A stretch of DNA of 64,000 nucleotides from an uncultured bacterium. GTDB lineage: Bacteria; Omnitrophota; Gorgyraeia; Ghiorseimicrobiales; Ghiorseimicrobiaceae. Below are positions 1-64,000 of the stretch, one piece after another. Both the position numbers and the translations under genes were made by a program. Below the pieces are notes generated by a model. That model searched no databases. It had not been told where the DNA came from and saw only the letters and a list, made by a program, of their open reading frames with translations. The stretch lies in the NCBI GenBank assembly GCA_913009335.1, contig CAJVXN010000003.1, forward strand, positions 3,899 to 67,898. The letters are read 5' to 3'. Each line of letters opens with the position of its first letter. Positions within the stretch are counted from its first letter, which is position 1.

Positions 1-950
1 GTAAAACGAAGTATATCTCTAGATACGCGGGCAAGATCCTGATGTCTTTCTCGCTCCTCTTTCAAGAGTATAGCCTCAGCATGGCTTTTTAATCTCATAT
101 AAATAAACGGACCTATTCCGGCAAGTACCATACCTATGCCTAAAATAACAAACCACCATCTATCGCTAAATGCTCCTACTAAATAAGGCTTAGCAACCTT
201 AACAATTAAAAAAGGAATCCCTAATACAAAAGTATAAACAAATGCAAAAATACCTGCGCGAGTAATAGCAACACGAATATCCATGAGTTGATGACGAACA
301 ATAATATAGGCCGTAATAAGACTAAAGAGCGCAACTAAAAGATTATCTGTAGGGGGAGATGCTACACTAAGAACTAAAGCCAAATACATACTTGCTGCTA
401 CAAAAATTATAACAAGAGATACCATCATATATTTTAACTGCTCCTTCATATACGCGGATGTGCGCTCTTGAAGTGCCTTAATTAAAACATAGAATGGATA
501 CAAACCACAAAAGGCAAAATAAGCTAAATACACATACCAAACAGGACCAGGTACAGCAATATAACGGAAAGGAAACTTATGCTGAACGTCTCTTATAAAA
601 AACGGACGCAGACTCGGCACAAGATTCATGATTAGAAATGTAAAAGATAATAAATATAATACGGTGATTATTTTTTTTCTTTTTTTCTGCGCTACCAACA
701 AGCTAACATGCAAAAAGAACGTAGGCGCAAAAGAAGCTCCTGTATAAAGAAACCTATCCCAAAACAAAGCAGTTGCTTGAGTAGTAACCGAACTTTCTCT
801 GAAACACCCAAAAACCCAGAGAAAGATACTAATACTCATTAAACAAAATAATTTGTTTAACGGCCTATTTCTATTTTGCAAATATACAAAAATTCCTAAA
901 AAGAGGGTTGAGGTAGAGCCAAATAAAGATGTGATAGCGTATATATTCAT
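1..950 (-). CDS. Sensor histidine kinase, N-terminal multi-TM sensor domain (partial, 3' end runs off window start)
   Basis: Reverse-strand ATG at 950-948 opens MNIYAITSLFGSTSTLFLGIFVYLQNRNR..., closely resembling the N-terminus of the 720-aa kinase at 5450-7612 ([29 protein letters not shown]). Hydrophobic helices continue to position 1. Absent from the ORF track because no stop lies inside the window. Confidence 0.5.
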   Translation of the reverse strand, partial: MNIYAITSLFGSTSTLFLGIFVYLQNRNRPLNKLFCLMSISIFLWVFGCFRESSVTTQATALFWDRFLYTGASFAPTFFLHVSLLVAQKKRKKIITVLYLLSFTFLIMNLVPSLRPFFIRDVQHKFPFRYIAVPGPVWYVYLAYFAFCGLYPFYVLIKALQERTSAYMKEQLKYMMVSLVIIFVAASMYLALVLSVASPPTDNLLVALFSLITAYIIVRHQLMDIRVAITRAGIFAFVYTFVLGIPFLIVKVAKPYLVGAFSDRWWFVILGIGMVLAGIGPFIYMRLKSHAEAILLKEERERHQDLARVSRDILRF

Positions 951-983
951 TCTGTCGCGTAGATCCGTTTACATGATACAGAC

Positions 984-2534
984 TTAACGGATTGTTCTGC
1001 AAACTCCCTGCAGATGAGAAGTCTTCTGCCAAAAATAATTCATTTCTCCAAAAGGCCCACCGCTCCTATTCGTTCCGCCATGAGTCGAAATATAATGCGA
1101 AAAACCCGCATGTCTTGCATTAATCCTTAATATGCCGCAATTATCCAATTCTTTTGCGAACTTTCGGGTAAATTTTCCGGATTTAACCCATAAAGAAACT
1201 CTTAAGCCGTAATTATGATCATTTACCATATCAACCATTTTATTAAAAATCTCTTCGTTACTACCGCTAGCTTTTATTAGTGGTAAAAGAGGAAAGAAAA
1301 TCTCTTCATTAATACATAACATTTTCTTCGCTTTCTCAACATCCTCAATTTGAATTAATGTAGGTTGAACATAAGATCCTTTATTGTCTAGTTCTCCAAG
1401 ATAATTTACTCTTTTCCCACCACAAATTAAACTAGCGCCTTTCGATAAAGCATCTTCAAGGAATAAAAAGTATTCTTTAATTTTCGATACAGGACTCAAT
1501 AATGTTTCCTTATCTGATGGTAGAGCTATTTTTAAGGCTTTCACTTTATTAGTAAATATTTCTTTAAAATCAGAAAATGCCTTCTCATGAATTAAACCAA
1601 TTTTAGGCATCATGCAAACCTGCGTAGAACCTAAAAACCCTTCAATCAATGAATCTGCGGCCTTTTCTAAATCACCATCCTCCCAAACCATTAAGATATC
1701 ATTTCCGGAAAGCTCAAGTATTGGCTTTTTATTCGCTTTATATATCCGGGCTCCTTCTTCTATGCCCTTCTTACTATCACCAAAAAGTATAATATCGTTT
1801 ACAAAATCGTGCTCAAGCCACTCATCCATTAGCTTCTTTGAATTTCCGATAACGATATTTAATAATCCCGAGGGTGTATTATATTTTTTCAATATTTTCG
1901 CGATTATTTCTTTCCAAAGAAAAAGAGTAGATACAGGAGTCTTTAAAGGAGGTTTGACAATTAAAGCATTACCGACTAAAAATACTAAAATAGCATTAAA
2001 AGAATTACTTGCTGCGGCACTACGAGGAGGGTTAATACAAACCACGCCATCAGGCCTTCTTGCAGAATATAAAATTTCGTTAGAGTCTTTACCAATTTCT
2101 TTTTGTATTAGAGTACAATAGTAATTTACTGTTTCAGGGCTACTACCAATTCGCATGCCCTCAAATTCCCATTCTGCTAATTTTCGTGAATGGGCTTCGA
2201 AAGTTAAAATATCCAAAAATTCTTCCTTGCGCTCAATAAGTGCTTTATTTATATCTACCAACATATTTCGCCGAATAGAAAGAGGAAACTTACGAAACTC
2301 TTTAAAAGCCCGTTGCGCTGATTTCATCGCAGTTAAATTGGTATCTTCTTTATTTATACAATATCGCGCATATATATATTGATCTACATTATCAGGAATT
2401 TTCCCTTTCCTTAATCCCCTCATTACTTCTTTCATCGAAGAAAAATCAGTAATCACCTTATCCGCATAAGGATAATAATCATAAATACCAGTATCTAAAT
2501 CCTTGCCATCTATTAACAACGTGAATTCTTTCAT
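984..2534 (-). CDS. Aldehyde dehydrogenase superfamily protein (ALDH / acyl-CoA reductase-like)
   Basis: 516 aa. Contains ILELSGNDILMV (ELGG-like catalytic Glu motif), FLGSTQVCMMP (GQxC-like catalytic Cys motif) and an NAD-binding region. Last gene of the signalling/lipid operon. Confidence 0.65.
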   Translation of the reverse strand: MKEFTLLIDGKDLDTGIYDYYPYADKVITDFSSMKEVMRGLRKGKIPDNVDQYIYARYCINKEDTNLTAMKSAQRAFKEFRKFPLSIRRNMLVDINKALIERKEEFLDILTFEAHSRKLAEWEFEGMRIGSSPETVNYYCTLIQKEIGKDSNEILYSARRPDGVVCINPPRSAAASNSFNAILVFLVGNALIVKPPLKTPVSTLFLWKEIIAKILKKYNTPSGLLNIVIGNSKKLMDEWLEHDFVNDIILFGDSKKGIEEGARIYKANKKPILELSGNDILMVWEDGDLEKAADSLIEGFLGSTQVCMMPKIGLIHEKAFSDFKEIFTNKVKALKIALPSDKETLLSPVSKIKEYFLFLEDALSKGASLICGGKRVNYLGELDNKGSYVQPTLIQIEDVEKAKKMLCINEEIFFPLLPLIKASGSNEEIFNKMVDMVNDHNYGLRVSLWVKSGKFTRKFAKELDNCGILRINARHAGFSHYISTHGGTNRSGGPFGEMNYFWQKTSHLQGVCRTIR

Positions 2535-2557
2535 GCTATTAACGCCTCCACAAATTA

Positions 2558-4459
2558 TTAAGCATTTATATTATAATCTGTCACAAGCTCATTTATAAGA
2601 TCTTTAACTGAAACTATTTTATCTATTCTGTCAGCGTTTGCGCCTGCCATTACAAAACCATCATCCAGATTTCCGCGATAGGCATTTACTAACGCATTGG
2701 CAATACAATAATTTGCCGCATATGGATCACATGTTCTTAAGCACCTATAAGGACAGGTAAATTTTATCTTTTCCCCTGATTCAATCCTTTCAACAAATTT
2801 ATTTCGTATTACTCTTGCCGGCATACCGACCGGACTAAGAACTACAATTGTGTCATCTTTTCCGCATTTTAAATAAGCTTCCTTGTATTCCTTAGATACA
2901 TCGCACTCATTGGTGCAAACAAAACGAGTAGCCATTTGTACACCACTTGCTCCTAATTTCAACATTTTAGCTATATCTTTACCGGTAAATATCCCACCTG
3001 CTGCTATTACAGGAATTTTCTTACCAGATTCTGATTCAAACTTTTTAACAACATTTAAAACCTCTAGCAATAAATCTTCAAGAGATGGTGCTTCCTCAGT
3101 TATAATTTCTCCGAATTTAAAACCAATATGCCCGCCCGCAAGAGGACCTTCTAAAACTAGCGCATCAGGCGCTCGATTATAACGCCTTAGCCAAGTTTTA
3201 CAAATCAATTCTGTTGCTCTACCCGACGAAACAATTGGAATAAATTTTGTTTTTGAATCTCTAGATAGAGAAGGTAAATGAAGCGGCAATCCTGCACCTG
3301 AGATAATAGCCCCTACCTCTTCTTCAATTGCGACTTTCGCTAAATCATCATAATTAGTAAGAGCGCACATTATATTTACACCAAACGGTTTTGAAGTAAG
3401 ATGCTTAGTCTCTTTTATCATTTCCCTAAAAGATAATTTAGACCTTTCTTCATATGTTAGATCCTGCGGTCCTTCTTCTCCTAATCCAACACTAGCAATC
3501 ACCCCAACCGCCCCCTCATTAGATACAGCAGCAGCCAATGACGCAGTTGAGACTCTCACGCCCATTCCTCCCTGAATTATTGGAGGATTTATAACAAGAT
3601 CACCTATAACTAAATCCGGTAATTTTTTCTTCGTCATACAGCAGCCCATCCTTCCCTTGTAAAACACATACATTCCCCAGGGATCAATTTCTGTATTAAT
3701 ATCAGAGTACCCGAGATCTACTAACCATTTTTCAATCAGTTTCGGATCCCTATAAAACAATTTCCATTCTTTCCCGCTTTTTGTTATGCCGACTTTCTCT
3801 ATTAATTTACGATTTGGGCTATCACGTTGAGTTATAAATAATAGAAGTCCGCCAGGTTCTAGATAATCTTTAATTGTTTTTAAAGAAGATACGACTGATT
3901 CATCATCTAAATATTCATACAAACCGGATGAGATAACTACATTAGGCGACCAACCTCTTTTTTCTGAAAGTCGCTTATGATGAGACCCGATACGCAAAAT
4001 ATTAGATTTTCTATACAGCATGGGTCGATTACCCGCCATCTTCCTCCCATGGTCGAGAGAATGTTTATCGATATCTAAGCATAAAACCTCTATGCGATCT
4101 TTCATATCATCAGTTATAAGCTCAACTAGATATCTTGCAGGACCGGAGGCAAGATCCACGATACGTGTTTTTTTATTTTTGGCTATATTTTTATTTATTT
4201 CATCTTTTAATATGCTAATTACTTTGTCTTTTCTATATCTAGTTGCTTTAGCTGCCGGTAAATTAAGAAGAATTCTGTCTATTATTCTACCTAATTTCGT
4301 ATATCCTTTTGCCTCATTAGAATATATATGATCGAAATTTATTCCTGAGTCTGCGTATCCAAACATACTCTTTCTGCCCAGACGACTTGAGAAAATAAGC
4401 GGCTTTACAATCCGCTTATAAAAAAAATCTTCTATTTTTCCTAAAATAGGTAAACTCAT
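2558..4459 (-). CDS. Fusion protein: class I SAM-dependent methyltransferase (N-terminal) + FMN-dependent nitronate monooxygenase/NMO-family oxidoreductase (C-terminal)
   Basis: N-terminal half carries VDLASGPARYLVELI (SAM-MT motif I). C-terminal half carries VINPPIIQGGMGVRVSTASLAAAVSNEGAVGVIA, typical of NMO/2-nitropropane dioxygenase-like TIM barrels, and the Cys cluster CPYRCLRTCDPYAANYC. Paralogous to the 363-aa NMO at 49645-50736. Confidence 0.65.
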   Translation of the reverse strand: MSLPILGKIEDFFYKRIVKPLIFSSRLGRKSMFGYADSGINFDHIYSNEAKGYTKLGRIIDRILLNLPAAKATRYRKDKVISILKDEINKNIAKNKKTRIVDLASGPARYLVELITDDMKDRIEVLCLDIDKHSLDHGRKMAGNRPMLYRKSNILRIGSHHKRLSEKRGWSPNVVISSGLYEYLDDESVVSSLKTIKDYLEPGGLLLFITQRDSPNRKLIEKVGITKSGKEWKLFYRDPKLIEKWLVDLGYSDINTEIDPWGMYVFYKGRMGCCMTKKKLPDLVIGDLVINPPIIQGGMGVRVSTASLAAAVSNEGAVGVIASVGLGEEGPQDLTYEERSKLSFREMIKETKHLTSKPFGVNIMCALTNYDDLAKVAIEEEVGAIISGAGLPLHLPSLSRDSKTKFIPIVSSGRATELICKTWLRRYNRAPDALVLEGPLAGGHIGFKFGEIITEEAPSLEDLLLEVLNVVKKFESESGKKIPVIAAGGIFTGKDIAKMLKLGASGVQMATRFVCTNECDVSKEYKEAYLKCGKDDTIVVLSPVGMPARVIRNKFVERIESGEKIKFTCPYRCLRTCDPYAANYCIANALVNAYRGNLDDGFVMAGANADRIDKIVSVKDLINELVTDYNINA

Positions 4460-5034
4460 TTCCCTATAGCCTTTTTTACTGCCTGCAACAACGCTTTAAT
4501 ATCAAACGGCTTCTCAATATAATCTGATGCTTTTAATCTTAAAGCCTCCCTATATATATCTTCCTGCGCATACGCTGAGATAAAAATCTCAGGAACCAAA
4601 GGTTTATCATTCTCTGCCAAATACGCTCTAAGCTTCTCAACAGTCTCTATCCCGTTCATTTTCGGCATCTTAAGGTCCGATATAATTAAATCAAAGGTTT
4701 CTTTGGCTATTGTTTTCAAAGCCTCTTCCCCGCCGGATGCTATAGACACCTTGTATCCTTCTTTAACTAATAGTCTTTTTAAAGTTTTAAGAATGAGCCT
4801 ATCATCATCGATAACTAAAATATGCGTGGACGATACTTTATCCTCTTTATCTTCGTTAAGCCTATTCCCGGCAACAAACCCATCATGAGAATCTCCATAT
4901 TCTTCAAAATAATTATTCCGCCTCTGATGAAAAATATCTCCCCAGCTATCTTCGCGAATAATATGTTTTTTTTCTTCTTCTATCCATATATCTACAAAAT
5001 AATTACTGCATTTATCTGATAAACCATAACCCAT
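4456..5034 (-). CDS. Response regulator receiver-domain protein with ~65-aa N-terminal extension
   Basis: HILVIDDDRLILKTLKRLL...DLIISDLKMPKMNGIE matches the CheY-like receiver fold (DD pair, phospho-acceptor Asp, conserved Lys). No output domain. Confidence 0.7.
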   Translation of the reverse strand: MGYGLSDKCSNYFVDIWIEEEKKHIIREDSWGDIFHQRRNNYFEEYGDSHDGFVAGNRLNEDKEDKVSSTHILVIDDDRLILKTLKRLLVKEGYKVSIASGGEEALKTIAKETFDLIISDLKMPKMNGIETVEKLRAYLAENDKPLVPEIFISAYAQEDIYREALRLKASDYIEKPFDIKALLQAVKKAIGK

Positions 5035-5051
5035 TATCTACTCCTTTTTAT

Positions 5052-5426
5052 TTATTTACCTAAATTTTTCCGCACAAGATTTAAAAACTCTGTAATATCA
5101 AAAGGTTTATATATATAATCAGCTACATTTAATTCCTCCGCCTGCTTTAAACTTTCATCGCTGGCGTATCCGGTTATAAGGATTTCCGGAGTAGGTTTCC
5201 TTACAATCTCGCGAAGCTTCTTAATTATCTCTATACCATCCATCTCCGGCATTCGTATATCGGCTATAATAAGATCAAAACCAGACTCTTTAATCTTAAC
5301 CTTTTCTATAGCATCAATGCCGCTTTCTGCAATAGTAACATTATAACCCTGCTTCTTAAGTAATCGTCTTATACTCTCAGTAACCAGCTGCTCATCATCT
5401 ATTACTAAAATATGCTTTGGTATCAT
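5052..5426 (-). CDS. Stand-alone CheY-like response regulator (receiver only)
   Basis: 124 aa; ILVIDDEQLVTESIRRLL...DLIIADIRMPEMDGIEI...KPF receiver signature. Confidence 0.8.
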   Translation of the reverse strand: MIPKHILVIDDEQLVTESIRRLLKKQGYNVTIAESGIDAIEKVKIKESGFDLIIADIRMPEMDGIEIIKKLREIVRKPTPEILITGYASDESLKQAEELNVADYIYKPFDITEFLNLVRKNLGK

Positions 5427-5449
5427 AAAAACTTACCCTATATTGAAAT

Positions 5450-7612
5450 TTAATTCTTGCTTACTACCGGTACCTCTACTGTAGGCAGTTTTACTGTAAA
5501 CACAGACCCGCTATCAGCTACACAGCGGGCAGAGATTGTACCCTTATGCTTCTCAACAATTGCCTGACATATTGAAAGCCCCAATCCAAGGCCCTTACCG
5601 ACATCTTTGGTAGTAAAAAACGGGTCAAATATCTTTAATACTATTTCATCGGGAATACCCGCTCCCTCATCTTCAACCTCAAGCTTTATCCAGTCTTTAT
5701 TTTTTGAAAGAGTGATACGAACATTACCACCCTTTTTTATTTTCTTAATAGCATCTTTTGCATTCAATATCAGGTTTGTTATAACCTGTTCAAATTCATT
5801 TTGAGTACCTTTTACAGTGTAAGTGCCATTTTTAATCTCAGGAATTATCTTTATATCTTCCTGCTCCAGCTGGTAACTCAAAAATGTAATTACGCCTTGG
5901 AGCGATTTTTTTAAATCAACATCGGCAATACTCGAAGTCTCCATAGGCTTTCTGGAATATACCATTAATTTCTGTACAATCTTGCGGCATCGTTTGGTCG
6001 CTTCTTCTATAAGCTCAAGAGACTCTTTATCCGGATTATCGTTGTCTTCACAATCCATAAGCATCATCTGCACATTGGTTAATACCGCGGTCAAAGGATT
6101 ATTTATCTCATGAGCTACCCCGCCGGCAAGTGTTCCAACTGTGGCAAGTTTCTCAGCCTGAACAAGCTGTTTCTGTACATCCATCAATTCTTTTGTCCTC
6201 TGCTGTACTTCCCTTTCTATATTCCCATACAATAAGGCATTCTCAATGGCCAAAGCGGAATCCCCCGCCAAAACAGAAAAATTATTCAAATCTTCGGAGC
6301 CATACATCCTCCCCGAAAGTTTATCTCCCAATATAATAACATCTAATAACTTACCATCTAAAAAACCCGGCACGGCTATCGCGGCATTTAAATTAAACAT
6401 TTCTTCTCTTAAATTCTTAAAAATAGGGTTGAGGCTAGCTTCGGACTTACTCTTTATCTCCTCATAGACCAAAGACTCTTTTTTACTTTCAAACCACGTC
6501 ATTAATGTGCTTTTCTTGTCTATAGAAGCTGGCTGGTCTTTTTTTAAATTAATCCCTGTCTTAAAAATAAACTGTTCAGTCTTTGCGTCCCATAAATATA
6601 TTGCTGAATGAGTTATGCGCACTGAATCAGTAATAGTATGGGTGATAAAATCTAGTAACTCCGGCAGATTGCGGATACGCGTCATATCCACTGAAGCCGC
6701 TTTTAATATTTCCTGGTAACGCCGTTGTTCCCTAAATAAAATAGCTAGCGCCCGTTTTTCAAGATAAACATAAACAAACGGCCCGCATATACCTAAACCA
6801 ACCATTAATAGCATCGGCCCAATCCACCAGGCAGCCCCTAAAAACTCAACCAACTGGCTTCTCCCTAAGGTCGCGAGCAAAAACGGCAATCCCAAAACCA
6901 GCGCATAAACCGCCACAAATACACCTGTTCTGGTAATTGTCACTGTAATATCCATAAGGCGATATTTAATAATAGCGTAGGCAATCAGGCTGACATACAA
7001 AATAAGTAATAAATCGTGGGGGAAAGGCTCTTTATTAAAATACGCCGCGCAAAAATGAAGCAATCCGCTAATAACTCCCAACACAAAAGAAAAAAAGATA
7101 ATTTTTAACTGGTTACGATAATATCCGCTTGCATTCTTAAATTCAGAAAAAATACTCCATAAAATAAAACTAAAACTGACAGTAAATCCAACCACAAATA
7201 ACAGATATAAAGGGCCCGGAACAACAGAAAAATGAGGAGCAAAACGATTTACTCCCCGTATAAAAAACGGACTAAAACTAAACAGAAGAAATACGGCAGA
7301 AAAACAATACCCTAAAATTAATATCTTTTTATCCTTAGACGATAATTTTTGCTTAACAGCAGCCGCAAAACGTATCCAGACAACAGGCGTAAAGATAGCA
7401 GGAATATAGACTAGACGAGTAACAAATAACATTAAGGCTGGATCATCAATTCTACTCGCCAGGAAAGGAAAAGAGGTCCATAAGCCGGTAACAAAGATGG
7501 CAATACCAAAAGATCGGCACTTTATATCCCTGTACCGTCTTATAAAGATAAACGCTCCCAACGTTAAACAGAAAATAAAGGCAAATAATGAAGAAATACT
7601 ATAAATATTCAA
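5450..7612 (-). CDS. Sensor histidine kinase with N-terminal 7TM-type membrane sensor, central GAF-like region, HisKA and HATPase_c
   Basis: Multi-TM N-terminus; H-box [11 protein letters not shown]; G-boxes [22 protein letters not shown] and [22 protein letters not shown]. Confidence 0.8.
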
Positions 7613-7623
7613 TTTTCTCTCTC

Positions 7624-9195
7624 TTATCTATTAACTGCACACATTTTTATCTTCTCAAATGTTGTCTCATCTATACGCTTGTTACCCCAATAAAAATCAG
7701 AAATACCAAAACCGTGTTTTTTACCTAAAGCGGTTATCTCTTCTATTTTTTCAGGCGTAATATTTCCTCTTCCGAAACTAAAGCTTTCGTAGCGCTTCTC
7801 CAACGCTAGAATAATCGCTTCACAGAAACACCCATAACTTACCCCTGCGTCAGGCAAACCTATATCAATCGGTATTTCAATCTTCGTAGGCGTTTTTGCA
7901 AGGCCCCCTGAAAAAACAAGGATATCATCCCTTGTTGTAGGAGCATAGGATATATTTTTCGGATACCCTACATCACAAATTATCGAACCCGGCTTAAACC
8001 AATCAATCTTAAGTATAGAAGCAGTAGCGCTTGCCGCGGCAATTACTATATCCGCATCGTTTATCGCTGACTGGTTATCCGTAGTAGCTACAATACGTGC
8101 TTTACGTTTCTTAGCCAGCTCAGACCTTAAACTACGCAGATTAGACTTTGTCCGTCCGGTAACAGCAAGTTCTCTCACCTTGCCTGCCAGCACTCGCGCG
8201 CAGCCGCTGCCGATATCACCTGTCCCGCCGACTATGGCCACTTTTAAATCTTTTAAATCTTTACCTAAAAGCTTAACTGCTCGCTCTACTGCCTCTATTA
8301 TCAAGGCAACCGTATAGGTATTGCCTGTTGTAATAGCGATATCTACCTCTTCATTTATCTGTTGGCCAAGTCTCTCTCCCACAATAGAGGTAAACCCTCC
8401 TAATGTTACGATACCAACACCATGTTTCTCTGCTATTTTACATGCTCTTACTACCTTTGAATAAACTCCGTGAAGATCACTAGACAACATCTCAGGAACA
8501 AATGTACAAACAATAAAACATCCGGAAGTTGTAACACCTATCTTTGATTTAAATTCCTTCATCTCGTGTATCTTAAAAGAAGGAGTCATGGTAAAAAGCT
8601 TAGTTAAGAATTCTTCCGAAGGCATCTTAAAATCCGGATTCATAGTTTTAAGACAGCGCGCTAAATGATTAAAGTTATAGAAATGCCCCAATACACCAAA
8701 ACCTGCCAGCTTTGTAAGATTACCCTGTTTAAAACTAGCATACTTAATCGAAATCAAACGACGCTCCCATGCACCCAACATTGCCGCAAAGTTTTTAGCC
8801 AGCATATTCCTGATATATTCATCCGCGAATTCTTTAATCGCAGGTATACCCACTCTTAAATGAACGCTTACAACAACTTCCGTACCTTCGGGATGATCGT
8901 TAAATTTCCATTCGCCGTAAAATTCCTGCAGGTCGCCTTCTATTGCTTTAAACGAAATTACATTTCCTCTAAGCTCTAAAGTATCTTCCTCCACCCAGCT
9001 TATCGGTACTCCATCGACCTGTACGCGCCACTTTGTCTTCATCGTATTGTGCTTACGACTCAACACCTTAGCCTCTTTTACGGTAGGCATATAACTAGGA
9101 AATTCCCAAACACGGGTTGCGAGACGAATTATACTAGATTTCTGCGCGTGTATAACTTTTGATATATTTATATGTATTAAATCATCCTTCGGCAT
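7624..9195 (-). CDS. Fusion: SRPBCC (polyketide-cyclase/START-like) domain + acyl-ACP reductase (AAR)-like NAD(P)-binding oxidoreductase
   Basis: The C-terminal 350 aa share blocks with cyanobacterial acyl-ACP reductase as I recall it: LGGFTSIVG, TTGNTYTVA, IVGGTGDIGSG, DVGYPKN. The N-terminal ~140 aa resemble SRPBCC ligand-binding domains. Confidence 0.55.
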   Translation of the reverse strand: MPKDDLIHINISKVIHAQKSSIIRLATRVWEFPSYMPTVKEAKVLSRKHNTMKTKWRVQVDGVPISWVEEDTLELRGNVISFKAIEGDLQEFYGEWKFNDHPEGTEVVVSVHLRVGIPAIKEFADEYIRNMLAKNFAAMLGAWERRLISIKYASFKQGNLTKLAGFGVLGHFYNFNHLARCLKTMNPDFKMPSEEFLTKLFTMTPSFKIHEMKEFKSKIGVTTSGCFIVCTFVPEMLSSDLHGVYSKVVRACKIAEKHGVGIVTLGGFTSIVGERLGQQINEEVDIAITTGNTYTVALIIEAVERAVKLLGKDLKDLKVAIVGGTGDIGSGCARVLAGKVRELAVTGRTKSNLRSLRSELAKKRKARIVATTDNQSAINDADIVIAAASATASILKIDWFKPGSIICDVGYPKNISYAPTTRDDILVFSGGLAKTPTKIEIPIDIGLPDAGVSYGCFCEAIILALEKRYESFSFGRGNITPEKIEEITALGKKHGFGISDFYWGNKRIDETTFEKIKMCAVNR

Positions 9196-9778
9196 CGATT
9201 AACTCCTTTACGGCTTTTCTGATTTTAAAGATTCCTTCCTGTAAACTTATATCATCAATTAAATCACCAAATTCCTTAAGCAAATACAGTGGTTTACCTA
9301 TTTTTAACGTGATAGGTACGAATTTAGGTAATTTAGCTCTCCTAGGAAGAGCCTCATAAGTACCTAAAATCGCGCAGGGAACTATTGGCCTGCCTGTCTT
9401 AACCGCAAGTAAAGCTACCCCTCTCCTGAATTCAGAAAGGGTTCCGTCCTTGCTTAATCTCCCTTCGGGAAATAAACCTACGTTCTTATTCTGCATCAAT
9501 AAAGAAATGGCCTTATCCGATGAACGACCGCTCGGAAGAGCCTCAACACTTTTAAAAAACCACCTAAGCCACGCTATCTTATAAAAACCTCGAAAGGCAA
9601 TACAAGAGATCTTCTTTGGCATTGTTGCCATAATAACTAGGCCGTCCAGATAGCTTGCATGATTCGCAACTACTATAAAATTGCTTTTCTTGGGCAGATT
9701 TTCTTTCCCTTCTACCTTAAGCCGAAAGAACACCTTAAGTATAATTAAAAATATTGCTTTAAATATCCAATATAACAT
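9182..9778 (-). CDS. 1-acyl-sn-glycerol-3-phosphate (lysophospholipid) acyltransferase, PlsC family
   Basis: HxxxxD motif (VANHASYLDG) and FPEGRLS (FPEGTRS-like) motif. The start codon abuts the stop of the upstream GIY-YIG gene. Confidence 0.7.
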   Translation of the reverse strand: MLYWIFKAIFLIILKVFFRLKVEGKENLPKKSNFIVVANHASYLDGLVIMATMPKKISCIAFRGFYKIAWLRWFFKSVEALPSGRSSDKAISLLMQNKNVGLFPEGRLSKDGTLSEFRRGVALLAVKTGRPIVPCAILGTYEALPRRAKLPKFVPITLKIGKPLYLLKEFGDLIDDISLQEGIFKIRKAVKELIDAEG

Positions 9779-10039
9779 TTACCCCGTTAGAGATAGGAAA
9801 CGCTTTAATCTATTTTTAAGATAGCGTTTACCCATGCCTGTTTTTAAGTATCTTTCTCTATCAAGCGCATCATCTTTATTCTTACTTGCCTCGTAATATA
9901 TTAGTTCAAAAGGGCCTCGGTTCTTAGTAGACACTACCTTACTTTGCTCATGTTCCTTAAAGCGTTTCCGTAAGTTACCCGTTGTTCCTGTATACCATTT
10001 ATTATCTGCTAAGCTTCTAATTATATAAACATAATACAT
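9779..10039 (-). CDS. GIY-YIG nuclease family protein (YhbQ/UPF0213-like, 86 aa)
   Basis: YVYIIRS...WYTGTTGNLRKRFKEHE matches the GIY-(10-11)-YIG catalytic module. The ORF sits exactly between 15-bp perfect inverted repeats. Confidence 0.6.
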   Translation of the reverse strand: MYYVYIIRSLADNKWYTGTTGNLRKRFKEHEQSKVVSTKNRGPFELIYYEASKNKDDALDRERYLKTGMGKRYLKNRLKRFLSLTG

Positions 10040-10061
10040 AAGTTGTTATCTCTAACGGGGT
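9781..10061. mobile_element. Small inverted-repeat element carrying the GIY-YIG ORF (putative autonomous copy of a MITE-like family)
   Basis: Left arm ACCCCGTTAGAGATA at 9781-9795 is perfectly complementary to TATCTCTAACGGGGT at 10047-10061 (17 bp with one mismatch). The same termini bound ~120-bp copies at 10721-10850 and 26867-26988. Confidence 0.4.
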
Positions 10062-10342
10062 CCAGCCTTAAAGTTTGCTTTTATATTATTTTTTTGGCGG
10101 CTATAGTTCTCCTTCTCCTCTATCCAAGCATCAATGGAAGACTTTTTAAAGCGCCAGTGTTTCCCTACCTTCATCGCCGGAATTTGTCCCGCGCGCGACC
10201 AGAAATAAAGTGTCTGCTTTGGAATTTTTAAATAACTACTTACTTCTTCGATTGTAAGAATTTTATCTTCTGACATAATTATTTCCCTCTCATCACTCCA
10301 AGACTGAAGACGCAGCACTCGCAACATCGCCAGAAACATCAC
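10052..10342 (-). CDS. Helix-turn-helix DNA-binding protein (excisionase/MerR-like HTH_17 family); probable true start at internal MSEDK near 10276
   Basis: LTIEEVSSYLKIPKQTLYFWSRAGQIPAMKVGKHWRF is a typical Xis/AlpA-type HTH. The C-terminal codons (AGPR*) run into the right inverted repeat of the GIY-YIG element. Confidence 0.45.
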   Translation of the reverse strand: MMFLAMLRVLRLQSWSDEREIIMSEDKILTIEEVSSYLKIPKQTLYFWSRAGQIPAMKVGKHWRFKKSSIDAWIEEKENYSRQKNNIKANFKAGPR

Positions 10343-10874
10343 TATAGCGTATCGTGCCGTTTGTATCTACGAAAAAGGATTTTGCGCCGCTTAAACCCCA
10401 AGCCTCAGGATAAGCAGTAGCAGTAAAACTAATAACATTACCGGCCAAAATAAGTTGATACCCATTCTTGCTCACCGTATCCGCGTTAAAAGTATCATCA
10501 AGATAAGGAGGATCAGATGCAGGAATAGTAAATGAAGCTAAGCTACTGGGATATCCAGGGTTAGCTGCCCTGTAATTTTGCGCTGCTTCTGAGACTAGGC
10601 GTAAATTAGAGATTGCTGCTGATTCTTTAGCATTTACCCGCGCACGCAAAAAATCAGGTATAGCAAGAGAAAGTAATAGCATAACAATTGCCACTACTAT
10701 CATAATTTCCATCAGGGTAAACCCCGTTAGAGATAATCCGCCATGTTTCTTCGGCGGATGTAAATTCACTTTAATATTTGGAGAAAAACGCATCTTACCT
10801 TCAATAGCTTGTGGTAAACCAAACGTATGTTTTGGTATCTCTAACGGGGTAAAACCTTTTGACTCTCGATACAT
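10293..10874 (-). CDS. Type IV pilin-like protein (prepilin N-terminal cleavage/methylation domain) with unusually long leader
   Basis: G^FTLMEIMIVVAIVMLLLSLAIP class-III signal. The C-terminus (FFVDTNGTIRYSD...SVLE) is paralogous to the pilin at 13901-14335. The leader contains a translated MITE copy. Confidence 0.6.
   Translation of the reverse strand: MYRESKGFTPLEIPKHTFGLPQAIEGKMRFSPNIKVNLHPPKKHGGLSLTGFTLMEIMIVVAIVMLLLSLAIPDFLRARVNAKESAAISNLRLVSEAAQNYRAANPGYPSSLASFTIPASDPPYLDDTFNADTVSKNGYQLILAGNVISFTATAYPEAWGLSGAKSFFVDTNGTIRYSDVSGDVASAASSVLE
10721..10850. repeat. MITE-like copy B of the ACCCCGTTAGAGATA inverted-repeat family (inside the pilin leader coding region)
   Basis: IRs at 10721-10735 and 10836-10850; internal hairpin ATCCGCC...GGCGGAT adjacent to the left IR. 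Confidence 0.5.
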
Positions 10875-11082
10875 AAATACACCTACTTTATAATAATACT
10901 ATATTCCAAACTAACTAATAACAACTAACACTTTCTAACCTTAACTACCATAAAATATTATTATAAGGAATTTACCTTATATCTGTCAAGGAAATTTTAC
11001 CTCAAAAAAATAACCTCAAATCAACAATAAAGTTAACTTGAGGCTATTAAATATAATATCTAAAGTATATCAGTTATATCCT

Positions 11083-11718
11083 TTATTCTAATTGCCACAT
11101 ATTATCATTAACCCACGTGGAGTCAGCATCTGTAAATACGCTATCAGCCGGCAAAGACTGATCAGTCTCATAAATTACATTGGCTTCCTGCACATAAAAC
11201 CCCTTTTTCCCAGTAGGTAGCTGAAAACCCAATGATTTATACCGTATCGGCCGCGCGATAGCTTTAAAAGTACTCGCAGTCCCTTCAAGAATCTTAAATC
11301 GGTATCCGTCTTTAAAACAAAAACCCTTTCCAGCTGCTCCATATAGCGCAGCAGAATCACAACCCAGTTGAGGACCAAGATACGCAGGCTGGGCAATAGC
11401 AGCGCAATACAGCGCGGGAGCCTCAGCCGAGGCTCCTGTCGGAGGAGGGCCCAGAGGTTTTAAGTCATCCGGAAACGTTGAATTAACCCCCCGGTAAGCC
11501 TGAGCGGCAGATGAAATCATCCGTATAGAAACTAACGCGGAAGACTCATTCGTATTTATCCTCGTACGATATATCTGCGGAAGAGCAATCGCTGTTAATA
11601 AGGTAACAATACTAACAACTATCATAATCTCTATCAAAGTAAATCCTGGCTTATGATTTCGGCATAACTTAGTAATTTTAATATACATCTCTATCTCCCC
11701 CCCTTTACATAAAAACAT
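11083..11718 (-). CDS. Type IV pilin / pseudopilin (prepilin-type N-terminal cleavage/methylation domain)
   Basis: KPG^FTLIEIMIVVSIVTLLTAIALP signal; true start probably MYIKITK (15-aa leader). Confidence 0.6.
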   Translation of the reverse strand: MFLCKGGEIEMYIKITKLCRNHKPGFTLIEIMIVVSIVTLLTAIALPQIYRTRINTNESSALVSIRMISSAAQAYRGVNSTFPDDLKPLGPPPTGASAEAPALYCAAIAQPAYLGPQLGCDSAALYGAAGKGFCFKDGYRFKILEGTASTFKAIARPIRYKSLGFQLPTGKKGFYVQEANVIYETDQSLPADSVFTDADSTWVNDNMWQLE

Positions 11719-11950
11719 ATGTATACGCTAGGCCTGTTTTATAGGCTAAATCGTTAATACCACCTCTATTAAAAGTATACCACAACATTATAGCCAATCA
11801 AGCCTAAATGCTAATAAATATTTCTTAACTTACTACAGTCATTGACCATGTAACATATTGGCTTAATTAAAGATAGAATAAATAATAAATAACACGCTCT
11901 ATTTATTATTGTTTTTTAAATAACAATTATACGTAAAAACCAACCTGGGA

Positions 11951-13792
11951 TTACGGCGCAGAAGAAGCCTTAATCATCCAAATGACTCTGCCAAGGCTTT
12001 CCTCTGCCTTTTGATAATCCGGATCTATTTCTAATGCTTTTTCAAAATACCCCTTGGCCTCTCTTAATTTACCCTGGTTGGCTAAGACTACACCAATATT
12101 AAAAAAGGCCTTGGCAAATCCAGGATCAATAGAAGCTGCTTTCTCATATTGGGCAAGCGCATCATCAAACCTGTTATTCTTTTCGTATATACTACCTAAA
12201 TTATTTATTGCCCGAACAAGCTCGGGATTGATGCTAATTGCCTGCTCGTACATTTTAATCGCGTCTTCCTCCATGCCTTTTCTTTCATAAAGGCGGGCCA
12301 AATTATAATAATGGACCGCTGATTTTGGCTTTGATTTTATAATATCCTTATATCTCTTAATATAATTATCTTCTACAATGCTCTTATTCTTTGCTATCGA
12401 TTCTATTTTGGGATTTATTTCCAGGGCCCGCTCGTACATTTTAATCGCGTCTTCCTCCATGCCTAAATGGGCATAGATATTTGCCAGATTATTACGGGTT
12501 ATATAGCTTGCGGGAGAAAACTTATCTGTCCAGCGGTAAAAACTGATAGAATTACGCCAAACATAATTTTGCGAAAAAGTAAGCAGCCCGAAAAATACAA
12601 CTATTGATATAAATAAGGCCTGGGCTAAATATTTTCGCCTAAGGTATAATTTATTAAGCCCATAGGCAATAATCATAAATATGCCGATTGAGGGAAGATA
12701 TAAATAGTGATCGGCCAATATCGCGATAAAGAAAAAACTCGACTGCGGAAACAGCAAAATAAAAAACCAGGTTATATTAAAAATAAAAAACTTCTTGTTT
12801 CTAAACCTACATCTACTAAAAAACACTATTAGAATAATTGCTATAGATATAAACGTTAAAACATGCGCGTCAAATATTCTTACTGCCGGCATCATATAAC
12901 GTTCCATATGAAGATTAACCGGCATAATCAAAAGCCAGAGATAAATAATAACGCCTTTAAAAAAACTAAATATCCTAATAATGCTATTGGGAGAATAAAG
13001 GCTGGCCTTTGCGAAAATGGGTTGGGCAGAAAAATTAAGAATAGTCAAACGTAACACTATATAGAATGCGGCAATAAAAATAAAAGGTAGGAGCCTTTTC
13101 ACTCCGGATACTCTATCCTTCTTTAAGAAAACTTCAAAAATAATTAGAACAGGCACAAAAATCAGGCTCATTTCTTTGGAAAACAAGGAGAATACGAATA
13201 AAAGAATAGAAGATAAGTATAAAATCCTTGAAAACTTAAAAAGATCAAAATGGCGGATATAAAAAAGCAGTGCTGAAAGAATAAAAAATGCGGAAAGTAA
13301 ATCAGCGCGTCCGGATATATAACTTACGCTTTCGCAATGCGCAGGATGAACCACAAACAAAACAGCGGTAAATAAAGCAATAAAATTTAGTCGCTTAAGA
13401 GTTTTATTGTTTTTAGACTCAGTATTGCGCTCTTTTAATAAAAGAGCGCATAAATAAACCGTTAAAATATAGACTAATATCGCATTTAAAATATGTAAAA
13501 GAAAACTATGTAAATGATATCCGAAAGGATTAAACCCAAATATACGGTAATCCAGCATATAGCTGAATACCTGAATAGGCCGATAGTAATTAGTATGCGT
13601 GCCGTTAAGTAATTCCTGGGTTACTGCCCCATGCCAGTTTGCAACATCTTTAATTACCTCATTTGACGTAATCAGAAAATCATCATCCCAGACAAAATCA
13701 TTATTAAAAGAATTGGCATAAGATAGTAAACCGCAAAAAACTACTATTATTATCGCGGGTATAAATGATTTTTTATTCATATTAAGACCCAT
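11951..13792 (-). CDS. Multi-pass membrane protein with C-terminal TPR repeats (TMTC/PMT-like putative glycosyltransferase family)
   Basis: N-terminal FxWDD motif (SFNNDFVWDDDFLITSNEVIKD) followed by ~11 TM helices and C-terminal TPR units (AxxYxxAL...P repeats). Paralog at 16878-18695. Start more likely MNKKS (13780). Confidence 0.6.
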   Translation of the reverse strand: MGLNMNKKSFIPAIIIVVFCGLLSYANSFNNDFVWDDDFLITSNEVIKDVANWHGAVTQELLNGTHTNYYRPIQVFSYMLDYRIFGFNPFGYHLHSFLLHILNAILVYILTVYLCALLLKERNTESKNNKTLKRLNFIALFTAVLFVVHPAHCESVSYISGRADLLSAFFILSALLFYIRHFDLFKFSRILYLSSILLFVFSLFSKEMSLIFVPVLIIFEVFLKKDRVSGVKRLLPFIFIAAFYIVLRLTILNFSAQPIFAKASLYSPNSIIRIFSFFKGVIIYLWLLIMPVNLHMERYMMPAVRIFDAHVLTFISIAIILIVFFSRCRFRNKKFFIFNITWFFILLFPQSSFFFIAILADHYLYLPSIGIFMIIAYGLNKLYLRRKYLAQALFISIVVFFGLLTFSQNYVWRNSISFYRWTDKFSPASYITRNNLANIYAHLGMEEDAIKMYERALEINPKIESIAKNKSIVEDNYIKRYKDIIKSKPKSAVHYYNLARLYERKGMEEDAIKMYEQAISINPELVRAINNLGSIYEKNNRFDDALAQYEKAASIDPGFAKAFFNIGVVLANQGKLREAKGYFEKALEIDPDYQKAEESLGRVIWMIKASSAP

Positions 13793-13833
13793 CCTTCAAA
13801 GGTATCAGGATGGTCTATCCCTGTGGATACATA

Positions 13834-13868
13834 TAAAAAAATCCGTCCCGACATATGCCAGGACGGAT
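13834..13868 (-). terminator. Rho-independent terminator downstream of pilin gene
   Basis: Minus-strand hairpin ATCCGTCC-N12-GGACGGAT (13841-13868) followed by a U7 run (13834-13840 on plus = AAAAAAA). Confidence 0.5.
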
Positions 13869-13900
13869 TTAGCGAACTTGCTAAACTGCTTTGTTAATAC

Positions 13901-14335
13901 TTATTCCAATACTGAATCACCAGCAACAGGAGTCTGATCCTCAGTATCATTGTATTTTATGACCCCGCTAGTATCAACAAAGAAATTCCTTGCTCCAGTT
14001 TGTGCCCAATCAGTAGGCATAGCAGTAGCAGTAAAAGAATTAGTTCCTCCTGCAAGAACAAAAGTATATCCCTGCTTTGTTCCATTCCCTAAAACATCAT
14101 CGATGTATGGAGGAGTTTCATTAGGAGAAGCCAAAGAAGCCAACAGTACAGGATAACTCGTGTTAGCCCCTCTATAACTCTGCGCTGCCGTTGAAACAGT
14201 ATGTAGACCGGCTACCGCAGCTGATTGGTTAGCATTTACTCTCGCACGCAATAGGTTAGGTATCGCTATAGCGGCTAATAAAACGATGATCGCAACTACG
14301 ATCATGATTTCAACTAACGTAAAACCTTTTTTCAT
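13901..14335 (-). CDS. Type IV major pilin (PilA-like)
   Basis: MKKG^FTLVEIMIVVAIIVLLAAIAIP canonical class-III signal; 144 aa; strong RBS GGAGG; consensus-like promoter upstream. Confidence 0.75.
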   Translation of the reverse strand: MKKGFTLVEIMIVVAIIVLLAAIAIPNLLRARVNANQSAAVAGLHTVSTAAQSYRGANTSYPVLLASLASPNETPPYIDDVLGNGTKQGYTFVLAGGTNSFTATAMPTDWAQTGARNFFVDTSGVIKYNDTEDQTPVAGDSVLE

Positions 14336-14470
14336 CTTAAAACGCCTCCTTTCTAAGGTAAGATTAACTTAAAACGCGCTATATTCAGCTTCTTTTATTT
14401 ACTTTTATCATAATGCCGTTACGTTTCCAGGAAGCTGTTGCAGTGCGTCTTAGTCTCCTTAAATTACAAT

Positions 14471-14504
14471 CACTTCTTTTATATCACCTCCCTTCTTTAT
14501 TGTC
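14471..14504 (-). promoter_or_regulatory. Sigma70-like promoter for pilin gene (TTGACA-17-TATAAA)
   Basis: Minus-strand sequence cTTGACAataaagaagggaggtgaTATAAAa lies ~135 nt upstream of the pilin ATG. Confidence 0.35.
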
Positions 14505-15016
14505 AAGAAAAAATAAATGAAACCACAACTTATGTCGCTGTATTCCATAAGTTGTATGGCTGAATTTACCCCGCCGTTGGCGGGGTTTAATTCGCAGACG
14601 CCCTTTTGGCTTTAACTTATACCGCTTACGCTCCATAAGTCATCTGCTCATTAAAAAACCCATTCGAAAGAATGGGTACAAGTTTAACGGATTCACCAAT
14701 TTAGTGAATACGGCAACCCGACAATCATATCCCTTAATAGCTAAAAGACTTAGACTCGCGGCTTTGTGCCCTATCCTTTCAGATAGTTTACCTTTGCCTT
14801 TAGAGATATTAAATACCTTATATTCTATAATAATACCGTCTAGCCTAAACGCTAGATTATTGAAACTTACTATTACCTCTAAAGAACAATACATATAACT
14901 TACTTATCAAAGAACTCACTTTTCCTATTACAAATATAGCATACAAACTTGCTAATTTCAAGGTCGATAGAGAATAAAAAGTTGTGTTGCATCCGGTTGA
15001 GGCTAAACCTCAACCG

Positions 15017-16876
15017 CTAAAAGCCAGGCTTCTTTTCTTTAAATGCGTCTCTCTTTTCCGACAACTCCTTAATACTCAAGTGCTTGCCGAATAATATATC
15101 ACTATCAATAATTTTAATATTCTCTATCCAGCGCAAAACCTTACTGCATAGCTTATTTTCATCACCCCTCTTACATAATCGTGGATTCTGCCCCTCTTGA
15201 ATAATCAAGCTTAAGTTCGGAAAAATCCTAACATGTAAATTATCCGGAGGCCTAAATAAATCAATACTCGTAAAATCCCGAAAATCTAATAATCTTAAAA
15301 TAATACCCGGAAGCTCATAGAATGCTACTGTCCCTACATCTACCGGGCCATTTTTACCGTCAATTATTATAAGAGGTGTTGACGTATAATCAAGATACAT
15401 AGCCGCCGTAAATTTACCAAGAGAATCATCCAAAAGCCCTCCTGCCTTAAACGCTAAAAATTTCCCACCCAATATGGGGAGATGATCACCACAAATAACA
15501 ATAAGGGCATCAGGGTCATCTTTTTTAATAATTTTTATAAAATCTACTGTTTCTTTTGTACAATATTTAAGCACATTCGCGTATCTTTCAAGAGCCTTAA
15601 TTGGTGGGTTAGATTTAATATAACCGGGGCGCTTTGCCTCATTCAGTTCAAATGGCGGATGCCCCGTAAAAGTAAGTATATATACAAACTTCGGCTTATT
15701 TGCTGCTCTTTTATTCGCTAATTTATAAGCCTGTTTGTATAATGACTCATTTGATAAGAACGCGCCATTTAGATCATCGAATACAAAATTTTTTTCGTAA
15801 AAATAGTAATTAAACCCAAAACGGTAATATATATTATCACGATTCCAAAAACCAGCGATATTAGGATGAAAGGCATATGCCTCATAACCATATCGGGATA
15901 ATAATGCCGGAAGGGCCGGTATATGATTTATAATCCCGCTCTTAAACATTATCTTGTTTCCGTATAAATTAGCCGGATGGCCGGTAAGTAATTCAAATTC
16001 CGGATTAGCCGTTCCCCCGCCAAAAACAGGTGTTAAAACTTTAGAATTTTTCGTCTCACCCCAAATCTTCCTAAATTCATAATCCCAGGGGTCATCAGTA
16101 AATACAATTTTTTTTAATAGAAGAGGGTCCCATAAAGACTCCATTAATATTAAATAGGTATTCCTCGGCTTAAATCCTTCCGGCAAAACAAAATTTTCCG
16201 TAATCGTCTCATCGTTAATATTTAATTCGGCAAGCGCGGAACTAACGCTATCACTATCGGGTGGCTTTGGCCTATCGTTTAAAAACTTTAATCCCCGATA
16301 AGCTAAATACATACTGCCTCCACTCTTGTTCAAATTATGTAATTCATCCCAGCTCCAATAATTAAAATGTGATTCAATGCCCTTTATAATTTTACCAGCA
16401 TTAAAAAGCAATACCGCGGGAATAATCAATAGCATAACAAATGATACGGATGATGCGAATTTACGAATTTTAAAATTAATCAAAAAAATCGTAATAAGCG
16501 ATAAAATAGGAACAACTATAAATAAAACTTGTAACTTATCAATAATAAAACAGAGCTCTAGGAATGAATAAAAATCATCTATAGTAACCGGGGCGCCGAA
16601 ATATCGGCATTTCAGGGCATGCCCGATAAATATAATTCCCATGAATATTGCCTGCTCGATGAAGAAAAGGTAAGTTTTACGCGAGAATGAAAAAAAGATA
16701 TACGCGAAAAATAACTGTATTAAAAAATCAGGAAGCAGGTTAAAACTTAACGCGCTGAAAAAATATAGCCTGCGGATAATGGTATGAAAAATAACATAAA
16801 ATATAGCTGTTGAGATAAAAGGAATGAATAACCGCCGGTGTTTAACGAAACTTACCCAACACTCTTTTAAAAACAT
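15017..16876 (-). CDS. Alkaline-phosphatase-superfamily (sulfatase/LtaS/EptA-like) integral membrane protein
   Basis: N-terminal multi-TM domain plus a large extracytoplasmic domain with LTFTGHPPFELN and VICGDHLP motifs, characteristic of LtaS/phosphoethanolamine-transferase family enzymes. Confidence 0.55.
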   Translation of the reverse strand: MFLKECWVSFVKHRRLFIPFISTAIFYVIFHTIIRRLYFFSALSFNLLPDFLIQLFFAYIFFSFSRKTYLFFIEQAIFMGIIFIGHALKCRYFGAPVTIDDFYSFLELCFIIDKLQVLFIVVPILSLITIFLINFKIRKFASSVSFVMLLIIPAVLLFNAGKIIKGIESHFNYWSWDELHNLNKSGGSMYLAYRGLKFLNDRPKPPDSDSVSSALAELNINDETITENFVLPEGFKPRNTYLILMESLWDPLLLKKIVFTDDPWDYEFRKIWGETKNSKVLTPVFGGGTANPEFELLTGHPANLYGNKIMFKSGIINHIPALPALLSRYGYEAYAFHPNIAGFWNRDNIYYRFGFNYYFYEKNFVFDDLNGAFLSNESLYKQAYKLANKRAANKPKFVYILTFTGHPPFELNEAKRPGYIKSNPPIKALERYANVLKYCTKETVDFIKIIKKDDPDALIVICGDHLPILGGKFLAFKAGGLLDDSLGKFTAAMYLDYTSTPLIIIDGKNGPVDVGTVAFYELPGIILRLLDFRDFTSIDLFRPPDNLHVRIFPNLSLIIQEGQNPRLCKRGDENKLCSKVLRWIENIKIIDSDILFGKHLSIKELSEKRDAFKEKKPGF

Positions 16877-16877
16877 A

Positions 16878-18695
16878 TTATTTTTTCCCTTTCTTGATCA
16901 CATTTTTTAAAAACCGGGTATCCTGGTTTTCTTCTAAGGCTTGCGATACTTTCTTAAGCCAGGCCCCTGTCTCTACCAGCCCGGAATCAATCCTTAAAGC
17001 AGCATCAAATTCTCTCTTTGAAGCGTTATAATCATCCTTATGCCAATAAAGCACCCCTAACATATGGTGAGCGAGCGCGTAATCATTGTCTATATCAATG
17101 GCGAGCTTTAATTCTTTTATTGCCAGATCTAACTGCCCGGACTTCCAAAGAGCCACCCCGAGAAAATAATGATACTTTGGTTCTAAATAACTACCTAGCT
17201 CTAAGGATTTATTATACGCATCTATTGCCTTAAGATATTCACCCTTATTCGCATACATACTGCCTAAACTTGCCCAGGCAACATGCGAGCGCGGATACTC
17301 CTGAATAAAATCTTCAAGCTGAACCATGGCGGCATCTTCCTTGCCGTCCAAATAAATAACCCTGATCAAACTCAAAAATGCCGGATCTTTATTATCGACT
17401 CTTAGATTTAAGGCCTTAAGATAATAATCTTGCGCCTTTTTATAATTGCCTCTTTCCTCTTCTATTACCCCGAGATTATTATATGCATGGTAACTATTCG
17501 GAGAAAATTTCAGTATCCTTAGATAGAAGAGCTTCGGATTCCGCCAGATGAAGTTATACTCCACCGTAATAAAGGTATACATAGTAATTAAGACGGCAGG
17601 AATAAAAATAAATATTTCTTTTATCTTAATTAACCTGGAAAAGGCAAGTGCCGCAATAAAAAATATACCGATAGACGACATATAACAAAAATGCTCGGCA
17701 AAATAAGCATTTATCGCAAATATTCCCGAATAAGGCAATAAAAACAGAAAAAACCAAAATAAACCGAAAGAAAATAACCTTGACTTCCCACCTTTAATAA
17801 AAGCCTTTGCTCCGACGATGATAAGAAGAATTACCCCCAAAACAGACAAAATGATTCCGGCCTCAAGAATTGTATCGGCGGGCTTAAATGCGTAAGACAT
17901 ATGCAAATTAACAGGCAAAAACAAAGTCATAAGATACAGAAAAATAGTCTTTGTAAAGAAAACGCTATTCTTGAAAATCATATCCAGAGAAGGCAAAATC
18001 GCATTATTCGTTAATACAAGAGAACGTAAACACAGATAGGCTGATGCCGCAATAAAAAACGGAAGATAAATAAAAATATTTCGTCTTCTTGATTTTTGAG
18101 TATTATATTTAAAACCCAACCCGTAGAATAATAAAAAAACCGGAAATATCAAAGCAAATTCCTTGGAAAGCATGGCGAGGATAAAAGAAAATAAAGAAAT
18201 AAAATAAAAACCCCTTGTAAATAATATCAATGACAACAATAAAAATAAGGCAACCAGAATATCAGCCCTTCCGGATATATAAGTTACAGTTTCGACATGT
18301 ATAGGATGAACCATAAAAAATAAAGCAGTCAAAAGAGATGTTAGGCCACTACCACTTATGATTAAAATAAAACTATAGACCAAAAGGCCCACTATAATCT
18401 GCAAGATAACATTGGTAAGATGATAACCGTAAGCATCCAGCTTATAGAAATGATAATCCAACATATAAGAAAGACTCTGCAAAGGACGATAAAAATTATT
18501 CCCCGTACTCTTTTGGTTAAATAAATCAGTTAAAAATATCTTAGGCGCATATTTAAAATCTTTTATAAGAGAGTTATGCGTTATTAAGCCTGTATCGTCC
18601 CAGATAAACGGGCTGTTAAGTGAATTAAAATAACAGCCAAAACCTACAAATATTATTAAAATAGCGGCAATTAATCTTTGCTTATTTATTTTCAT
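16878..18695 (-). CDS. Multi-pass membrane protein with C-terminal TPR repeats (TMTC/PMT-like), paralog of 11951-13792
   Basis: NSPFIWDDTGLITHNSLIKD N-terminal motif, multiple TM helices, C-terminal TPR repeats (YHAYNNLG..., AYNKSLEL...). Confidence 0.6.
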   Translation of the reverse strand: MKINKQRLIAAILIIFVGFGCYFNSLNSPFIWDDTGLITHNSLIKDFKYAPKIFLTDLFNQKSTGNNFYRPLQSLSYMLDYHFYKLDAYGYHLTNVILQIIVGLLVYSFILIISGSGLTSLLTALFFMVHPIHVETVTYISGRADILVALFLLLSLILFTRGFYFISLFSFILAMLSKEFALIFPVFLLFYGLGFKYNTQKSRRRNIFIYLPFFIAASAYLCLRSLVLTNNAILPSLDMIFKNSVFFTKTIFLYLMTLFLPVNLHMSYAFKPADTILEAGIILSVLGVILLIIVGAKAFIKGGKSRLFSFGLFWFFLFLLPYSGIFAINAYFAEHFCYMSSIGIFFIAALAFSRLIKIKEIFIFIPAVLITMYTFITVEYNFIWRNPKLFYLRILKFSPNSYHAYNNLGVIEEERGNYKKAQDYYLKALNLRVDNKDPAFLSLIRVIYLDGKEDAAMVQLEDFIQEYPRSHVAWASLGSMYANKGEYLKAIDAYNKSLELGSYLEPKYHYFLGVALWKSGQLDLAIKELKLAIDIDNDYALAHHMLGVLYWHKDDYNASKREFDAALRIDSGLVETGAWLKKVSQALEENQDTRFLKNVIKKGKK

Positions 18696-19593
18696 TATCT
18701 AAAATATTTTGCATATCATCCGGTAAAACATGTTCAAACTCTATAAATTTTCCGCTTGTTGGATGTATAAAGCCTATATACTTAGCATATAAAGCAAGCT
18801 TTATAGACTTATCTTTCTTTCCGTAAGTTACGTCTCCTAATATCGAATGCCCTAATGATGCCATATGCACACGCAACTGATGTGTGCGGCCCGTCTGAGG
18901 AGTCAACTCTAAATGCGAAAATTTGCTATAGCGTTTTATTACCCTGTATCGAGTTGAAGACGGCCGTCCCCCAACCTTAAAATTTACCGCCATCTTCTCG
19001 CGCCTGGTAGGGTGTCTGCCAATAGGCAAATCAATAACACCTTCATCAAATTCTACCACGCCCGATACAAAAGCAACATAAATCCGCTTTATGGAATGCT
19101 CGGAGAATTGTTTACTTAAATGAAGATGCGCGGGATTATTTTTTGCGACAAGTAAAAGCCCTGCGGTATCTTTATCCAGCCTATGAACTAATCCCGGCCG
19201 CTCAGGATTTATACTTGATAATTGCGTAGAATAAAACAACAAAGCATTCACAAGCGTACCGTCTAAATTTCCGGATGCAGGATGTACGACTAATCCCCGG
19301 GATTTATTAACTACCAATAAATCGTCATCTTCGTAAACTATCTCTAAAGGGATATCCTGAGCTTTTAGTTTTTTCTCAGGTTCGGGAGGAATAACTACGC
19401 GGATTACCTGGCTTGGTTTTATTTTCTGGTTAGCTTTGGCAGGATTTCTATCTACACTGACATCTCCGGAACGAATAAGCTTTTGTATAAAGACTCGTGA
19501 GAAAGCCGGCTTCCCCTCGCTTAGTTTCTCAACCAGATATAGGTCCAACCTTATATTCGCACCTTCCTCGACTTCGAATATATACTCTTGCAT
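18682..19593 (-). CDS. rluD: 23S rRNA pseudouridine synthase, RluA/RluD family
   Basis: N-terminal S4-like domain and HRLDKDTAGLLLVAKN catalytic motif. Confidence 0.8.
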   Translation of the reverse strand: MQEYIFEVEEGANIRLDLYLVEKLSEGKPAFSRVFIQKLIRSGDVSVDRNPAKANQKIKPSQVIRVVIPPEPEKKLKAQDIPLEIVYEDDDLLVVNKSRGLVVHPASGNLDGTLVNALLFYSTQLSSINPERPGLVHRLDKDTAGLLLVAKNNPAHLHLSKQFSEHSIKRIYVAFVSGVVEFDEGVIDLPIGRHPTRREKMAVNFKVGGRPSSTRYRVIKRYSKFSHLELTPQTGRTHQLRVHMASLGHSILGDVTYGKKDKSIKLALYAKYIGFIHPTSGKFIEFEHVLPDDMQNILDNENK

Positions 19594-19645
19594 TTTTAAT
19601 GGCGCCGTTAAAGCCTTATCTAAATAAAAGGAAGGCTTTTAATTA

Positions 19646-20362
19646 TTAGTTTTTGCCCTTATTTGATAATCCGGCGAAGTAGAAAAACATCGATACGGAA
19701 AAAATAACTACGCTTATAACCTGGAATAAAGTGAGGATCCCGACAAACGGAGGGCTGTCCCCGCGCAGAAATTCAATAAAGAACCTCGCCATGGAATAAC
19801 ATATAAGGTATAAAATGAATATCTTTCCTTTTGATGGGTTACGGCGCTCCACTGTTTTTAAAGTAAAAAATATCACAAGCATACTAAGCGAAGAAATAGC
19901 CTGAGTAGGATAAAGTGTATTATACAGCGGCCAGAATTTACCGAAACAGCATCCGTTTAACAAACAACCTATCCTGCCTATAGCCTGCCCTAGAGCAAGA
20001 TAAGGAGCCATTAGATCCAATACGCCTAAAATATCCTGCTTCTTTAATTTAAGATAAGAAAATCCTGAAATCAGCGCGGAGATTAAGCCACCGTACCAAA
20101 CAAGGCCTCCATGCTGAAACATGATTATCTCTTTAGGGCTGCTTATGAAGATATCTATGTTCATGATAATAAACAATAATCTCGCCCCGGCTACACCCGC
20201 GATAAGTGATATCAGGCAAAAATTAGAAATAGTGATAAGATTAATGCTTCTTTTTTTAGCCTCTTTTTCCGAAAGAAGAGTTACTGATAAAAAAGCCAAG
20301 GCAAGAAAAAAACCGTAAGAATAAATTTTGAAAGGGCCTATTGTAAAAAGGATAGGATGCAT
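19646..20362 (-). CDS. lgt: Prolipoprotein diacylglyceryl transferase
   Basis: Polytopic membrane protein with the Lgt signature GRIGCLLNGCCFG. Confidence 0.8.
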   Translation of the reverse strand: MHPILFTIGPFKIYSYGFFLALAFLSVTLLSEKEAKKRSINLITISNFCLISLIAGVAGARLLFIIMNIDIFISSPKEIIMFQHGGLVWYGGLISALISGFSYLKLKKQDILGVLDLMAPYLALGQAIGRIGCLLNGCCFGKFWPLYNTLYPTQAISSLSMLVIFFTLKTVERRNPSKGKIFILYLICYSMARFFIEFLRGDSPPFVGILTLFQVISVVIFSVSMFFYFAGLSNKGKN

Positions 20363-20372
20363 AAAATCAATT

Positions 20373-20828
20373 TTAATGTTCTTTTGCTATTTCTTTTTCG
20401 CTGGGAGTTTTTATTGTATACCAGGCAAATAACACTACCCCTATAGTTATAGCGCTGTCTGCGATATTAAACACCGGCCAAATCCTAAAATCTAAAAAGT
20501 CAATAACGTATCCAAATCGTATTCTATCTATTAAATTACCCGCGGCGCCCGCCATAATTAAAACTAAAGGCAGTTTCAAACTTATGCTCAAACTATCTTT
20601 TTTAGAAATTAAATATCGCGCTATGAATATTACGGCAAAAAATGCTAAGAATATAAAAATAATCCTGCCGTTCTTAAATAGACCGAAAGCGCTGCCGGAA
20701 TTATAAACAAGCGTTAAATGAAATACATTTTTTATTACAGAAAAGGAATTTCCCGGGGAAAGCTTTGCTAAAGCAAGATATTTTGTTAATTGGTCCAGAA
20801 ATAACACGCAAATGCTAATTAATATCAT
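20373..20828 (-). CDS. lspA: Lipoprotein signal peptidase II
   Basis: 151 aa, 4 TM; NSGSAFGLF and FNIADSAI motifs; classic ileS-lspA neighbourhood. Confidence 0.8.
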   Translation of the reverse strand: MILISICVLFLDQLTKYLALAKLSPGNSFSVIKNVFHLTLVYNSGSAFGLFKNGRIIFIFLAFFAVIFIARYLISKKDSLSISLKLPLVLIMAGAAGNLIDRIRFGYVIDFLDFRIWPVFNIADSAITIGVVLFAWYTIKTPSEKEIAKEH

Positions 20829-20883
20829 AGTATCATAGTATCAGAGTGTCATAGACTTTGACACTTTGACTCTCTGATACTTT

Positions 20884-21279
20884 CTATTTCTCTTCTTTTG
20901 TTTCCTGACACTTAACGCACAGCTTTGCATGAGGCACAGCCTTAAGGCGTGTCTTGGCAATCAATTTAAGACAATCTTCGCATATTCCATAAGTTGCATC
21001 TTCTATTCTTCTTAAAGCCTCTGTAACCTTATAAAGCATTTCACGCTCAGCACCCCCTAAAGTTAAAGAAAATTCTCTATCATAGTTATCTGTGGCCACA
21101 TCAGCCATATGATAAGTATAAGATGATATATCCCCTGATGCCTCTTTTTGGGACTTCTTAAGAGAATCTGCCGAAACATGCTCTATGCCTTCTACTATCT
21201 TTTCTTTTTTCTTAAGCAATAGCTCTTTAAATACCTTTAATTCCTTTTTATTCATTTTCTTGCGTGCTTTTGTCTTCAT
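20884..21279 (-). CDS. DksA/TraR-family C4 zinc-finger protein
   Basis: C-terminal CEDC...CVKC zinc finger with conserved spacing; N-terminal coiled coil. Confidence 0.6.
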   Translation of the reverse strand: MKTKARKKMNKKELKVFKELLLKKKEKIVEGIEHVSADSLKKSQKEASGDISSYTYHMADVATDNYDREFSLTLGGAEREMLYKVTEALRRIEDATYGICEDCLKLIAKTRLKAVPHAKLCVKCQETKEEK

Positions 21280-21423
21280 TTAAGTGCCTCCAAAATCTCA
21301 ATAACGAAACAACTTGTGGAGTTTTAAAACGACATAAGTTGTATTTCAGAATTGATCCCGTTGAGTGTATCAAAACTATCGAAGATAATTTTGATACTTC
21401 TTACGAAACGGGATAACCTTTAA

Positions 21424-24174
21424 TTATTTAATCGCGTCTATACATCTACCGCACACTGAATTGCCATACGAATCTTTTTTAATATCTACGCTCCAATTCC
21501 AACACCTTACGCATTTTTCTCCATCGGCCTTATCTACTTCCACCTTAAATTCATCCCCCCTGCCAATAGAAACTGCCGATGTAATAAACATGGCTGGTAA
21601 ATCATCTAAATATTTCTCAAAAAAACTATATTCTTCGTCTTTATCAAAATAAAGCTTAACTTTTGCCTCCAAGGAACTCTTAATTATACCATTGATTCTA
21701 TTTTCTTCAAGTATTTTTAAGACTGTATCCCTGCGAATGATAATACGGGCAAAGTTCTTCTCTAAGTCAGGATTTATATACTCTTTTTTAACCTCCGGCC
21801 AGGATGTCAAATGTACAGATTCTGAAACTTCCGGGGTTTTATCCTTAAAACTCTGCCATATCTCTTCTGCCGTATAAGACAATATAGGCGCTATTGTCTT
21901 TGTGATAACAAGCAATATCTCAAATAAAGCAGTTTGTGCGCTTCTTCGCCCCAAAGACGCATCTTTAAACGTATACAGCCTATCCTTAAGTATATCCAGA
22001 TAAAATGAGCTTAAATCCACAATACAAAAATTATATATAGCATGATATAAAGAGTAAAAATTAAATTTCTCATAATTTGAATTTATCTCACCTAATAGGC
22101 TATGCGTGCGCGAAAGCGCCCACTTATCCAAAAGAAGCATCTTATCATAATCAACAGAATCGCACTGAGAATCAAAATCGTCTAAATTACCCAATAAAAA
22201 TCTCACTGTATTTCTTATCTTTCGATACGCCTCAGACATACGCGCGATTATCTCATCGGATATGCGTATATCTTCCTTATAATCGCTCGATGCCACCCAC
22301 AACCTTAGGATATCCACGCCGTACTTCTCAATAATATCCTGAGGTGCGACAACATTACCAACGGATTTTGCCATCTTTCTGCCATTGCTATCAACAACAA
22401 ACCCGTGTGTTAATACGCTTTTAAAAGCCGGCTTTCCCTCAATCGCTACAGAAGGAATAAGCGAAGACTGAAACCACCCTCTATGCTGATCGGACCCTTC
22501 CAGATATAAATCCGCCGGAAACGCTAAATTTTCTCTTGCCTTTAACACTGCCTGATGACTTACCCCCGAATCAAACCATACATCAAGAATATCATTACCT
22601 TTTTTAAAAGTAGATCCGCCGCATCCGGGACATTTAAAATCTTTAGGAACCAAATCCTCCACATTACGAATAAACCATGCATCACTGCCCTCGTTTGCTA
22701 CTATCTCCGAAAAGTTATTGATAACTTCCGGATACAACCCTTCCTTGCGACACCCTTCACAATAAATTGACGGAATAGGTACTCCCCATAATCTTTGCCT
22801 GGATAGACACCAATCGGGCCTATTCTCTACCATAGTAGTAATTCTCTTCTCTCCTGAGGCAGGCACCCAGTTTATCTTTTTTATAGAATCCAATACTTTC
22901 TTTCTTAAGTCTTTATGATCAATCTTTAAAAAATACTGTTCTGTGGCGCGAAAAATAACAGGATTCCTGCATCTCCAGCAATGCGGATAAGAATGATTAA
23001 TTTGAGATTGCTCAAGTAGCGCATTCTTCTCTTTTAATTTATCAATTATAATCTTATCAGCTTTATGTACGTTTAGCCCCCGGATAAAATCAGGTACGTC
23101 TTCATTAAATTGGCCCTTATTATCTACGGGCATAACAACGTCTAAGTTATATTTTAACCCGGTTAAATAATCTTCCTGCCCATGTCCGGGCGCGGTATGC
23201 ACACAACCAGTTCCTTCTTCAGCCGATACATAATCAGCCAGAACCACTTTACCTTCTCTATCAATAAAAGGATGCTCATATTTTAATCCGTCTAAATCAC
23301 TACCTTTAAACGTACCTATTTTTTTATAATCTTTTACGATCCCGGAATTAACTAAAGTTTCAAGGCGAGACTCTGCCAGAAAAAGCGTAGCAGCACCTAT
23401 TTTAATACTAACATAACTTAAATCAGGGCCAACAGCAATCGCAACATTAGCCGGCAATGTCCAAGGCGTAGTCGTCCAGATAAGTAAATAGTGTTTGCCA
23501 TCGCCAAACTCACCGTCTTTAATCCTAAACTTAACAAATACCGAATTTGAACTATGTTCACTATAGATAACTTCTGCCTCAGCAAGTGCCGTCTCACATT
23601 GATAACACCAGTTAACCGGTTTAAACCCACGATATATATAGCCCTTCTCGACTAAATTTGCTAAAGATTTTAAGATATCTTTTTCATACTGCGGAATTAA
23701 AGTAAGATACGGCTTATCCCACTCACCCAGAATCCCTAATCTTATAAATTCTTTTTTCTGCACGTTAACAAACTTAGAAGCATACTTTTTTGCCTTCCTT
23801 CTAAATTCTACCTGATCAACCTCATGCTTAGTAAGCCCCATCTCCTTAAACAAACTATATTCTACCGGCAGGCCGTGACAATCCCATCCGGGAACATAAG
23901 GCGCATCGAATCCCTGCATGGTTCTAAATTTTATAACTATATCTTTTAATATTTTGTTTAACGCGTGCCCTATATGAATATTGCCGTTAGCATAGGGAGG
24001 CCCGTCATGTAAGATATATTTAGGACTTCCTTTTCGTTTTTTACGGATTAATCCATAGAGATCCATTTTATTCCAGGAAGATAAAATCGCAGGCTCGCGT
24101 TGAGCGAGATTTGCCTTCATGGGAAAACTCGTCTTAGGAAGATTTAAAGTAGATTTATAATTTATCTTGTCCAT
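21424..24174 (-). CDS. ileS: Isoleucine--tRNA ligase
   Basis: 916 aa; HIGH motif (PPYANGNIHIGHAL), KMSKS variant (KMAKSVGN), C-terminal CxxC...CxxC zinc finger. Confidence 0.9.
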   Translation of the reverse strand: MDKINYKSTLNLPKTSFPMKANLAQREPAILSSWNKMDLYGLIRKKRKGSPKYILHDGPPYANGNIHIGHALNKILKDIVIKFRTMQGFDAPYVPGWDCHGLPVEYSLFKEMGLTKHEVDQVEFRRKAKKYASKFVNVQKKEFIRLGILGEWDKPYLTLIPQYEKDILKSLANLVEKGYIYRGFKPVNWCYQCETALAEAEVIYSEHSSNSVFVKFRIKDGEFGDGKHYLLIWTTTPWTLPANVAIAVGPDLSYVSIKIGAATLFLAESRLETLVNSGIVKDYKKIGTFKGSDLDGLKYEHPFIDREGKVVLADYVSAEEGTGCVHTAPGHGQEDYLTGLKYNLDVVMPVDNKGQFNEDVPDFIRGLNVHKADKIIIDKLKEKNALLEQSQINHSYPHCWRCRNPVIFRATEQYFLKIDHKDLRKKVLDSIKKINWVPASGEKRITTMVENRPDWCLSRQRLWGVPIPSIYCEGCRKEGLYPEVINNFSEIVANEGSDAWFIRNVEDLVPKDFKCPGCGGSTFKKGNDILDVWFDSGVSHQAVLKARENLAFPADLYLEGSDQHRGWFQSSLIPSVAIEGKPAFKSVLTHGFVVDSNGRKMAKSVGNVVAPQDIIEKYGVDILRLWVASSDYKEDIRISDEIIARMSEAYRKIRNTVRFLLGNLDDFDSQCDSVDYDKMLLLDKWALSRTHSLLGEINSNYEKFNFYSLYHAIYNFCIVDLSSFYLDILKDRLYTFKDASLGRRSAQTALFEILLVITKTIAPILSYTAEEIWQSFKDKTPEVSESVHLTSWPEVKKEYINPDLEKNFARIIIRRDTVLKILEENRINGIIKSSLEAKVKLYFDKDEEYSFFEKYLDDLPAMFITSAVSIGRGDEFKVEVDKADGEKCVRCWNWSVDIKKDSYGNSVCGRCIDAIK

Positions 24175-24181
24175 ATATTTT

Positions 24182-25039
24182 CTACATATACTTTCCGATA
24201 ATAATATCCAGGTCTTTCTTTGTTTTTTTTGGCACTACATCTTTATTGGTAACGATTGCGTATTTTAACGCGTTCTTGCATTTACAATCCGCGTTATCGG
24301 GCAAATCTCTCACCACCTGCCTTATTATCTTTTTCGCATTTCCCACATTCTCTGTAAGATTCCGCATTACCATTTCAACTGTTACGTTATCATGATTCGG
24401 ATGCCAGCAGTCATAATCAGTAACAGCGGCAAGTGTAGAGTAGCACATCTCGGCCTCACGGGAAAGACGTGCCTCGGCAATATTAGTCATTCCGATGATA
24501 GATGCTCCCCAGGAACGATAAAGATTTGACTCTGCCTTTGTAGAAAAAGCCGGACCTTCCATATTAATATATGTTCCCTTTGGATGCGTCTTAATATTAA
24601 GTTTTTCTGCAGATGATAAAATAATCTTTGATAGATTTAAGCATATTGGATCAGCAAACCCAACATGAGCTACAATACCTTCATCAAAGAATGTCATCAC
24701 TCTCCCCCTATTACTCCTATCAATGAATTGATCAGGTAAAACAAAATCCATAGGGGCCATTTCATCCTTTAAGCTCCCGCAGGCAGAAACAGAAAGTATG
24801 CATTCAACGCCTAACTTCTTCATGCCGAAAATATTAGCCTGATAGTTTATCTTACTGGGTGAAATTTTATGACCCTTACCGTGCCGTGGTAAAAATACCA
24901 CCTCTTTCCCTTCCAGCTCGCCGGTGATGTATTCATCGGAAGGCGAGCCAAAGGGTGTGGCAACCTTAACAGATTTTACTTTCTTAATTCCTTCTATGTC
25001 ATACAACCCGCTTCCGCCGATAATACCGATTTTTGACAT
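24182..25039 (-). CDS. mtnP: S-methyl-5'-thioadenosine phosphorylase / purine nucleoside phosphorylase family
   Basis: MSKIGIIGGSGLYD N-terminus; PRHGKGH and SVSACGSL motifs. The track ORF extends to 25117, but MSKIG at 25039 is the likelier start. Confidence 0.7.
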   Translation of the reverse strand: MSKIGIIGGSGLYDIEGIKKVKSVKVATPFGSPSDEYITGELEGKEVVFLPRHGKGHKISPSKINYQANIFGMKKLGVECILSVSACGSLKDEMAPMDFVLPDQFIDRSNRGRVMTFFDEGIVAHVGFADPICLNLSKIILSSAEKLNIKTHPKGTYINMEGPAFSTKAESNLYRSWGASIIGMTNIAEARLSREAEMCYSTLAAVTDYDCWHPNHDNVTVEMVMRNLTENVGNAKKIIRQVVRDLPDNADCKCKNALKYAIVTNKDVVPKKTKKDLDIIIGKYM

Positions 25040-25181
25040 TTTTACTCCTTTAATAAATGCATAACTCACAGAAACGAAATTAACATAAATTATACGCGTG
25101 AATTGAATCCTTAACATCGTTCATGTCAAAGATAAATTTAGCCATCAAACTTACAAACCTATCGTTTCGTAAGTTTGGGCT

Positions 25182-26018
25182 TCATTTAGATAATTCTTTA
25201 GCACGTTTAAGAGCTACCTTTGCGGCATCTTCTAATGAGCCCCCTCTATGTAAAACTTCTAAACCCGCCTCCGTTGTGCCGCCTTTTGATGTAACCTGTT
25301 TCCTTAATTCCAGCGGCGTAATATTTGACTGCTCAAGAAAAGAAAAACTTCCATAACCCGTAGAATCCGCTAATTTCTTCGCTTCCTCCTTGGTAAAATC
25401 TAAAGATTCTGCTGCTGCTCTCAAAGAAGGAATAAAATCGCTTATTAAATACTCTTTGGCCTCTTTTATTTCTTTGCCCTCAATCAAATCATAATAATAA
25501 CCCGGGCCGCTGCCGGATATAGCGGTCGCAGCATCCATCTTATCCTCATTTAAAACTAATGTATCCCCTAGATTATCAAATAATTCTTGTGCGAATTTAA
25601 GATCTTCCTCTTTTGCAAACTCACCTTTACATAAACAGCTCATCCCCATAGCAATCCTAGCCGGTAAATTTGGCATTACTCTGACTACACGTATCTCTTC
25701 ACCAAAGCATTTACTAATATAAGTTGTCGTTATCCCGGCGGCAATAGAAATAATTATCTTATTCTTTATATAATTTCCTGCTTCTTTTAGTTCTTTTAAA
25801 ATATCAGTAAAGTCCTGCGGTTTAACCGCTAAAATTATCACATCAGCTTCATTACCTAAATCAATTATATCCCCAGCAATGTTTATTTTTGTAAGACCCT
25901 TGATCTTATCCTTATCCTTATCAAAGACCCAAACTTCATGCTTTAATTTAATCTGCTCGGCAATAGCTGAACCCATAAACCCAAAACCGATAATACCTAT
26001 TTTTTTTACAATACTCAT
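25182..26018 (-). CDS. proC: Pyrroline-5-carboxylate reductase
   Basis: KIGIIGFGFMGSAIA Rossmann N-terminus and C-terminal P5CR signature TSKGGTTEAGLEVL. Confidence 0.8.
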   Translation of the reverse strand: MSIVKKIGIIGFGFMGSAIAEQIKLKHEVWVFDKDKDKIKGLTKINIAGDIIDLGNEADVIILAVKPQDFTDILKELKEAGNYIKNKIIISIAAGITTTYISKCFGEEIRVVRVMPNLPARIAMGMSCLCKGEFAKEEDLKFAQELFDNLGDTLVLNEDKMDAATAISGSGPGYYYDLIEGKEIKEAKEYLISDFIPSLRAAAESLDFTKEEAKKLADSTGYGSFSFLEQSNITPLELRKQVTSKGGTTEAGLEVLHRGGSLEDAAKVALKRAKELSK

Positions 26019-26030
26019 AACTTTTATCTT

Positions 26031-26732
26031 TTATTTAAAAATTGCTCTGCCTACTCTTACAATGGTTGAACCCTCCTCAATCGCAACTCCGTAATCCTGG
26101 GTCATCCCCATAGAAAGAACATCTAATCGTGCCTGATGTTTTTTAACCAGGCAATTATTAATTTTATCCTTAAGTAACCTTAATGCCTTAAAATATTTAC
26201 GCGAGTCTTCGCAAGCTTCAGAGAAGGGAGCCATGGTCATTAACCCCTTAAGACGCATATTATCCATGCTTAAAATATGTTGCGCTAAATCTAATGTTTC
26301 CTTCTCCCTCACTCCGCATTTTGTTGCTTCATTCGATAAATTAACCTCAATCAATACATCCTGGATTTTATCTTTTTTTTCAGCCTGCTTATCTATTTCT
26401 TCTGCCAGGCGCAGACTATCCACTGAATGAATCAAATCGAAAATCTCAACTACTGTCTTTACTTTATTAGTCTGCAAGTGGCCGATCATATGCCACGAAA
26501 TGAGATCGACAAGACAATGATCATTAGATAACGCCTGATATTTTTTAAGAGTATCCTGAACTTTATTCCCGCCAAGGCTAGACAGACCGAAATCAATCGC
26601 TTCTTTAATCTGCCCTACTTCTGCCTGCTTGATAACCGCAAGAAGTGTAACCTCGCCTGGGTCTCTTGCGAACTTTTTACAAATAGAAGATATATCGTTA
26701 GAAATACGTAAGATATTCTCTTTTACGGTCAT
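26031..26732 (-). CDS. YggS-family pyridoxal-phosphate homeostasis protein
   Basis: 233 aa alanine-racemase-fold N-terminal domain; LLAVIKQ (PLP Lys) and HMIGHLQTNKVK motifs. Confidence 0.8.
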   Translation of the reverse strand: MTVKENILRISNDISSICKKFARDPGEVTLLAVIKQAEVGQIKEAIDFGLSSLGGNKVQDTLKKYQALSNDHCLVDLISWHMIGHLQTNKVKTVVEIFDLIHSVDSLRLAEEIDKQAEKKDKIQDVLIEVNLSNEATKCGVREKETLDLAQHILSMDNMRLKGLMTMAPFSEACEDSRKYFKALRLLKDKINNCLVKKHQARLDVLSMGMTQDYGVAIEEGSTIVRVGRAIFK

Positions 26733-26866
26733 TTAATGAAACCATAGCTTACGAACACGAAAGTGTGAGTAAGTTATTTGGTCGAATTAAACCCCGCCAT
26801 CGGCGGGGTACATCCTTTTAGACCCAATCCAGTCATACCATAATAACATAACTTCTAATATGGTCA

Positions 26867-26988
26867 ACCCCGTTAGAGATAGGTCGTCTTTGGACGACCG
26901 TATATTTATCGAAAACTTTATATAAACTCTGTGCTTCTTAATCAGGAACTACCGCACTAAATAGTTTAGCTGTTATCTCTAACGGGGT
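26867..26988. repeat. MITE-like copy C of the ACCCCGTTAGAGATA inverted-repeat family
   Basis: IRs at 26867-26881 and 26972-26988; internal hairpin GGTCGTC...GACGACC next to the left IR; intergenic between yggS and the glutaredoxin gene. Confidence 0.5.
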
Positions 26989-27059
26989 CAATAAAAAGCT
27001 TAAAAAGTAGCTTAAAAACGCCACCCTTGAGCTCACCCTAAACCTTTGCCAAAATTTAT

Positions 27060-27335
27060 TTATCGATTATATGCCGAAAGAATTGCTTGAGAGTTATAGC
27101 CCAAAAAGACCTCTGATCCAACCTTAATAAGTGGCACACCACCGTTGCCACCAAGCTTTTTATATTTTTTCCTACATTCTCTACTTTTTTCTATATCATA
27201 TTTTTTATATTTAATCTTTTCCTTTTTTAAGAATTTCTCTAATTTAGTACAAACCGGGCACCAAGTAGTAACATATATTTCTACATTCTTTCTCGTCTTT
27301 TTTCTGCCTGCCGGATTTTCGGCTGCAGAGACCAT
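27060..27335 (-). CDS. Glutaredoxin-family small redox protein
   Basis: YVTTWCPVCTKLEKFL (CPxC active site) and GGVPLIKVG motif. Confidence 0.55.
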   Translation of the reverse strand: MVSAAENPAGRKKTRKNVEIYVTTWCPVCTKLEKFLKKEKIKYKKYDIEKSRECRKKYKKLGGNGGVPLIKVGSEVFLGYNSQAILSAYNR

Positions 27336-27341
27336 CCCAGT

Positions 27342-27557
27342 CTATATTTTATCTTCTACCTCGCGACTAGCCGAACTCCTCCCCCTTGAAACCTCTACTT
27401 TTACAGCTCTATCGCGATAACGCTCAGGAATATCAGAGACAAAGATAACAAAATGAATTTTTCCCTTATCATCCCTATATTTATATGTATCGGCATAAAT
27501 AACGGAGGGGAAAACTACAAACAATACCAAACATAATATATATATAATAATCCGCAT
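27342..27557 (-). CDS. Small secreted protein, DUF4124-like
   Basis: N-terminal signal peptide; YKYRDDKGKIHF resembles the DUF4124 core. Uncertain. Confidence 0.3.
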   Translation of the reverse strand: MRIIIYILCLVLFVVFPSVIYADTYKYRDDKGKIHFVIFVSDIPERYRDRAVKVEVSRGRSSASREVEDKI

Positions 27558-27616
27558 ATTTAGGCACTATAACATAATTAAACACACAGCACAAAATAGC
27601 TAAAAATAACAGAAAC

Positions 27617-28873
27617 CTAAAAATAATCGCTATATATACCTTTTAGCCTCGCTGAGATATACGTCAGAAGATTTGTATCTTTAGATCTAAATATGGTAAA
27701 CTTATTGCTTTTAGTCATATCCAAGCCATAATGCAATAAACCGATAGCAGAAGCAAAGCCAACAGCTCTATTAGAAGATTTAAGCAAATTTTTACCTCGA
27801 AAACCCTCTACCTTAGGAATACCCAGTTTAACCGAGACGCCCAAAACAGACTCAGCCAACTCCAGCAAACCATCCAACAAACTGCTACCGCCGGTTATAA
27901 TCACAGAATAACCTCTACCTGAAAGATAAGAACTCGAATCAATCTTTTCTTTTAAACGCGTAAGTAACTGAGTAACTTCCGGTTCGATTACGCTGGAAAT
28001 AACCCTACGCCGAATAGGCTGATACGAATCATCCTTTTTTATCATCACTTCTTCTTCGGCGTCTATATCTTGGCTTATAGCGCTCCCATAAGCATCCTTT
28101 ATCTCTTCTGCCAGGTTGCGGGGAAGATTTAGAACATCGCAGATTCCGGAAGTAATATTATTACCACCGTAAGCTAAAACATCACAAAAACGTAAGTTAG
28201 CGTCCTTAAAAATAAGAAGATGCGTAAGGTCCGCTCCGATATCAACCAAAACACAACCCTCTTCCTTTTGCTTCTTATCCAATACCGCAAGCGATGAAGC
28301 CAGGCCTGAAAATACCAAAGACTCAATTTCAAGGCCTGCCTGATTAATTAATTTTGCGATATTTTCAATATGATTAATTGAACTCACCGCCAGATATAAA
28401 TCCGCGGCTATCTTATGCCCGTATAAACCCTTGGGATTTAACACTTGGTTATGATCATCTAAAATATAACGATAAGCAAAATCATGTATTATCTCCTCCC
28501 CTAATTTTACATTTAGCGAACGAGCATAGGAATTAACCAAATTTATGTCTGCCTGGGTTACGACTTTATTGCCTCTGTCTGTAAGCGGCGTAACCGCATT
28601 AGCATTGCGAAAAACCAAATCTTTACCGCCTATATTCACATATACACGTTTTATCTTACGGTTTATTTTATTTTCTAATTTTGCTATTAGCTGCTTTAAG
28701 ACGAGCGTTGCTTTGGATATATCCGTAACAACGCCGCCTCTGACTCCCGAATTTTTAGCCTCAACATGCTCAAAACGATAAAAATTTCCCCGTCCGTCCA
28801 CAAGAGATACGACAGCCTTAAATTTACTTGATCCTAAATCTATACCGCAAATTACCTTATCGCGTTTTAGCAT
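27617..28873 (-). CDS. ftsA: Cell division protein FtsA
   Basis: Actin-like ATPase: ICGIDLGSSKFKAVV phosphate-1 motif, VDIGADLTHL and IITGGSSLL phosphate-2/adenosine motifs. Confidence 0.85.
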   Translation of the reverse strand: MLKRDKVICGIDLGSSKFKAVVSLVDGRGNFYRFEHVEAKNSGVRGGVVTDISKATLVLKQLIAKLENKINRKIKRVYVNIGGKDLVFRNANAVTPLTDRGNKVVTQADINLVNSYARSLNVKLGEEIIHDFAYRYILDDHNQVLNPKGLYGHKIAADLYLAVSSINHIENIAKLINQAGLEIESLVFSGLASSLAVLDKKQKEEGCVLVDIGADLTHLLIFKDANLRFCDVLAYGGNNITSGICDVLNLPRNLAEEIKDAYGSAISQDIDAEEEVMIKKDDSYQPIRRRVISSVIEPEVTQLLTRLKEKIDSSSYLSGRGYSVIITGGSSLLDGLLELAESVLGVSVKLGIPKVEGFRGKNLLKSSNRAVGFASAIGLLHYGLDMTKSNKFTIFRSKDTNLLTYISARLKGIYSDYF

Positions 28874-29038
28874 ATAACCCAGATTTTTCTAATGAAAAAT
28901 CTGTCCGTAGGAGCAACCGTTGAAAGCTCAAAGAGATTTCAACGCGCTTGTTGAGGTAATCCCGAATTTTGTAGTGTATTTCTAAAATTTGGGGTAAACC
29001 TGTTTTATCTATTTGCCCGCCTAACTTAGCGCTATTAT

Positions 29039-29869
29039 TTATTGGGTACCCGTAACAGGATCCTGAAACCTTAAATCAATATACTTTATCTTTTTTAAAT
29101 TCGATCTTATCTTCGGCAAAAGCGAAGATAGTATTTTAATCCTTTTTTCAATTTCGTCTTTGCCGATTATTATTTTTATGCGCAATTTGTTTCTACTTGC
29201 GCGCGCAGGTGATACCTTTGAAGGACTGAAAGGACTAACCCTAATTTTAAAGAATATCCCGGATGAATCAGCTATATCAATATGCTCTATAGGATAAATA
29301 CGAAGATTATCCGTTACATTGTATGCTCTTAGAATATTTAAAGCAACATTTAAATCATCATTCTTTAATTTTTGGCCGATATAAAAAATTTTTATCTTAT
29401 CCTTCACTCCAATAATTTCCGGTAATTTTTCATATTTTTCAATAAGGGGCATCTCCAAGATAACCGCTTCGCAATCAACGAAGTACATTTTATCGCGCGC
29501 GCGCTTTTTAGCAGAGATAATTAACGGCAGATTTATTTTCGCGACCGGTAATCTCTCCTCAGCATTTATAACTAATACATTCGGTAAAGAACGTAAGATA
29601 TCTACGCTGCGCAACTTTGGATAATCAAAAAAAAGCCTTTTCTCTATTCTTTCTAAATCAACGCTGAATAAATTCTTGCCTAATAGATAAGACGGCGGCG
29701 CAATATTCGCGCCCCCTCGCATAACAATCCTGCTTATATTAAAGTACGTGGATTTAACCGTCCTTGCCTTTATTAGATAAATAAGTGCTGCGCATACGGC
29801 AACCGCCAGGCATATCAAAATTAAAAACTTAAGCGGATGAAACGTTTTATCTTCTTCTGTTATTCGCAT
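29039..29869 (-). CDS. ftsQ: Cell division protein FtsQ/DivIB (POTRA domain)
   Basis: Single N-terminal TM plus POTRA-like region, between ddl and ftsA. Confidence 0.55.
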   Translation of the reverse strand: MRITEEDKTFHPLKFLILICLAVAVCAALIYLIKARTVKSTYFNISRIVMRGGANIAPPSYLLGKNLFSVDLERIEKRLFFDYPKLRSVDILRSLPNVLVINAEERLPVAKINLPLIISAKKRARDKMYFVDCEAVILEMPLIEKYEKLPEIIGVKDKIKIFYIGQKLKNDDLNVALNILRAYNVTDNLRIYPIEHIDIADSSGIFFKIRVSPFSPSKVSPARASRNKLRIKIIIGKDEIEKRIKILSSLLPKIRSNLKKIKYIDLRFQDPVTGTQ

Positions 29870-30801
29870 GATTTTTTCGCCAATTTTAAAATCTTAAGAC
29901 AGAGCTCGGCAAAGTCGTATCCTTCGGCTGCGGCCGCCCTAGGCAAAAGACTGTTTCGAGTCATTCCGGGAATAGTATTAACTTCCAGGATAATAAGATT
30001 ATTCTTAGAATTCATAATCATATCCACACGGGAAAACCCACAGCACCCCAACGCACGATGCGCTGCGAGAGCACTTTCCTGAACATTTCCATAAACATCT
30101 TTTTCTAAAACTGCCGGTATTATATAATCGGTCAAACCCACCGTATACTTTGCCTGATAATCAAAAAACTTACGTTTTGGGACTATCTCTATAACCGAAA
30201 GCGCCTTTTCATCTAAGATACTCACCGTAAGCTCTCTGCCCTCTATATAATCCTCCATTAAAACCTGATCGTCATATTTAAAAGCATCATCAAGCGCGGA
30301 CTTAATACCCTCTTTAGTTTCTACAATAGTAAGCCCTATGCTTGATCCGGAAGAAACAGGTTTAACCACTAAAGGAAATTCAGCAATACTTGTGATATCA
30401 AAATTATCTTTTTTTAATATCAAAGCATCAGGCACTAATAAACCGCCCTGCTTCATGATATTTCGCGCGGTTATTTTATTTAAGCTTGATTTACTTGCCG
30501 CGACACCCGACCCGGTATAAGGAATATTATTATCACTCAATAACTGCTGTATTGTGCCGTCTTCGCCAAAAGCGCCGTGTAGTGCGATAAAAGCAATATC
30601 AATGCGACTTTTTTTTATTTGCTTAGCGACCTTATCGATGTCACTGTCTTTAATGTCTAAATCAACAACATCCAGGTTTAGTGATTTTAACGCCTCACTC
30701 ACCGCCTTACCTGACCTTAAAGATATCGTACGTTCGTTTGACGGTCCGCCCATTAAAACACCAATTAAACCAAATTCATTTTTGATATTCTCTAGTTCCA
30801 T
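29860..30801 (-). CDS. ddl: D-alanine--D-alanine ligase
   Basis: GGPSNERTISLRSG and FIALHGAFGEDGTIQ motifs; ATP-grasp C-terminus. Confidence 0.85.
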   Translation of the reverse strand: MELENIKNEFGLIGVLMGGPSNERTISLRSGKAVSEALKSLNLDVVDLDIKDSDIDKVAKQIKKSRIDIAFIALHGAFGEDGTIQQLLSDNNIPYTGSGVAASKSSLNKITARNIMKQGGLLVPDALILKKDNFDITSIAEFPLVVKPVSSGSSIGLTIVETKEGIKSALDDAFKYDDQVLMEDYIEGRELTVSILDEKALSVIEIVPKRKFFDYQAKYTVGLTDYIIPAVLEKDVYGNVQESALAAHRALGCCGFSRVDMIMNSKNNLIILEVNTIPGMTRNSLLPRAAAAEGYDFAELCLKILKLAKKSCE

Positions 30802-31724
30802 ATTTTAATTTCCGGAGTCAAAACAATATTAAATTTATTTCTAACCTTCTTCTTGATAAACCGGATAAGCCGTAATACATCACCCGCTTTAGCATTGCCT
30901 TTATTTAAAATAAAATTAGCATGTTTCTCGGAAATACACGCATCCCCTATCATCTTACCTTTTAAGCCGCATAAATCGATAAGACGCCCCGCGCTTATAT
31001 TGCTTTTAGGATTTTTAAAGATACACCCTAAAGACGCAAAGCGTAAGTCCTGAGTACGCCTTCGATAAACCAGATACTCCTTAATGTCTTCTTTGATCTG
31101 TTTTTTGGTCTTTTTAATCAATTTAAAACGCGCGCTTAGAATTATGTATTTTGACAGGTTAGAACGGCGATATCCAAAGATTAAATCTTTTTTATTTATC
31201 CTGCGAATTATTCCCCTATATGTCATAACCGTAATATCTTCTAATAAATTCGCTATGTTCGCCAGGCGTAATTTATTACTTTTTCTCTCCCCCGGCGCCG
31301 CGGGAATTTTAAACGATATGCCCGCATTCATAGAAAGCGCTCCCCCGACCGTTGCCGGAATACCGCTTAAAAACTCTAATCCTCCCAAATCGCACGATGC
31401 GGCCTTTTTTATTAAGAAACTAAGCTTTACTCCCGCCCCGCAGTCAACTATCTGTTTCCCAAATTCTATCCTTTTAAATTCCTTGGCGTTAAGGTTTATT
31501 ACCATCACGTTTATTTTTTTCTTTGCCACCAATATATTACTACCTGCACCTATAATCAATACGGGGATCTTTTTGTCTCTTGCAACTTTTACAGCAGAAC
31601 ATAAATCATTAATACTATCCGGCTCAAACCAAATCCTGGCCCTGCCTCCTATCTTAAAAGTTGAACGCGATTTAAGCGATTCATCAAATTTAATTTTTCC
31701 CGACAATCTTGATAGATAATTCAT
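30792..31724 (-). CDS. murB: UDP-N-acetylenolpyruvoylglucosamine reductase
   Basis: FAD-binding FKIGGRA...LIIGAGSNIL motifs. Confidence 0.8.
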   Translation of the reverse strand: MNYLSRLSGKIKFDESLKSRSTFKIGGRARIWFEPDSINDLCSAVKVARDKKIPVLIIGAGSNILVAKKKINVMVINLNAKEFKRIEFGKQIVDCGAGVKLSFLIKKAASCDLGGLEFLSGIPATVGGALSMNAGISFKIPAAPGERKSNKLRLANIANLLEDITVMTYRGIIRRINKKDLIFGYRRSNLSKYIILSARFKLIKKTKKQIKEDIKEYLVYRRRTQDLRFASLGCIFKNPKSNISAGRLIDLCGLKGKMIGDACISEKHANFILNKGNAKAGDVLRLIRFIKKKVRNKFNIVLTPEIKIWN

Positions 31725-33102
31725 CTGTTAATTTTCCTATATCCCCAGCGCCCAGAGTTATTATTATATCTCCGTGGGATATGATATTTAAAATTCTACT
31801 GACCACCTTATCTTTACGTACGAACTCTATATTTTTCTCTCGCCTTTTTTTTATTTTATCACATAAAACCTCAGCACTTATCCCCTCTATGGGAGCTTCC
31901 CCGGCTGCGTATATGTCAGTGATAATAAGGTGGTCCACATCGCTAAAGCTTTGGGCGAATTCATCCAAAAGATGCTTGGTGCGGCTATAACGGTGCGGTT
32001 GAAATACGGCAATAACTCTCTTATAACCGGTAGCTATGCCCTTGCTAGAATTCCTAAGGCTACTTCCGTTTAGAAGGGGCGCTAATGCAGCTAGGGTCGC
32101 CTTTATCTCCGTAGGATGATGCGCGTAATCATCGATTATTATATATTTATCAGATTTTGCCTTCACCTGAAACCTTCTCTTAATGCCGCGATAATTAAGC
32201 AGGCTTTCGTAAATTACTTTTTTATCTATGCCTAGTTCCAAGCCCAGCGCGATAACGCTCAACGAATTCGATACATTATGCAGTCCCGGAACAGAAAGCT
32301 TAAAATTCCCCACTCGCTTTGCGTTATATATACAATTAAAGCTAGAGCTAAAATATTCCAGGGATACCTTATCGGCGGTAATATCACAACTACTGCCAAA
32401 ACCAAAGGTTATGCTGCGTCTTTTTAGACCATCTAAAATCTTTTTTATATTGACATCATCACCGCATCCGATAATGCATCCGCCCTCTTTAGTTTTTGCG
32501 GCAAATTCAGCGAAACTATCAATCACACGGGAATAATTTTTATAAAAATCCAAATGCTCCGAATCAATATTTGTAATAATGGAATAATCCGGCGCATACT
32601 TTAAAAACGTTCCGTCACTTTCATCGGCTTCTGCTACAAAATATTTACTCGCACCGAGATAAATATTATTATCCCAATTATTTACTATGCCCCCGATAAC
32701 AGCAGTAGGTTCAAAACCCGCGCTTGCCAACATATAAGAAGCAAGCGAAGAAGTAGTTGTCTTTCCGTGAGAACCGACAACTACTATCGAGAAGGTACCC
32801 TTCATCAACTCGGCAAGACATTCCGCCCTCTCTATCACATTAATACCAAGGCCCCTTGCTGTTCTTAATTCTGCATTATCAGCATTAATCGCCGAAGAAT
32901 AAACAACTAAATCAGCGCCACGGATATTTTCAGAATTATGTCCCAGATATATTCTAATCCCCTGATTTTTAAGTGAATCCGTTATACGCGATTTTTTTAT
33001 ATCAGAACCGCTAACAATTATACCTTTACTGCGCAAGATAGAAGCAATCCCGCTCATGCCGATTCCGCCTATACCGATAAAATGTATATGTTTATAATCC
33101 AT
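31690..33102 (-). CDS. murC: UDP-N-acetylmuramate--L-alanine ligase
   Basis: IHFIGIGGIGMSGIA N-terminal motif; Mur ligase P-loop GSHGKTTT. Confidence 0.85.
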   Translation of the reverse strand: MDYKHIHFIGIGGIGMSGIASILRSKGIIVSGSDIKKSRITDSLKNQGIRIYLGHNSENIRGADLVVYSSAINADNAELRTARGLGINVIERAECLAELMKGTFSIVVVGSHGKTTTSSLASYMLASAGFEPTAVIGGIVNNWDNNIYLGASKYFVAEADESDGTFLKYAPDYSIITNIDSEHLDFYKNYSRVIDSFAEFAAKTKEGGCIIGCGDDVNIKKILDGLKRRSITFGFGSSCDITADKVSLEYFSSSFNCIYNAKRVGNFKLSVPGLHNVSNSLSVIALGLELGIDKKVIYESLLNYRGIKRRFQVKAKSDKYIIIDDYAHHPTEIKATLAALAPLLNGSSLRNSSKGIATGYKRVIAVFQPHRYSRTKHLLDEFAQSFSDVDHLIITDIYAAGEAPIEGISAEVLCDKIKKRREKNIEFVRKDKVVSRILNIISHGDIIITLGAGDIGKLTDELSIKIVGKN

Positions 33103-33181
33103 AATAAAGTATCGAAATGAAAGATTTTAAACTTTACTACTCTGACACTAACGAGCGCAGCGAGTGATGACACTCTGACAC

Positions 33182-33988
33182 TTATTCTTTCAGATATTTC
33201 ACCCACTTCTTATTTAAAGCTTCAAGGTCCCGGCAATGGAAGCGCCAGAGAGCAGATTTAAAATCATCACCGTCTCTTAAATCACGGCAGAACCAACCGA
33301 ATATTCCCCTGCCGTACTTTGAGATTATAAAATTAACCACACTCACTGATTCGGCATAAAAAAGCTCTACCTGTTTACGGTCAGTAACCTTGCGCACATC
33401 CATCTTGGTTAATTCCTCAAGCCCTATAAAACTCTCCATTTTTAATGCTCGCTTAACAACCCTGTCTGCCGCGATCCTTTTTGTTCTTTCCTGATAAGAA
33501 GCTACTCCTTCATCTAGCCAGAGAGGAATACGCGTATCGTTTCCAACAAATTCGCGAAAAATAATATGCCCTAATTCATGCGGCAAGAGAGAATCAAAAA
33601 ATCCGGCCATCTGAGGATAGGTCTTGATTATTTTTTGCTGATAGTGCACTACTCCGCCGCTCCATTGCGGCTGATTAGTAGTATTAATAAAATCATCTTT
33701 ATCATCGTATATATAAATTTTCGCCCTATTATCCCAAATCCAGAAATCATACCTGGTAAAACCCAAATTCTGAGTTATCTTGATATAGTGCCGCTCAGCC
33801 TCATCAATTATCTCTTCTATAAAATCATTAGGTACATCTTGAAAATAAACAATAAAATGCTCGCTTTTTTTCTGGCGCCACTTCTTCTCTTTTGCTGAAA
33901 CATCATGCGAGACAACACACAAAGCAAAAAATAGCACAATAAATGCTACAAAAAACTTATATTTCATTTGGATTCCTTTTTTTAACAA
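33182..33988 (-). CDS. Secreted zinc metallopeptidase-like protein (HExxH...E gluzincin motif) inserted between murG and murC
   Basis: Signal peptide (FFVAFIVLFFALCVVSHDVSA); HELGH followed 24 aa later by LDEGVASY. Confidence 0.45.
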   Translation of the reverse strand: MLKKGIQMKYKFFVAFIVLFFALCVVSHDVSAKEKKWRQKKSEHFIVYFQDVPNDFIEEIIDEAERHYIKITQNLGFTRYDFWIWDNRAKIYIYDDKDDFINTTNQPQWSGGVVHYQQKIIKTYPQMAGFFDSLLPHELGHIIFREFVGNDTRIPLWLDEGVASYQERTKRIAADRVVKRALKMESFIGLEELTKMDVRKVTDRKQVELFYAESVSVVNFIISKYGRGIFGWFCRDLRDGDDFKSALWRFHCRDLEALNKKWVKYLKE

Positions 33989-35111
33989 GCATTAATAATT
34001 CATCAGCCAGCCTATTAACGGCTAGAAGAATATTATTATTGTCCAAATCGCGCCCTTCCTTATTACCTGTCTTACTTCGCGTAAATCCTTCCCGAAGCGC
34101 ATCAAGCTTTACAGGATCATTGATAAAATCAACTATATAGCTGCCTAAATTACGGCTATTTAAATTTTTCTCTTCAATCATGAGCGCCTGATTACGCCCG
34201 ACTAGAACTTTCGCATTCGCAAGCTGATGGGCTCCGGCATAAGGATAAGGTATTAAAATAGCCGGCAGCTTAAAATAAGAGATTTCCGAAATCGTTGATG
34301 CCCCTGCCCGGGATATTAATATATCTGCCGCGCTAAACATATAAGAGATTTGATCGGAAAAACCAACTACCTTATTTTTAAAACCCATTTTCGCGTAAGT
34401 TCGCCGCGCTAATTCAAGATCCCTTTGACCGGTAATATGTATAACCTGCAATTTATCATTTTCTATTTGCCCTAATGCCTCTATAAATTTTTCATTTATA
34501 TTATGAGCGCCGGCTGTCCCCCCCATAACTAAAACAGTAAATAATTCACTATCTAACCCCAAATATTCTAAAGCTTTTTTTTTATCCATACGCTTCATCT
34601 GCGGGCGGATAGGATTACCTACTAATACTGTTTTCTTACCTGTGCCCGAATGGGTAAGTGCGGCGAATTTTTTTGTTTCTTCAAAGCTTACCAGTACCTT
34701 TTTTACAAAATAAGATAAGAGGCGGTTCGCGCGCCCCATGGAGACATTCTGCTCATGGATAGCTGCCGGGATTCTTAATATACAGGCTGCCATAACCAGA
34801 GGAAAAGAAGCATAACCCCCAAAACCTATAACAACCTGCGGCTTCTCAAGACGCAAGATATTAAAGCAACTCCCCATTGCCTTAAACAATCTAAATATGC
34901 TCCTAATAAAAGTCATAATAGAATGCGTGTTGATTTTACAATTTGCTATAACATATGTAAGAATATTTTCTTTGGCTAAATTTTCTTTTAATTCCTCATT
35001 GGGGCTAACCAGTAAAATATCGTGAAGTTTTTTTGTCTTTAGATGCAAAATCAGACTAAGGGCCGGATTGATATGCCCGTATGTCCCGCCTGCTGTAACT
35101 ATCACTTTCAT
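33957..35111 (-). CDS. murG: UDP-N-acetylglucosamine--N-acetylmuramyl-(pentapeptide) pyrophosphoryl-undecaprenol GlcNAc transferase
   Basis: MKVIVTAGGTYGHINPALSL N-terminal signature; GT28 C-terminal domain. Confidence 0.85.
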   Translation of the reverse strand: MKVIVTAGGTYGHINPALSLILHLKTKKLHDILLVSPNEELKENLAKENILTYVIANCKINTHSIMTFIRSIFRLFKAMGSCFNILRLEKPQVVIGFGGYASFPLVMAACILRIPAAIHEQNVSMGRANRLLSYFVKKVLVSFEETKKFAALTHSGTGKKTVLVGNPIRPQMKRMDKKKALEYLGLDSELFTVLVMGGTAGAHNINEKFIEALGQIENDKLQVIHITGQRDLELARRTYAKMGFKNKVVGFSDQISYMFSAADILISRAGASTISEISYFKLPAILIPYPYAGAHQLANAKVLVGRNQALMIEEKNLNSRNLGSYIVDFINDPVKLDALREGFTRSKTGNKEGRDLDNNNILLAVNRLADELLMLVKKRNPNEI

Positions 35112-35144
35112 TTTAATTTACCAGCTCCTGGAAAATAACTCTTC

Positions 35145-36263
35145 TTAACTAATCGCAGCCGTCGCATCATTTGCCCTGGAAATATTCAACAGCAGTCCAA
35201 CACAAATCATATCAATTACTAAGGCGGTACCGCCATAACTTATGAAAGGCAAAGGCAATCCCTTTGTCGGTAAAAAACCTATTGAGACCCCTATATTTAT
35301 ACAGGCCTTTAGCGCGATCATAGAAATGATACCCAGACTTAAAAATTTTCCGAAAATATCATTAGCATAGCGAGAAATCAAAGATGTCTGCCAGATAAAA
35401 GCAATAAAAAGTACGATAATCAGAAGTGTGCCTAATAAGCCCAACTCTTCTCCGATTATGGAAAATATAAAATCGGTGTGCGCGGCGGGAAGATAGAATA
35501 ACTTCTGCCTGCTTTGGCCGATACCCAAACCAAAGAGGCCGCCTGAACCCAAAGCAATCTGGGATTGAATAATTTGAAACCCGCTACCTCTAGGATCCAG
35601 CCAGGGATTAAGAAAGGCTAAAATCCTTGCTTTACGATAAGGAACGTTAAATATTAAGAAATGAAGCGCGGGCAGTGCCGACAAAATGCAGAACCCTAGA
35701 TTTGAAAGCCTCACCCCTGCGACAAATAGCATAATAAAGGCAATAGCTATTAAACTCACAGTGCCCCCTAAATCCGGCTGCATTAATATTAAAGACGCCA
35801 TCGCCGCTAAAGCTATCATCGGAGGTAAAAACCCCCGCCAAAAATTATGTATTAAATTTTTATTGCGGGAAATAAAATCCGCTAAATAAACAATCAAGCC
35901 TACCTGCGCTAATTCCGAAGGTTGAAAACTAAAACCAAATATCCGAAACCAACGCCTGGCACCCCCTATCTCTTTACCCACTACTAAAACCAGAATAAGT
36001 AAAAATAAAGAAATACCAAAAATAATCTTGGCGTATTTTTGCAAGATCCGATAATCAAAGGCCATAGCAATAAGCGCAAGAATAAACCCAATACCTAAAT
36101 ATAAAATCTGCTTCTTTAAATAAAAATTTGAATCCCCCAGTTTCTCCCATACATAGATAGAAGACGCGCTGTAAATCATAACTACACCGATACAAATCAA
36201 TATAAACGTTATGAGAAATATCGATATTCGTATGTTGCGCATACTTATTCTTTTATAAGGCAT
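35145..36263 (-). CDS. ftsW: SEDS-family peptidoglycan glycosyltransferase FtsW
   Basis: 10-TM FtsW/RodA/SpoVE family; standard dcw position between murD and murG. Confidence 0.8.
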   Translation of the reverse strand: MPYKRISMRNIRISIFLITFILICIGVVMIYSASSIYVWEKLGDSNFYLKKQILYLGIGFILALIAMAFDYRILQKYAKIIFGISLFLLILVLVVGKEIGGARRWFRIFGFSFQPSELAQVGLIVYLADFISRNKNLIHNFWRGFLPPMIALAAMASLILMQPDLGGTVSLIAIAFIMLFVAGVRLSNLGFCILSALPALHFLIFNVPYRKARILAFLNPWLDPRGSGFQIIQSQIALGSGGLFGLGIGQSRQKLFYLPAAHTDFIFSIIGEELGLLGTLLIIVLFIAFIWQTSLISRYANDIFGKFLSLGIISMIALKACINIGVSIGFLPTKGLPLPFISYGGTALVIDMICVGLLLNISRANDATAAIS

Positions 36264-36284
36264 TGCAATCTCTTAGTTAGCTAA

Positions 36285-37565
36285 TTAGTCCTGTTTCTTT
36301 TTTAGCTGTTTAACTTCTTCTCTAAAAACATTCCCTCTTTGTTCAAAATCGCTAAACATATCAAAGCTTGCGCACATAGGCGAAAGCAAAACACAATCCG
36401 CCTCAAGACTCATGTTGAAGGCCGCATAAACTGCCTTTTTAAGATTTTCGCATTCAATAATCGGCACAATACCTTTATAAGCTTTTTTTATTTTATTCTT
36501 TGCCTCGCCTATCAAAATTAAAACCTTTACCTTGCGCCGCACTAAATCTTTTATACTTTTAAAATCTACCCCTTTATCTTGCCCCCCGGCGATTAAGATT
36601 ACCGGACTATAAATCCTATTTAACGCCCAGGTAGTTGATACGACTGTTGTAGCTTTAGAATCATTAATAAAGCTGACCCCCTCAATCTTATCTATAAATT
36701 CCATACGATGCTCAAGACCCTTAAAATTTTCCAGCGCCTTTAAACAATCAGCTTTAGTTATACCGAATATCTTACCCACGCTTACTGCTGCCGCGTAATT
36801 AGCGTCTAAATTTTTATCATCAGCTGCGAAAAATTTCACCCTGGATTTAACCTCTTTAGCAAGCCTTGCGACTATTGCGTCATTTTTATTAAAAACCGCG
36901 AAATCATTTTTATCTTGATTTAAAAATATACGCTTTTTAGCTTTTAAATAATCATCTAAATCTTTATGACGGTTGAGATGATTAGGGCTAAAATTTAATA
37001 TAACGCAAACCTTCGGCTTAAAATTAAAACAGGCCTCCAACTGAAACGAACTGATCTCTAAAACTACCAAATCACCCTTTTTAACTTTTGCCACTTCTTG
37101 TGAAAAAGGCTTACCGATATTTCCGCAGACATAAGCCTTCTTTGAATTACTGTTTAAAACATGCCCCACCAAAGTAGTAGTGGTAGATTTTCCGCTGGTT
37201 CCCGTAATCGCCACAATCGCAGCGGGACAAACCTGCGAGGCTAACTCAATCTCACTGATTACGGGGATATTTTCAGCGCGCGCCCAATTAAGACACGCCG
37301 CGGTAAGTAAGACTCCGGGGCTTACAACAACTAAATCACAACGCCTGAATAACTCTCTTGAATGCCCGCCTAATTCTACGTCTATTCCTAACCTTTTTAA
37401 TTGCCTGCTATTTTTTCGTATCTCTTTAGTGTCCTTAGAATCACTAACTAATACTTTAGCGCCTAAATCTCTAAGAAGCTTTGCCGCGGATATTCCGCTT
37501 CTTGCTGCCCCCACAACAACTGCTCTTTTGTTTTTAAAATTTGTATTCTTCATTTTTAATACCAA
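36285..37565 (-). CDS. murD: UDP-N-acetylmuramoylalanine--D-glutamate ligase
   Basis: VVVGAARSGISAAKLL Rossmann; GTSGKSTTTTL P-loop. Confidence 0.85.
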   Translation of the reverse strand: MVLKMKNTNFKNKRAVVVGAARSGISAAKLLRDLGAKVLVSDSKDTKEIRKNSRQLKRLGIDVELGGHSRELFRRCDLVVVSPGVLLTAACLNWARAENIPVISEIELASQVCPAAIVAITGTSGKSTTTTLVGHVLNSNSKKAYVCGNIGKPFSQEVAKVKKGDLVVLEISSFQLEACFNFKPKVCVILNFSPNHLNRHKDLDDYLKAKKRIFLNQDKNDFAVFNKNDAIVARLAKEVKSRVKFFAADDKNLDANYAAAVSVGKIFGITKADCLKALENFKGLEHRMEFIDKIEGVSFINDSKATTVVSTTWALNRIYSPVILIAGGQDKGVDFKSIKDLVRRKVKVLILIGEAKNKIKKAYKGIVPIIECENLKKAVYAAFNMSLEADCVLLSPMCASFDMFSDFEQRGNVFREEVKQLKKKQD

Positions 37566-37575
37566 GTTTCTCTTA

Positions 37576-38664
37576 CTACCTTAACTTAAGCGTGATTAGA
37601 GCAAAAATAAGAAATATTATACTTACAATCCAAAAACGGATAATTATCTTAGACTCCTTCCACCCCAACATCTGAAAATGATGATGCAAAGGAGACATCT
37701 TAAAAATTCTCTTACCGGTTGCCTTAAACCAGATTACCTGAATTATCACAGATAAAACCTCAATAACAAATACCCCGCCTACAAAAATCAAAAGTAATTC
37801 TTTCTTTGTAAGTATGGCTATTGTTCCGATCATACCCCCTAAGGCAAGTGAACCCGTATCACCCATAAAAATATTTGCCGGGTGACAATTAAACCATAAA
37901 AACCCTAAGGCTGCCCCTAATATCGCGGCACAGAAAACAGTAAGTTCTGCCGCCTGAGGTATATGAGAGATTAAAAGGTATTTGCTAAAAACCGCATGCC
38001 CGACAATATAGCTTAAGATAAAATAACAAATTGTCACCATAGTAACGGTGCCTATAGCAAGGCCGTCTAGGCCATCAGTGATATTTACGGCGTTAGAAGT
38101 GGCTACAATCACCAGAATAATAAAAAAGATATAGAAAAACCCTAAATCAATAACTACCTTCTTAAAAAACGGAACATCTAAAACAGTTGAGAATGTACCG
38201 TCAAAAAATAGTATTATCCCTATTATTCCCCCTAAAACTATCTGCCAGAATAATTTTGTCTTACCGGATAAACCCTTGGAGCGGCACTTGGCCAGCTTTA
38301 TATAATCATCGCGAAATCCTAAAGCAGCAAGCCATAACGCGCTCAATAAAGAAATCAAGATATAGCTATTTGCTAAATCCGCCCAGAGTAAAACTGAAAT
38401 ACTAATAGCAAATACTATAAGCAAACCTCCCATTGTGGGCGTACCCTGCTTATGAGGCTGCATTTTATAAAGTGCCAAGCATTCTTCCTTACGAATATTC
38501 TCGCAGACCTTAAGTGAGGCCAACTTTTTTATAATATAAGGCCCAAATATAACACAGACCAAAAAAGAGGTTACTGCCGACATCCCCGCGCGAAAAGTAA
38601 TATAGCGGAAAATATTAAAAGCAGAAAAAACATCCTTCAAAGGGTAAAGAAAATGATAAAACAT
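37576..38664 (-). CDS. mraY: Phospho-N-acetylmuramoyl-pentapeptide transferase
   Basis: PNPT family: ANIFMGDTGSLALGG and DGLDGLA motifs. Confidence 0.9.
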   Translation of the reverse strand: MFYHFLYPLKDVFSAFNIFRYITFRAGMSAVTSFLVCVIFGPYIIKKLASLKVCENIRKEECLALYKMQPHKQGTPTMGGLLIVFAISISVLLWADLANSYILISLLSALWLAALGFRDDYIKLAKCRSKGLSGKTKLFWQIVLGGIIGIILFFDGTFSTVLDVPFFKKVVIDLGFFYIFFIILVIVATSNAVNITDGLDGLAIGTVTMVTICYFILSYIVGHAVFSKYLLISHIPQAAELTVFCAAILGAALGFLWFNCHPANIFMGDTGSLALGGMIGTIAILTKKELLLIFVGGVFVIEVLSVIIQVIWFKATGKRIFKMSPLHHHFQMLGWKESKIIIRFWIVSIIFLIFALITLKLR

Positions 38665-40151
38665 TATAAGTCCTCTATTATCTCCTCCATGCGCATACCA
38701 CGGGAGCCCTTAACCAACACCAAGTCATCATCCCTAAGCAAATTAAGAAGTATACCCCTCGCTTCTAAGGTACACCCGCAGGAGTAAACTTTTAAATTGC
38801 TTCGTTTTTTGGTTTTTATAGCATCTGCCGCATGATGCGATAAAGGGCCGACGGTAATCAGTGTATCTATTCCGGATTTAATTATTTTTTTAGCAATTTC
38901 ACGATGCAGCATAACGCTTCTTTTGCCTAACTCCAGCATATCACCCATGACAAATACCTTTTTTCCTTTGGTATCAAACTCACTTAATGTTTGTATCGCA
39001 TACTCAAGCGATAAAGGATTGGAATTATAAGTATCATCGATTACGTGATACCCCCTGATCTTCTTAAGGCTTATACGTGTAGACGGCATAATAAAAGCGG
39101 ATAATTTATTTTTTATATCTTTATAATTCAACCCGAAAATAACGCCGCAGGAAATCGCGGCTAAGACATTATAAGCATTCTGCCTACCTAAAACATTAAT
39201 CTTAAATCTATGTTTTTTATTTAAGCTAAACTCTAAAACCCCTCTCGCGCATTCAATATTCGTTGCCGTGAAATCACAGGTCTTCTTTAGGCCAAACGTA
39301 AATAAATTTAGGTCCTTACTAGTCTTGGCTTTTTTTCTAAGGCGCATATCATCGCCGTTTAATATTGCGATAAACGGATGCTTTAGATTTTTTACTAAAT
39401 CATATTTTTCATTACAAATAGAATCAATGGTTTTAAAAAATTCAAGATGCGAATAACCGACATTAGTAATTATTCCTATACTGGGTGCTACTATCTCGGC
39501 AAGCCTTTTGATCTCACCGAAATTACTCGTGCCCATTTCAACAAGAGCAATATCAACTTCCTTATTTAACCCCAGCAGTGTATGAGACACCCCTATTGAA
39601 TTATTAAAAGTCCCTTTATTTTTTAATACGTTAAACTTTGCCGATAAAACATCTGCGACCATCTCCTTTGTAGTAGTCTTTCCGCAGGAACCTGTAATCC
39701 CCACGACAGGAATTTTAAAACGCCTGCGATGAAACGCGGCAAGATTACATAAGGCTCCAATAGCATCATCTGTACGTATAAAGCTTACACTCGCGCAATC
39801 CTTGAGCGATAAGTTATCTTTATTAATGCGGGATGCTCCCTGGGAAGCATCAAACCGAAAATCACTTTCAACTATTATAGCTTGCGCGCCTTTAACTATT
39901 GCCTGATTTATAAAATTATGTCCGTCGAAATTCTTACCGCGAATAGCAATAAATAAATTACCTCTAGATAATGTACGGGTATCGGTTGATACACCCGATA
40001 CGGATAAATCATCACTCCCCGCAATAAGCTTACCATTCGTTGCCCGGATTATCTCAAAAACGCTAAATTGAGGAATAGACGGCCTTAAGCATTCATCCTG
40101 ACGCTTAATGATAACCTTTTTCTTGGATTTATTTTCTATCTCTCTCTTCAT
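38664..40151 (-). CDS. murF: UDP-N-acetylmuramoyl-tripeptide--D-alanyl-D-alanine ligase
   Basis: Mur ligase fold with GITGSCGKTTTKEM P-loop; dcw order. Confidence 0.8.
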   Translation of the reverse strand: MKREIENKSKKKVIIKRQDECLRPSIPQFSVFEIIRATNGKLIAGSDDLSVSGVSTDTRTLSRGNLFIAIRGKNFDGHNFINQAIVKGAQAIIVESDFRFDASQGASRINKDNLSLKDCASVSFIRTDDAIGALCNLAAFHRRRFKIPVVGITGSCGKTTTKEMVADVLSAKFNVLKNKGTFNNSIGVSHTLLGLNKEVDIALVEMGTSNFGEIKRLAEIVAPSIGIITNVGYSHLEFFKTIDSICNEKYDLVKNLKHPFIAILNGDDMRLRKKAKTSKDLNLFTFGLKKTCDFTATNIECARGVLEFSLNKKHRFKINVLGRQNAYNVLAAISCGVIFGLNYKDIKNKLSAFIMPSTRISLKKIRGYHVIDDTYNSNPLSLEYAIQTLSEFDTKGKKVFVMGDMLELGKRSVMLHREIAKKIIKSGIDTLITVGPLSHHAADAIKTKKRSNLKVYSCGCTLEARGILLNLLRDDDLVLVKGSRGMRMEEIIEDL

Positions 40152-40166
40152 TATTAACTCACTAAA

Positions 40167-41684
40167 CTACTCTATATTGAATTTTTTATCCAGTATATTC
40201 TTAGCTGTCTTTCTATCATCAAAATGGATTTTTTTATTTTTTAATATCTGGTATTGTTCATGGCCCTTGCCGGCAATAAGAACGATATCCCCTTCTTCTG
40301 CCAGTGATAATGCCTTCGTGATGGCAGAATAACGCTCAAGGATAATATCACACTTATCCTTATTCTTAATCCCGGATAATATATCTTTTATTATACCCTG
40401 AGGGTTTTCATTCCGGGGATTATCCGATGTTATGATTACACTATCAGCCATATCCTCTGCGATACGCCCCATCTTGGCTCTTTTAGTAGTATCCCTATTG
40501 CCCCCGCATCCAAAAACAAGAATAAGCCTATTTTGTTTTATCTTTCCAAGCGTGGCTAAAACATTTTGTAGGGCATTTTCCGTATGGGCGTAATCAATAA
40601 ATACGCTAAAAGGATAATCTCCCTTAATTCTCTCTAGCCTTCCAGGAACTCCTTCTAAATTAGATATACCGGCAATTATATCTTCTGAGGCTATGTTTTC
40701 GCAAAACCCTACTGCGAACGCGGCAAGTATATTATAAACATTATGCCTGCCAATAAGACTTGCCCTGATTTTAAATTTAGCGTTTGAAGCTACAATATTA
40801 AATGTCATTCCCTCTGAGTCAAAATTTAAATCTTCTGCGCGGATATCAGAAGGTGTATCTATTGAATAAGTAATAATATTAGCCTGGGCTACCTTTATTA
40901 ATTTTTGTCCGTATTCATCATCAATATTTATCACAGCATGCGCATCTTTATTAAGTATTTTAAAAAGTTTTTTCTTTGCTGCGAAATAAGACATCTTATC
41001 CTTATGATAATCTAAGTGGTCGGAGGATAAATTTGTAAATATGGCATACTTAAAATTAATGCCTCCGACTCTTTCCTGTTCCAATGAATGACTGGAAACC
41101 TCTAAAACGCAATGACTCACATTGCTTTTTTTCATATCAGAAAGTATCTTTTGTAAAAATAAAGAACTAGGTGTTGTATTATTTGCTTTGATAACTTTAT
41201 CGTTAAAACGGTAATTTATTGTGCCAATTACTCCGGTATTGATATTTACCTGCTTAAAAATACTTTCCAGAATATAAGTTATTGTAGTCTTTCCGTTTGT
41301 TCCGGTTACTCCGATGCAATTTAATTGTTCTGACGGTGAGCCGTAAAATTCTACTGCCGCGCGAGAAAGGCTAACGCGCGCATCCTTCACATAAATTAAT
41401 GTTTTATTGATATTTTTTATTTTTTTATCACTTGATACGACTATTGCTTGAGCTCCTTTTTTTATTGCTTCTTCTATGAAATCACTTCCGTCAAGAGACT
41501 CACCCGTTATTGCAAAAAATAAAAAACCAAGACGTACATCTTTAGAATTATCCGTTATACCTCTTAGCGTAAAATCAGTTAGATTATCAATGTTGTCTGG
41601 TTTTATGTTTTTTATAATACGGGATAATTTCATAATAATGATAATTTTAGATTTAAAAAACTTATCTTTCCCTTGCCATCTCAA
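40167..41684 (-). CDS. murE: UDP-N-acetylmuramoyl-L-alanyl-D-glutamate--2,6-diaminopimelate ligase
   Basis: GVTGTNGKTT P-loop; DNPR motif (ITSDNPRNENP) typical of meso-DAP-adding MurE. Confidence 0.85.
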   Translation of the reverse strand: MRWQGKDKFFKSKIIIIMKLSRIIKNIKPDNIDNLTDFTLRGITDNSKDVRLGFLFFAITGESLDGSDFIEEAIKKGAQAIVVSSDKKIKNINKTLIYVKDARVSLSRAAVEFYGSPSEQLNCIGVTGTNGKTTITYILESIFKQVNINTGVIGTINYRFNDKVIKANNTTPSSLFLQKILSDMKKSNVSHCVLEVSSHSLEQERVGGINFKYAIFTNLSSDHLDYHKDKMSYFAAKKKLFKILNKDAHAVINIDDEYGQKLIKVAQANIITYSIDTPSDIRAEDLNFDSEGMTFNIVASNAKFKIRASLIGRHNVYNILAAFAVGFCENIASEDIIAGISNLEGVPGRLERIKGDYPFSVFIDYAHTENALQNVLATLGKIKQNRLILVFGCGGNRDTTKRAKMGRIAEDMADSVIITSDNPRNENPQGIIKDILSGIKNKDKCDIILERYSAITKALSLAEEGDIVLIAGKGHEQYQILKNKKIHFDDRKTAKNILDKKFNIE

Positions 41685-43353
41685 TGCCGCGGGATACCTG
41701 CAAATACTTCAAAACCTTATTGACAACCTTTTTAAACACGGGGGCAGATACCGTACCTCCGTAGTGCGTACCCTTTGGCTCATCCACTATCACCACAACA
41801 GCAATACGGGGATTATCTAAAGGCGCGAAGCCTAAAAACGTAGCGATAAATTTACTATTGGAATACCTGCCGTTTTCTACCTTTTGAGCCGTACCTGTTT
41901 TACCGGCTACCCTAAAGTTAGCCAGATTCGCTCTTCTTCCCGTACCTTCCGCTACAACCTGGGCCAAGATATTTTTCATTCTTCGGGAGGTTTCCTGAGA
42001 TATAACCCGGCGTAGTTTCTTAGGGGCAAATTCATTTATAATTTCGCCTGTTTTATCTACTATTTTACCAACAATATAGGGTTTATACAATACCCCTCCG
42101 TTAGCGATGATAGATATCATATTTGCCAACTGGATAGCTGTAACACATACTTCCTGTCCTATAGGTATTGCCCCAATTGAAGTCTTTGACCAGGTCTTAG
42201 GCGGCCTGAGGACACCTTTTACTTCGCCGGGAAGCTCAATACCCGTAAAAGAATTAAACCCAAAAAGTTTTGCGTATTTATATACTGTTTCTGCTCCCAG
42301 GAGTTGAGCGATTTTAGTAACTCCTATATTACTAGATTCTGAAATTACCTCAGTAAAGCTTAGCCATCCGTGCGGTTTATGATCACGCAGAATATGATTA
42401 CCGACTTTATACTTACCGTTCTCGCAGAAAAACTTATCCTCTTCACTAACGGCATTTTCCTCTAGCGCGGCAGAAGCTGTTACAATCTTAAATACCGAAC
42501 CCGGTTCGAAATAATCCGTAATCGCTCTATTACGCCGAGCCTCACTTTCAACGGCTTTATCATTCGGATCAAAAGTCGGCCGGTTAGCCATCGCAAGAAT
42601 TGCGCCTGTCTGCGGATTCATAACTACGATGATGGCACCCACGGCTTTTGATTTTCGATAGGCCTTATCTAATTCATATTCGGCTATAAACTGTATCTCC
42701 TGATCAATGGTTAAGACTAAATCATAGCCATCCCGCGGAGGGATAAATTTATCACTCATAAAAAGAGGCCGTTGCTTGGCATCTTTTATACTCTCACACC
42801 ACCCCGGCTCTCCCTTTAAATATTTATCGTATTTTAATTCCAGTCCCTCTAATCCGTTATTATCCAAACCCACAAACCCCAGTACATGGCTCGCAAGCTC
42901 ATTATTAGGATAACATCTTTTACTTTCTCTTATAAAACCTAAACCTTTAACATCTAATTCGTTAATATCCTCAACCTGCTGTCGGGATACTTTACGGGCA
43001 AGCCAGATAAAAGATTTCTTGCGCCTCAACCTATTCAGCAAAAAATCTTTTTCTAGGCCTAATATTGCCTCGAGCTCATCGGCAAGATAAATTTTATCCT
43101 CAATCTCTGAAGGCACAGCATAGAGAGAATCAGCGGCAATATTATAACTTAAAGATTTTAAGTCTCTATCAAATATAGTTCCTCTTACAGGCTCTAATTC
43201 CGTGTAGAAATTATGCTGTTTTTCGGCAAGTTCTGTCAGATAGTCGGATCTGAAACATTGGATAAAAAAAAGGCGCAATACTAATAGAAACAAAAAAGCA
43301 AGAAAGGAAAAAACAACAGCATAGAAGCGAAAGTGATGCTTTCGTATATACAC
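41662..43353 (-). CDS. ftsI: Penicillin-binding protein (FtsI / PBP3-type transpeptidase)
   Basis: SxxK (GSVFK), SxN (SESSN), KTG (AGKTGTAQ) active-site triad; N-terminal TM anchor. Confidence 0.85.
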   Translation of the reverse strand: MYIRKHHFRFYAVVFSFLAFLFLLVLRLFFIQCFRSDYLTELAEKQHNFYTELEPVRGTIFDRDLKSLSYNIAADSLYAVPSEIEDKIYLADELEAILGLEKDFLLNRLRRKKSFIWLARKVSRQQVEDINELDVKGLGFIRESKRCYPNNELASHVLGFVGLDNNGLEGLELKYDKYLKGEPGWCESIKDAKQRPLFMSDKFIPPRDGYDLVLTIDQEIQFIAEYELDKAYRKSKAVGAIIVVMNPQTGAILAMANRPTFDPNDKAVESEARRNRAITDYFEPGSVFKIVTASAALEENAVSEEDKFFCENGKYKVGNHILRDHKPHGWLSFTEVISESSNIGVTKIAQLLGAETVYKYAKLFGFNSFTGIELPGEVKGVLRPPKTWSKTSIGAIPIGQEVCVTAIQLANMISIIANGGVLYKPYIVGKIVDKTGEIINEFAPKKLRRVISQETSRRMKNILAQVVAEGTGRRANLANFRVAGKTGTAQKVENGRYSNSKFIATFLGFAPLDNPRIAVVVIVDEPKGTHYGGTVSAPVFKKVVNKVLKYLQVSRGIEMARER

Positions 43354-43401
43354 GATAAGGTACCGACTTTAAATTGTTATAGTAATAATAAGAATTGCTT
43401 G

Positions 43402-43800
43402 TTATTTAGTCTGCGCTTGGGCCTGAGATTTAGGGCTAAATAAACTCAAAAATATACTCTGCCGGTTCTTCACAGATAATTCTTGAGCCCGCTGTCGGCT
43501 AAGTGAGGTTAGCTCTAACTTCCTTTTGGCATTTGCGTCCCTTAGATCAATTATCTGGGAGAAATGAGGTATTTCATAATTAGCTTCAAAAGTGCTAAGA
43601 TGCTTAGTCAGATTACCCGACGATGCCAACGACATTAAATTATACCTCAAAAACATATTCTGGTCAAGAAGTTGGCGAGACAACCTAAGCTTCTCTTGCT
43701 TTTTGTAAGATAGCTTAACTATCTGGGTTTGCTGACATACGTAGAATAAAGAACAGCAAGTAACCAGTAAAATTACACTTATAATCCGCGAAATTTTCAT
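43402..43800 (-). CDS. ftsL: FtsL-like small bitopic cell-division protein
   Basis: 132 aa, N-terminal TM then coiled-coil; canonical position between rsmH and ftsI. Confidence 0.45.
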   Translation of the reverse strand: MKISRIISVILLVTCCSLFYVCQQTQIVKLSYKKQEKLRLSRQLLDQNMFLRYNLMSLASSGNLTKHLSTFEANYEIPHFSQIIDLRDANAKRKLELTSLSRQRAQELSVKNRQSIFLSLFSPKSQAQAQTK

Positions 43801-44771
43801 TCTAATCTCTCAATTGTCCTTAATTTTGCAGAACGAGAGCGTGGGTTATCTTCTATTTCCTCCGGACTTGCGATTTCCGGCTTTGCCCGAATATCTGAGA
43901 TTCCGGACTTTGCCTGAATTAATTTGGCCCGCGCTTCCTTAACGAATCTTTTAAACGTATTCTTTGCTATTTTATCCTCCAGCGAATGAAACGAAATAAC
44001 GCTTATGCGGCCGCCGATATTTAAATAATCCAAAGATTTTCTCAAGGCCTCTTCAATTGATTCAAGTTCTCTGTTTACGGCAATCCTTAAAGCCTGAAAT
44101 GTCCTGGTCGCCGGATGTATCCTGGAGCGATTAAAACCCTTAGGTATTGCCCTTATAATAATAGAGCTTAACTGTCCTGTAGTTGCAATCGGCTGGGCAT
44201 TACGCGCGCTAACCATATATCTGGCTATGCGATTATGCCATCTTTCCTGACCGAATGTTTTAATTATGGAAGATATTTCATCTTCCGTAAGATTATTTAC
44301 TAAATCATAGGCGGAGATATAGCTTGATTGATCCATGCGCATGTCAAGCGGCGCGTCATTCTTAATACTAAAGCCGCGCTCGGGAGTATCTAACTGATAC
44401 GAAGAAATCCCTAAATCAAACAACATGGCATCCACCTTATCTACTCCTGCCGTATTTAAAATATCACCTATATTACGAAAATTATTATGCACTAAAGTTA
44501 CCGCGTCCGTGAAACTCGCAAGCCTTTGCCTGCTGTAATCTAAAGACTCCTTATCACGGTCTACTCCGATAAGCCTGCCTTTCGGCATGATTTTTTTAAG
44601 AATAAGCTCACTGTGCCCCCCGGTACCGATAGTGCAATCAAGTACTACGCATCCCGGCCTTAAATTTAAAGATTCACTAACTTCCACGCTCATCACCGGT
44701 TTATGCTCCATTTTAAAAGTCTTTAACCCTTCGACTTCACTCAGGATTAATGGTGAGTGCAATCGAACCAT
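43797..44771 (-). CDS. rsmH: 16S rRNA (cytosine1402-N4)-methyltransferase
   Basis: GCVVLDCTIGTGGHSELIL SAM motif. The N-terminal 20 codons run through a 50-bp repeat; the true start may be MEHKPV. Confidence 0.85.
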   Translation of the reverse strand: MVRLHSPLILSEVEGLKTFKMEHKPVMSVEVSESLNLRPGCVVLDCTIGTGGHSELILKKIMPKGRLIGVDRDKESLDYSRQRLASFTDAVTLVHNNFRNIGDILNTAGVDKVDAMLFDLGISSYQLDTPERGFSIKNDAPLDMRMDQSSYISAYDLVNNLTEDEISSIIKTFGQERWHNRIARYMVSARNAQPIATTGQLSSIIIRAIPKGFNRSRIHPATRTFQALRIAVNRELESIEEALRKSLDYLNIGGRISVISFHSLEDKIAKNTFKRFVKEARAKLIQAKSGISDIRAKPEIASPEEIEDNPRSRSAKLRTIERLE

Positions 44772-44946
44772 TAATATTTAATGCTAAATTAACACGCATT
44801 TTTTAAACGCTCTCTTCAATGAGACCACAATTTAGAGAACAAAGTGAACCTAAATTGTTTGCTCGAATTGATCCCGCCGAATACTTGAAAATTATCGTGA
44901 GAGAATTTTCAAGTAAGCTCATGAGGCGGGACACTTCCTCAATACT

Positions 44947-45381
44947 CTACTCAACAAGCTTCTCAGCTGTCTGCTCAAAGTCTTCCCGGGCAGAATCATA
45001 AAATTCAGCCCAGGCGCCCTTATCCCAGATCTCAATTCTATTTGCCACACCAATAATAACTATATCTCTTTTAATTGAGGCGAAATCTTTTAAATACTGC
45101 GGCAGTAAAATCCTGCCCTGTTTATCCGGAACTACCTCAACAGCTCCTGAAAAATATATGCGGTTGAATTTTCTGGCTTCTTGCTTGGTAAAAGGCATAG
45201 ATTTAAATTTTTGTTCCTGAGCGCGCCATTCATCTTCAGCAAACATAAACAGACAGCTATCCAGACCCCGGGTAACGAAGAATTTTTCTACAAAATTAGC
45301 CTTAGCGGCATCCCGGATCTTCGACGGGAGAATAATCCTCCCCTTCCTATCAGTTGTATGCTTATACTCACCGTAAAACAT
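44947..45381 (-). CDS. mraZ: Transcriptional regulator MraZ
   Basis: Two DxxxR modules (TDRKGRIILP and PDKQGRILLP); first gene of the dcw cluster. Confidence 0.85.
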   Translation of the reverse strand: MFYGEYKHTTDRKGRIILPSKIRDAAKANFVEKFFVTRGLDSCLFMFAEDEWRAQEQKFKSMPFTKQEARKFNRIYFSGAVEVVPDKQGRILLPQYLKDFASIKRDIVIIGVANRIEIWDKGAWAEFYDSAREDFEQTAEKLVE

Positions 45382-45965
45382 TCTTACTCCCTTTTATTCC
45401 ACTTTCCTCCACTTATAGCCAAGTATAGATAAATTTACCAGCCCTGTCAAGACAAAACTTTTAGTTATTAAGGCTAAAATTGAGCTTAACTGCATATACC
45501 ACAACAGGTAGTATAAAATTATCCCTGAGACCGAAAATATAGGGGCAAAATCGAAAACTAGTTTTTAGGGAAATTTCGGAGAATTTTGAGAAAACGGAGA
45601 TTTAAGGAAAAAATCGTTGGTTTTTGATATATCAAGAAACTAATCAGAATAAATTTCAAAGCTAACCAGGATATATTTAAAAGTTGATCCTAATAGCTTT
45701 AGAAGTTAACCATGTTAGATTTAAAAAGCAAAACCCTAAGCTGGAAATATTATAGATACATGTATTGATAGCGCAAAATAAATAGTCCGCTGGTTGAAGC
45801 CGGGCTTCAACCAATAATTTAAGCAATAAACGAGCATATTAAGTTTCATAGAAAAATTCATAGAAAAATTCTTTATTTTTATATAAAAACTGCTATACTG
45901 TTACGTGCTGCTGGAAACATAAAAATGTCCGGCGGAAAATATAAAACAAAAAGGAGGTGAATTAG

Positions 45966-46124
45966 ATGGCAGATAAAAAACAGCTTACAGGATACTGCGT
46001 AAAATGCAAAGCTAAAAAAGAAATATCTGAGTCCCAAGAAGTAACAATGAAGAATGGCAGAAAAGCACTTAAAGGAAAATGCCCTGATTGTGGAACAGGT
46101 ATGTATAGAATACTTGGCAAGTAA
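45966..46124 (+). CDS. Small zinc-ribbon protein (52 aa, CxxC...CxxC), not in the ORF track
   Basis: Strong RBS AAAGGAGGTG 6 nt upstream of the ATG; MADKKQLTGYCVKCKAKKEISESQEVTMKNGRKALKGKCPDCGTGMYRILGK; TGnTATACT extended -10 about 70 nt upstream. Confidence 0.5.
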   Translation: MADKKQLTGYCVKCKAKKEISESQEVTMKNGRKALKGKCPDCGTGMYRILGK

Positions 46125-46303
46125 TACGTGGCTATCTTTTTCGTATATAACCGCTCGGTTATATACGAGCAAAAAATATAATAATTATTCCGATACCTCT
46201 ATATTGGATAAGAGGTATACGTGTATCGATTACTAACGGAAGTAAATTATATATTCCACAAGATAACCAAAACCTCCGATTCTTTAGAATCAAAAGCTAA
46301 AAT

Positions 46304-47239
46304 ATGCTTACTGCGAAAAACGTCACAAAATATTTTGGTGGGTTTCAAGCACTAAAGGATATCTCTTTTGAAATTAACAAAGGGGATATTGTCGGCTTCT
46401 TGGGTCAAAATGGTGCCGGTAAAACCACACTGATGCGTATTTTAACTTCTTATCTTCCTGCTACTTCCGGCAGGGTTATCATCGCTGGCGAAGATGTGAC
46501 CAAAAACTCTCTGGCTATCCGAAAAAAAATAGGATACCTGCCTGAAAATCCTCCGCTTTATGTTGATATGACGACGAGGGATTATCTTAAATTTGCCGCG
46601 CAAATAAAAGATGTTCCCTCTAAACAACAACACTCCCAAATAGATAAAGTCTTAACGGAATGCGATCTCAAGGGCGTCCAGAATAAAACTATCCGTTTTC
46701 TTTCCAAAGGATATAAACAACGCGTGGGTATCGCCCAGGCCATAATTAACGATCCCGAAATTTTAATATTAGATGAACCTACAATCGGCCTTGATCCGGT
46801 CCAAATTATTCAAGTGCGCAATCTGATTAAAAACTTAGAGTACAAAAGAACCGTAATTTTAAGCACTCACATCCTCCCAGAGATCCAGCAGATTGCGAAA
46901 AGAGTTTTAATTATTAAAGCAGGTGAAATTATTGTTGATAAATACCTCAAGGAGCTTTTTGAAAAACAAGGCGGACAACAAAAGGTATTTCTTCGCGTTA
47001 AAGGAAAAAAAGATCAAATTGAACGGGCAATCAAAGAAATCACTAATTTCAAACAGATAGATATCAACTCTTGCGATGACCTACATTCAATAAAATTAGA
47101 GATAATCAATAACGTCGGGCACTATAACGAATTGACAGATAAAATCTCAAAAACAAATAGCTATATCCTGGAAATAAAAGAAATTGAATCAAGCCTTGAG
47201 GATGTATTCCTGGGGTTGCATTCCACCAAAACCGACTAA
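46304..47239 (+). CDS. ABC transporter ATP-binding protein (ABC-2/GldA-like)
   Basis: Walker A GQNGAGKTT, signature LSKGYKQR, Walker B ILILDEPT. Confidence 0.8.
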   Translation: MLTAKNVTKYFGGFQALKDISFEINKGDIVGFLGQNGAGKTTLMRILTSYLPATSGRVIIAGEDVTKNSLAIRKKIGYLPENPPLYVDMTTRDYLKFAAQIKDVPSKQQHSQIDKVLTECDLKGVQNKTIRFLSKGYKQRVGIAQAIINDPEILILDEPTIGLDPVQIIQVRNLIKNLEYKRTVILSTHILPEIQQIAKRVLIIKAGEIIVDKYLKELFEKQGGQQKVFLRVKGKKDQIERAIKEITNFKQIDINSCDDLHSIKLEIINNVGHYNELTDKISKTNSYILEIKEIESSLEDVFLGLHSTKTD

Positions 47240-47244
47240 TCGTT

Positions 47245-47955
47245 ATGAGTAAAATTATCGCAATAGCTAAAAAAGAGCTAAAATCATATTTCAGCTCACC
47301 TATTGCCTATATTGTTTTAATTATTACTATTTCTGTTTTTAACATATTCTTTTTTATGATCATTGATCAAAACAGAGAAGCTACCTTGCGCGATATCTTT
47401 CAAATCATGGAATTCCTATTTATCTTTATCGTCCCTCTTTTAACTATGAAGATATTCTCGGAAGAAAAACTTACCGGGACCATGGAATTCTTAATGACAA
47501 CTCCCACAAGCACTACCGCTATTGTTCTCGGCAAATATCTGGGGAGTTTGATATTTTTTACTCTGATTATCGGCTTAACATCAAGCTATTATTTTATTAT
47601 TGAGCTTTTCGGCCGGCCTGATAGATTAGCGATGTTAGTGGGATATTTAGGCATCTGGATAGAAGGAGCCTTATTCATTGCCATTGGCATGCTAGCTTCT
47701 TCATGGACAAAAAGTCAAATCATCGCCGCAATGAGCTCGTATATAACGTTATTTTTGTTATATTTCTCGATAAGCTTTATTAAGTATTTTAGCGGCACAG
47801 CAGAAACCTTGATCCGGTATATTGGTACATGGAGTCATGCCGAGAATTTCTCTGTCGGCTTAATCACAACAGGCGATCTGGTTTACTACGTAAGTGGAAT
47901 TATTATTTGTATCGCGCTAACCAAGCTGAGCATTGAAAATAGATTATGGCGCTAA
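47245..47955 (+). CDS. ABC-2 family transporter permease (GldF-like)
   Basis: 236 aa, 6 predicted TM helices, immediately downstream of the ATPase. Confidence 0.6.
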   Translation: MSKIIAIAKKELKSYFSSPIAYIVLIITISVFNIFFFMIIDQNREATLRDIFQIMEFLFIFIVPLLTMKIFSEEKLTGTMEFLMTTPTSTTAIVLGKYLGSLIFFTLIIGLTSSYYFIIELFGRPDRLAMLVGYLGIWIEGALFIAIGMLASSWTKSQIIAAMSSYITLFLLYFSISFIKYFSGTAETLIRYIGTWSHAENFSVGLITTGDLVYYVSGIIICIALTKLSIENRLWR

Positions 47956-49547
47956 ATAAAAATCACAAAAGTCTTTCGTTATTGCTTACGATAGGAGTTA
48001 CTTGCCTTCTATACAGTCTCGGGACCTCCTATATAGAAAATCATTTTGACAAACTAAGAACCATTGTTTCGTTAGTCGGTTTATTTTCTATTTTGGTTTG
48101 CATTTTTACGTTAAAACAAAAGACGCAAAAATTAATAAAAACTTCTCAATGGAAAAAATATACTTTTATCGTATTTATAGTCGTGCTCTCTTTGTCCCTT
48201 CTTGTGGGAATTAACTACCTATCTTACCGTTACAACTTACGCTGGGATATAACCAAATCCAAACAACACACCCTCTCAGAAAGCACAACCCTATTTATTC
48301 AAGGACTAGAGAAACAGGTTCAAATAACAGCCTTCTATGTTGGGATGCCTCCGAAGTATCTAGAGGACCTGTTTAAAGAATACACTCGACTATCAAACGG
48401 CAAAATCAAAACCGAAATCATCGATCCCATCGTAGAGATCAGCTACGCCGCGCAATTCGGCAGCATTATCAGCGGAAAAGAAAGAAAGGTTATCGTGCTC
48501 TCCGGTGAAGAACGCCAGGATATTGATTTTACCAAACATCCATTAAACGAAGAACACTTAACAAACATCATTATTCAGGTAGCAAGAGATAAACGCGTAA
48601 TCTATTTTCTAACCGGCCATGGAGAATCCGATGTTTTAAATAAAGATGCTAATGGATTAAGCATATTAGTAAAATTATTAGGCACAAACAATGTAGAGAT
48701 AAAAGAACTAATGCTGGGGACAAAAGAAGAAATCCCCGAGGATTGCGATGTTCTTATCGTTGCCGGTGCGAAAAACCCATTGACAGAAACAGAGAAAACA
48801 ATTATCATGGGATATTTAGACAAGGGCGGAGATGCCTTATTTTTAATAGAAAATACGCCTGTTGCTGCATCTGATAAACCCCTGACAGAAGAAGAAAAGC
48901 GTAAGAATCCACCTTTGAATGACATCCTCAACCGATGGGGAATAAAAGTTGCCAATGATCTTGTCGTAGATTTAGACAACCATATAAGCGGAGATGTAGG
49001 TATTCCTGCTACCCGCAATTATATGTTAGGCGCGCCGATTGTTCAGAACCTGGATTATACCTTTTATGTGCGTCCTCGCTCAATCTCAATTTTAGAAAAC
49101 CGGCGTCCGACGATTAAAGTAGCTAGTCTAGTTTCAACCTCTTCAGAAAAAAATAGCTGGGGTGAAACCGACAAAGCTCTGCAGATTAAATTTGATCAAG
49201 GAATAGATAACCCGGGACCGGTTTCAATTGCCTCTATCATTTGGGAGGCAAAACAAAAAATAGAATCACCCGATGCGCTCAGAGGTACACGGATTATTGT
49301 TTTTACCGATGCGGATTTCTTAAGCAATGCTTTTATCGCCCAGTACAGCAATGCTGAAATGGGCCTAAATGTGATTAATTGGCTCTCTGAATTGGATCAG
49401 CGTGTTTTTATTGATCAAAAGGAAATCCGGGTCGATCGGCTTGATTTAACCAGTAAGCAAAAACGCATGATAGCTGTTCTTCTTTTAGTTATGCCTATTA
49501 TTATTGCTACAGGAGGAATAATAACCTGGCTCAAACAAAAAAGCTAA
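47946..49547 (+). CDS. ABC-transport auxiliary component (GldG-like) with N- and C-terminal TM anchors
   Basis: Size, bitopic topology and position in an ATPase-permease-auxiliary triplet match GldG. Confidence 0.45.
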   Translation: MALNKNHKSLSLLLTIGVTCLLYSLGTSYIENHFDKLRTIVSLVGLFSILVCIFTLKQKTQKLIKTSQWKKYTFIVFIVVLSLSLLVGINYLSYRYNLRWDITKSKQHTLSESTTLFIQGLEKQVQITAFYVGMPPKYLEDLFKEYTRLSNGKIKTEIIDPIVEISYAAQFGSIISGKERKVIVLSGEERQDIDFTKHPLNEEHLTNIIIQVARDKRVIYFLTGHGESDVLNKDANGLSILVKLLGTNNVEIKELMLGTKEEIPEDCDVLIVAGAKNPLTETEKTIIMGYLDKGGDALFLIENTPVAASDKPLTEEEKRKNPPLNDILNRWGIKVANDLVVDLDNHISGDVGIPATRNYMLGAPIVQNLDYTFYVRPRSISILENRRPTIKVASLVSTSSEKNSWGETDKALQIKFDQGIDNPGPVSIASIIWEAKQKIESPDALRGTRIIVFTDADFLSNAFIAQYSNAEMGLNVINWLSELDQRVFIDQKEIRVDRLDLTSKQKRMIAVLLLVMPIIIATGGIITWLKQKS

Positions 49548-49644
49548 AAAAAAGAACACCTAAAAAGTTACAAACTTAAGAATATATAATACCTAGAAAC
49601 TTAATAAAAGCAACGCGTCGAAAACCTAAGAAAGAGTACATATT

Positions 49645-50736
49645 ATGCCTGATAGTTTAAAACCACTTATACTCGGAGATTTAGAGATAAAAATACCAAT
49701 CGTTCAAGGCGGCATGGGACTTCAGGTCTCAACAGCTCCTTTAGCCGGCGCAGTCGCGAATTGCGGCGGAGCAGGAACAATTGCCAGTGTTGGACTTGGT
49801 TTTGGTACAGATGAAAATGAAGTAGATTTCGTTAAAGCCTCAAGAGAAGGCATAGAACGACAAATGCGGCGCACCTGGGAATTAACCAAAGGTGTTGTGG
49901 GAGTGAATGCCCTGGTTGCCTTAAACAACTATGAAGATTTAGTAAGAACCTCAATTAAAGAAAAGGCTGATTTTATTGTTTCCGGGGCGGGCCTGCCATT
50001 AAGATTACCGGAATTTGCCGAAGGCAGCAATGCTAAGCTTATACCGATAGTATCATCCGGCAGAGCAGCAACTATTATGATTAAAACATGGAAAAGACGA
50101 TATAATCGCCCACCCGATGCCTTTGTTGTTGAAGGTCCCTTAGCAGGCGGACATCTAGGTTTTTCATTTAAAGACCTAGAATCGTCGCAAAAAAATCCTC
50201 TGGAAGATTTAGTAAAAGAGGTTTTAGAAGTCACAGACGCATATGAAAAAGATTCCGGCGTCAAGATACCTGTCATAGCCGCGGGAGGGATATACGACGG
50301 TAAAGATATGGCCAAATTTTTAAAGATGGGCGTAAGCGGAGTTCAAATAGCGACTCGCTTCGTTGCTACTTTTGAATGCGATGTATCGGATAAATTTAAG
50401 CAGCTATATATTGACGCGAAACCGGAAGATGTTGTTATTATAAAAAGTCCTGTTGGCATGCCCGGGAGATCCCTAAAAACTAAACTTGTTGAAGATGTTG
50501 TGCGGGGTAAAAGAGAATTAATAAAATGTAACTACCGTTGTCTTAAAACATGTAACCCCGGCACCACACCTTACTGTATTATGCACGCTTTGTATAATGC
50601 GGTAATCGGCGATATTGATCATGCGGTTGTCTTTGCGGGGAGTAACGCCGCGAGAGTAACAAAGATCGTATCCGTAAAAGAAGTAATGGATGAAATTGTT
50701 AGCGAGACTATTGAAGAATTAGGAAAGATGAATTAG
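49645..50736 (+). CDS. FMN-dependent NMO-family oxidoreductase (nitronate monooxygenase / 2-nitropropane dioxygenase-like)
   Basis: IPIVQGGMGLQVSTAPLAGAVANCGGAGTIA motif; C-terminal CNYRCLKTCNPGTTPYC cluster; paralog of the C-terminal half of 2558-4459. Confidence 0.7.
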   Translation: MPDSLKPLILGDLEIKIPIVQGGMGLQVSTAPLAGAVANCGGAGTIASVGLGFGTDENEVDFVKASREGIERQMRRTWELTKGVVGVNALVALNNYEDLVRTSIKEKADFIVSGAGLPLRLPEFAEGSNAKLIPIVSSGRAATIMIKTWKRRYNRPPDAFVVEGPLAGGHLGFSFKDLESSQKNPLEDLVKEVLEVTDAYEKDSGVKIPVIAAGGIYDGKDMAKFLKMGVSGVQIATRFVATFECDVSDKFKQLYIDAKPEDVVIIKSPVGMPGRSLKTKLVEDVVRGKRELIKCNYRCLKTCNPGTTPYCIMHALYNAVIGDIDHAVVFAGSNAARVTKIVSVKEVMDEIVSETIEELGKMN

Positions 50737-50778
50737 AACTGTCACATCCTAGAAATAGATATCGGAAAAACTCACAAT

Positions 50779-50819
50779 AAACCCTCCTTCAAATATATTT
50801 AGGAGGGTTTATTATTTTT
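50779..50819 (+). terminator. Rho-independent terminator after NMO gene
   Basis: AAACCCTCCT-N12-AGGAGGGTTT hairpin followed by ATTATTTTT. Confidence 0.5.
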
Positions 50820-50823
50820 AGAA

Positions 50824-51390
50824 TTAAAACTTTACTTCAGGAACCTTCGATGCTCCCTCAACCGCTTCAAAATACGCGGCCGGTTCAGTAACACCTGCTT
50901 GAGCGGCAAAAAACCGTCCGAAAAACAAACGTTGGAAACGATTAAAATCTTTAACGGTGAGATTGTAACGCATGCGTTCAACAGCTATTCTGTTTTCTGT
51001 CCCTTCTAATTGAGCTTGTAAAGACAGAAAATTTTCATTTGATTTTAATTGAGGATAATTTTCCGCGACCAATAGCAGTCGTGAAAGCGCGCCACCCATA
51101 GCGTTAGCATTTTCTATTTTACTCCCAATAGACGCGGACTTTCCCCATTGACTTCTCAGACGCGTTACTTCGGTGAAGATTTCTTTTTCATGGGCCGCGA
51201 AACCTTTAACTGTGCTGATAAGATTAGGAATAAGATCATTCCTTCTTTGCAGTTGATTATCAACTTGCGCCCAGGCCGATTTCACCGCCTCGTCTTTAGC
51301 AATCGCTTGATTATACCCGCCTTTATACCAACTAAACGCCATAATCACAACAACTAAAATAACACCTAAAACAATCCAAATCTTTTTCAT
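50824..51390 (-). CDS. LemA family protein
   Basis: N-terminal TM plus conserved LemA core (QLQRRNDLIPNL...). Confidence 0.8.
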   Translation of the reverse strand: MKKIWIVLGVILVVVIMAFSWYKGGYNQAIAKDEAVKSAWAQVDNQLQRRNDLIPNLISTVKGFAAHEKEIFTEVTRLRSQWGKSASIGSKIENANAMGGALSRLLLVAENYPQLKSNENFLSLQAQLEGTENRIAVERMRYNLTVKDFNRFQRLFFGRFFAAQAGVTEPAAYFEAVEGASKVPEVKF

Positions 51391-51409
51391 TTTCTAGCCT
51401 CCTCTTCCC

Positions 51410-52240
51410 TCACCAACCGCCGCCGCCGCCGCCGCCGCCGGTCATACCGCCGCCAAAACCACCAAAACCTCCTGAGAATCCTCCTCCAGAACCACCAATC
51501 CCAGCTCCATGCCAATAGCCTCCGCGTCTACGGCCCCCGATCATTGAACCTACCAAAAAATAACCCAGCAATCCTGAACGTGAACTTATAATAAAAATAA
51601 GTAAAAGTATCGGAAAAATAATTTCCAGTAATCCCTTTTTCCGATGAACCATTTGATAAACTTGCTCTTCTTGACCTGTTATTTCTACATCGTATTCTTT
51701 CGCAACAAGACTGATGATAGCAACGGCCCCTTCACGAATCCCCTGAGAATACTGCCCGTTTTTAAAATAAGGGATCATTCTTTCTTGGACGACTTTATAA
51801 GCAATAACATCAGGAATAGCGCCTTCTAAGCCATAACCGGTTGTAATCCATGCCTTACGATCATTAAGAGATACTAATATCAAAACACCGTTATCCTTGC
51901 CAATTTGGCCTATCTTCCATTGATCAAAAAGCCTGACAGAAAATCCCTGTATCGTTTCCGGTTGAGTCGTTTGAATGGTTACGACAGCTATCTGAGACGT
52001 TGTCTTCTTCTCTAATTCACTCGCGAATTTTATGATGGCTGTCTTATCGGAAGGTTCCAGCAATCCCGCAAAGTCACTGACATAACCCTGCCCACGGGAA
52101 GGAATGTTCACTTCTTTGGCTAGAGCGGCAGAAACACATATCGAAAAAAGAAGAAAAGAAACTAAAGCTATATTCCAATAGCGTCCAAGCGAAGCGCGTC
52201 GGACCATAAGCTTAAAATATTTAACACAGTTTTTTATCAT
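51410..52240 (-). CDS. TPM-domain (YgcG-like) membrane protein with C-terminal poly-Gly tail
   Basis: YVSDFAGLLEPSDKTAIIKFASELEKKTTSQIAVVTI TPM core; TM helix; Gly-rich tail encoded by a (GCC)n run. Confidence 0.7.
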   Translation of the reverse strand: MIKNCVKYFKLMVRRASLGRYWNIALVSFLLFSICVSAALAKEVNIPSRGQGYVSDFAGLLEPSDKTAIIKFASELEKKTTSQIAVVTIQTTQPETIQGFSVRLFDQWKIGQIGKDNGVLILVSLNDRKAWITTGYGLEGAIPDVIAYKVVQERMIPYFKNGQYSQGIREGAVAIISLVAKEYDVEITGQEEQVYQMVHRKKGLLEIIFPILLLIFIISSRSGLLGYFLVGSMIGGRRRGGYWHGAGIGGSGGGFSGGFGGFGGGMTGGGGGGGGW

Positions 52241-52986
52241 AAATTGTCCACCCCGACAGCCAGTTTCTTTATCTGATCCAAATATTTCTCAATGAAAACA
52301 ATAATATCCTGATTGGCAATTTTTTCATCATTACTTGTATCTTTATAAACCGGCAAAAAGACATCTTCATCAAGCTCAAATTCACGACAAAGCTGCTTAA
52401 TGATTTCTTCTTTTTCGGCAGGTGGCTGGTTGCCCTTGAGACGGATAAGATTTCTAAAAACAGGAATAAGAGAATTAAGAGATTCCTTTAATAAAGCCTC
52501 CATGCCCTTTTTCTTAAGACCGACCTCAAGATAAGCCTGACGAATTCTTATAAGCTTTCCTTTTATCTGCTGTTCGCAAAAAAGACGAATATGTTCTCCC
52601 TTGATTTCTAAAGTAGCTAGAATATCCGCGCCATACAGTAAACAATAATTTTCTTTCATATCTAAAAATTCTATGGGGAAAACGTCCAGTGAGGTCTCAA
52701 TATGTCCCCTGGTTAAAAATAAAGGCGCTGCTATTTTCTGTACAATCCCCTTGGAAACCGCCTTGAGACTGTTTTTTAAGCTTAAAAAGGGGAGATCCTT
52801 AAAGACAAAAACCGAATTAATATCAGAAGTTTTAGGAATATAATTTTTTCCTGTGGCAGAACCATAAATGAAGACAGAAACTAAATGATCATGATGAATA
52901 TCCAGCATTGTTTTAAGAAAAGGGAGGAATTTTTTCTGAACCTCTTGAGGTAACTTCTCTATGTTAATAATCTTATCATTCTCCAT
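52237..52986 (-). CDS. Nucleotidyltransferase-domain protein (minimal NTase fold)
   Basis: FIYGSATGKNYIPKTSDINSVFV fits the G[SG]x9-13Dx[DE] NTase motif. Confidence 0.4.
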   Translation of the reverse strand: MENDKIINIEKLPQEVQKKFLPFLKTMLDIHHDHLVSVFIYGSATGKNYIPKTSDINSVFVFKDLPFLSLKNSLKAVSKGIVQKIAAPLFLTRGHIETSLDVFPIEFLDMKENYCLLYGADILATLEIKGEHIRLFCEQQIKGKLIRIRQAYLEVGLKKKGMEALLKESLNSLIPVFRNLIRLKGNQPPAEKEEIIKQLCREFELDEDVFLPVYKDTSNDEKIANQDIIVFIEKYLDQIKKLAVGVDNL

Positions 52987-53369
52987 ACATATCTCCTATT
53001 TTGGGCAGGGCGTCTCTATTTAAATTATCTTATTATAAGACCCATCCTTTAATGGTATTAGGATGGTCTACCCTGCTGGGTAAGATGCATATATTATACA
53101 CACGCGGGAAAAAGAAGCAATATAATTCTTAACCGCAATTCTTTATCTCTGTACGCATCGAATTGTATTTGAGGAATATTTTCAGCTTGCCAAAGCCTGC
53201 CAAAAGAGATAATATAAGCAGATGATTTACTAAAAGAGGTGTTCCGCCTCATAATACGCCGGGAAATTCTGTTCCATAATTTCCTCCGCATTCGGCGGAA
53301 TTAATTCGCACTGATAATTTACGTCAGCTTTGCTTCTGTAAATTATGTGCTCATTAAGGAGATTTATTC

Positions 53370-55553
53370 ATGTCTCAATTAATATTTAAAAATTACGGCA
53401 AAAGCTATCAGCTTAGAATTCAAGACGCGCAGGATTTAGAGAACATTCAAGCTCTCGATGAAACGCACTGGGCAGCTACCAGCGTTCCCATTGACAGTCT
53501 CAACTGTGACGCTACTTTTGTTTCTTACGTAGATACTGATAAAAACGGACGTATCAGAACGAATGAAATTAAAGATGCGCAGGCCTGGTTATTTCGATTC
53601 CTCAGCAATCGCAGCCGCCTGTCTGATGGTAGCGATACCTTAAACTTAAACGATATCGATACCACTCATCCTGAAGGTAAAAAATTACGAGACGTAGCAA
53701 AGCTTATCTTAGCTAATCTCAATTCCCCGGATGCCGAAAAAATCAGCTTAGCCCAGATACGCGATGTACAAAGTATTATGGCGAACGCGGCGAATAATGG
53801 CGATGGTATTATTCCCCCGGAGGCTAGCTCTGAGGCTGATTTAGCCGGATTCATCACTTCAGTTATTGAGACTGTTGGTTCTGTGCCCGATGCCAGCGGT
53901 AAAGCAGGAATTAGTCAGGAGCAACTTGAAATATTCTTTAATGAAACTAAAAACTATCTTAGCTGGAAGGCGAAAGGCGAAATCCCTGAAGGAGATAAAT
54001 CCACAGAGGTTATGCCTTGGGGTACTGAGACACCGCAAGCTTATGATTTAATAGCCAGCCTGGAGGAGAAAATCGAACAATACTTTGCGCAATGCGCAAT
54101 GGCTAAATTCGATGAAAGAACGCTGGCTCAGATGCAGCTTCGTCCAAAAGAGCTTGAAGAAATCGATTTTAAAGATAAGTCAGCAATGGAAGCTCGAATC
54201 AAAGATGCCCCATTGGCTGTGCCTAATCCAAAAGGCACATTGGATCTGGATATAGCAATTAATCCCTTATATGCTGAGCGCATATCTGATCTTAAGGAGC
54301 AAGTTTTAAAACGCGCCCTGGGAGGATCAGTTAAACACCTTACCCAAAAACAGTGGGATGAGGTAAAAAATATCTTTGCCCTATACCGAAGCTGGTTAAA
54401 AAACAAACAAGGCGCAAAAGTAGAAAAACTAGACAGAGACAAACTAAATACTTATCTTAACGGCTCCTATAGGAAACAAGTAAGTGAAATTATCGCTAAA
54501 GATCAGGCCGTGGCTAATGATTTAAACCAGATGCAGAATTTGGAAAAGCTAATCCTTTACCAAAAATGGCTGCTGGAATTAGTAAACAATTTTGTGAGTT
54601 TTGCAAATCTTTACAATCCTCAGGTTCGCTCCCTTTTTGAAATGGGCACATTAATAATTGATGGCAGGCAAATTACTTTTACAATGAAGGTCCGGGATAA
54701 AGCAGCGCACAAAAATATAGCAGAAAAAAGTTGTATGTATCTACTCTATGCGGAGATTACCGGCCGCCAGGATAACGATATTAACCCTTCGACTTCGCTC
54801 AGGATTAATGGTGAGCAAGGTCGAACCATTAAATTTGATATTGTGGCTGCGGTAACTTCCGGTAGCGCGGGCGGATTGCGCATTGGAAAACGCGGAATCT
54901 TTTTTAGCGTAGACGGCAAAGAATGGGATGCAAAAATAGTAGATATCGTAGAAAACCCTATTGGCATATGGGAATCGATAAAAGCGCCTTTCGGACAATT
55001 TACAGGCTTCATAAGAAAACAAGTGGATAAATTCACCAAATCCGGCCAGGGCAAATTAGAGAAAAATCTTGCCGCACCTTCCGCATCAGGCACGACTCGC
55101 GATCTCTTACTAGGCGGAGGCATAGCTATTGCGGCTCTTGGCTCATCCTTTGCTTATATCACTAAGGCCCTCTCCCAGGTAAAACCAACTCATATTCTAA
55201 TTGCATTAGCGGGGATAACAACCGCTATTTTATTGCCGGGCATAATTATGGGATTTATCAAGATACGAAAAAGAGATATGAGCGTTCTCCTGGAGGCATC
55301 AGGCTGGGCAATAAATATGCATATGCGTCTAAATTCTACTTTAGGACGGCTTTTTACTCACGTACCGCATCTGCCTAAAGGTGCGCGCAAAGAACGCAAA
55401 GATACAGTAGCGAAGTTTGTAAAAGATTTTGGTTACGCTCCCCTGCGCTCGATGAAATTACCTATAATAACTTTAATTATCTTACTCATTGCGCTTGGTT
55501 TAACACTGATTCGAGTATTCCCTATGTTAAAATTCTTGCCTGGCTGTTTTTGA
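53370..55553 (+). CDS. Hypothetical 727-aa protein with N-terminal EF-hand-like Ca-binding loop and C-terminal TM helices
   Basis: Good RBS (TAAGGAG). DTDKNGRIRTNE matches the 12-residue EF-hand loop consensus D-x-D-x-N-G-x-I-x-x-x-E. Two hydrophobic segments near the C-terminus. No recognisable catalytic family. Confidence 0.5.
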   Translation: MSQLIFKNYGKSYQLRIQDAQDLENIQALDETHWAATSVPIDSLNCDATFVSYVDTDKNGRIRTNEIKDAQAWLFRFLSNRSRLSDGSDTLNLNDIDTTHPEGKKLRDVAKLILANLNSPDAEKISLAQIRDVQSIMANAANNGDGIIPPEASSEADLAGFITSVIETVGSVPDASGKAGISQEQLEIFFNETKNYLSWKAKGEIPEGDKSTEVMPWGTETPQAYDLIASLEEKIEQYFAQCAMAKFDERTLAQMQLRPKELEEIDFKDKSAMEARIKDAPLAVPNPKGTLDLDIAINPLYAERISDLKEQVLKRALGGSVKHLTQKQWDEVKNIFALYRSWLKNKQGAKVEKLDRDKLNTYLNGSYRKQVSEIIAKDQAVANDLNQMQNLEKLILYQKWLLELVNNFVSFANLYNPQVRSLFEMGTLIIDGRQITFTMKVRDKAAHKNIAEKSCMYLLYAEITGRQDNDINPSTSLRINGEQGRTIKFDIVAAVTSGSAGGLRIGKRGIFFSVDGKEWDAKIVDIVENPIGIWESIKAPFGQFTGFIRKQVDKFTKSGQGKLEKNLAAPSASGTTRDLLLGGGIAIAALGSSFAYITKALSQVKPTHILIALAGITTAILLPGIIMGFIKIRKRDMSVLLEASGWAINMHMRLNSTLGRLFTHVPHLPKGARKERKDTVAKFVKDFGYAPLRSMKLPIITLIILLIALGLTLIRVFPMLKFLPGCF

Positions 55554-55566
55554 ATCTAGAGACTTA

Positions 55567-56979
55567 TTAGTTCGAGTCTTGCTTGGGGAGCCATTGGGCA
55601 CGCTTAGCCCTATCCTTAAGGATAGGGCTAATTTTTTGGCTTAAATTTCGAGCAGCGTCCGCCGCCGACCGGACGATGGTCGAGGAAACGGAATTTTCAT
55701 TTTCAAAACTTATTTTGTAATAAAGGGTTAGCGCAATTTCCTCCTTTGAGTATTTAATGCTTTTGATATAGGTTTTTGACCAGAAATTGCGCTCTTCTCC
55801 CCTACATTTTGACATGTTCTTCATGAAAGATTGGAGGGTTTGTGCGAAGATTTCATGTGAAATCTGCGGGGGCTCGAAGGTTTTTTCGAGTCCAGTGCGG
55901 CCACCCATTAGGTACGAATTAAGGCAGAAAATCAAACTTTCAACATATTGCCGATCCTTCGCTATCCGGGAGAGATTTTCAAAGATAATATCTTCTAATT
56001 TTTCCGCGTTTATCTGCCTGACCGAGCAATCCTTCCAGTCCCGCGTAAATGTTTTTGTACAGCGATAGTAATAGTATCGCTTCATTTTTTTATTTTTTCT
56101 CTTTTTATTTGTGAATGTTGGTGTCATTATTGATCCGCAATCTTTACACTTAACCAGTCCTGCCAGAGTATAATGCTTGTAGAGTTTTTCTTTTACGATT
56201 TTTTCCTTATGTCTAGTTTGGGCCAGCTTGAAAGTTTCCTCTGTGATAATTGGCTCATGCAGTGCATCATATAATTTGCCTGCATAACGCATTTTTCCGG
56301 TATAGGCAATATTCCTCAATGCATAAGCAACTGCATGTTTTGAAAAATATTCCCCCTTCCTGCCTCTGATATTGCTTGTTTTTAAATCTCTGTAAACTTT
56401 AAATAAAGAGCCGTGCTGAGTATAAATACCGTAGATGGACCTTACAATCTCTGCCTCTTTTTCTTCTATGACTAATTTTTTCTCGACTCTCTTATACCCT
56501 AATGGTACTACTCCCCCATTCCACATCCCTTTTTGTGCGCGCTGAAGCAGCTTATCTCTGGTTCTCTCACTTGTTAACTCTCTTTCAAATTGCGCAAATG
56601 TGAGCATGATATTGCGCAAAAGCCTTCCGGACGGCGTTGACGTATCAAATCTTTCCGTAACAGATATAAAATCCACTCCGTGTTTTTCAAATAACTCAAT
56701 AAGCTGATAAAAGTCTTTTGGCGATCTGGTCAACCTGTCAATTTTATAAGCCATGACTAGATTTATCTCTCCTTCGTGTATATCCTGGAGCATTTCAGTC
56801 AACGCCGGCCGGTTTACATTTGCGCCGGTAAACCCCGCATCAGAATAAACCTTGTATATCTCCATATCCTCCTGGCTCTCAATGAAGGATTTAATCTTAT
56901 TTTCCTGCGACTCGCATGAATTAAACTCAACCTCTGCTTGCATATCCGTACTCACCCGCGTATATATTGCACACTTCAT
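55567..56979 (-). CDS. Large serine recombinase (resolvase/invertase N-terminal catalytic domain + recombinase domain + zinc ribbon)
   Basis: AIYTRVSTDMQ (catalytic Ser), YKIDRLTRS, recombinase domain, CKDCGS...YYYRCTK zinc ribbon. Confidence 0.8.
   Translation of the reverse strand: MKCAIYTRVSTDMQAEVEFNSCESQENKIKSFIESQEDMEIYKVYSDAGFTGANVNRPALTEMLQDIHEGEINLVMAYKIDRLTRSPKDFYQLIELFEKHGVDFISVTERFDTSTPSGRLLRNIMLTFAQFERELTSERTRDKLLQRAQKGMWNGGVVPLGYKRVEKKLVIEEKEAEIVRSIYGIYTQHGSLFKVYRDLKTSNIRGRKGEYFSKHAVAYALRNIAYTGKMRYAGKLYDALHEPIITEETFKLAQTRHKEKIVKEKLYKHYTLAGLVKCKDCGSIMTPTFTNKKRKNKKMKRYYYYRCTKTFTRDWKDCSVRQINAEKLEDIIFENLSRIAKDRQYVESLIFCLNSYLMGGRTGLEKTFEPPQISHEIFAQTLQSFMKNMSKCRGEERNFWSKTYIKSIKYSKEEIALTLYYKISFENENSVSSTIVRSAADAARNLSQKISPILKDRAKRAQWLPKQDSN
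55606..55662. repeat. Left terminal inverted repeat of the island (contains palindromic hairpin + T-run)
   Basis: Sequence as quoted for the element; lies in the last codons of the recombinase ORF (encodes ...SPILKDRA...). Confidence 0.5.
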
Positions 56980-57176
56980 TTTATCACCTCCATGATTATG
57001 CAGATTATCCCCATAATTAACGCAAAGATTATCCCTAGCTTCAATCGCTCACACTGATACCTAAAATACGGATCCATCATCTTCCTCTCTATATACTATG
57101 ATACTTATAGTCATCATAGATGTCAAGAGAAATGCTACTTATAGTCTCGTAGACAATAAGTAGCAAAAGTGAGATA

Positions 57177-57404
57177 ATGCGCCTTATGAAAGACAAAATA
57201 CTCAAACAATTTGGCGATAAGGTTAAAAAACTAAGAAAAGCTAAAGGCTGGTCTCAAGAGGAGCTGGCTAAAAAGTCCGGCTTACACCGTACCTATATCG
57301 GTAGCATTGAGCGAAGCGAGAGAAATGTCAGCTTAATCAATATTGTAAGAATTGCAAAAGCATTAAGTGCTAGTATTGATAAATTAATAGCAAAAAAGCC
57401 ATAA
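57177..57404 (+). CDS. XRE-family helix-turn-helix transcriptional regulator
   Basis: LRKAKGWSQEELAKKSGLHRTYIGSIERSERNVSLINIVRIAKAL is a canonical HTH_XRE. Confidence 0.7.
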   Translation: MRLMKDKILKQFGDKVKKLRKAKGWSQEELAKKSGLHRTYIGSIERSERNVSLINIVRIAKALSASIDKLIAKKP

Positions 57405-57438
57405 GGATAATAATAACTTTTTATAAAGTGAGGTATGT

Positions 57439-58545
57439 ATGAGTGAAAAAATAAAATTCTCTGATGATGCAGATAAAAATTCTGTAGAAGTAGCAATCCC
57501 TAAAGAACAGCGTATCCTACAAACACAGGCTTACGATAAAAGCGTTAGTGATGTTATCGCCATGCTCAACAGCGGCGACATCATATTAAATCCAGAATAT
57601 CAACGAAACTATGTTTGGAATAATAAAAAAGCATCTCTCTTAATAGAATCCATTCTCTTAAATGTGCCAATCCCAATAATTTATGTATCCGAAGAGGAAG
57701 ATAGTAAATGGAGCGTGGTAGATGGATTACAGCGATTATATTCATTAAAGAGATACTTTAATAACGAATTCAAATTAAATGGGCTTGAGGTATTACAAGA
57801 ATTAAATCGCTCTTCATACCATACATTAAATCCTAAAGCACAGCGGATCCTACGAAGTGGAAATTTGAGAATGATTTTAATTTTCAAGGAATCTAATCCA
57901 GAAATCAAATACGATATTTTCATGAGACTCAATAGGGGATCGATACAGCTCAATGAACAAGAATTAAGAAACTGTTTATATAGAGGAGGATTTAATGAAC
58001 TTTTAAAGAAGATGGCACAAAATGATAATCTATTAGAAATCTTGCGATTGAAAAAACCCCATAGAAGAATGAGAGACGCAGAAATGGTCTTAAGGTACTT
58101 CGCTTTCTCAGATAATTTCAAGCTTGAACAAGAAAAAATGCTAGATTATAAGGGGAGCATGAGAACTTTCTTGAATATATTTATAAAGAGTAAACAAAAA
58201 ATTAACGACACCAGTCTTACTGATTATGAAACAAATTTTAATGAAACAATGCGGAAAACTGTTGCAGTTTTTGGAAATAATGCATTTAGAAGAATAGATG
58301 TTGATGGAAATTATGATAAAGCCGTAAATAGAGCGATAGCAGACTTTATAATGGTAAGTTTTGAAAAATTTGATTACGAACTATTGTCTTCGAAAAAGGA
58401 CTTAATTATAGAGTTATTGAGAGAACTGCCCAGGGAAGATGAAAGATTTCAAGATTCAATAACTATTGGAACTTCGGACACAGCTCGGGTTGAATACCGA
58501 TTAACTACATGGATTAAAAAATTAAATTCTCTACTCCGAACATAA
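57439..58545 (+). CDS. DUF262 (ParB/GmrSD-N-terminal-like) domain protein
   Basis: PEYQRNYVWN and VDGLQRL (DGQQR motif) define the DUF262 ParB-like nuclease/NTPase domain. The C-terminal ~200 aa are helical, with no DUF1524/HNH signature. Confidence 0.7.
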   Translation: MSEKIKFSDDADKNSVEVAIPKEQRILQTQAYDKSVSDVIAMLNSGDIILNPEYQRNYVWNNKKASLLIESILLNVPIPIIYVSEEEDSKWSVVDGLQRLYSLKRYFNNEFKLNGLEVLQELNRSSYHTLNPKAQRILRSGNLRMILIFKESNPEIKYDIFMRLNRGSIQLNEQELRNCLYRGGFNELLKKMAQNDNLLEILRLKKPHRRMRDAEMVLRYFAFSDNFKLEQEKMLDYKGSMRTFLNIFIKSKQKINDTSLTDYETNFNETMRKTVAVFGNNAFRRIDVDGNYDKAVNRAIADFIMVSFEKFDYELLSSKKDLIIELLRELPREDERFQDSITIGTSDTARVEYRLTTWIKKLNSLLRT

Positions 58546-58551
58546 ATAATT

Positions 58552-59238
58552 ATGGCTTTTGATTTTGAATCACTGAAAAGTTTCAATGAAACCCTTGAGG
58601 AAGTTAAAATTCTTATCTCAATATCTGAGAAAAATCAAAGCGAAAATTCGAAATATACCACTTACAATAAGTCTGCCATTTTATTACTCACTGCAAAATT
58701 TGAAAATTACCTTGAAAGTGTTGCACGAGAATACATCGATCTAACTAATAAGCTTTGCATTAAAGCGAATTCCTTACCAAAAAAAATAAAAATACAACAT
58801 ACTCTCCATAAGCTAAAAAACCTGGAAATGTTAAAACAAAGTGACGCAAAAGCACAAAGAGTATTTAATGAATTAGGGCTTTTGTGGAATAGCAACATCC
58901 CTTATGAAACCATCACTCTCGATACTGCGTTTAATTATGGTAAACATGGCTCAAGAGAAATCATTAGGTTTTTCAAAAAAATAGGCTTCGATGATATCTT
59001 TTCAAAAATAAAGGTCTATAAAAAAGTGCGTTCACTTATAATAATTCCAAAAGAGGAAATTGACTTTAAAGCAATCTTTAATTCAGCAATCAATATACGC
59101 AATAATATAATCCATGGTGATGCAACTCCTCAATTAACACATATTGATATTATAAATTACCACGAGCACTTCCGGCAATTTTGTAAAGGTGTCTGCAAAC
59201 TATTAAACCGAAATCTATATATCCTAAGTCGCAGATAA
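58552..59238 (+). CDS. HEPN-domain protein (MAE_28990/MAE_18760-like), probable RNase partner of the DUF262 gene
   Basis: C-terminal IRNNIIHGD carries the Rx4H HEPN motif; helical 228-aa protein; 6-bp gap after the DUF262 gene. Confidence 0.5.
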   Translation: MAFDFESLKSFNETLEEVKILISISEKNQSENSKYTTYNKSAILLLTAKFENYLESVAREYIDLTNKLCIKANSLPKKIKIQHTLHKLKNLEMLKQSDAKAQRVFNELGLLWNSNIPYETITLDTAFNYGKHGSREIIRFFKKIGFDDIFSKIKVYKKVRSLIIIPKEEIDFKAIFNSAINIRNNIIHGDATPQLTHIDIINYHEHFRQFCKGVCKLLNRNLYILSRR

Positions 59239-59381
59239 GAAGATTTCGTAAGATTTGATATATGTATAAATATAAATCGTAACCGCACAAACAAACCCTC
59301 CAATCTTTCAAGGGTTTTAATCAAATAGTTTTGTACAATAAGTCTGGCTTTTTTCGCAAAATGCGATTTATTACGAATCGC

Positions 59382-59573
59382 CTATATATGCCATAATTGG
59401 AATTGTGGATAGGTTTCTCGATCGCCAAAATCTAAATATTTATCATCTTCCCATACAAGCTCGGTAAAATTTTCTAAATCTTCACTATACCCCCGACACA
59501 TAACTTTAAGTCGTACAAACGGATTAAACCGTAGAATGATTTTTGCCAAAATTGGTGGAAAATTAATAGCCAT
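59382..59573 (-). CDS. Hypothetical small protein downstream of DpnI-like gene
   Basis: 63-aa ORF 2 bp after the DpnI-like stop on the same strand; no recognisable motif. Confidence 0.2.
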   Translation of the reverse strand: MAINFPPILAKIILRFNPFVRLKVMCRGYSEDLENFTELVWEDDKYLDFGDRETYPQFQLWHI

Positions 59574-59575
59574 AT

Positions 59576-60343
59576 TTATGTAAGTCGGTAATGACCACGC
59601 GAAACAAAATCAAGATACCCCTTATCCCTTAAAAACTGCAACTGTTGCCGAATTTTATCTTTTATATATTTATTATTTGGATATCTAGCACTTAGTTCAT
59701 TCTCGAAATTATAGATTTCAGATAATAAAAAATCTCTTTTATTTAATCTATCAATGCAATTCATAATATCTAAAATCCACCCTTTCAATTCAGGCTTTTC
59801 CGAATCTTTTAAAAATAAGGTTTTTCTCCAGTTTTCTAAAACATGTTTTCTACTCTCAACCTTCCTGTTTCTTATATAAAATATCCTCCCACTTGAAGGA
59901 ATATTCTGTAACAATATATTACAACCAATCCACCCTGCTCGTCTTGCAGTCTGTGAAAGAGGTTTCCGCTTTTCAATTATTCGGGGGATAAAAAAGTACT
60001 TGGGGATAACAAAGAAATTTACAACTTTAAACCCCTGCAAAGCATAATTAAGTAGAAAGAAATTTGGATTATTGCTATCCTGTAAACGCTCTATCATCGT
60101 ACGATAGGCCCCATCAACTATCTTCTTTCCAATGTTATCTTTTTTACTTTTTAGCTCAAATTCCTCCCGGCAAGATGGGCAATAAAAATCAGCAACGGGT
60201 TTATTGTGAGCATAAGATTTTACATCATGTCCACATCCAGGACAAAATATTTGAGATTTAACCCAACTCTCTGTTAATACACGAATCTTCTGTGAAGCAC
60301 TCTTGTATCGTTTTGCTAAATATGCATCAAAATATGTTCGCAT
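59576..60343 (-). CDS. DpnI-like methyl-directed (Type IIM/IV) restriction endonuclease: PD-(D/E)XK catalytic domain + C-terminal winged helix
   Basis: 255 aa, matching DpnI length. SQKIRVLTESW, CPGCG, VADFYCPSCREEFELKSKK (D...ExK), TARRAGWIGCNILL and KIRQQLQFLRDKGYLDF blocks match my memory of DpnI. Confidence 0.5.
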   Translation of the reverse strand: MRTYFDAYLAKRYKSASQKIRVLTESWVKSQIFCPGCGHDVKSYAHNKPVADFYCPSCREEFELKSKKDNIGKKIVDGAYRTMIERLQDSNNPNFFLLNYALQGFKVVNFFVIPKYFFIPRIIEKRKPLSQTARRAGWIGCNILLQNIPSSGRIFYIRNRKVESRKHVLENWRKTLFLKDSEKPELKGWILDIMNCIDRLNKRDFLLSEIYNFENELSARYPNNKYIKDKIRQQLQFLRDKGYLDFVSRGHYRLT

Positions 60344-60382
60344 GCGCCTTTATTTTTTTACTACACCACGAACCATAAAAAA

Positions 60383-60450
60383 CCCTCCGCCATTTATAGC
60401 GAAGGTTTTACTTTTTTAACGTCCGGGAATTCCCCCTTCAAACGCGGGAC
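60383..60450 (+). repeat. 68-bp direct repeat unit (copy 1) with terminator-like hairpin + T-run and GGGAATTCCC palindrome
   Basis: CCTCCGCCATTTATAGCGAAGGTTTTACTTTTTTAACGTCCGGGAATTCCCCCTTCAAACGCGGGAC; second full copy at 60788-60855, partial copy at 60717-60757. Confidence 0.5.
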
Positions 60451-60787
60451 GATTAACTCCTGATTAATTTTAATATAGCCTTAATTTAAGCATCTGTCAA
60501 GATTTTTAACAATAAGAGTCGACTCTCTATCTACACCTAATCCTGAAATCCAAATTCGAGCTGCCTTTCGTTTCGAGCTCTATGAAAGGCAACACGTTTA
60601 CAACTCAAGACTGCATTACGGTACAAAAATCCAGGCAGCCAGGTTAATGCTTTTATAATTCCTTGCATGACAACCCCCTCTCCTTAAAAGTCCTTCTCCG
60701 GTATAATCCCATCAATGAAGGTTTTACTTTTTTAGAGTGGAGGTTCCCCCTTCAACTCACCACTATTATAGCCCCTAAAAACAAAAA

Positions 60788-60855
60788 TCCTTCGCCATTT
60801 TTAGCGAAGGTTTTACTTTTTTAACGTCCGGGATTTCCCCCTTCTAACGCGGGAC
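60788..60855 (+). repeat. 68-bp direct repeat unit (copy 2)
   Basis: CCTTCGCCATTTTTAGCGAAGGTTTTACTTTTTTAACGTCCGGGATTTCCCCCTTCTAACGCGGGAC. Confidence 0.5.
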
Positions 60856-61061
60856 TTACCTAATTGTTAAATATTAATATAGCTCTGTTTTACCAATTTG
60901 TCAAGGCAATTTTAGTAAAAACTACCTCCTCCTATTCTCCTTGTTTTATTACAGGGAGAGGAAACATCTTGTACGCATTAGCATTTCTGTAAGAGAAATC
61001 AGGAAGAGTTAATTTATCTCCAAGATTCTTAAAGGGAAAATTTTAAAGAGTGTTTTCGTCT

Positions 61062-61940
61062 TCATTTCATATTTAAGCGTTTCATCGCCCATAGGCCCAA
61101 CTTTTCACAATATGCATCAATAGAGTGGTTCTTTACGCCTTCTTTTTTGTTTTTTAAAAAGCCTACCAATCGGAAAAATTCATTATAATTCTTGATAACT
61201 TTTACCCTGGTAAAACCGTCATTATATGGTGTCAAATATCGCATATCTCCATGGTGATCATAGCCAATGAATTTCTTGATAAAATTGCGAAGTTTTTTAC
61301 ATGGCAATAAACATAATAACTCAAAGATATATGTTGGCGGGCTAAATGGAACAATATCATGAGCGTTAACAATTCGGTAAATCGGTGCTTTTATGTCATC
61401 ATCAAATTCTTCATTTCCTACCTTAGGGCTACCAAACGTATAACAGGCCGCTAAATTATCATAATTTAACGCACGCGTAGCAATTAAAGCTAAAGCCCCT
61501 CCAAGCGAATGACCAGTTACATAAAGCGAAAAATCCTTGACGATATCAACCGCACTGCGAATATCATCTTCAACACATTTAAACGCTTGATAAAAACCAT
61601 TATGAACTTTTGCTCCGTTTTTATCCTGATAAAAATTTGCTTTCAAATCTGTAACAATATCTTTAATTTCTTTTATTTGTGTTCCTCTAAATGCAAGTAT
61701 TGCCATTTTATCACTATCTCTTTTCACCAAAAAAGCCTGCGTTGCATCGCGATTAAAAGTCTGAACGAGTTCAAAGTTAGCTTGAGATAGAGCTTCTTTT
61801 AACTCATTGCTATTTTTTTCAAATATCAAATAAGCTAGCTGAGACATTACCGCCATCAACCACGCTGTTCGATCACTATACGCTGCCCTTCTTATAGGTG
61901 GCGATAATAAATCTTTATGTGGAAAGTATAATTTACTCAT
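61062..61940 (-). CDS. Class 3 lipase (alpha/beta-hydrolase, Lipase_3 family)
   Basis: GHSLGGALA nucleophile elbow preceded by the FRGTQ motif typical of lipase_3. Confidence 0.65.
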   Translation of the reverse strand: MSKLYFPHKDLLSPPIRRAAYSDRTAWLMAVMSQLAYLIFEKNSNELKEALSQANFELVQTFNRDATQAFLVKRDSDKMAILAFRGTQIKEIKDIVTDLKANFYQDKNGAKVHNGFYQAFKCVEDDIRSAVDIVKDFSLYVTGHSLGGALALIATRALNYDNLAACYTFGSPKVGNEEFDDDIKAPIYRIVNAHDIVPFSPPTYIFELLCLLPCKKLRNFIKKFIGYDHHGDMRYLTPYNDGFTRVKVIKNYNEFFRLVGFLKNKKEGVKNHSIDAYCEKLGLWAMKRLNMK

Positions 61941-62253
61941 CTCCCCCCCCTCCTATAACACTTTTTGAAAAATTAATCTTCTATAAACCAAGTTGCTTAA
62001 TCATTATACTGCTCGTGAATAATATCTGTCAATAGAAGTTAGGGAAAGCGGATTCGGAGCGCAAGAAACGGAAGACAGCGAAGCTGGCTGACGCCGAGCA
62101 CTGAAACCGCTCGGGTGGGTGAGGAATATAGGTTTTTGGCCGCACAAACAAACCCTCCAATCTTTCATATAGAATCTTCCTTATAATTCTGAAAATTAAA
62201 ATTCCGTTTTCTCGAGCAGCGGACGGTCGCACTCAAGAGTAGGCTTCGCACGC

Positions 62254-62310
62254 GCGGACGCTGCTCGAAATTTTAGCCAAAAAACTAGCCCTATCCTTAA
62301 GGATAGGGCT
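62254..62310. repeat. Right terminal inverted repeat of the island
   Basis: GCGGACGCTGCTCGAAATTTTAGCCAAAAAACTAGCCCTATCCTTAAGGATAGGGCT. Confidence 0.5.
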
Positions 62311-62827
62311 GACCATAAAGAATGCCTCCCCAGAAACTCCCAAGATCAAACTATTGAGATAATTCTATCCAACTCAATACACGGCTGTAGGAATAATCTT
62401 TAGGCCCCGCCGCCCGTACATTCGTCGTTTTACTCCTCAGTATTTCCTTCGGTCACTGGGCGGGCTCGTTTATCTCCCGTTTCGTGGCTTTAAAATCAAC
62501 CAGATAGGTTGATTGAGCGGCATTTTCAAATTTCACAAGAATAGTGAAATTTGTGCCGCAAAACACCAATCAAGGCGCAAAAAAATATGGCGGCTGGGGT
62601 GCACTCAAGAGTAGGCTTCGCACCGGGACAGCCGCCATTTAAATTATCAATAACTACTTCGTCTATTATCTCAAGCTGGTTAGTTCCACTAGATTATGCA
62701 CAAACACCTTAACAACAGACTGAGCATAATAACCGGGGTTTTAGCAATATCCGCATCTTTTTTTATTCTGCGGCAGACTTCCTCATTTCAAAATCTGCTG
62801 ATTTCCTATAGTTTACTAAAATAATTA

Positions 62828-63202
62828 TTATTTCAAGTTTTCCCTGATGCAGACAAGAAGCTTATTATTATCTATAGGCTTAGATAAAAACGGATACCCT
62901 CCTATAAGGCCGCCATGGGAAGTCACCTGAGCTTCTTCGGCAATCGCAGTCAGAAATACAATCGGAATATCTTTAAAAACATTCTCTGATCTTAGTTTAT
63001 TGGCTACTTCACCACCATCCATATCCGGCATAACAACATCGAGCAATATCAAATCCGGATGAAATTCACGGACTGACTCAACAGCCTTACTTGAATCGTT
63101 CTCTACTCTTATTTCAAATTCTCCGGTGCCTTCAAGATACAGCCTTACCAAATTTGTAAAACCTACCTCGTCATCAACCAGTAGTATTTTTTTCTTTTCC
63201 AT
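62828..63202 (-). CDS. Stand-alone response regulator receiver protein
   Basis: ILLVDDEVGFTNLVRLYL...DLILLDVVMPDMDGGEV...KPI receiver signature. Confidence 0.75.
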   Translation of the reverse strand: MEKKKILLVDDEVGFTNLVRLYLEGTGEFEIRVENDSSKAVESVREFHPDLILLDVVMPDMDGGEVANKLRSENVFKDIPIVFLTAIAEEAQVTSHGGLIGGYPFLSKPIDNNKLLVCIRENLK

Positions 63203-63228
63203 GATAGCGTTACCTCCGTTTTATAATA

Positions 63229-64000
63229 TCAGGCTTTACTATGAAGTTTTAATATTATAGTCACCCTTGCCCCTTTAAGATCTTTCTTGTTTTCAATATA
63301 TATCGCGCCGTCATGCATGTCAATTATATTTTTTACCATAGACAATCCTAAACCGGTACCTCCTTTACCGCGGCGTGTTGTAAAAAACGGCTCAAATATC
63401 TTATCTATTATATCATCGGGGATGCCGCATCCTGTATCTTCAATCTCAACAACTGCTGCTGTTTCTCCAATCTTAAATGTATCACCTGCTCTGCGACCGA
63501 TATTTTGACCGTATCCAGCCATTTTATCTTTATAAATCCTTACTGTCAGCTTTCCTCCATCAGGCATTACATGAATAGCATTCATAATAATATTGGTAAA
63601 TGCCTGGTCCATCTTACCTACATCAACATCCACATAAGGAGCATCTTTATCATAATCCGTAACCAGCTTAATCTTATTTTCATCCATCTGCCTCTGTAAT
63701 AATACCAGCGAATTATATACTATGGAATTTAGACTTTCGGTTACAATCTCAAGTTTCGATATTCGAGAAAAATCCAACAGTCCCCTGACTATTGAATCAG
63801 CTCTTCGAATCGCAGTTTCTATCTCCTTTACAATCTGATTACTTTTTTGTTTATCGCCGAGTACATGCGGAAGATACTGAATCCCGGTAAGCATTATTGC
63901 CAAAGGATTTTTTACCTCGTGGGCTATCCCGCTTGCCAGCCGACCCACAGCACCCATCTTCTCTTCCTGAATAAGCTGAGCTTGAGTTTCTTTAAGTTTA
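63229..64000 (-). CDS. Sensor histidine kinase, HisKA + HATPase_c part (partial; 5' end beyond window)
   Basis: H-box GIAHEVKNPLAIM; G-box DTGCGIPDDIIDKIFEPFFTT...GTGLGLSMVKNI. The reading frame stays open to position 64000. Confidence 0.75.
   Translation of the reverse strand, partial: KLKETQAQLIQEEKMGAVGRLASGIAHEVKNPLAIMLTGIQYLPHVLGDKQKSNQIVKEIETAIRRADSIVRGLLDFSRISKLEIVTESLNSIVYNSLVLLQRQMDENKIKLVTDYDKDAPYVDVDVGKMDQAFTNIIMNAIHVMPDGGKLTVRIYKDKMAGYGQNIGRRAGDTFKIGETAAVVEIEDTGCGIPDDIIDKIFEPFFTTRRGKGGTGLGLSMVKNIIDMHDGAIYIENKKDLKGARVTIILKLHSKA

Follow-up and report, generated by a model that had tools for sequence, protein, structure and literature searches.

The DesK-DesR system of Bacillus subtilis senses the membrane and corrects its lipid composition, by means of a multi-TM kinase that has no extracytoplasmic domain and is encoded beside genes for acyl-chain unsaturation. 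In ElbD, a multidomain protein of Myxococcus that serves ether-lipid biosynthesis, a thioester reductase is paired with a PlsC/AGPAT-type acyltransferase; this FAR/NRPS-R-type (NAD_binding_4) reductase shares one polypeptide with ligase and ACP domains, with no link to a kinase. FAR1 and GNPAT act in eukaryotic ether-lipid synthesis. Acyl-ACP reductase (AAR; 6JZQ/6JZU) yields fatty aldehyde from acyl-ACP in the AAR/ADO alkane pathway of cyanobacteria, and FabX of H. pylori (7E1Q) is an acyl-ACP dehydrogenase/isomerase that serves unsaturated fatty acid synthesis. The N-terminal thioester-reductase domain of PigE (4PPM), from the MAP branch of prodigiosin synthesis, has been found experimentally to reduce a thioester to an aldehyde (PMC8341465). 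Finally, a signal synthase, a membrane kinase and receivers share an operon in Ralstonia phcBSRQ, as in Vibrio CqsA/CqsS and Legionella LqsA/LqsS/LqsR; PhcB is a SAM methyltransferase, that is, a fatty-acid-modifying signal synthase (PMC8578825), and the receiver-only regulator PhcQ works by binding a target protein (PMC13320629).

The gene cluster analyzed here, of which we found no description in the literature searched, lies in a window (the whole stretch of DNA under analysis) of 64,000 nt from an Omnitrophota contig (CAJVXN010000003.1, GCA_913009335.1, forward-strand positions 3,899-67,898). On the minus strand, seven complete genes and a partial eighth occupy positions 1-9778, which bears out the gene count and the shared strand given in the sequence-only reading. 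From the acyltransferase to the second kinase, the intergenic gaps are -14, +11, +23, +17, -4, +23 and +33 nt; the range of -14 to +25 given originally does not hold at its upper end if kinase 2 starts at ATG 950, which makes the final gap +33 nt. Such tight spacing and overlaps are operon features; promoter and terminator scans of the cluster gave no signal above chance. The transcription unit probably starts upstream of the acyltransferase, at a gene for a small MerR/excisionase-like DNA-binding protein (HTH_17; 10052-10276, minus strand; PF12728, 67.5 bits), whose 74-aa gene call was supplied by an independent assembly. An HTH_17 gene lies upstream of the cluster in 32 of 57 loci and is embedded within it at L017/L018; it is probably the gene with which the system begins and through which transcription is controlled. 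Between the HTH_17 and acyltransferase genes, the window carries a GIY-YIG gene (9779-10039) that occupies this interval at no other compared locus.

The center of the cluster is a gene (7624-9195, minus strand) that fuses an SRPBCC domain (8746-9195; PF03364, 56 bits; PF10604) to an AAR-like NADPH thioester (acyl-ACP) reductase domain (7624-8718). Judged by profiles and a structural model, the latter is a full-length homologue of cyanobacterial AAR: residues 166-496 are spanned in full by the alignments to NCBIfam TIGR04058 (178 bits, well under the equivalog cut-off of 450 bits) and to the AAR structure 6jzq (E=1.3e-36), and the AlphaFold model (pLDDT 87) superposes on AAR with a TM-score of 0.83. 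The assignment to an unrelated dehydrogenase that the sequence-only reading had named as fatal to its AAR proposal is thus not what was found, and the proposal is borne out, catalytic Cys and NADPH motif included: Cys456, the equivalent of AAR Cys294, and GGTGDIGS are invariant across 39 orthologues. The PigE N-terminal profile (NF053554) matches at 172 bits and PDB 4ppm at E=1.5e-30. The Pfam Shikimate_DH profile matched only the Rossmann part of the region, whereas TIGR04058 and 6jzq align over its full length. At about 20 loci, a catalytically dead AAR paralogue, devoid of both the Cys and the NADPH motif, is conserved beside SRPBCC-AAR. The SRPBCC domain has the START/Bet v1-like fold with a pocket for hydrophobic ligands; its model superposes on TTHA0849 (2d4r; TM 0.89) as well as on polyketide ARO/CYC proteins and PYL receptors. 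Although the fusion had been considered an unusual architecture, it is the standard form in Omnitrophota, with 800 matches at E<=1e-10, and the two domains adjoin in all 87 distinct AAR loci, fused in 85 and encoded by separate genes in 2.

Upstream, the PlsC-family acyltransferase (198 aa; 9182-9778, minus strand; PF01553, 92 bits) has intact HX4D ('HASYLD') and 'FPEGR' motifs and an N-terminal hydrophobic helix, its best NCBIfam matches are acyl-ACP--phospholipid O-acyltransferase domains, and its stop overlaps the SRPBCC-AAR start by 14 nt. Of 73 loci, 49 have it directly before SRPBCC-AAR, with identities of 58-67%. Downstream follows sensor histidine kinase 1 (5450-7612, minus strand), with a 7TM membrane domain (PF16927, HisKA_7TM), a GAF-like linker, HisKA (PF00512) with the H-box 'AHEINNPL', and HATPase_c (PF02518). 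The 7TM part of the proposed 7TM-GAF architecture stands; the GAF part is in kinase 1 only a full-length but sub-threshold GAF_3 match (E=8.8e-4; 20 bits, with the cut-off at 27), and orthologues in relatives do have GAF matches. Kinase 2 (1-950, minus strand) extends past the window edge, leaving 316 N-terminal residues with the 7TM domain (PF16927, 75 bits); its full-length orthologues (about 740 aa, 7TM-GAF-HATPase_c), 74-76% identical, are found at the corresponding place in L003 and L017. A receiver gene comes after the kinase in most loci, and both receivers in the window are free-standing, without a DNA-binding output. Regulator 1 (124 aa; 5052-5426, minus strand; PF00072, 96 bits) displays the acidic pocket, phospho-acceptor Asp ('ADIRMP') and Lys ('YKPF'), and regulator 2 (192 aa; 4456-5034, minus strand; PF00072, 101 bits, residues 72-187) carries a 70-aa N-terminal extension with no match in Pfam or NCBIfam and has orthologues in L003, L017 and L019 at 60-68% identity.

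The two remaining genes encode enzymes. In the first (2558-4459, minus strand), a class I SAM methyltransferase domain (3644-4459; PF12147, Methyltransf_20, 113 bits) is joined to a flavoenzyme domain of the NMO/FabK fold (2558-3634; PF03060, 222 bits). The fusion is genuine, with an identical junction in three assemblies, and, as a singleton found only in this genome, it is as unusual as had been claimed. Its second half, originally called NMO, is instead an FMN/[4Fe-4S] FabX-like domain, related to unsaturated fatty acid synthesis: H. pylori FabX (7e1q/9lt5) gives the best match in the PDB (E=2.6e-75), at about 45% full-length identity, and Cys300/304/308/320, the four [4Fe-4S] cluster cysteines, are kept along with catalytic His182 and Arg164. 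A generic NMO was therefore set aside, and FabK matches are far weaker (137 bits). The methyltransferase model (pLDDT 91) is closest to an uncharacterised Bordetella protein (3ocj; TM 0.71), with small-molecule or acyl-carrier O-/C-methyltransferases as other near structures; in relatives, this enzyme is stand-alone (about 270 aa) or PilZ-fused. The divergent ALDH-superfamily enzyme (516 aa; 984-2534, minus strand; PF00171, 204 bits) has lactaldehyde dehydrogenase 3pqa as its best solved relative (E=1e-38) and contains catalytic Cys307 and Glu274, with the canonical oxyanion Asn substituted. ALDH-superfamily enzymes can themselves be acyl-ACP reductases, as in the case of TabE. Apart from these corrections, Pfam and NCBIfam profiles, PDB matches and AlphaFold models bear out the domain assignments made from the letters.

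About 90 independent loci, metagenomic and genomic, repeat this gene order with proteins that are 45-70% identical, so the arrangement is far beyond chance, and the neighborhood, whose absence from relatives would have counted against the sequence-only reading, is kept across the phylum. Of the 53 loci whose downstream sequence is long enough, 52 have a 7TM histidine kinase as the first or second recognised gene past AAR, at 29% to 70% identity; in the remaining locus, an overlapping PilZ gene stands in its place. Frequent companions are the acyltransferase, an upstream HTH_17, a methyltransferase and a second 7TM kinase. The ALDH and FabX-like genes occur as rare accessories, in 3 and 2 of 33 long loci, respectively, and are hence not essential to the system. 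The invariant core consists of SRPBCC/AAR, the 7TM kinase and the receiver-only regulator or regulators; the acyltransferase, ALDH and FabX-like proteins are outside it. Further accessory genes (4HBT thioesterases, ACP, acyl-ACP desaturase, GDSL esterase) belong to acyl thioester, aldehyde or alcohol chemistry, or affect chain structure, and a FAR-like SDR or GMC oxidoreductase lies directly 3' of AAR at 14 loci.

Single-ORF fusions in relatives link the enzymes and the signaling proteins more closely. Receiver::FabF fusions occur at L001, L027 and L085, that is, in 3 of 13 receiver-FabF adjacencies, and the one at L001 exceeds the FabF equivalog cut-off (571 versus 494 bits). The L024 orthologue of the ALDH (45% identity) is fused to a receiver domain, as is the ALDH of L105; PilZ::methyltransferase fusions are found at 5 loci; and SRPBCC-AAR itself is fused to PilZ or, in P0322/L023, to HTH_17 and PilZ (HTH_17::PilZ::SRPBCC::AAR). 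Receivers are enzyme-fused in a minority of loci only. These Rosetta-stone fusions strengthen the original proposal that lipid enzymes are wired to kinases, and, on sequence grounds, the enzymes look like direct signaling outputs.

Taken together, these observations support the overall reading of a fatty-aldehyde and lipid pathway tied to kinases; its chemistry, namely, the aldehyde product of SRPBCC-AAR and lipid remodelling by the cluster, as well as substrate, product and direction of the ALDH, we infer. In the interpretation that we tentatively favor, giving it close to an even chance, the locus is the local version of a phylum-wide lipid module in which acyl-ACP is channeled into fatty aldehyde, with two-component and c-di-GMP signaling as the gate. 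The AAR domain would take the acyl chain from acyl-ACP onto Cys456 and release it, by NADPH reduction, as fatty aldehyde, and the fused SRPBCC pocket would keep or pass on this hydrophobic product, the role of the aldehyde-deformylating oxygenase in cyanobacteria. The acyltransferase, translationally coupled to the reductase, might compete for or cooperate on the shared acyl-ACP pool. The 7TM-GAF kinases would sense a cue from membrane or lipid and pass phosphate to the single-domain receivers, which, having no DNA-binding output, could act through protein-protein contact with AAR/acyltransferase, the methyltransferase::FabX-like protein and ALDH. The methyltransferase::FabX-like protein might introduce a double bond into the chain and methylate it, ALDH might remove aldehyde, and HTH_17 would exert transcriptional control, with c-di-GMP as a second input in relatives. 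The net effect would be a post-translational switch, thrown by envelope signals, of acyl-chain flux and structure (aldehyde or alcohol, unsaturation, methylation, elongation), which points to an undescribed phosphorylation switch of lipid chemistry in the uncultured phylum Omnitrophota.

The main rival, an autoinducer-type circuit, appears rather unlikely. SRPBCC-AAR, the methyltransferase and tailoring enzymes would make a diffusible or membrane-borne signal derived from fatty aldehyde, with the 7TM kinases as receptors, ALDH as the signal-degrading enzyme, and outputs via receiver-only proteins and c-di-GMP. The invariant layout of a synthase beside a multi-TM kinase is what characterizes the Phc, Cqs/Lqs and Rpf systems, and phcBSRQ likewise comprises a methyltransferase, a kinase and two receivers (PMC8578825). 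Moreover, the tailoring enzymes differ by lineage (FAR-SDR, GMC oxidoreductase, ThDP carboligase-type enzyme, thioesterases, methyltransferase), there are 2-5 paralogous kinases per locus, FadL/Toluene_X outer-membrane channels for hydrophobic molecules lie in or near the cluster at several loci, and some relatives have lifestyle-type outputs (receiver::HD-GYP, receiver::nucleotide cyclase of the guanylate-cyclase type, PilZ); these outputs and channels fit a cell-signaling circuit better than pure lipid homeostasis. However, bona fide FabF and AcpP-like genes fused to or beside receivers, FabX-like proteins and acyl-ACP desaturase are bulk fatty-acid rather than signal-tailoring enzymes; SRPBCC-AAR and the acyltransferase (about 65%) are far more conserved than the kinases (30-45%), which is unusual for co-evolving signal/receptor pairs; and export of the product from the cell is an assumed part of this explanation.

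It is improbable that SRPBCC-AAR is mainly a trigger enzyme that, rather than carrying flux, reports acyl-ACP/NADPH status, through acyl-Cys or a ligand in the SRPBCC pocket, to the kinase and HTH_17. The protein is always paired with a signaling partner, kinase or PilZ, the P0322 fusion is built like a one-component regulator in which SRPBCC-AAR takes the sensor position, and the dead paralogue suggests non-catalytic roles for the fold; yet, neither the catalytic Cys nor the NADPH motif shows any variation, and the FAR-SDR, GMC oxidoreductase or ALDH directly downstream implies that a real product is handed on. Least probable is a structural-lipid pathway: ether lipids, fatty alcohols or wax-type envelope lipids would be the products of the acyltransferase and AAR (with FAR-SDR or GMC oxidoreductase), and the two-component genes would regulate operon transcription only or be merely syntenic. 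In its favor, the reductase/PlsC-type pairing recalls ElbD and FAR1 with GNPAT, and both proteins are highly conserved in a housekeeping chromosomal context (IleRS, Lgt, FtsA). Against it, the regulators lack DNA-binding domains, the enzymes themselves carry fused receiver and PilZ domains, the acyltransferase is missing at deeper-branching loci that keep AAR and the kinase, and none of the compared loci showed an alkyl-DHAP synthase or PlsA/Ger-type enzyme.

The signal-gated lipid module that we favor can be compared with several known systems. With cyanobacterial AAR, it shares the three-part fold over the full length at 28-30% identity, the GxTGDIG motif and the expected chemistry; unlike the cyanobacterial case, it has SRPBCC at the N-terminus, a 7TM kinase always adjoining, no aldehyde-deformylating oxygenase gene, a score below the equivalog cut-off, and a non-photosynthetic host. 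The PigE domain and AAR are similarly close in sequence, but the former is fused to a class III aminotransferase in a pigment pathway, whereas here SRPBCC and signaling proteins are found and no transaminase. The FabX-like domain retains the FMN TIM barrel and ACP-contact Arg164 of FabX but differs in the fused methyltransferase, the setting within a two-component cluster, and the replacement of ACP-contact Thr130 by Leu; its identity is slightly below the >50% used to call FabX homologues (PMC8626469). ElbD is echoed in the coupled acyltransferase and AAR genes. The phcBSRQ operon is similar in layout, but in Omnitrophota an AAR-type reductase is the candidate synthase, at least two 7TM kinases are present, and the loci include bulk FAS II enzymes. 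The Des system likewise places a multi-TM kinase beside genes of acyl-chain unsaturation, but it has no counterpart of AAR, its kinase is of the unrelated 5TM HisKA_3 rather than the HisKA_7TM type, and DesR is a DNA-binding regulator of the desaturase gene, whereas the receivers of the Omnitrophota system either have no output domain or are fused to the enzymes FabF and ALDH.

The gene cluster in which a reductase of the acyl-ACP reductase (AAR) superfamily is coupled to HisKA_7TM sensor histidine kinases (hereafter, 7TM kinases) is highly conserved and almost universal in Omnitrophota. In the window, it occupies the minus strand from 10276 to 1, where nine ORFs at short intervals and a truncated tenth encode, in order, a small HTH_17 protein (10052-10276), an 86-aa GIY-YIG protein (9779-10039), a PlsC-family acyltransferase (9182-9778; PF01553, with HX4D and FPEG motifs), a fusion of SRPBCC, a hydrophobic-ligand pocket domain, with an AAR-like enzyme (7624-9195), a HisKA_7TM/HisKA/HATPase_c kinase (5450-7612), two proteins with a CheY-like receiver as their only recognised domain (5052-5426 and 4456-5034), a Methyltransf_20-NMO fusion (2558-4459), an ALDH (984-2534), and the N-terminal 316 aa of another HisKA_7TM kinase (1-950). 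Inside the 984-9778 interval, the intergenic gaps are, in the same order, -14, +11, +23, +17, -4, +23, and +33 nt. These gaps confirm the compact arrangement perceived in the sequence-only reading, the gene set and the tight same-strand spacing of which were borne out, except that the largest gap is +33 rather than +25 nt. The sequence belongs to a Candidatus Omnitrophota MAG, with identical proteins in GCA_011051015.1 (NCBI name 'Candidatus Omnitrophica bacterium'), and outside the cluster the window carries housekeeping genes (IleRS, Lgt, pseudouridine synthase, FtsA).

The pairing of the reductase with the kinase is the most constant trait of the cluster. Loci pooled from encoding-contig look-ups, 14 genome loci, and 80 metagenome loci were compared by tblastn, and removal of near-identical copies left 87 distinct loci with 29-70% identity to the query. 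SRPBCC adjoins AAR in all 87, as a single ORF in 85 and as separate genes in two, and among the loci with at least 4.5 kb downstream, the first or second recognised gene following AAR is a same-strand 7TM kinase in 52 of 53. The neighbourhood, which the sequence-only reading had proposed to check for a conserved gene order in relatives, is conserved. The kinase follows AAR immediately in 35 loci; elsewhere, the two are separated by an FAR-like SDR (9 loci), a GMC oxidoreductase (5), an acyltransferase (1), or a ThDP enzyme (1). The sole exception to the kinase rule is L077 (8301-10248; L-numbers designate the related Omnitrophota loci), in which a stand-alone PilZ gene overlaps the AAR stop and is followed by genes for an outer-membrane beta-barrel protein, a radical SAM enzyme, and a secretin. 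An acyltransferase gene is immediately upstream of AAR in 49 of 73 loci, and an HTH_17 gene is found upstream in 32 of 57. The rest of the complement varies: among the 33 long loci, 26 contain at least two kinases, 14 a methyltransferase, 10 a FabF-like synthase, 3 an ALDH, and 2 a FabX-like gene. Across the main clade, SRPBCC-AAR and the acyltransferase show approximately 60-68% identity and the kinases only 30-60%.

The Pfam match in the AAR region is limited to a Shikimate_DH-type Rossmann core. The long-chain acyl-ACP reductase profile TIGR04058, in contrast, aligns over its full length (178.3 bits), and in the HMM and PDB alignments, aa 166-496 correspond to positions 2-334 of 339-341, that is, to the three-domain homology of AAR. 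The solved AAR structure 6jzq is matched at E=1.3e-36, with 'YGCF' aligned to the catalytic 'FACF' (Cys294), and both Cys456 and the NADPH motif GGTGDIGS (G323-G324-x-G326-D327-x-G329) are invariant in 39 orthologues. The AlphaFold model (pLDDT 87, pTM 0.79) superimposes on AAR in Foldseek with TM 0.80-0.83 and, by its N-terminal domain, on the SRPBCC protein TTHA0849 with TM 0.89. Given this agreement with AAR in full-length profile, residues, and fold, the region is predicted to be a true AAR-superfamily thioester reductase, which upholds the initial AAR-like assignment (best TM 0.83) and eliminates a shikimate or amino-acid dehydrogenase. Because 178.3 bits falls short of the TIGR04058 equivalog cut-off of 449.7 bits, it should be regarded as a superfamily relative, with orthology to the cyanobacterial enzymes excluded. 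The profile of the PigE thioester-reductase domain, for which reduction of a thioester to an aldehyde has been demonstrated (PMC8341465), scores almost equally. Neither the genes of the cluster nor the related loci that were inspected encode a ferritin-like or ADO domain, and the missing ADO gene rules out an alkane pathway.

In relatives, the receiver and PilZ domains are fused directly to acyl-chain enzymes (double colons denote such fusions). Receiver::FabF forms one ORF in L001 (13772-15379), L027 (16622-18328), and L085; the L001 protein, at 571 bits, exceeds the FabF (beta-ketoacyl-ACP synthase II) equivalog cut-off of 494, and genes for an AcpP-like ACP and a 452-aa protein without a family match lie downstream of it. 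Receiver::ALDH is present in L024 and L105, with the ALDH portion in L024 orthologous to the ALDH of the window, and receiver::HD-GYP and receiver::nucleotide cyclase fusions occur as well. PilZ::methyltransferase was detected in five loci, and PilZ::SRPBCC::AAR and HTH_17::PilZ::SRPBCC::AAR extend the series to the reductase itself. Further accessory genes encode 4HBT thioesterases, an acyl-ACP desaturase, a GDSL esterase, and FadL-type channels. About 20 loci, but not the window, carry a second AAR paralogue of approximately 330 aa between HTH_17 and the acyltransferase (for example, L009 8419-9411, L011 9-974, and L019 638-1648). This paralogue, in which neither the catalytic Cys ('IPASIAE' in place of 'YGCFCEA') nor the GxTGDIG NADPH motif is retained, probably serves as a pseudoenzyme partner. 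The deep-branching locus L026 (6117-10901) encodes a FadL/Toluene_X outer-membrane channel, SRPBCC and AAR as separate genes, and an acetolactate-synthase-like ThDP enzyme flanked by two 7TM kinases; by analogy with PigE/PigD, which this pairing of AAR with a ThDP enzyme recalls, the products could be acyloins (alpha-hydroxyketones). The same contig also encodes an 8849-aa ORF.

For the signalling components, PF16927, PF00512, PF02518, and PF00072 each score above their cut-offs, and the H-box of the kinase and the phospho-acceptor Asp and conserved Lys of the receivers are visible in the translations. The description of the first kinase as 7TM-GAF stands with respect to the 7TM, HisKA, and HATPase_c domains, but the GAF match, though spanning the full profile, is sub-threshold. 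Cognate phosphotransfer between the kinases and receivers of the window we infer solely from their adjacency. Two kinase families were considered and rejected, both under their cut-offs: PrsK, the PEP-CTERM/exosortase kinase (TIGR02916; 113 bits over a full-length alignment, against 300), the likeness to which is one of 7TM kinase architecture only, and NCBIfam 'T2SS_HK' (146 bits, below 450). Residues 1-70 of the receiver protein at 4456-5034 are an N-terminal extension without a Pfam or NCBIfam match, and in L003, the orthologue of this second receiver is a 198-aa ORF, apparently with an N-terminal extension as well.

The Methyltransf_20-NMO protein is a genuine domain fusion, as initially described, but its NMO half required refinement. 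The nearest solved structure is, by a wide margin, FabX of H. pylori (7e1q/9lt5; E=2.6e-75), at approximately 45% identity over the full length (338 aligned positions), where the authors of the FabX study placed their homologue threshold at >50% (PMC8626469); FabK structures score 137 bits, against 257 for FabX. FabX acts on decanoyl-ACP as both dehydrogenase and isomerase in the synthesis of unsaturated fatty acids, with a role for His182, and its C-terminal subdomain holds a [4Fe-4S] cluster, liganded by Cys300/304/308/320, that replaces the NAD(P)H site of FabK (PMC8626469). The FMN barrel of the NMO/FabK type with the catalytic His182 is kept (EGPLAGGHIGFK aligned with EGPLSGGHQGFK), and counterparts of Cys300, Cys304, Cys308, and Cys320 all align; among the ACP-contact residues of FabX, Arg164 is kept and Thr130 is replaced by Leu. 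We therefore prefer a FabX-like identity and dropped nitronate monooxygenase and FabK. The methyltransferase half is confidently modelled (pLDDT 91) as a class I SAM enzyme, the nearest structures of which are an uncharacterised Bordetella protein and small-molecule/carrier-protein O-/C-methyltransferases; searches by Foldseek and from profile to PDB went no further than the class I methyltransferases of small molecules and yielded no specific function. The suspected rarity of this architecture was substantiated: among the matches listed (the best 119 of 5677), the fusion is unique, the other NMO homologues all being stand-alone proteins of about 360 aa, and elsewhere the methyltransferase is either alone (about 270 aa) or fused to PilZ. 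An assembly or frameshift artefact was rejected, given the identical junction in three assemblies (the window, GCA_011051015.1, and one Logan assembly) and the presence of the two as separate, abutting genes in L019.

The ALDH scores 203.8 bits with PF00171, above the Pfam gathering score, and its catalytic 'QVC307' and general-base 'E274LSG' align with 3pqa and are invariant in orthologues. Residues 169-177, 'PPRSAAASN', replace PWNFP, with Ser or Arg in place of the oxyanion-hole Asn, and the same change is found in two orthologues with 74-76% identity; the receiver-fused relative in L024 (45% identical) has 'PPGNAP' and keeps the Asn. TabE, an ALDH-superfamily member, runs as an acyl-ACP reductase, and given this precedent, the ALDH of the window may run in either direction. 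The acyltransferase is far above the PF01553 cut-off (91.9 bits against 23) and contains 'NHASYLD' (HX4D) and 'FPEGR'. It misses TIGR00530, the profile for 1-acyl-sn-glycerol-3-phosphate specificity (76.5 bits, cut-off 102.95), and it matches best, though far under the cut-offs in every case, to acyltransferase domains from acyl-ACP--lysophospholipid enzymes of the Aas type.

The GIY-YIG gene, which lies between HTH_17 and the acyltransferase with a zero gap to the start of the latter, is absent at that position from every other locus compared and thus resembles a small selfish insertion within the operon. Relatives have nucleotidyltransferase/HEPN toxin-antitoxin-like pairs inserted elsewhere in the cluster (L003 14197-15178; L013; L019). 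A promoter and terminator scan gave counts no higher than in shuffled controls. Its sole perfect -35/-10 match, the sigma-70 consensus TTGACA-18-TATAAT at 10989-10960 (-) upstream of the cluster, may mark where the transcription unit begins. A 17-bp terminator-like hairpin (11009-11048, -) lies directly upstream of this match, and a 193-aa pilin-like ORF (10293-10874, -) that precedes HTH_17 lies 3' of it; this ORF is one of three directly upstream of the cluster that encode type IV pilin/pseudopilin-like proteins with N-terminal methylation motifs (the others at 11083-11718 and 13901-14335, -), in the company of a 613-aa multi-TM and TPR protein (11951-13792, -). Far from the cluster, a large serine recombinase (Resolvase, Recombinase, and Zn ribbon; 55567-56979, -) and an adjoining 727-aa ORF without a Pfam match (53370-55553, +) may be a mobile-element remnant.

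From the domain identities, the invariant linkage of SRPBCC/AAR with the kinase, and the receiver and PilZ fusions, we infer a module, gated by signalling, in which acyl-ACP is diverted and remodelled, a general model to which we assign about an even chance. AAR would make a fatty aldehyde, to be held by SRPBCC, and the acyl product would be shaped or removed by the acyltransferase, the FabX-like/methyltransferase protein, and ALDH or, outside this window, by FabF, SDR, GMC oxidoreductase, and thioesterases. The 7TM kinases would signal to the output-less receivers, and these would switch the enzymes through protein contact, with HTH_17 and c-di-GMP as additional inputs or outputs. Its chief competitor is a circuit similar to Phc and Cqs, in which an aldehyde-derived product is the ligand of the adjacent kinases; the adjacency of synthase and receptor, the variation of the tailoring enzymes, the FadL channels, and the second-messenger outputs all speak for it (PMC8578825, PMC13320629), and it is compatible with the signal-gated module. 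Less likely are a role of SRPBCC-AAR as a sensory 'trigger enzyme' and a plain structural-lipid pathway. A more far-reaching reading we put forward tentatively and with considerable doubt: in Omnitrophota, SRPBCC-AAR would make from acyl-ACP a long-chain fatty aldehyde that serves as a membrane-borne messenger or autoinducer, a phosphorylation-controlled ALDH would destroy it, dedicated 7TM kinases would read it, and the same phosphorelay would act directly, via receiver domains, on core fatty-acid enzymes (FabF and the FabX-like/methyltransferase protein) to switch them. If true, type II fatty-acid synthesis would be under two-component control at the post-translational level.

Our literature searches, including those on SRPBCC with AAR, Omnitrophota with AAR, Omnitrophota with kinases and lipids, and AAR with kinases, returned nothing on the cluster and no account of SRPBCC-AAR proteins, the function of PF12147, or receiver-fused FabF or ALDH; in the literature searched, PF16927 appeared only in two archaeal two-component censuses. 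To our knowledge, the mechanisms described by which bacteria regulate the fatty-acid composition of their membranes are nearly all transcriptional (FadR, FabR, FapR, FabT, DesT, DesK/R). The receiver-fused FabF and ALDH and the PilZ-fused reductase and methyltransferase would be the first hint of two-component and c-di-GMP signalling acting directly on lipid enzymes, in a widespread, uncultured, ultra-small phylum. The reach of the AAR family extends well past cyanobacterial alkane synthesis, and SRPBCC-AAR, receiver::FabF, and receiver::ALDH are compact candidate building blocks for the engineered production of fatty aldehydes and alcohols. Each part comes from a known family, and DesK/R, Phc, and Cqs/Lqs offer precedents for the logic; to Phc, with its PhcB-type signal methyltransferase, the resemblance of the window is one of operon logic only, and the combination of an AAR-type reductase in obligatory partnership with 7TM kinases and of FAS II enzymes as direct outputs of two-component signalling appears to be undescribed.

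Follow-up and report, generated by a model that had tools for sequence, protein, structure and literature searches.

A GIY-YIG nuclease gene enclosed by terminal inverted repeats, and its short derivatives, in a putative family of mobile units of about 280 bp

The 64-kb window (the whole stretch of DNA that was analysed) contains one unit in which inverted repeats enclose a GIY-YIG nuclease gene (copy 1) and two ORF-less units with the same termini (copies 2 and 3). In our judgement copy 1 is probably the full-length form, and copies 2 and 3 internal-deletion derivatives, of a family of mobile elements, the nuclease being inferred to be the end-cutting enzyme. The comparative data, which are sequence data only, support mobility of the units. 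That the nuclease moves the element, and in what manner, is an inference, and the autonomy of the unit is unproven.

Six exact occurrences of ACCCCGTTAGAGATA were found in the window, at 9781-9795 (+) and 10047-10061 (-) for copy 1, 10721-10735 (+) and 10836-10850 (-) for copy 2, and 26867-26881 (+) and 26974-26988 (-) for copy 3, in agreement with the first-pass annotation, which had described 15-bp inverted repeats around the GIY-YIG ORF and the same termini on two ORF-less copies. With up to 3 mismatches, 8 matches were obtained versus 1.32 expected, a number reached in 0/100 shuffles; the ACCCCGTTAGAGATA-like matches at 19339 and 42499 (2-3 mismatches each) are chance-like. Copy 1 (9781..10061, minus strand) is a 281-bp unit with a CCCC..GGGG core at 9782-10060, and its sole gene is the 86-aa single-domain nuclease ORF (9779..10039, minus strand). 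In gene orientation, the 3'-terminal repeat (9781..9795) also encodes L-S-L-T-G, and the 5'-terminal repeat (10047..10061) ends 7 nt upstream of the ATG, not 8 nt as initially given. The stop codon, previously placed inside the left repeat, overlaps it by a single base (9779-9781); what the repeat contains is the final five sense codons. This TAA comes from the flank and is immediately followed by the ATG of the host plsC-type acyltransferase gene (9182..9778, minus strand), as TAAATG. On the other side, the host HTH_17 gene (10052..10276, minus strand), which is outside the element, has lost its native stop and now ends at a TAG held in the 5' repeat. The insertion had been proposed to alter the 3' end of this gene, which holds for the TAG, but comparison with relatives indicated that the loss of 1 nt from a run of A was required as well. 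A link between HTH_17 genes and the element was considered and rejected, with only 1 weak match in 204 loci.

Copy 2 (10721..10850, minus strand) lies in frame within a type IV prepilin-like gene (10293..10874, minus strand), at the leader/mature junction, between perfect TAAA repeats (left 10718..10721, right 10850..10853). Copy 3 (26867..26988, minus strand) is intergenic and is bounded by perfect TCAA repeats (left 26864..26867, right 26988..26991). The in-frame position of copy 2 and the 4-bp flank repeats of both copies had been overlooked. As originally reported, a hairpin is found just inside the left repeat of all three copies: a subterminal imperfect one in copy 1 (AAACGCT/AGCGTTT, 9798..9829, minus strand), made by the codons for GKRY..LKRF, and perfect 7-bp ones abutting the repeat in copy 2 (ATCCGCC/GGCGGAT, 10736..10759, minus strand) and copy 3 (GGTCGTC/GACGACC, 26882..26899, minus strand). 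No Rfam match at E<=1 was obtained at the elements, which therefore do not correspond to a known RNA family.

The 86-aa protein matched the Pfam GIY-YIG family PF01541 (E=4.9e-17) and has the features that define the superfamily, with GIY and YIG motifs, conserved Arg, His/Tyr, Glu and Asn residues and an alpha/beta fold. No NCBIfam family passed its cut-off for this protein (TIGR01453, 30.6 bits for a cut-off of 56). Its AF2 model (pLDDT 92.7) resembled UPF0213, the structure-specific nuclease Slx1 and I-TevI in fold, the best solved structures being BH0048 (35% identity), Slx1 and the I-TevI catalytic domain. The protein consists of one domain (residues 1-68) and one C-terminal helix, without a second, DNA-binding domain of the I-TevI/Seg type. 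It thus has its catalytic fold in common with UPF0213/YhbQ, Slx1 and I-TevI-type enzymes, from which it differs by the basic C-terminal helix GMGKRYLKNRLKRFLSLTG and by the lack of both an added DNA-binding domain and an intron context; moreover, those proteins are not enclosed by these repeats. Homologs across phyla numbered more than 3,800, with identities of 65-80%. Y3/Y5, Y16-T17-G18, R24/R26, H30, E62 and N76 are invariant among homologs, the catalytic residues being included, and the gene is under strong purifying selection. The C-terminus ..KRFLSLTG is also invariant, while the tails beyond it vary. A search of plasmid, phage and viral-contig collections for carriers returned distant GIY-YIG genes only.

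In 58 of 64 homologous loci, belonging to more than 10 phyla, the gene is located between xCCCGTTAGAGAnn and its reverse complement. Loci with flanking repeats include Omnitrophota, Elusimicrobiota, Patescibacteria, Planctomycetota, Desulfobacterota, Bdellovibrionota, Nitrospirota and Clostridia; part of this cross-phylum spread may correspond to MAG binning errors. Many of the loci came from groundwater metagenomes of the Hainich wells. Each unit opens with the repeat xCCCGTTAGAGAnn at its 5' end, continues with a variable interior and a subterminal hairpin, and closes with the 3' repeat, which is the last five codons of the gene, for a full length of about 275-283 bp; the 3' end reads as the hairpin, then TATCTCTAACGGGG, then TNNA. 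The terminal repeat pair is C:G in 54, T:A in 28 and A:T in 3 cases, and the variable repeat positions covary (122 double-change cells vs 51.5±5.5 in shuffles, 0/500). Whether this covariation reflects base pairing or one protein binding both ends cannot be distinguished. The inverted repeat extends into the 4-nt flanks no more than by chance. The spacing of repeat pairs is bimodal, with units of at most 150 nt or of 250-300 nt, and a 1-3 kb class is absent. No transposase was found within CCCGTTAGA repeat pairs in 1.3 Mb of loci, and the search for a larger, transposase-bearing parent between the same repeats was negative; the two pairs 2.4-2.8 kb apart hold rpsB/tsf and kdsC/kpsF-like genes. 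The early annotation would have been refuted by orthologs without flanking repeats and by a generic palindrome scattered at random; the first is not borne out by these loci, and the second does not agree with the two size classes, the TNNA flanks and the precise insertion sites. Two full-length copies in different contexts were present in one genome (L002/L007, L052/L074), tandem units with one common tetranucleotide were seen in L004 and L065, and minimal palindromes of 29-70 nt with identical arms in L041, L014 and L035.

Short derivatives were recovered from at least 120 metagenome loci, both 14-nt repeats being perfect in this set. They keep both ends of the gene, its 5' UTR/ATG region on one side and its final codons on the other (the last 18 in three units), which indicates that they are deletion derivatives of the long unit. 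Their hairpin is at one end only (mean -11.0 vs -2.1 kcal/mol), and a perfect stem of at least 6 bp abuts exactly one repeat in 70/108 short units vs 2.7 in shuffles, with 18 distinct stem 7-mers. Folding of the units as ssDNA gave z scores of -5.3 to -6.4. The proposal that hairpin pairing is conserved while its sequence is not therefore rests on the short units only, since no compensatory codon choice was detected in coding copies (6.60 vs 6.56 pairs). No full-length copy was found within the 805 kb surrounding 120 short units, so that co-occurrence of the two forms per genome is not established.

The search for target-site duplications, suggested from the outset, gave a mixed picture. Perfect 4-bp TNNA flank repeats border 88 of 217 units vs 11.6 expected, as they do copies 2 and 3, and the target logo shows T at position 1 (63/65) and A at position 4 (57/65). 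The matching repeat is missing in about 60% of units, and copy 1 itself has TGGA on its 5' side (10061-10064) and TAAA on its 3' side (9778-9781), both read on the minus strand. One-mismatch pairs among the non-matching units are at most mildly enriched (39 vs about 25 by permutation), which leaves a heteroduplex model without clear support. TGAA, TAAA or TAGA occupies the 3' flank of 40/62 full-length units vs 15/62 on the 5' side (p=1e-5), and 29/103 vs 12/103 in short units. The pattern is asymmetric between the two flanks and differs from a classical duplication. No single flank model fits all units, since perfect TTTA, TTGA and TCAA repeats favour true duplication over a carried tetranucleotide.

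An empty site for copy 1 was sought in relatives, as had been advised, and was found in L206 and L207, where the HTH gene and plsC are adjacent without the element and the site has TGGA. The related MAG contig L205 belongs to the same population (99.99% identity) and has both insertions; no occupied/empty polymorphism was found inside one population. The prepilin as found reads MYRESKGFT/PLEI...SLTGFT/LMEIMIVV, and deletion of copy 2 with one TAAA restores the canonical MYRESKG/FTLMEIMIVV. The empty-site allele of this pilin was not in the protein collection searched. Full-length units are likewise in frame within pilin genes of L013 and L023. More generally, ORFs next to full-length units are co-oriented in 77 cases vs 10 not, a host ORF starts -1 to +12 nt from the Gly codon, or is fused, in 41/62 full-length units, and no promoter of the element's own is evident. 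Landing sites usually regenerate a host motif just downstream (start codons with ATGA overlap, the prepilin G/FT junction, TTGACA boxes). This pattern was observed; that it makes insertion tolerated and lets the nuclease be expressed via the host gene is our interpretation of its cause.

The units could be ordinary MITEs on which an unlinked DDE transposase acts in trans, the GIY-YIG gene being a passenger or a selfish rider, which we consider unlikely. Terminal inverted repeats combined with 4-bp TNNA repeats in the flanks form the classical signature of DDE enzymes, and 4-bp duplications with ends starting by CC would designate IS1380/piggyBac-like or IS5-like enzymes, piggyBac itself having a TTAA target and CCC-starting ends. 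We know of no strand-transfer or religation chemistry in GIY-YIG nucleases, and the lack of a full-length copy near the 120 short units would also suit a transposase acting from elsewhere. However, these repeats never enclose a transposase in the 1.3 Mb of loci, where spacing falls only in the two size classes; the gene and the repeats are linked in 58/64 loci across phyla, with the final codons of the ORF forming the repeat; and asymmetric flanks, 60% of them unmatched despite perfect 14-nt repeats in the metagenome set, are unexpected for fill-in duplications. Classical TIR transposons with MITEs do resemble the family in having terminal inverted repeats on long and short copies, a 4-bp T..A flank repeat and deletion derivatives; they differ by the DDE transposase between their repeats, by flanks that are not asymmetric and often unmatched as here, and by a size several-fold larger than that of the present element.

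A host-serving, domesticated Ssn-like system, no longer a transposon, in which ssDNA cut at cognate repeats modulates uptake, recombination or repair in the way suggested for Neisseria SsnA/NTS (PMC11893778), appears quite unlikely. The protein size, the architecture and the logic of a gene with its cognate repeat are those of Ssn, gene copies are usually one or few for many repeats, and purifying selection is strong. Such a role is difficult to reconcile with units placed within genes and at start codons with host motifs restored, with an empty orthologous site, with tandem and multi-copy full-length units, and with short units that are deletion derivatives and no independent motif. In addition, the presence of a nearly identical gene in more than 10 phyla implies that the whole 280-bp unit has often moved horizontally. 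We regard as very unlikely that a free-standing homing endonuclease gene invaded the loop of an earlier palindromic repeat, the terminal repeats being split target halves and the short palindromes empty targets spread otherwise. The minimal 29-70-nt palindromes and a catalytic domain like that of GIY-YIG homing enzymes would agree with it, but short units of about 120 nt still contain the 5' UTR/ATG region and as many as the last 18 codons and so derive from the long unit, the I-TevI-type DNA-binding domain is missing, and the 3' arm is coding and is conserved along with the protein.

Among described systems, the nearest is Ssn (cd10448), a family of small, site-specific ssDNA nucleases with a GIY-YIG domain and with NTS hairpin repeats on either side of their genes (Chenal et al., Nat Commun 2025, PMC11893778). 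The authors of that study described NTS-ssnA-NTS as IS-like and drew a parallel with REP/RAYT, and a 94-aa GIY-YIG protein was found to cut ssDNA guided by a hairpin (PMC11893778); the statement that a GIY-YIG protein as the sole gene of an IR-bounded element is not a described type must therefore be softened. That study did not report terminal repeats, flank duplications, deletion derivatives, in-gene insertions or an empty site (PMC11893778). Both systems combine a single-domain GIY-YIG protein of about 90 aa (86 aa here, within the ~90-100 aa criterion), a cognate repeat that lies on both sides of the gene and occurs elsewhere in many dispersed copies, and, as the likely recognition unit, a hairpin with oriented flanking sequence. 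In contrast to the two local hairpins of Ssn, the gene here lies between two arms of one long-range inverted repeat, the 3' arm of which is coding sequence; the present family also shows TNNA flank repeats, deletion derivatives, insertions within genes and an empty site, and its hosts are uncultured phyla. The SRM motif HGTCWYN(0-2)YYVSBRHN(0-5)WNVSBRGN(0-2)RNCYNB was found 0 times in the window (0.16 in shuffles) and in 0/80 homologous loci within about 500 nt; the repeat flanking the present gene is a different cognate repeat, not SRM. With IS200/IS605 and REP/RAYT (REPIN), the family has in common subterminal hairpins and a plausible single-strand mechanism, many non-autonomous copies per protein gene, and a 3' tetranucleotide that seems to be the element's own with the 5' one as target, which the flank asymmetry and the empty site of copy 1 fit. 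Unlike them, it has true terminal inverted repeats with matching flanks in 40%, measures about 280 bp versus at least 600-700 bp, and has as its only ORF a hydrolytic GIY-YIG enzyme and no HUH (Y1) transposase.

For the mobile-element reading, we infer, without activity data, that the nuclease would cut the element ends. By analogy with Ssn, it may recognise a folded single strand, in which a hairpin is stacked on the 3' arm of a 14-15-bp terminal stem, and cut at the TNNA junction. The 3' tetranucleotide (usually TGAA or TAAA, also the stop codon) seems to be carried along, and the 5' one would be the target. Since GIY-YIG enzymes do no more than hydrolyse, the joining step is assigned to the host. 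We put forward only tentatively, as a possibility, that the units of about 280 bp are the smallest known autonomous DNA transposons and a new prokaryotic class, in which a GIY-YIG nuclease guided by folded ends excises the unit and cuts TNNA, host ligation or replication completes the process, and the ends evolved as ORFs (..SLTG / TPLEI..), which would allow host genes to survive insertion at start codons, prepilin cleavage junctions and -35 boxes.

If the nuclease proves to move the unit, this would be the smallest type of self-contained transposon, with under half the length of the smallest insertion sequences, and transposition would be possible on a simple hydrolytic GIY-YIG domain, a chemistry that to our knowledge no established prokaryotic transposon class uses. 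The IS-like layout left open for Ssn/NTS would then become a testable mechanism, for which clear ends and a target rule are available, together with deletion derivatives, empty sites and natural variants in the thousands. Small ssDNA nucleases that are guided by structure and whose recognition sites covary are also of interest as practical tools, cleavage being inferred here. As the family is common in Patescibacteria, Omnitrophota and further uncultured groups, and its units interrupt or fuse with genes such as pilins and with gene starts, it matters for the annotation and assembly of these genomes and for the tracing of horizontal transfer between them.

Across the whole window, the 15-mer ACCCCGTTAGAGATA has six exact occurrences, which form three convergent pairs; at up to 3 mismatches, eight matches were found against 1.32 expected, a number reached in no shuffle. 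The pair of copy 1 (9781-9795/10047-10061) encloses the gene of an 86-aa GIY-YIG protein (9779..10039, minus strand; Pfam GIY-YIG, E=4.9e-17), while those of copy 2 (10721-10735/10836-10850) and copy 3 (26867-26881/26974-26988) enclose 100 nt and 92 nt, respectively, without an ORF of their own. These data bear out the first-pass annotation, which had described a GIY-YIG gene bounded by perfect 15-bp inverted repeats and identical termini on two ORF-less copies (10721-10850 and 26867-26988), and overall they support its interpretation of the gene as the candidate autonomous member of a MITE family. The announced overlap of gene and left repeat holds insofar as the 3' repeat of copy 1, read on the gene strand, forms the final five codons (L-S-L-T-G), but the stop TAA is supplied by the flank, with the plsC ATG immediately after it (TAAATG). 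Between the 5' repeat and the ATG there are 7 nt, not 8 nt, and this repeat holds the TAG terminating the adjacent HTH_17 gene. A hairpin is found directly inside the left repeat in all three units, with a stem sequence differing from unit to unit. Folded as single-stranded DNA, copies 2 and 3 form a terminal stem of 14-15 bp, on whose 3' arm the hairpin is stacked (folding z -5.3 to -6.4).

More than 3,800 database homologs of the protein were recovered. The best 120 (the identical sequence itself excepted) share 69-81% identity, and many of them lie on very short contigs, where repeats commonly end up. A scan of one genome per species yielded at least 538 loci, in Omnitrophota, Elusimicrobiota, many Patescibacteria classes, Planctomycetota, Desulfobacterota, Bdellovibrionota, Nitrospirota, Clostridia and others. 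In the AlphaFold model, which is confident (pLDDT 92.7), two helices accompany a three-stranded sheet and the C-terminus forms a long basic helix; the best solved-structure matches were the UPF0213 protein BH0048 (35% identity), the structure-specific nuclease Slx1 and the I-TevI catalytic domain. No NCBIfam family reached its cut-off for the 86-aa protein. The C-terminus KRYLKNRLKRFLSLTG is essentially invariant across homologs and, since some of them carry unrelated tails after ..SLTG, the conserved block stops exactly at the Gly codon.

The absence of flanking repeats from relatives' GIY-YIG genes would have refuted the initial reading; instead, xCCCGTTAGAGAnn 16-25 nt 5' of the ATG, with its reverse complement as last codons, was present in 58/64 genes examined, in units of 274-291 bp. 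The repeat core CCCGTTAGA is fixed and the remaining positions covary between arms: the terminal pair is C:G in 54 cases, T:A in 28 and A:T in 3, position 12 is G:C (74) or A:T (15), and position 14 is T:A (53), C:G (25) or A:T (12). Cells changed on both sides numbered 122, against 51.5±5.5 in shuffles (0/500).

Short repeat-bounded units, 29-187 nt long, occurred 25 times in the protein-selected loci, and at least 120 metagenome loci carry the window's repeat pair around a 75-105-nt interior. Many of these interiors start with the gene's 5' leader and ATG (e.g. ACGGCTCATGGTTTAC), and many close with GGAAACGCC-loop-GGCGTTTCC, in which the ..AAGCGTTTCC end of the gene pairs with a newly matched arm; in three units the last 18 codons are intact. 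As both gene ends are kept, the short units derive, judging from their sequences, by deletion from the long unit. In a set of 108 distinct short units, the strong hairpin is at one end only (mean -11.0 vs -2.1 kcal/mol), always adjoining the repeat equivalent to the gene's 3' end. A perfect stem of at least 6 bp abuts exactly one repeat in 70 of the 108 (2.7 in shuffles), with 18 different stem 7-mers and loops mainly of 3-4 nt. The proposal that pairing is kept while sequence is not therefore stands for the short units only, where selection for pairing is demonstrated: in coding copies the corresponding hairpin is imperfect, and no compensatory codon choice was detected (6.60 vs 6.56 pairs on permutation).

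Identical 4-nt flanks, as sought for target-site duplication, border 88 of 217 distinct units (11.6 by permutation), most commonly TGAA, TAAA, TTTA, TCAA and TTGA; copies 2 and 3 have perfect TAAA and TCAA repeats, respectively. In 65 oriented sites, the tetranucleotide begins with T (63/65) and ends with A (57/65) around two variable positions, preceded by a purine (48/65) and followed by C (29/65). Recurrent sites include host start codons (A|TGAA giving ..GGGA|TGAA.., where the nuclease stop TGA overlaps the regenerated ATG), TTGACA boxes, the prepilin G|FT junction (six independent cases), and the ends of other units, giving tandem copies that share one tetranucleotide (L004, L065, L104). 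Such direct abutment (..CTAACGGGG-TNNA-CCCCGTTAG..), observed at loci L104, L065, L004, L151, L159 and L194, may mean that the 3' end of the element itself, together with the tetranucleotide, is a favoured target and that tandem arrays form. In 41/62 full-length units, a host ORF of at least 70 aa is either fused to the Gly codon or begins -1 to +12 nt from it, and neighbouring ORFs are co-oriented in 77 cases against 10.

Copy 2 lies in frame and without a stop in a type IV prepilin-like gene (10293..10874, minus strand), which reads MYRESKGFT|PLEI...SLTGFT|LMEIMIVV. Removal of 10722-10849 plus one TAAA restores MYRESKG|FTLMEIMIVV, a canonical leader and N-methylation motif. At L013 and L023 (both 2850-3600), the full-length GIY-YIG ORF lacks a stop codon and reads through, in frame, into that of a type IV pilin (..RFLSLTG|FTLIEIMLVV..); that of L023 also lacks its own ATG and is joined upstream to a pilin leader. 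The homolog P0075 is fused at the same Gly to a Flp-like pilin (..SVTG|QAMLDYVILTAIV), and the protein P0109 is listed with these cases. The invariant ..LTG end therefore mimics a prepilin peptidase site, so that the peptidase could release both nuclease and pilin from the fusions. Outside copy 3 on its hairpin side, 24 nt (26841-26864) are 71% identical to the prepilin coding sequence beside copy 2, and the outer flank (26841-26866) reads ..LTILEVMLL.. against ..FTLMEIMIV.. at copy 2. There is no pilin gene at this flank, whose likeness to prepilin sequence could reflect a remnant pilin, co-duplication of the flank or a preference for such targets.

The search for empty sites in relatives gave two loci, L206 and L207, in which HTH_17 is followed directly by plsC (81% and 68% identical) with no nuclease gene between. 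No repeat core was found at L206, and at L207 a single 8-nt core match stands alone at a distance of about 1.25 kb; the junction represents the orthologous site of copy 1 without the insertion. The alignment places the insertion at TGGA, whose A is that of the plsC ATG. HTH_17 natively ends in ..NNIKAKL. The window gene has lost its stop through a 1-nt deletion within an A run, and its ORF therefore reads on into the repeat, where it terminates; the annotated alteration of the HTH 3' end is thus real, but the stop loss is due to this deletion.

Matching flanks are absent in about 60% of units, yet both flanks keep Y-N-N-R, and this pattern extends to the metagenome set, whose two 14-nt repeats are perfect. 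With orientation set by the gene (full-length units) or the hairpin (short units), TGAA/TAAA/TAGA is more frequent at the 3' than at the 5' flank, both in full-length (40/62 vs 15/62, p=1e-5) and in short units (29/103 vs 12/103, p=0.005); flanks were not inverted complements above chance. Copy 1 fits this asymmetry, with TGGA at the empty site and 5' flank and TAAA at the 3' flank. The 3' tetranucleotide may be carried by the element, which would, like IS608, insert on the 3' side of a target tetranucleotide resembling it. Alternatively, the ends may be staggered, with overhangs that stem from the donor and are ligated to a cut target. A true duplication would better explain the perfect TTTA, TTGA and TCAA repeats.

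That the units constitute a mobile-element family is well supported, with little room for doubt. Which enzyme moves them is less certain. Repeat pairs are spaced by at most 150 nt (168 pairs) or by 250-300 nt (74 pairs), without any 1-3-kb class in 1.3 Mb of loci. Two long pairs were rejected as a larger parent element because they enclose housekeeping genes, as was the HTH_17 gene as an element part, being unlinked to it in other loci. Plasmids, phages and viral contigs contained only distant homologs, not the element. Since locus sampling was biased to the nuclease and short units, a transposase acting in trans from another locus of these genomes remains possible. The best inference, favoured by a modest balance of probability, is that the GIY-YIG nuclease, whose activity is untested, mobilises the units by way of their folded, single-stranded ends.

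The nearest published counterpart is the Ssn family of 94-aa single-domain GIY-YIG proteins (CDD cd10448), which cut only single-stranded DNA, beside the hairpin repeat NTS/SRM; ssnA is bordered on both sides by such repeats, present in hundreds of copies per genome, and the authors liken NTS-ssnA-NTS to an insertion sequence and to REP/RAYT (PMC11893778). Protein architecture and the logic of a gene plus cognate repeat are common to both, although cd10448 membership by sequence is not established. In contrast to Ssn, the published SRM pattern was not found in the window family, the gene lies between the arms of one long-range inverted repeat, of which one arm is coding, and the family shows flank repeats, deletion derivatives, insertions within genes and an empty site. 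We rate the window family as a variant of Ssn-type nucleases with cognate repeats. No GIY-YIG element with terminal repeats and MITE-like derivatives was found described in the literature, and there is a substantial chance that the family represents a new transposon class. In one groundwater study, a GIY-YIG protein is listed among the genes that other bacteria received from Patescibacteria.

Further small GIY-YIG subfamilies among the retrieved loci bear their own flanking repeats (L162, L151/L194), which suggests a general association of which the window clade is the most transposon-like case. Tandem YhbQ-like genes, 42-48% identical to the window protein (L151:1340-2088, L194:249-1541), adjoin TATCCCGCC-GAAT-GGCGGGATA hairpins resembling Neisseria NTS repeats, at least one gene being bordered by hairpin copies. 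Some other small GIY-YIG genes lie between tRNA genes (L112, L194:1170).

A second repeat family in the window (14546-14594, 21332-21381, 44848-44897, 26783-26813) carries ACAACTTATG..CATAAGTTGT as an internal inverted repeat with GAATTnAnCCCG after it, and a GC hairpin ACCCCGCC-nnnn-GGCGGGGT in two copies; one copy lies some 55 nt from copy 3. A similar sequence is found immediately 5' of a distinct small GIY-YIG gene at L162; that gene has a 16-bp inverted repeat of its own, CCCGCACCCAGAAAAT. A c-di-GMP-I riboswitch (14709-14802, minus strand; 72 bits, E=3.5e-12) lies 5' of a gene cluster that includes three or more prepilin-like genes; N-terminal repeats are at 10615, 11537 and 14217. An inverted repeat of about 260 nt (55584-55843 / 62148-62332; 84-93% over three aligned segments) brackets a 6.3-kb segment, one arm being in the 3' end of a 470-aa ORF, and a separate 73-nt direct repeat (60378-60450 / 60783-60855) is 93% identical at a distance of 405 nt.

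Follow-up and report, generated by a model that had tools for sequence, protein, structure and literature searches.

Omnitrophota have probably lost ftsZ from their genomes while keeping the divisome and peptidoglycan genes and an FtsA that is devoid of the residues holding the FtsZ tail. It is because of this phylum-wide loss of FtsZ that the dcw cluster in the 64-kb window (the whole stretch of DNA that was analysed) would end at ftsA. Work on FtsZ-independent division has so far concentrated on Chlamydiota and Planctomycetota, two phyla that are FtsA-less as well. Omnitrophota would represent a third and cleaner case, in which an intact and collinear cluster for wall synthesis and the late divisome is missing ftsZ alone.

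The dcw cluster and the region downstream of ftsA

All genes from ftsA to ileS, as well as the dcw genes upstream of ftsA, are encoded on the minus strand (Table 1). The cluster reads mraZ, rsmH, ftsL-like, ftsI, murE, murF, mraY, murD, ftsW, murG, murC, murB, ddl, ftsQ and ftsA, and thereby follows the canonical mraZ-to-ftsA order apart from one added gene, which encodes a Peptidase_MA_2 protein. MraZ, RsmH, MurE, MurF, MraY, MurD, FtsW, MurG, MurC, MurB and Ddl score above their NCBIfam equivalog cut-offs, FtsI was assigned via class B PBP models, and the ftsL-like open reading frame has no family match. FtsA reaches 252 bits with TIGR01174 (equivalog cut-off 175.85), and its stop codon occupies positions 27617-27619. 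These Pfam and NCBIfam assignments agree with the first-pass annotation, which had described a complete dcw cluster in canonical order that terminates at ftsA, with the ftsA stop at 27617, followed by genes for a DUF4124 protein and a glutaredoxin and later by yggS, proC, mtnP and ileS.

Table 1. Features of the dcw cluster and of the region 3' of ftsA in the window
Feature	Position	Strand	Basis and remarks
dcw genes, mraZ to ddl	29860-45381	-	NCBIfam and Pfam
Peptidase_MA_2 gene	33182-33988	-	Pfam; additional gene between murG and murC
ftsQ	29039-29869	-	Pfam POTRA_1 and FtsQ_DivIB_C; directly 5' of ftsA in related loci
ftsA	27617-28873	-	Pfam FtsA and SHS2_FTSA; TIGR01174; alignment to E. 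coli FtsA 7q6d
DUF4124 protein, 71 aa	27342-27557	-	PF13511, E 1.1e-6; hydrophobic N-terminal segment
glutaredoxin, 91 aa, CPVC motif	27060-27335	-	PF00462, E 6e-12
spacer, 327 bp	26733-27059		inverted repeat and GC hairpin
yggS	26031-26732	-	TIGR00044
yggS, proC, mtnP, ileS	21424-26732	-	NCBIfam TIGR00044, TIGR00112, MTAP models, TIGR00392

The same annotation had stated that no ftsZ lies 3' of ftsA and that the window is free of a GGGTGTG-type signature, and both statements hold. When E. coli and B. subtilis FtsZ were compared with the 64-kb window by tblastn, the best E-value was 3.4; as a positive control, two loci in which ftsZ comes right after ftsA (L089 and L090) give E-values of 1e-76 to 1e-100. 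Furthermore, a six-frame scan of the 64-kb window with the pattern G[GA]G[TS]G[TSA]G yields no match, and neither Pfam Tubulin nor FtsZ_C matches any window open reading frame of at least 100 aa.

Two genes separate ftsA from the spacer in front of yggS. By tblastn, the DUF4124 protein has no match in 88 related Omnitrophota loci, nor does the glutaredoxin match in the related loci, and judging from sequence the two genes appear to be one lineage-specific insertion in the interval between ftsA and yggS. Together with the spacer, they may represent a recent, lineage-specific insertion at an old junction. The spacer itself contains a perfect 15-nt inverted repeat (arms at 26867-26881 and 26974-26988, with 92 nt in between) and a terminator-like GC hairpin at 26791-26809. 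The region 3' of the glutaredoxin gene had been taken for a MITE copy, which was not confirmed: only two fragments of ~30 bp recur in the window, one of them being the terminator-like GC hairpin, and as the window nowhere repeats the spacer in full, it is not demonstrably a repeated element.

The ftsA junction in related loci and in published surveys

The nearest relatives of the window FtsA are labelled Omnitrophica or Omnitrophota, and all 80 genome matches are metagenome-assembled genomes (MAGs) with an Omnitrophota-type FtsA, most of them titled Omnitrophota. The window species lies outside the GTDB representatives, where the best FtsA identity is 60%. From this kinship of sequences, the source organism belongs to Omnitrophota and hence to the PVC superphylum, in which the literature places the phylum. 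As regards nomenclature, some of the 80 MAG records are labelled 'uncultured Planctomycetales', 'uncultured Verrucomicrobiota' or only 'bacterium' at NCBI.

We assembled a set of 88 related Omnitrophota loci (1.26 Mb, up to 10 kb on either side of ftsA). In every one of them ftsA adjoins ftsQ within the dcw cluster, and in none is ftsZ found within 10 kb of ftsA by tblastn with E-values up to 10 (best E 1.2). Among the 65 informative loci, that is, those with at least 1.5 kb downstream of ftsA, ftsA borders immediately on yggS-proC-mtnP-ileS in 44; in the remaining 21, various genes lie 3' of ftsA, none of them FtsZ-like. Some yggS-less loci contain downstream open reading frames of FtsZ size (e.g. 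407 aa in L056 and 366 aa in L048), which were rejected as candidates since their sequences resemble GlgC, GcvT and similar proteins. The source being a MAG, a misjoin or contig break 3' of ftsA might in principle have removed ftsZ from the assembly, but the sequence runs unbroken from ftsA through yggS to ileS, and the ftsA-yggS junction has been assembled independently from many different samples and in many sequencing projects, so that we regard such an artefact as having a negligible probability.

Since the flanking genes remain joined, ftsZ has most likely been excised from an ancestral gene order ftsQ-ftsA-ftsZ-...-yggS/ileS. The control locus L090, which stems from another phylum, has ftsA-ftsZ, then a 76-aa gene and then ileS, an order that fits such an excision from a formerly continuous neighbourhood. 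In B. subtilis we take the neighbourhood to be ftsA-ftsZ ... ylmE/yggS ... divIVA-ileS-ylyA-lspA-rluD. The window has, 3' of ftsA, yggS ... ileS, a dksA-type zinc-finger gene, lspA, lgt and rluD, which is a Firmicutes-like series minus ftsZ; compared with the presumed B. subtilis order, sepF and divIVA are missing as well and proC and mtnP are interposed.

Loss of FtsZ in Omnitrophota is probably real and lineage-wide and has already been published, its genome-wide absence resting on surveys of incomplete MAGs. Supplementary Note 1 of Seymour 2023 (PMC10066038) reports ftsZ as absent from Omnitrophota species representatives, the single exception having 89% identity to an archaeal protein. Pende 2021 (PMC8178401) gives FtsZ in 0 of 4 true Omnitrophica genomes, and three Omnitrophica genomes in its list encode FtsA yet neither FtsZ nor SepF. 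On the other side, a 2025 paper calls the Omnitrophota dcw genes 'highly conserved', without gene-by-gene resolution. The published absence sits buried in a supplementary note, and it is contradicted by PVC reviews (PMC5147048 and PMC5945725) that credit Omnitrophica with FtsZ. What these reviews state goes back to OLB16, the one 'Omnitrophica' genome with FtsZ, which has been reassigned to the phylum Hinthialibacterota (PMC9324843). The window shares its phylum and the absence of ftsZ with the genomes of Seymour 2023 and Pende 2021. In their available portions these surveys record presence and absence only, to which our analysis adds the ftsA-yggS junction, the decay of the FtsA pocket and a C-terminal motif.

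With this in mind, we consider it very unlikely that ftsZ has merely been relocated outside the 64-kb window and that the organism divides by a conventional Z-ring. Such a relocation would agree with FtsZ being near-universal, with the retention and conservation of FtsA, its textbook tether, with the window being only part of the genome, and with the PVC reviews. However, these reviews depend on a genome no longer in the phylum, and the surveys found no genuine ftsZ in the species representatives and in true Omnitrophica.

FtsZ-like and BtubAB-type tubulin families occur in PVC bacteria and beyond. A very divergent protein of this kind, encoded elsewhere and anchored outside the classical FtsA pocket, could have been missed by marker-gene surveys that use canonical FtsZ models. 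Yet neither the window nor the 10-kb surroundings of ftsA in the 88 loci contain such a gene, even with tblastn E-values up to 10, Pfam Tubulin is absent from the window and positive evidence is nil, which leaves this explanation highly improbable. We also searched a 5.8-billion-protein collection for an Omnitrophota FtsZ with an E. coli/B. subtilis FtsZ chimera designed to retain universal FtsZ motifs only; all 120 matches listed were either nameless or bore enterobacterial names (one Pseudomonas), a result that weighs neither for nor against an FtsZ in the phylum.

The FtsZ pocket and the C-terminal tail of FtsA

Apart from its pocket, the window FtsA is intact, and its actin-like fold is predicted to be kept. 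The AF2 model has a pTM of 0.74, and every one of its top PDB matches (TMt 0.73-0.80) is an FtsA structure; the SHS2 domain was found by Pfam, with the 1C region (92-158) being of low confidence in the model. With FtsA of the canonical proto-ring of E. coli and T. maritima (PDB 4A2A, FtsA:FtsZ peptide) the window protein shares its fold, the 1C/SHS2 insertion, a predicted C-terminal helix and the place of its gene behind ftsQ. The window differs from it in that no ftsZ follows ftsA and that D242, R300 and E303 are unconserved.

According to PMC10769210, which cites Pichoff and Lutkenhaus 2007, the FtsZ tail contacts FtsA near residues 234-245 and 294-304. We defined the pocket in subdomain 2B from this source, as these two segments and E. 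coli residues D242, R300 and E303. In the window FtsA the positions of R300, E303 and D242 are taken by E299, Q302 and G243, respectively. Among Omnitrophota FtsAs, whose median pairwise identity is 51%, D242 is kept in 0/81, R300 in 4/81 and E303 in 9/81, compared with 47/48, 47/48 and 43/48 in a redundant and phylogenetically unbalanced set of other FtsAs. The sole other FtsA in this comparison set without D242 and R300 (P0062) likewise has no ftsZ 3' of its gene.

R300E in E. coli FtsA probably abolishes FtsZ binding, and a glutamate is what the window FtsA carries at this position. A literature search of limited reach found no usable support for the effect of R300E. Over all alignment columns, entropy is up in the pocket segments and down elsewhere (+0.55 versus -0.41 bits, Mann-Whitney p = 1.4e-4). 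Confined to the 30 columns most conserved in other FtsAs, the enrichment of the pocket among relaxed columns is not significant (3 of 10 relaxed columns, the pocket contributing 5 columns to the 30; p = 0.19, hypergeometric test). Altogether, these alignments indicate that Omnitrophota FtsA lacks the conserved FtsZ-tail pocket residues, and this is the new element of our study. The pocket residues are scrambled and no new conserved set stands in their place, which argues against a co-evolved FtsZ partner and thus also against a relocated ftsZ. The first-pass annotation had left the choice between a relocated ftsZ and a lineage that divides without FtsZ. Of the two, the FtsZ-less reading is favoured, because the ftsA-yggS junction is conserved in the phylum, the surveys are without ftsZ and the FtsA pocket residues are unconserved.

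The tail of the protein behaves differently from its decayed pocket. The window FtsA ends in ...RLKGIYSDYF, and within the C-terminal motif K-E-[VIL]-Y-Q-E-Y-F the residues Y, Y and F are invariant in 81/81 Omnitrophota FtsAs. AF2 predicts, with low pLDDT, a helix (402-417) behind a flexible linker, a candidate for the amphipathic membrane-targeting helix of FtsA; its hydrophobic periodicity was judged by eye. Conservation of the tail motif seems to exceed what a membrane helix would need. Pocket decay on the one hand and an invariant tail on the other make the orphan FtsA the point of interest. Expression and testing of the protein do not require its uncultured host; according to Seymour 2023 (PMC10066038), Omnitrophota have no isolate in pure culture.

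A proposed role of FtsA in division without FtsZ

Selection would have retained the lipid II pathway, FtsW/FtsI, FtsQ, the FtsL-like protein and FtsA, and FtsA would have given up the residues that hold the FtsZ tail while keeping its actin-like fold and C-terminal helix. We infer that membrane-bound FtsA, possibly together with MreB, may directly organise the FtsQ-FtsL-FtsW-FtsI septal synthases with no Z-ring. That Omnitrophota FtsA acts as an FtsZ-independent division organiser, having lost the pocket and gained K-E-[VIL]-Y-Q-E-Y-F, and may scaffold FtsQ/FtsL/FtsW/FtsI at the membrane, is to us about as probable as not.

FtsZ may also be truly absent and MreB-directed peptidoglycan synthesis the main driving force of division, as it is in Chlamydiae, with FtsA being minor or repurposed. 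Indeed, one genome in Seymour's annotation table has mreB, mreC and mreD (K03569-K03571) as well as ftsI, ftsW, ftsQ and ftsA, with K03531 (ftsZ) unlisted there, and in Chlamydiae the early recruitment role usual for FtsZ was taken over by FtsK. However, FtsA is strongly conserved, has invariant positions in its C-terminal motif and is always encoded next to ftsQ, and this conservation and constant position point to a central, selected role. A chiefly MreB-driven division is hence unlikely.

If FtsA is such an organiser, Omnitrophota would mark an evolutionary halfway stage from Z-ring division towards the complete lack of FtsZ and FtsA seen in Chlamydiota and Planctomycetota. The likeness to these phyla that the first-pass annotation had drawn is only partly adequate. 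Like Omnitrophota, they belong to the PVC superphylum, have no FtsZ and retain part of the dcw and peptidoglycan genes; they differ, however, in having lost FtsA and FtsB too and in the fragmentation of their dcw cluster, and several orders of Planctomycetia have lost most mur genes. The window, by contrast, retains FtsA and an intact, collinear mraZ-to-ftsA cluster.

The dcw cluster and the absence of ftsZ at ftsA loci

The window genes relevant here all lie on the minus strand (see table). In agreement with the first-pass annotation, the dcw cluster is complete and in canonical order, running mraZ, rsmH, an FtsL-like gene, ftsI, murE, murF, mraY, murD, ftsW, murG, murC, murB, ddl, ftsQ and ftsA. 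MraZ, RsmH, MurE, MurF, MraY, MurD, FtsW, MurG, MurC, MurB, Ddl and FtsA pass their NCBIfam cut-offs, FtsQ is recognized only by the Pfam domains POTRA_1 and FtsQ_DivIB_C, and the FtsL-like product between rsmH and ftsI is a membrane protein of 132 aa. The genes of the late divisome and of the lipid II pathway are intact. One gene is extra to the cluster; its product, a Peptidase_MA_2 protein, carries a signal peptide and an HExxH motif (HELGH). Of 62 Omnitrophota loci, 43 have this gene between murG and murC and 19 lack it; it may be a wall-processing component specific to the lineage.

Features of the window
Feature	Coordinates	Strand	Remarks
mraZ	44947-45381	-	start of dcw cluster
Peptidase_MA_2 gene	33182-33988	-	between murG and murC; Pfam
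ftsA	27617-28873	-	end of dcw cluster
FtsA C-terminal motif	27617-27680	-	
Inverted repeat	26867-26988		glutaredoxin-yggS spacer
GC hairpin	26791-26809		same spacer; terminator-like
c-di-GMP-I riboswitch	14709-14802	-	72 bits, gathering score 35; upstream of pilin-like gene
GC hairpin	14564-14594		between riboswitch and pilin-like gene
Type IV pilin-like gene	13901-14335	-	N_methyl motif
727-aa ORF	53370-55553		no Pfam match
Large serine recombinase	55567-56979		
GmrSD-type endonuclease	57439-58545		
HEPN RiboL-PSP protein	58552-59238		
DpnI-family endonuclease	59576-60343		

Past the ftsA stop (27617), we find genes for a 71-aa DUF4124 protein and a 91-aa glutaredoxin, a 327-bp spacer and then yggS, proC, mtnP, ileS, a dksA-type zinc-finger gene, lspA, lgt and rluD, which confirms the gene order, without ftsZ, that had been read from the sequence. 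The claim that the 64 kb hold no FtsZ-like tubulin signature also stands, as tblastn of the window with the FtsZ proteins of E. coli and B. subtilis as queries gave a best E of 3.4, a relaxed signature pattern had zero matches in six frames, and no window ORF of at least 100 aa matched Pfam Tubulin or FtsZ_C.

The FtsA proteins closest to that of the window are labelled Omnitrophica or Omnitrophota. A scan with an alignment of these FtsAs, in which each species was represented by one genome, yielded 258 relatives, the best 80 of which are all MAGs with an Omnitrophota-type FtsA; their NCBI titles are mostly Omnitrophota, with a minority of others, e.g. 'uncultured Planctomycetales' or 'bacterium'. 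The species representatives scanned exclude the window's own species, and the top FtsA identity is 60%. No FtsZ similarity was found in 88 Omnitrophota loci (1.26 Mb in total, up to 10 kb on each side of ftsA; best E = 1.2), while in two control loci from outside the Omnitrophota, L089 and L090, identical queries recover FtsZ with E-values of 1e-76 to 1e-100; in both, a gene with Tubulin and FtsZ_C domains comes after ftsA. FtsZ is absent from the dcw cluster throughout the phylum. Where at least 1.5 kb of downstream sequence is available (65 Omnitrophota loci), ftsA leads directly into yggS-proC-mtnP-ileS in 44, across FtsA identities from 63% down to ~32%; the remaining 21 carry unrelated downstream genes, none of them FtsZ-like. 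A local rearrangement as the cause of the missing ftsZ is ruled out by the 88 FtsZ-free loci.

In L090, a small gene separates ftsZ from ileS downstream of it, and the order in B. subtilis is ftsA-ftsZ ... ylmE(yggS) ... divIVA-ileS-ylyA-lspA-rluD. Given these two gene orders, that of Omnitrophota looks like an old neighbourhood minus ftsZ, and we infer that the ftsA-yggS junction is what was left when ftsZ was cut out. Since neither the DUF4124 gene nor the glutaredoxin gene occurs in any relative among the 88 loci, we read them as a recent insertion at this junction.

Published surveys of ftsZ

A protein search for Omnitrophota FtsZ was uninformative, the matches listed all bearing either enterobacterial names (one Pseudomonas) or no name. 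In KEGG, K03587-K03590 stand for ftsI, ftsW, ftsQ and ftsA, K03569-K03571 for mreB, mreC and mreD, and K03531 for ftsZ. In the annotation table of Seymour et al. 2023, at least one genome has K03587-K03590 and K03569-K03571 present, and K03531 not (PMC10066038). The study covers 421 genomes from 276 species, and according to its Supplementary Note 1 Omnitrophota species representatives are without an ftsZ homolog "except for one occurrence". This single case shares 89% identity with an archaeal protein and was read by the authors as contamination or recent transfer (PMC10066038). Furthermore, Pende et al. 2021 count Omnitrophica among FtsZ-less phyla and tabulate FtsA as present, and FtsZ and SepF as absent, in three Omnitrophica genomes (PMC8178401).

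PVC reviews claim the opposite, namely that Omnitrophica has FtsZ (PMC5147048, PMC5945725). Their statements are based on "Omnitrophica bacterium OLB16", in which ftsZ adjoins ftsA (PMC8178401), but this organism has since been moved to the phylum Hinthialibacterota (PMC9324843), which removes the contradiction. Altogether, it is very likely that the first-pass annotation was right in considering a lineage that divides without FtsZ. The absence of ftsZ has already been published, as gene presence/absence; neither the remodelled orphan FtsA nor the conserved, putative excision scar was described in the literature searched, and these two deserve follow-up. Seymour et al. 2023 also report that ftsY and the ribosomal protein L30 are absent lineage-wide from Omnitrophota (PMC10066038).

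Omnitrophota FtsA and its FtsZ-tail pocket

The window FtsA passes the FtsA equivalog threshold and can be aligned with E. coli FtsA over its full length. Every top structural match of its AF2 model (pTM 0.74, 1C subdomain at low confidence) is an FtsA, among them the T. maritima complex 4A2A of FtsA with an FtsZ peptide. We aligned 81 Omnitrophota FtsAs with 48 from other lineages, a redundant set that includes Betaproteobacteria, Bacteroidota and the lineages of L089 and L090. In E. coli numbering, D242 is kept in 47/48 other FtsAs versus 0/81 from Omnitrophota (window G243), R300 in 47/48 versus 4/81 (window E299) and E303 in 43/48 versus 9/81 (window Q302). Among columns conserved in other FtsAs, D242 and R300 show the biggest conservation loss in Omnitrophota, and E303 ranks fifth. 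All three lie within or beside E. coli FtsA segments 234-245 and 294-304, where binding of the FtsZ C-terminal tail has been modelled and to which, according to the same paper, FtsZ-interaction mutants from the Pichoff and Lutkenhaus screen map (PMC10769210).

Omnitrophota FtsAs are more conserved overall (mean column entropy 1.70 bits vs 2.05 in the comparison set), yet less so in the pocket segments, where entropy changes by +0.55 bits versus -0.41 elsewhere (Mann-Whitney p = 1.4e-4); a more stringent test, restricted to the 30 columns with the highest conservation, is not significant (p = 0.19). Omnitrophota FtsA is conserved apart from this pocket, whose residues are scrambled, with no new conserved set in their place, so that the alignment looks like release from constraint rather than co-evolution with an altered partner. 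The sole outlier of the 48, P0062 (locus L091, a Logan SRR13704952 contig), has neither D242 nor R300. This non-Omnitrophota FtsA, 26% identical to that of the window, has no ftsZ downstream, its gene being followed by an opposite-strand PAD_porph gene, and may represent a second FtsZ-uncoupled lineage.

At the C-terminus, FtsAs of the 88 Omnitrophota loci share [RK]-x-K-E-[VIL]-Y-Q-E-Y-F, the Y, Y and F being invariant in 81/81, whereas no sequence is conserved among the tails of other FtsAs. The C-terminus of the window FtsA is predicted to form a helix, as expected of a membrane-targeting helix. Since the motif is far better conserved than that helix in other FtsAs, it hints at a specific partner, for which it may be a docking peptide. 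The nucleotide-binding motifs also deviate (window FtsA 211-217 and 327-329): DIGGGT of other FtsAs becomes DIGADxT, and 62/81 Omnitrophota FtsAs have R or K in place of the second Gly of TGG (E. coli G337), though the window keeps GG. Judging from these substitutions, ATP handling may be altered.

Unlike Chlamydiota and Planctomycetota, Omnitrophota retain FtsA and a collinear dcw cluster. We propose a division without FtsZ in which FtsA, attached to the membrane via its C-terminal helix, would directly organise the FtsQ, FtsL-like, FtsW and FtsI synthases, and septal wall synthesis would drive constriction. MreB may contribute in a Chlamydia-like manner, given that mreBCD are listed for at least one Omnitrophota genome (PMC10066038).

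Spacer repeats and a probable mobile defence island

A MITE copy had been annotated in the glutaredoxin-yggS spacer, which was not borne out, as only two spacer pieces of ~30 bp each recur within the window. The spacer does contain a perfect inverted repeat with 15-nt arms, ACCCCGTTAGAGATA / TATCTCTAACGGGGT, around 92 nt, present once in the window and of unproven mobile-element nature, as well as its GC hairpin. The hairpin ACCCCGCC...GGCGGGGT next to the c-di-GMP-I riboswitch reappears in this spacer, 3' of the glutaredoxin gene. Farther along, ~53300-60400, with the 727-aa ORF, the large serine recombinase, the GmrSD-type and DpnI-family endonucleases and the HEPN RiboL-PSP protein of the table, is a probable mobile defence island, and GC content falls to 0.315 at 58-60 kb of the window.

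Follow-up and report, generated by a model that had tools for sequence, protein, structure and literature searches.

A DUF262-HEPN gene pair downstream of a controller protein gene in a small mobile island: a candidate PD-T4-2-type anti-phage module

Known systems with DUF262 and HEPN proteins

PD-T4-2, a two-gene system of E. coli ECOR65, confers protection against phage T4 both natively and when transferred (Vassallo et al. 2022, PMC9519451). By HHpred analysis, its authors assigned PD-T4-2A to PF03235 (99.7%) and PD-T4-2B to PF18735 (97.8%) and PF18737 (96.9%) (PMC9519451). In GmrSD, BrxU and SspE, DUF262 is described as an NTP-dependent sensor. A 'Ribo L-PSP-HEPN ... operon with ParB' had been catalogued earlier (Anantharaman 2013, Table 1, PMC3710099). 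In the searchable literature, we found no mechanistic study of the PD-T4-2 class.

Domain identity and conservation of the pair

Within a stretch of 64,000 nucleotides (the window), a ParB-like DUF262 gene (57439..58545, + strand; 368 amino acids), presumed to encode a sensor or regulator, is followed by a gene for a HEPN protein of the RiboL-PSP family (58552..59238, + strand; 228 amino acids, R183-N184-x3-H188), the presumed RNase effector. According to the ORF coordinates, the two genes are separated by 6 bp. The translation of the first contains NPEYQRNYVW (residues 51-60) and VVDGLQRL (93-100), and that of the second contains IRNNIIHGD (182-190). GmrSD_N/PF03235 was the sole domain of the DUF262 protein (E = 1.8e-26, 93.9 bits vs a cutoff of 33.2), and the HEPN protein matched HEPN_RiboL-PSP/PF18735 (E = 1.8e-19, 70.8 bits vs a cutoff of 28.4), with HEPN_MAE_28990/PF18737 as a second match (2.9e-8). 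Using Pfam and NCBIfam profiles, we detected no DUF1524 (His-Me nuclease) and no nuclease domain besides HEPN in either protein; no NCBIfam model matched either of them. The first-pass annotation had read the locus in the same way, as a ParB-like protein of 368 amino acids with these two motifs and no DUF1524, and 6 bp downstream a protein of 228 amino acids with the HEPN motif R-N-N-I-I-H; the ORFs, the translations and the Pfam matches agree with it on every point.

The structure predicted for the DUF262 protein (AF2 pLDDT 81.6) showed BrxU, ParB-CTP and SspE as top PDB matches. [quoted passage not shown] The HEPN protein, predicted from an alignment of sequences derived from database searches, adopted an all-alpha HEPN fold, the closest folds being those of HepN/HEPN-MNT toxins. 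No PDB sequence matched the profile of the HEPN family, so solved HEPNs are tied to this protein by fold comparison only.

Compared to PADLOC models, the DUF262 protein matched NsnA over its full length (1.2e-89, 299 bits) and PD-T4-2_A from residue 34 to 360 (model positions 38-359 of 363; 2.9e-47, 159 bits, a score uncalibrated against true PD-T4-2_A). With 159 bits on PD-T4-2_A vs 299 on NsnA, the homology to the validated PD-T4-2 is distant. Plasmid and phage DUF262 matches were searched for a true PD-T4-2, and none scored above ~200 bits on PD-T4-2_A. The HEPN protein matched no PADLOC model at E<=1, PD-T4-2_B included, and among the 44 syntenic HEPN partners of related loci, PD-T4-2_B matched one (E = 0.0048). 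Because no PADLOC v2 model matched it, the HEPN half may escape defence-system surveys.

Conservation pointed to the same residues as the motifs. In 32 homologues of the DUF262 protein, QRxxxW (Q55, R56, W60), DGxQR (D95-R99) and FxxxN (F161, N165) were invariant. All 44 syntenic HEPN partners matched PF18735, and they shared E17, E51, H132, G133, R183, N184 and H188 without exception at a mean column identity of 32%; across 109 cluster representatives of the HEPN family, R183 and H188 were the sole invariant columns. By itself, an R-x4-H string would count for little; here, the profile match, the predicted fold and the conservation are concordant. These results confirmed that the DUF262-HEPN pair is real, well beyond chance.

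The HEPN gene was found beside nearly all close relatives of the DUF262 gene: in 49 such loci, it was intact in 44, fused in 1 and decayed in 3, with a gap of -31 to +14 bp between the two genes. Searching in the reverse direction, we found a DUF262 neighbour for HEPN homologues in 5/5 cases, and the nearest HEPN homologue has GmrSD_N encoded upstream. The two proteins co-evolve (Mantel r = 0.87, 0/2000 permutations). Around the pairs, a conserved third gene was absent, every Pfam family occurring in <=2 of 80 flanking proteins. Profile searches and gene-neighbourhood analysis, which the first-pass annotation had named as checks of its proposal, therefore both came out in its favour, with PF18735 assigned, the R/H dyad invariant, a HEPN fold predicted and homologues syntenic almost without exception.

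An exhaustive HMMER search recovered 364 representatives of the HEPN family. When the HEPN protein was used as query, a word-indexed protein search returned only one non-self relative, and tblastn against the phage and plasmid collections returned none; members of the family in these collections were detected by HMMs. The clade is widespread in Bacteria, and an identical copy occurs in two archaeal MAG bins, which are possibly mis-binned. Other pairs were located in a P2-like phage and on an E. coli plasmid of 3.9 kb that carries little besides; some adjoin R-M genes or integrases, and many are surrounded by housekeeping genes without an obvious defence island.

Since the best PADLOC match of the DUF262 protein is NsnA, the locus might be read as a degenerate Menshen system that has lost NsnB and NsnC. 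However, NsnA proteins linked to NsnB scored 478-495 bits on the NsnA model (~480 for a true NsnA) vs ~300 for the window clade. At 26-33% identity, the NsnB-linked relatives fall into a group of their own by score, NsnB being found downstream of distant relatives only. Furthermore, HEPN was present in 48/49 close relatives and NsnB in 0/49, and the DUF262-HEPN pairing is ancient and under selection. The score gap and these counts lead us to reject degeneration in practice; we find it scarcely credible. The data show that DUF262-HEPN pairs, closely coupled and co-evolving, make up a large and coherent clade, positioned between Menshen NsnA and PD-T4-2_A. Its contrast with the NsnB-linked relatives amounts to a natural experiment, in which different effectors have been fitted to a single sensor scaffold.

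Tight coupling and co-evolution would also be expected if the pair were mainly a toxin-antitoxin (addiction) module, in which the HEPN protein is the toxin, the DUF262 protein is the antitoxin, and the island is stabilised without dedicated phage sensing. HEPN proteins are common toxins of such modules, and the closest folds to this one are toxins; the pair lies inside a recombinase-bearing island, a relative makes up most of the 3.9-kb plasmid, and in two decayed copies (L050 and L053) both genes were lost together. On the other hand, the DUF262 protein is an NTPase of 368 amino acids whose nucleotide-pocket motifs are invariant and whose C-terminal domain is of a DNA-binding type, which is overly elaborate for a neutralising antitoxin, and PD-T4-2, of homologous architecture, gives phage protection. 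We consider addiction an unlikely main function. Using Pfam, we found no NTase domain, the mark of a HEPN-MNT antitoxin, in the six genes around the pair (55567-61940).

Toxin-antitoxin and phage-defence roles are compatible with each other.

Controller gene, operon boundaries and the mobile island

Upstream of the pair, there is a gene (57177..57404, + strand) for a controller (C) protein, an HTH_3 protein of 75 amino acids whose translation shows an HRTY recognition helix (Pfam HTH_3, 2.4e-17; PADLOC Control_protein, 1.2e-23). Its best PDB sequence matches were C.BclI (3.8e-16), C.AhdI (2.2e-15) and C.Esp1396I (6.7e-10). A candidate C-box operator cluster of three sites (57102..57162) precedes the gene. 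It includes TACTTATAGTC at 57102-57112 and the palindrome TACT-TAT-AGTC-tcgt-AGAC-AAT-AAGT at 57136-57162; a promoter-like TAGACA-17-GATAAT (57150-57178) overlaps the second candidate C-box. Relative to the published consensus, GACT-N3-AGTC-N4-GACT-N3-AGTC (PMC2175313), the first candidate box fits well, TACT being also the wild-type PvuII half-box 1A, and the second fits only with an offset of one base and with degenerate half-boxes (GACA-ATA-AGTA). Elsewhere in the 64 kb, a single C-box-like site with one mismatch was found, at 48172.

The C gene is separated from the DUF262 gene by 34 bp without a terminator-like site, and on the + strand no such site was found from 57404 to 59354, which is consistent with one C-DUF262-HEPN transcript. 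The predicted 3' end of the operon (59291..59366) consists of a hairpin, AAACCCT..AGGGTTT(T), and then a terminator-like site at 59354-59366; the hairpin overlaps one copy of a 20-mer that is present three times. As a rule, a C gene shares its transcript with the gene that follows it (PMC2175313). Here, the genes after the C gene are those of the DUF262 and HEPN proteins, instead of the restriction endonuclease (REase) or methyltransferase gene of an R-M system, and no methyltransferase gene was found in the region 55.5-62.3 kb.

The pair and the C gene are embedded in an island of ~6.7 kb. A large serine recombinase gene (55567..56979, - strand; Pfam Resolvase 4.1e-39, Recombinase 1.3e-15, Zn_ribbon_recom 4.4e-14), divergent from the C gene, is the mobility gene of the island. 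Convergent with the pair is a second defence gene, encoding a DpnI-family methyl-directed REase (59576..60343, - strand; Pfam DpnI 8.5e-79, DpnI_C 6.2e-32; PADLOC mREase_II 2.4e-114). The GC content is 0.31-0.34 at 57-60 kb vs ~0.38 for the window. The mobile-element setting next to a methyl-directed REase, as proposed in the first-pass annotation, is thus borne out by the recombinase, the DpnI-family gene and the GC dip. The island is flanked by an imperfect inverted repeat, with a left arm (55584..55843) containing the palindrome TTAGCCCTATCCTTAAGGATAGGGCTAA followed by T6, and a right arm at 62148..62332. Three perfect copies of the 20-mer, with 0 expected, ruled out a chance pair. Metagenome contigs sharing the 20-mer had unrelated flanks in 5/6 cases, and no Rfam family covers the repeated elements. 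In one metagenome contig (L088), the right-arm element adjoins a DarT gene; with DarT beside the same element in a relative, the inverted-repeat ends may be a site at which defence-gene cargo is swapped.

Alternatively, the C protein could control DpnI in trans, or could have belonged to a lost R-M system, its position being a by-product of island assembly and the pair being expressed constitutively. Every characterised C protein belongs to an R-M system, the REase gene lies 2 kb from the C gene, and by tblastn a C-protein homologue was found in 0 of the other 44 DUF262-HEPN loci, so the C protein lies outside the conserved system. However, candidate C-boxes are located directly upstream of the C gene only, with none upstream of the DpnI gene; C genes are usually co-transcribed with the immediate downstream gene (PMC2175313), the short gap to the DUF262 gene contains no terminator-like site, and DpnI is convergent. 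We rate control of an R-M function as highly improbable. Judging from its position and the candidate C-boxes, the C protein probably regulates the DUF262-HEPN pair. Such an arrangement would suggest a testable route for the safe establishment of a toxic RNase module after horizontal transfer.

Proposed mechanism and comparison with known systems

We consider it likely that C, DUF262 and HEPN make up one operon of three genes, the core of which is a PD-T4-2-type anti-phage module that would work as follows. In a complex of the DUF262 and HEPN proteins, the former would keep the HEPN RNase inactive. Upon infection, the DUF262 subunit would detect some property of the phage DNA, which, as in GmrSD, BrxU and SspE, may be a modified base or backbone, and would then bind or hydrolyse NTP. 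The resulting conformational change would license the HEPN subunits as an active RNase, which would cut host and/or phage RNA (tRNA, mRNA or rRNA) and halt phage production, probably via growth arrest or abortive infection. The C.PvuII-type controller with its own C-boxes would probably time and set the expression of the operon, as C proteins do for REase genes, and the module would travel in a small island together with the serine recombinase and the DpnI-like enzyme. For the window clade, we infer the RNase activity, the RNA target, the trigger and the complex. The first-pass annotation had proposed a split analogue of GmrSD with an RNase as effector, and the literature treats PD-T4-2 and Menshen in a similar way (PMC10952713, PMC12065111); an NTPase sensor that activates an RNase is the presumed mechanism there as it is here.

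The catalytic subunit might instead be the other one: the module may cut modified phage DNA in a type IV-like manner, by means of its ParB-like domain or of a nuclease that has gone unrecognised, with the HEPN protein as a regulatory subunit that binds nucleotides or nucleic acid. ParB-like domains were historically annotated as nucleases ('ParB DNase domains' in Anantharaman 2013, PMC3710099), GmrSD, BrxU and SspE, i.e. all characterised DUF262 systems, act on DNA, and the neighbouring DpnI is a modification-dependent DNase. However, HEPN is the sole detectable nuclease domain, and the characterised relatives use DUF262 as the NTPase or sensor and DUF1524 as the nuclease. That R and H, the very residues of the RNase dyad, never vary speaks for a catalytic HEPN protein. 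DNA cleavage by the module is therefore, in our judgement, quite improbable.

More tentatively, the locus may combine three novel features, namely a distinct NsnA-sensor/HEPN lineage, a C protein co-opted for timing, and inverted repeats serving as a cargo-swap site; we think this combination possible but doubtful. The window clade could be a lineage with a mechanism of its own, a Menshen-type NsnA sensor acting straight on a RiboL-PSP HEPN RNase of ~230 amino acids with no ATPase transducer between them. At the window locus, an R-M controller protein with its C-boxes could have been co-opted to time an RNA-targeting abortive-infection module; if true, a C-protein switch would thereby be seen for the first time in a setting other than restriction-modification.

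Compared to C.PvuII-type controllers (C.BclI, C.AhdI and C.Esp1396I), the C protein is similar in sequence and in the HRTY helix, and likewise has a C-box-like dyad pair upstream of its gene, with one box over a -35-like hexamer. It differs in that DUF262-HEPN, not a restriction endonuclease gene, lies downstream, in an island without a methyltransferase. GmrSD, BrxU and SspE share the N-terminal ParB-like DUF262 domain with the DGxQR nucleotide pocket, but carry a fused DUF1524 His-Me DNase, whereas in the window locus the effector has its own gene, as a HEPN protein predicted to be an RNase. The 'Ribo L-PSP-HEPN' of Anantharaman (PMC3710099) belongs to the identical Pfam family, with the conserved Rx4H noted there; the L-PSP endoRNase fusion that gave it its name is absent from the window locus.

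The NsnA of Menshen (NsnABC; Millman 2022; Li et al. 2025, PMC12065111) resembles the window DUF262 protein in architecture, with a helical C-terminal domain after ParB-DUF262, and for both systems the proposed logic is that a DUF262 protein senses and a toxic nuclease acts downstream of it as the effector. The window locus, however, lacks the NsnB ABC-ATPase transducer, the HEPN gene occupying the NsnB position, and lacks the NsnC inPIN-nuclease effector, the genes after HEPN being convergent with none on the + strand. PD-T4-2 likewise consists of two genes, with A assigned to PF03235 without DUF1524 and B, directly downstream, a HEPN protein that matches PF18735 and then PF18737, in the order seen for the window protein. 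The relationship is distant, with PD-T4-2_A matched at 159 bits and PD-T4-2_B unmatched in a comparison via PADLOC models and the authors' HHpred results. With an HHpred match that stops near residue 163 and two ORFs that together take up 1540 bp, PD-T4-2B is apparently shorter than the window HEPN protein of 228 amino acids, and the window locus adds a C protein. The candidate defence module put forward in the first-pass annotation stands as an idea; what it did not note is that the pairing had been catalogued (PMC3710099) and that one instance acts against T4 (PMC9519451). The DUF262-HEPN pairing is already known, with an architecture that is also that of the experimentally validated PD-T4-2, and the present findings extend a known family rather than overturn current understanding.

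The DUF262-HEPN gene pair

The first-pass annotation had proposed two genes 6 bp apart in a mobile/defence context, one for a ParB-like protein without DUF1524 and one for a HEPN protein. Both ORFs were recovered on the plus strand at 57439..58545 (368 aa) and 58552..59238 (228 aa) with the 6-bp spacing, as were the motifs NPEYQRNYVW and VVDGLQRL in the first protein and IRNNIIHGD in the second. The first protein matched Pfam GmrSD_N/DUF262 (1.8e-26) and not DUF1524; neither Pfam nor NCBIfam detected a nuclease domain in it. The second matched HEPN_RiboL-PSP (1.8e-19, 70.8 bits; cutoff 28.4) and, more weakly, HEPN_MAE_28990. GC falls to 0.31-0.34 across 57-60 kb.

The DUF262 family is large and well conserved, with 1305 matches, the best 120 of which show 52-66% identity over the full length. 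Three motifs defined for NsnA and GmrSD (PMC12065111), QRxxxW (Q55, R56, W60), DGxQR (D95-R99) and FxxxN (F161, N165), were invariant in 32 DUF262 homologues. The predicted structure (pLDDT 81.6) is closest to BrxU, CTP-bound ParB and SspE. The protein's helical C-terminal half aligns to the C-terminal region of PADLOC's NsnA model, a region named the ParBDB DNA-binding domain by Li et al. (PMC12065111).

A genome scan by DUF262 alignment gave 80 loci, including 49 close relatives (43-66% DUF262 identity, downstream sequence present). In 44 of the 49, DUF262 was followed immediately by an intact homologue (209-252 aa) of the window HEPN, the spacing between the two genes ranging from -31 to +14 bp. 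The HEPN was part of a longer fusion in L012, both genes were frameshifted in three loci (L041, L050 and L053), and one (L046) had no HEPN. The L012 partner (9068-10246, Ignavibacteriota MAG) has 393 aa, with an extra 163-aa C-terminal extension without a Pfam match. Reciprocally, five HEPN matches were picked across the E-value range, ignoring DUF262, and all five had a DUF262 gene immediately 5'; one also lies immediately upstream of P0002, the nearest HEPN homologue. The DUF262 and HEPN distance matrices were strongly correlated (Mantel r = 0.87, 0/2000 permutations), and HEPN evolves faster (mean pairwise identity 29% vs 50% for DUF262). No third gene was conserved, each Pfam family occurring in at most 2 of 80 flanking proteins. 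Synteny, distance correlation and the absence of a conserved third gene establish a self-contained, co-evolving two-gene module.

The DUF262 loci of the scan come from Bacteroidota, Bacillota, Cyanobacteriota, Planctomycetota, Nitrospirota and Pseudomonadota, among others. L019 and L020, short contigs from one study assigned to a Promethearchaeota and a Woesearchaeota MAG, apparently carry the same pair; their gene lengths and HMM scores are identical, so faulty binning may account for the archaeal assignment.

The controller protein and the surrounding island

A 75-aa HTH protein with an HRTY recognition helix is encoded at 57177..57404. It matched PADLOC Control_protein (1.2e-23), its best PDB matches were C.BclI, C.AhdI and C.Esp1396I, and by sequence it is a member of the controller-protein family of R-M systems. 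Upstream of its gene are a candidate C-box site, TACTTATAGTC, at 57102 and a candidate pair, TACT-TAT-AGTC-tcgt-AGAC-AAT-AAGT, at 57136-57162. The first box of the pair agrees well with the published consensus (PMC2175313), whereas the second matches it only if shifted by one base, and then with degenerate half-boxes; one C-box-like site overlaps a -35-like hexamer. No such sites were found elsewhere near the island, including upstream of DpnI. With C-box-like sites 5' of the C gene and no terminator-like site found between it and the pair, the locus is most simply read as one C-DUF262-HEPN operon controlled by a C-type switch. Such an operon is unusual, since the C proteins known otherwise belong to R-M systems, where the C gene precedes the restriction endonuclease, whereas here it precedes DUF262-HEPN. 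The island contains no methyltransferase. Because no homologue of the C protein occurs at the other 44 DUF262-HEPN loci, the arrangement is, by this comparison, specific to the window locus.

The neighbours fit the mobile/defence context of the first-pass annotation: a large serine recombinase (55567..56979, minus strand; Pfam) and a DpnI-family methyl-directed REase (59576..60343, minus strand; Pfam, PADLOC). An imperfect inverted repeat flanks the island (55584-62332, ~6.7 kb), with arms of about 130-250 nt (left 55584-55843, right 62148-62332; matches of 79 nt at 87%, 43 nt at 84% and 27 nt at 93%). Each arm contains a perfect palindrome/hairpin, TTAGCCCTATCCTTAAGGATAGGGCTAA, followed by T6, and the left arm and the final ~50 codons of the recombinase ORF overlap. 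The repeats may mark the ends of the island, serve as recombination sites or be duplicated terminators. Inside the segment there is also a Lipase_3 (class 3 lipase) gene (61062-61940, minus strand; 5.3e-29), an odd companion to defence genes. A matching ~150-nt boundary element (84-88% identity) was found at 2-147 of L088, a metagenome contig (VAPA010069853.1), with a gene for DarT, an ssDNA ADP-ribosyltransferase toxin, ~200 nt downstream (347-934). DarT there takes the position of the lipase gene, which hints at variable cargo beside the element.

The 20-mer TGAAAGATTGGAGGGTTTGT, which lies inside the element, has three perfect copies in the window vs 0 expected: 55824-55843 (+), inside the recombinase CDS; 59291-59310 (-), overlapping a hairpin just 3' of the HEPN stop; and 62148-62167 (-). 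The second and third share 29 nt as direct repeats 2857 bp apart and bracket the DpnI and lipase genes. The 720-bp gap between those genes holds a 73-nt direct repeat (60378-60450 and 60783-60855, 93% identical), each copy with the hairpin CCTCCGCCATTTATAGCGAAGG, and a partial copy (60717-60755); no further copy was found in the window.

Immediately left of the island lies a 727-aa ORF (53370-55553, +) without a Pfam or NCBIfam match. Between its end and the stop codon of the recombinase there are 13 bp, and the left-arm palindrome is the ORF's putative terminator. The sole Rfam match in the window is a c-di-GMP-I riboswitch (RF01051; 14709-14802 (-), 72 bits, E 3.5e-12). Since all 25 ORFs of at least 250 aa within 1-45 kb are on the minus strand and GC skew is persistently negative, positions 1-45000 form a long co-oriented gene block.

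Related pairs and the proposed mechanism

Related pairs occur on plasmids and phage. The 3.9-kb E. coli plasmid pLR-27_3 (L086, 52-1755) carries DUF262 with a short 191-aa PF18735 HEPN, the P2-like phage P2_4B2 (L087, 140-2015) carries DUF262 with a PF18737 HEPN, and a Bradyrhizobium plasmid has a pair that adjoins an N6 methylase. The records of the E. coli and Bradyrhizobium plasmids already name the second gene 'HEPN domain-containing protein', whereas that of P2_4B2 has 'hypothetical protein'. The window-clade HEPN profile detected neither the pLR-27_3 nor the P2_4B2 HEPN; the pairing of these DUF262 proteins with other HEPN subfamilies suggests repeated HEPN exchange on a DUF262 scaffold. 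On A. baumannii ATCC 17978 pAB1 (L085, 2917-4557), the DUF262 gene is followed by an unannotated 167-aa ORF, a homologue of the window HEPN family that is probably a decayed copy because it is truncated and lacks the R-x4-H region.

Modification genes adjoin some pairs. A PAPS_reduct (DndC-like) gene lies immediately upstream of the nearest homologue (L001, 1139-1933), two Dam-like MethyltransfD12 genes lie downstream of the pair in L097/L098 (L097, 4039-5995), and DpnI, the neighbour of the window pair (59576-60343), is methyl-GATC-dependent. Such neighbours might point to a sensor that reads DNA modification, though the cases are too few for a conclusion.

What is established for the pair is which domains it has, that the nucleotide-pocket motifs are intact and the RNase dyad invariant, and that the two genes are tightly coupled, co-evolve and have no other conserved partner. 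In GmrSD, BrxU and SspE, DUF262 senses modified DNA and the nuclease is gated by NTP turnover (PMC12065111). By analogy with these systems, we infer that the DUF262 protein would be a sensor/regulator gating the HEPN RNase, which would arrest translation, probably by abortive infection. A pure TA/addiction role and a DNA-targeting role of the pair were considered as rivals to this sensor-RNase mechanism.

Relationship to Menshen and PD-T4-2

On PADLOC, the DUF262 protein matched NsnA (1.2e-89, 299 bits) and PD-T4-2_A (2.9e-47, 159 bits), and the HEPN protein matched no model. At 27 loci of the scan, more distant DUF262 relatives (26-33% identity) were followed by an NsnB ABC-ATPase (E about 1e-100 in the five intact partners scanned). 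These DUF262 proteins scored 478-495 bits on NsnA, and the loci are therefore, judged by these scores, true Menshen. For the HEPN-linked clade, NsnA scores were 290-316 bits and PD-T4-2_A scores 146-200; unlike Menshen, this clade has neither NsnB nor NsnC. On these grounds it is neither Menshen nor a close copy of E. coli PD-T4-2. An origin of the window locus as a degenerate Menshen is effectively excluded by the separate NsnA scores and by the absence of NsnB from all 49 close relatives.

Anantharaman et al. (2013) had listed a 'Ribo L-PSP-HEPN ... operon with ParB' with Rx4H conserved (PMC3710099). PD-T4-2 ('DUF262, HEPN') was isolated from ECOR65 by Vassallo et al. (2022) and protects against T4 both natively and in K-12; by their HHpred analysis PD-T4-2A is PF03235 (99.7%) and PD-T4-2B is PF18735 (97.8%), then PF18737 (96.9%) (PMC9519451). 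Reviews and surveys count it among several DUF262-centred systems (PMC10952713, PMC12065111); no mechanistic study of it was found in the literature searched. PD-T4-2 has the identical Pfam family pair, in identical order, to the window pair. The architecture is thus not new but of the PD-T4-2 type, catalogued since 2013, and the split DUF262-sensor/HEPN-RNase defence module first proposed is supported as a member of this known type, with RNase gating as its presumed mode of action. Within that type, the window system forms a divergent clade that had not been highlighted before, and its regulator in this instance is unusual.
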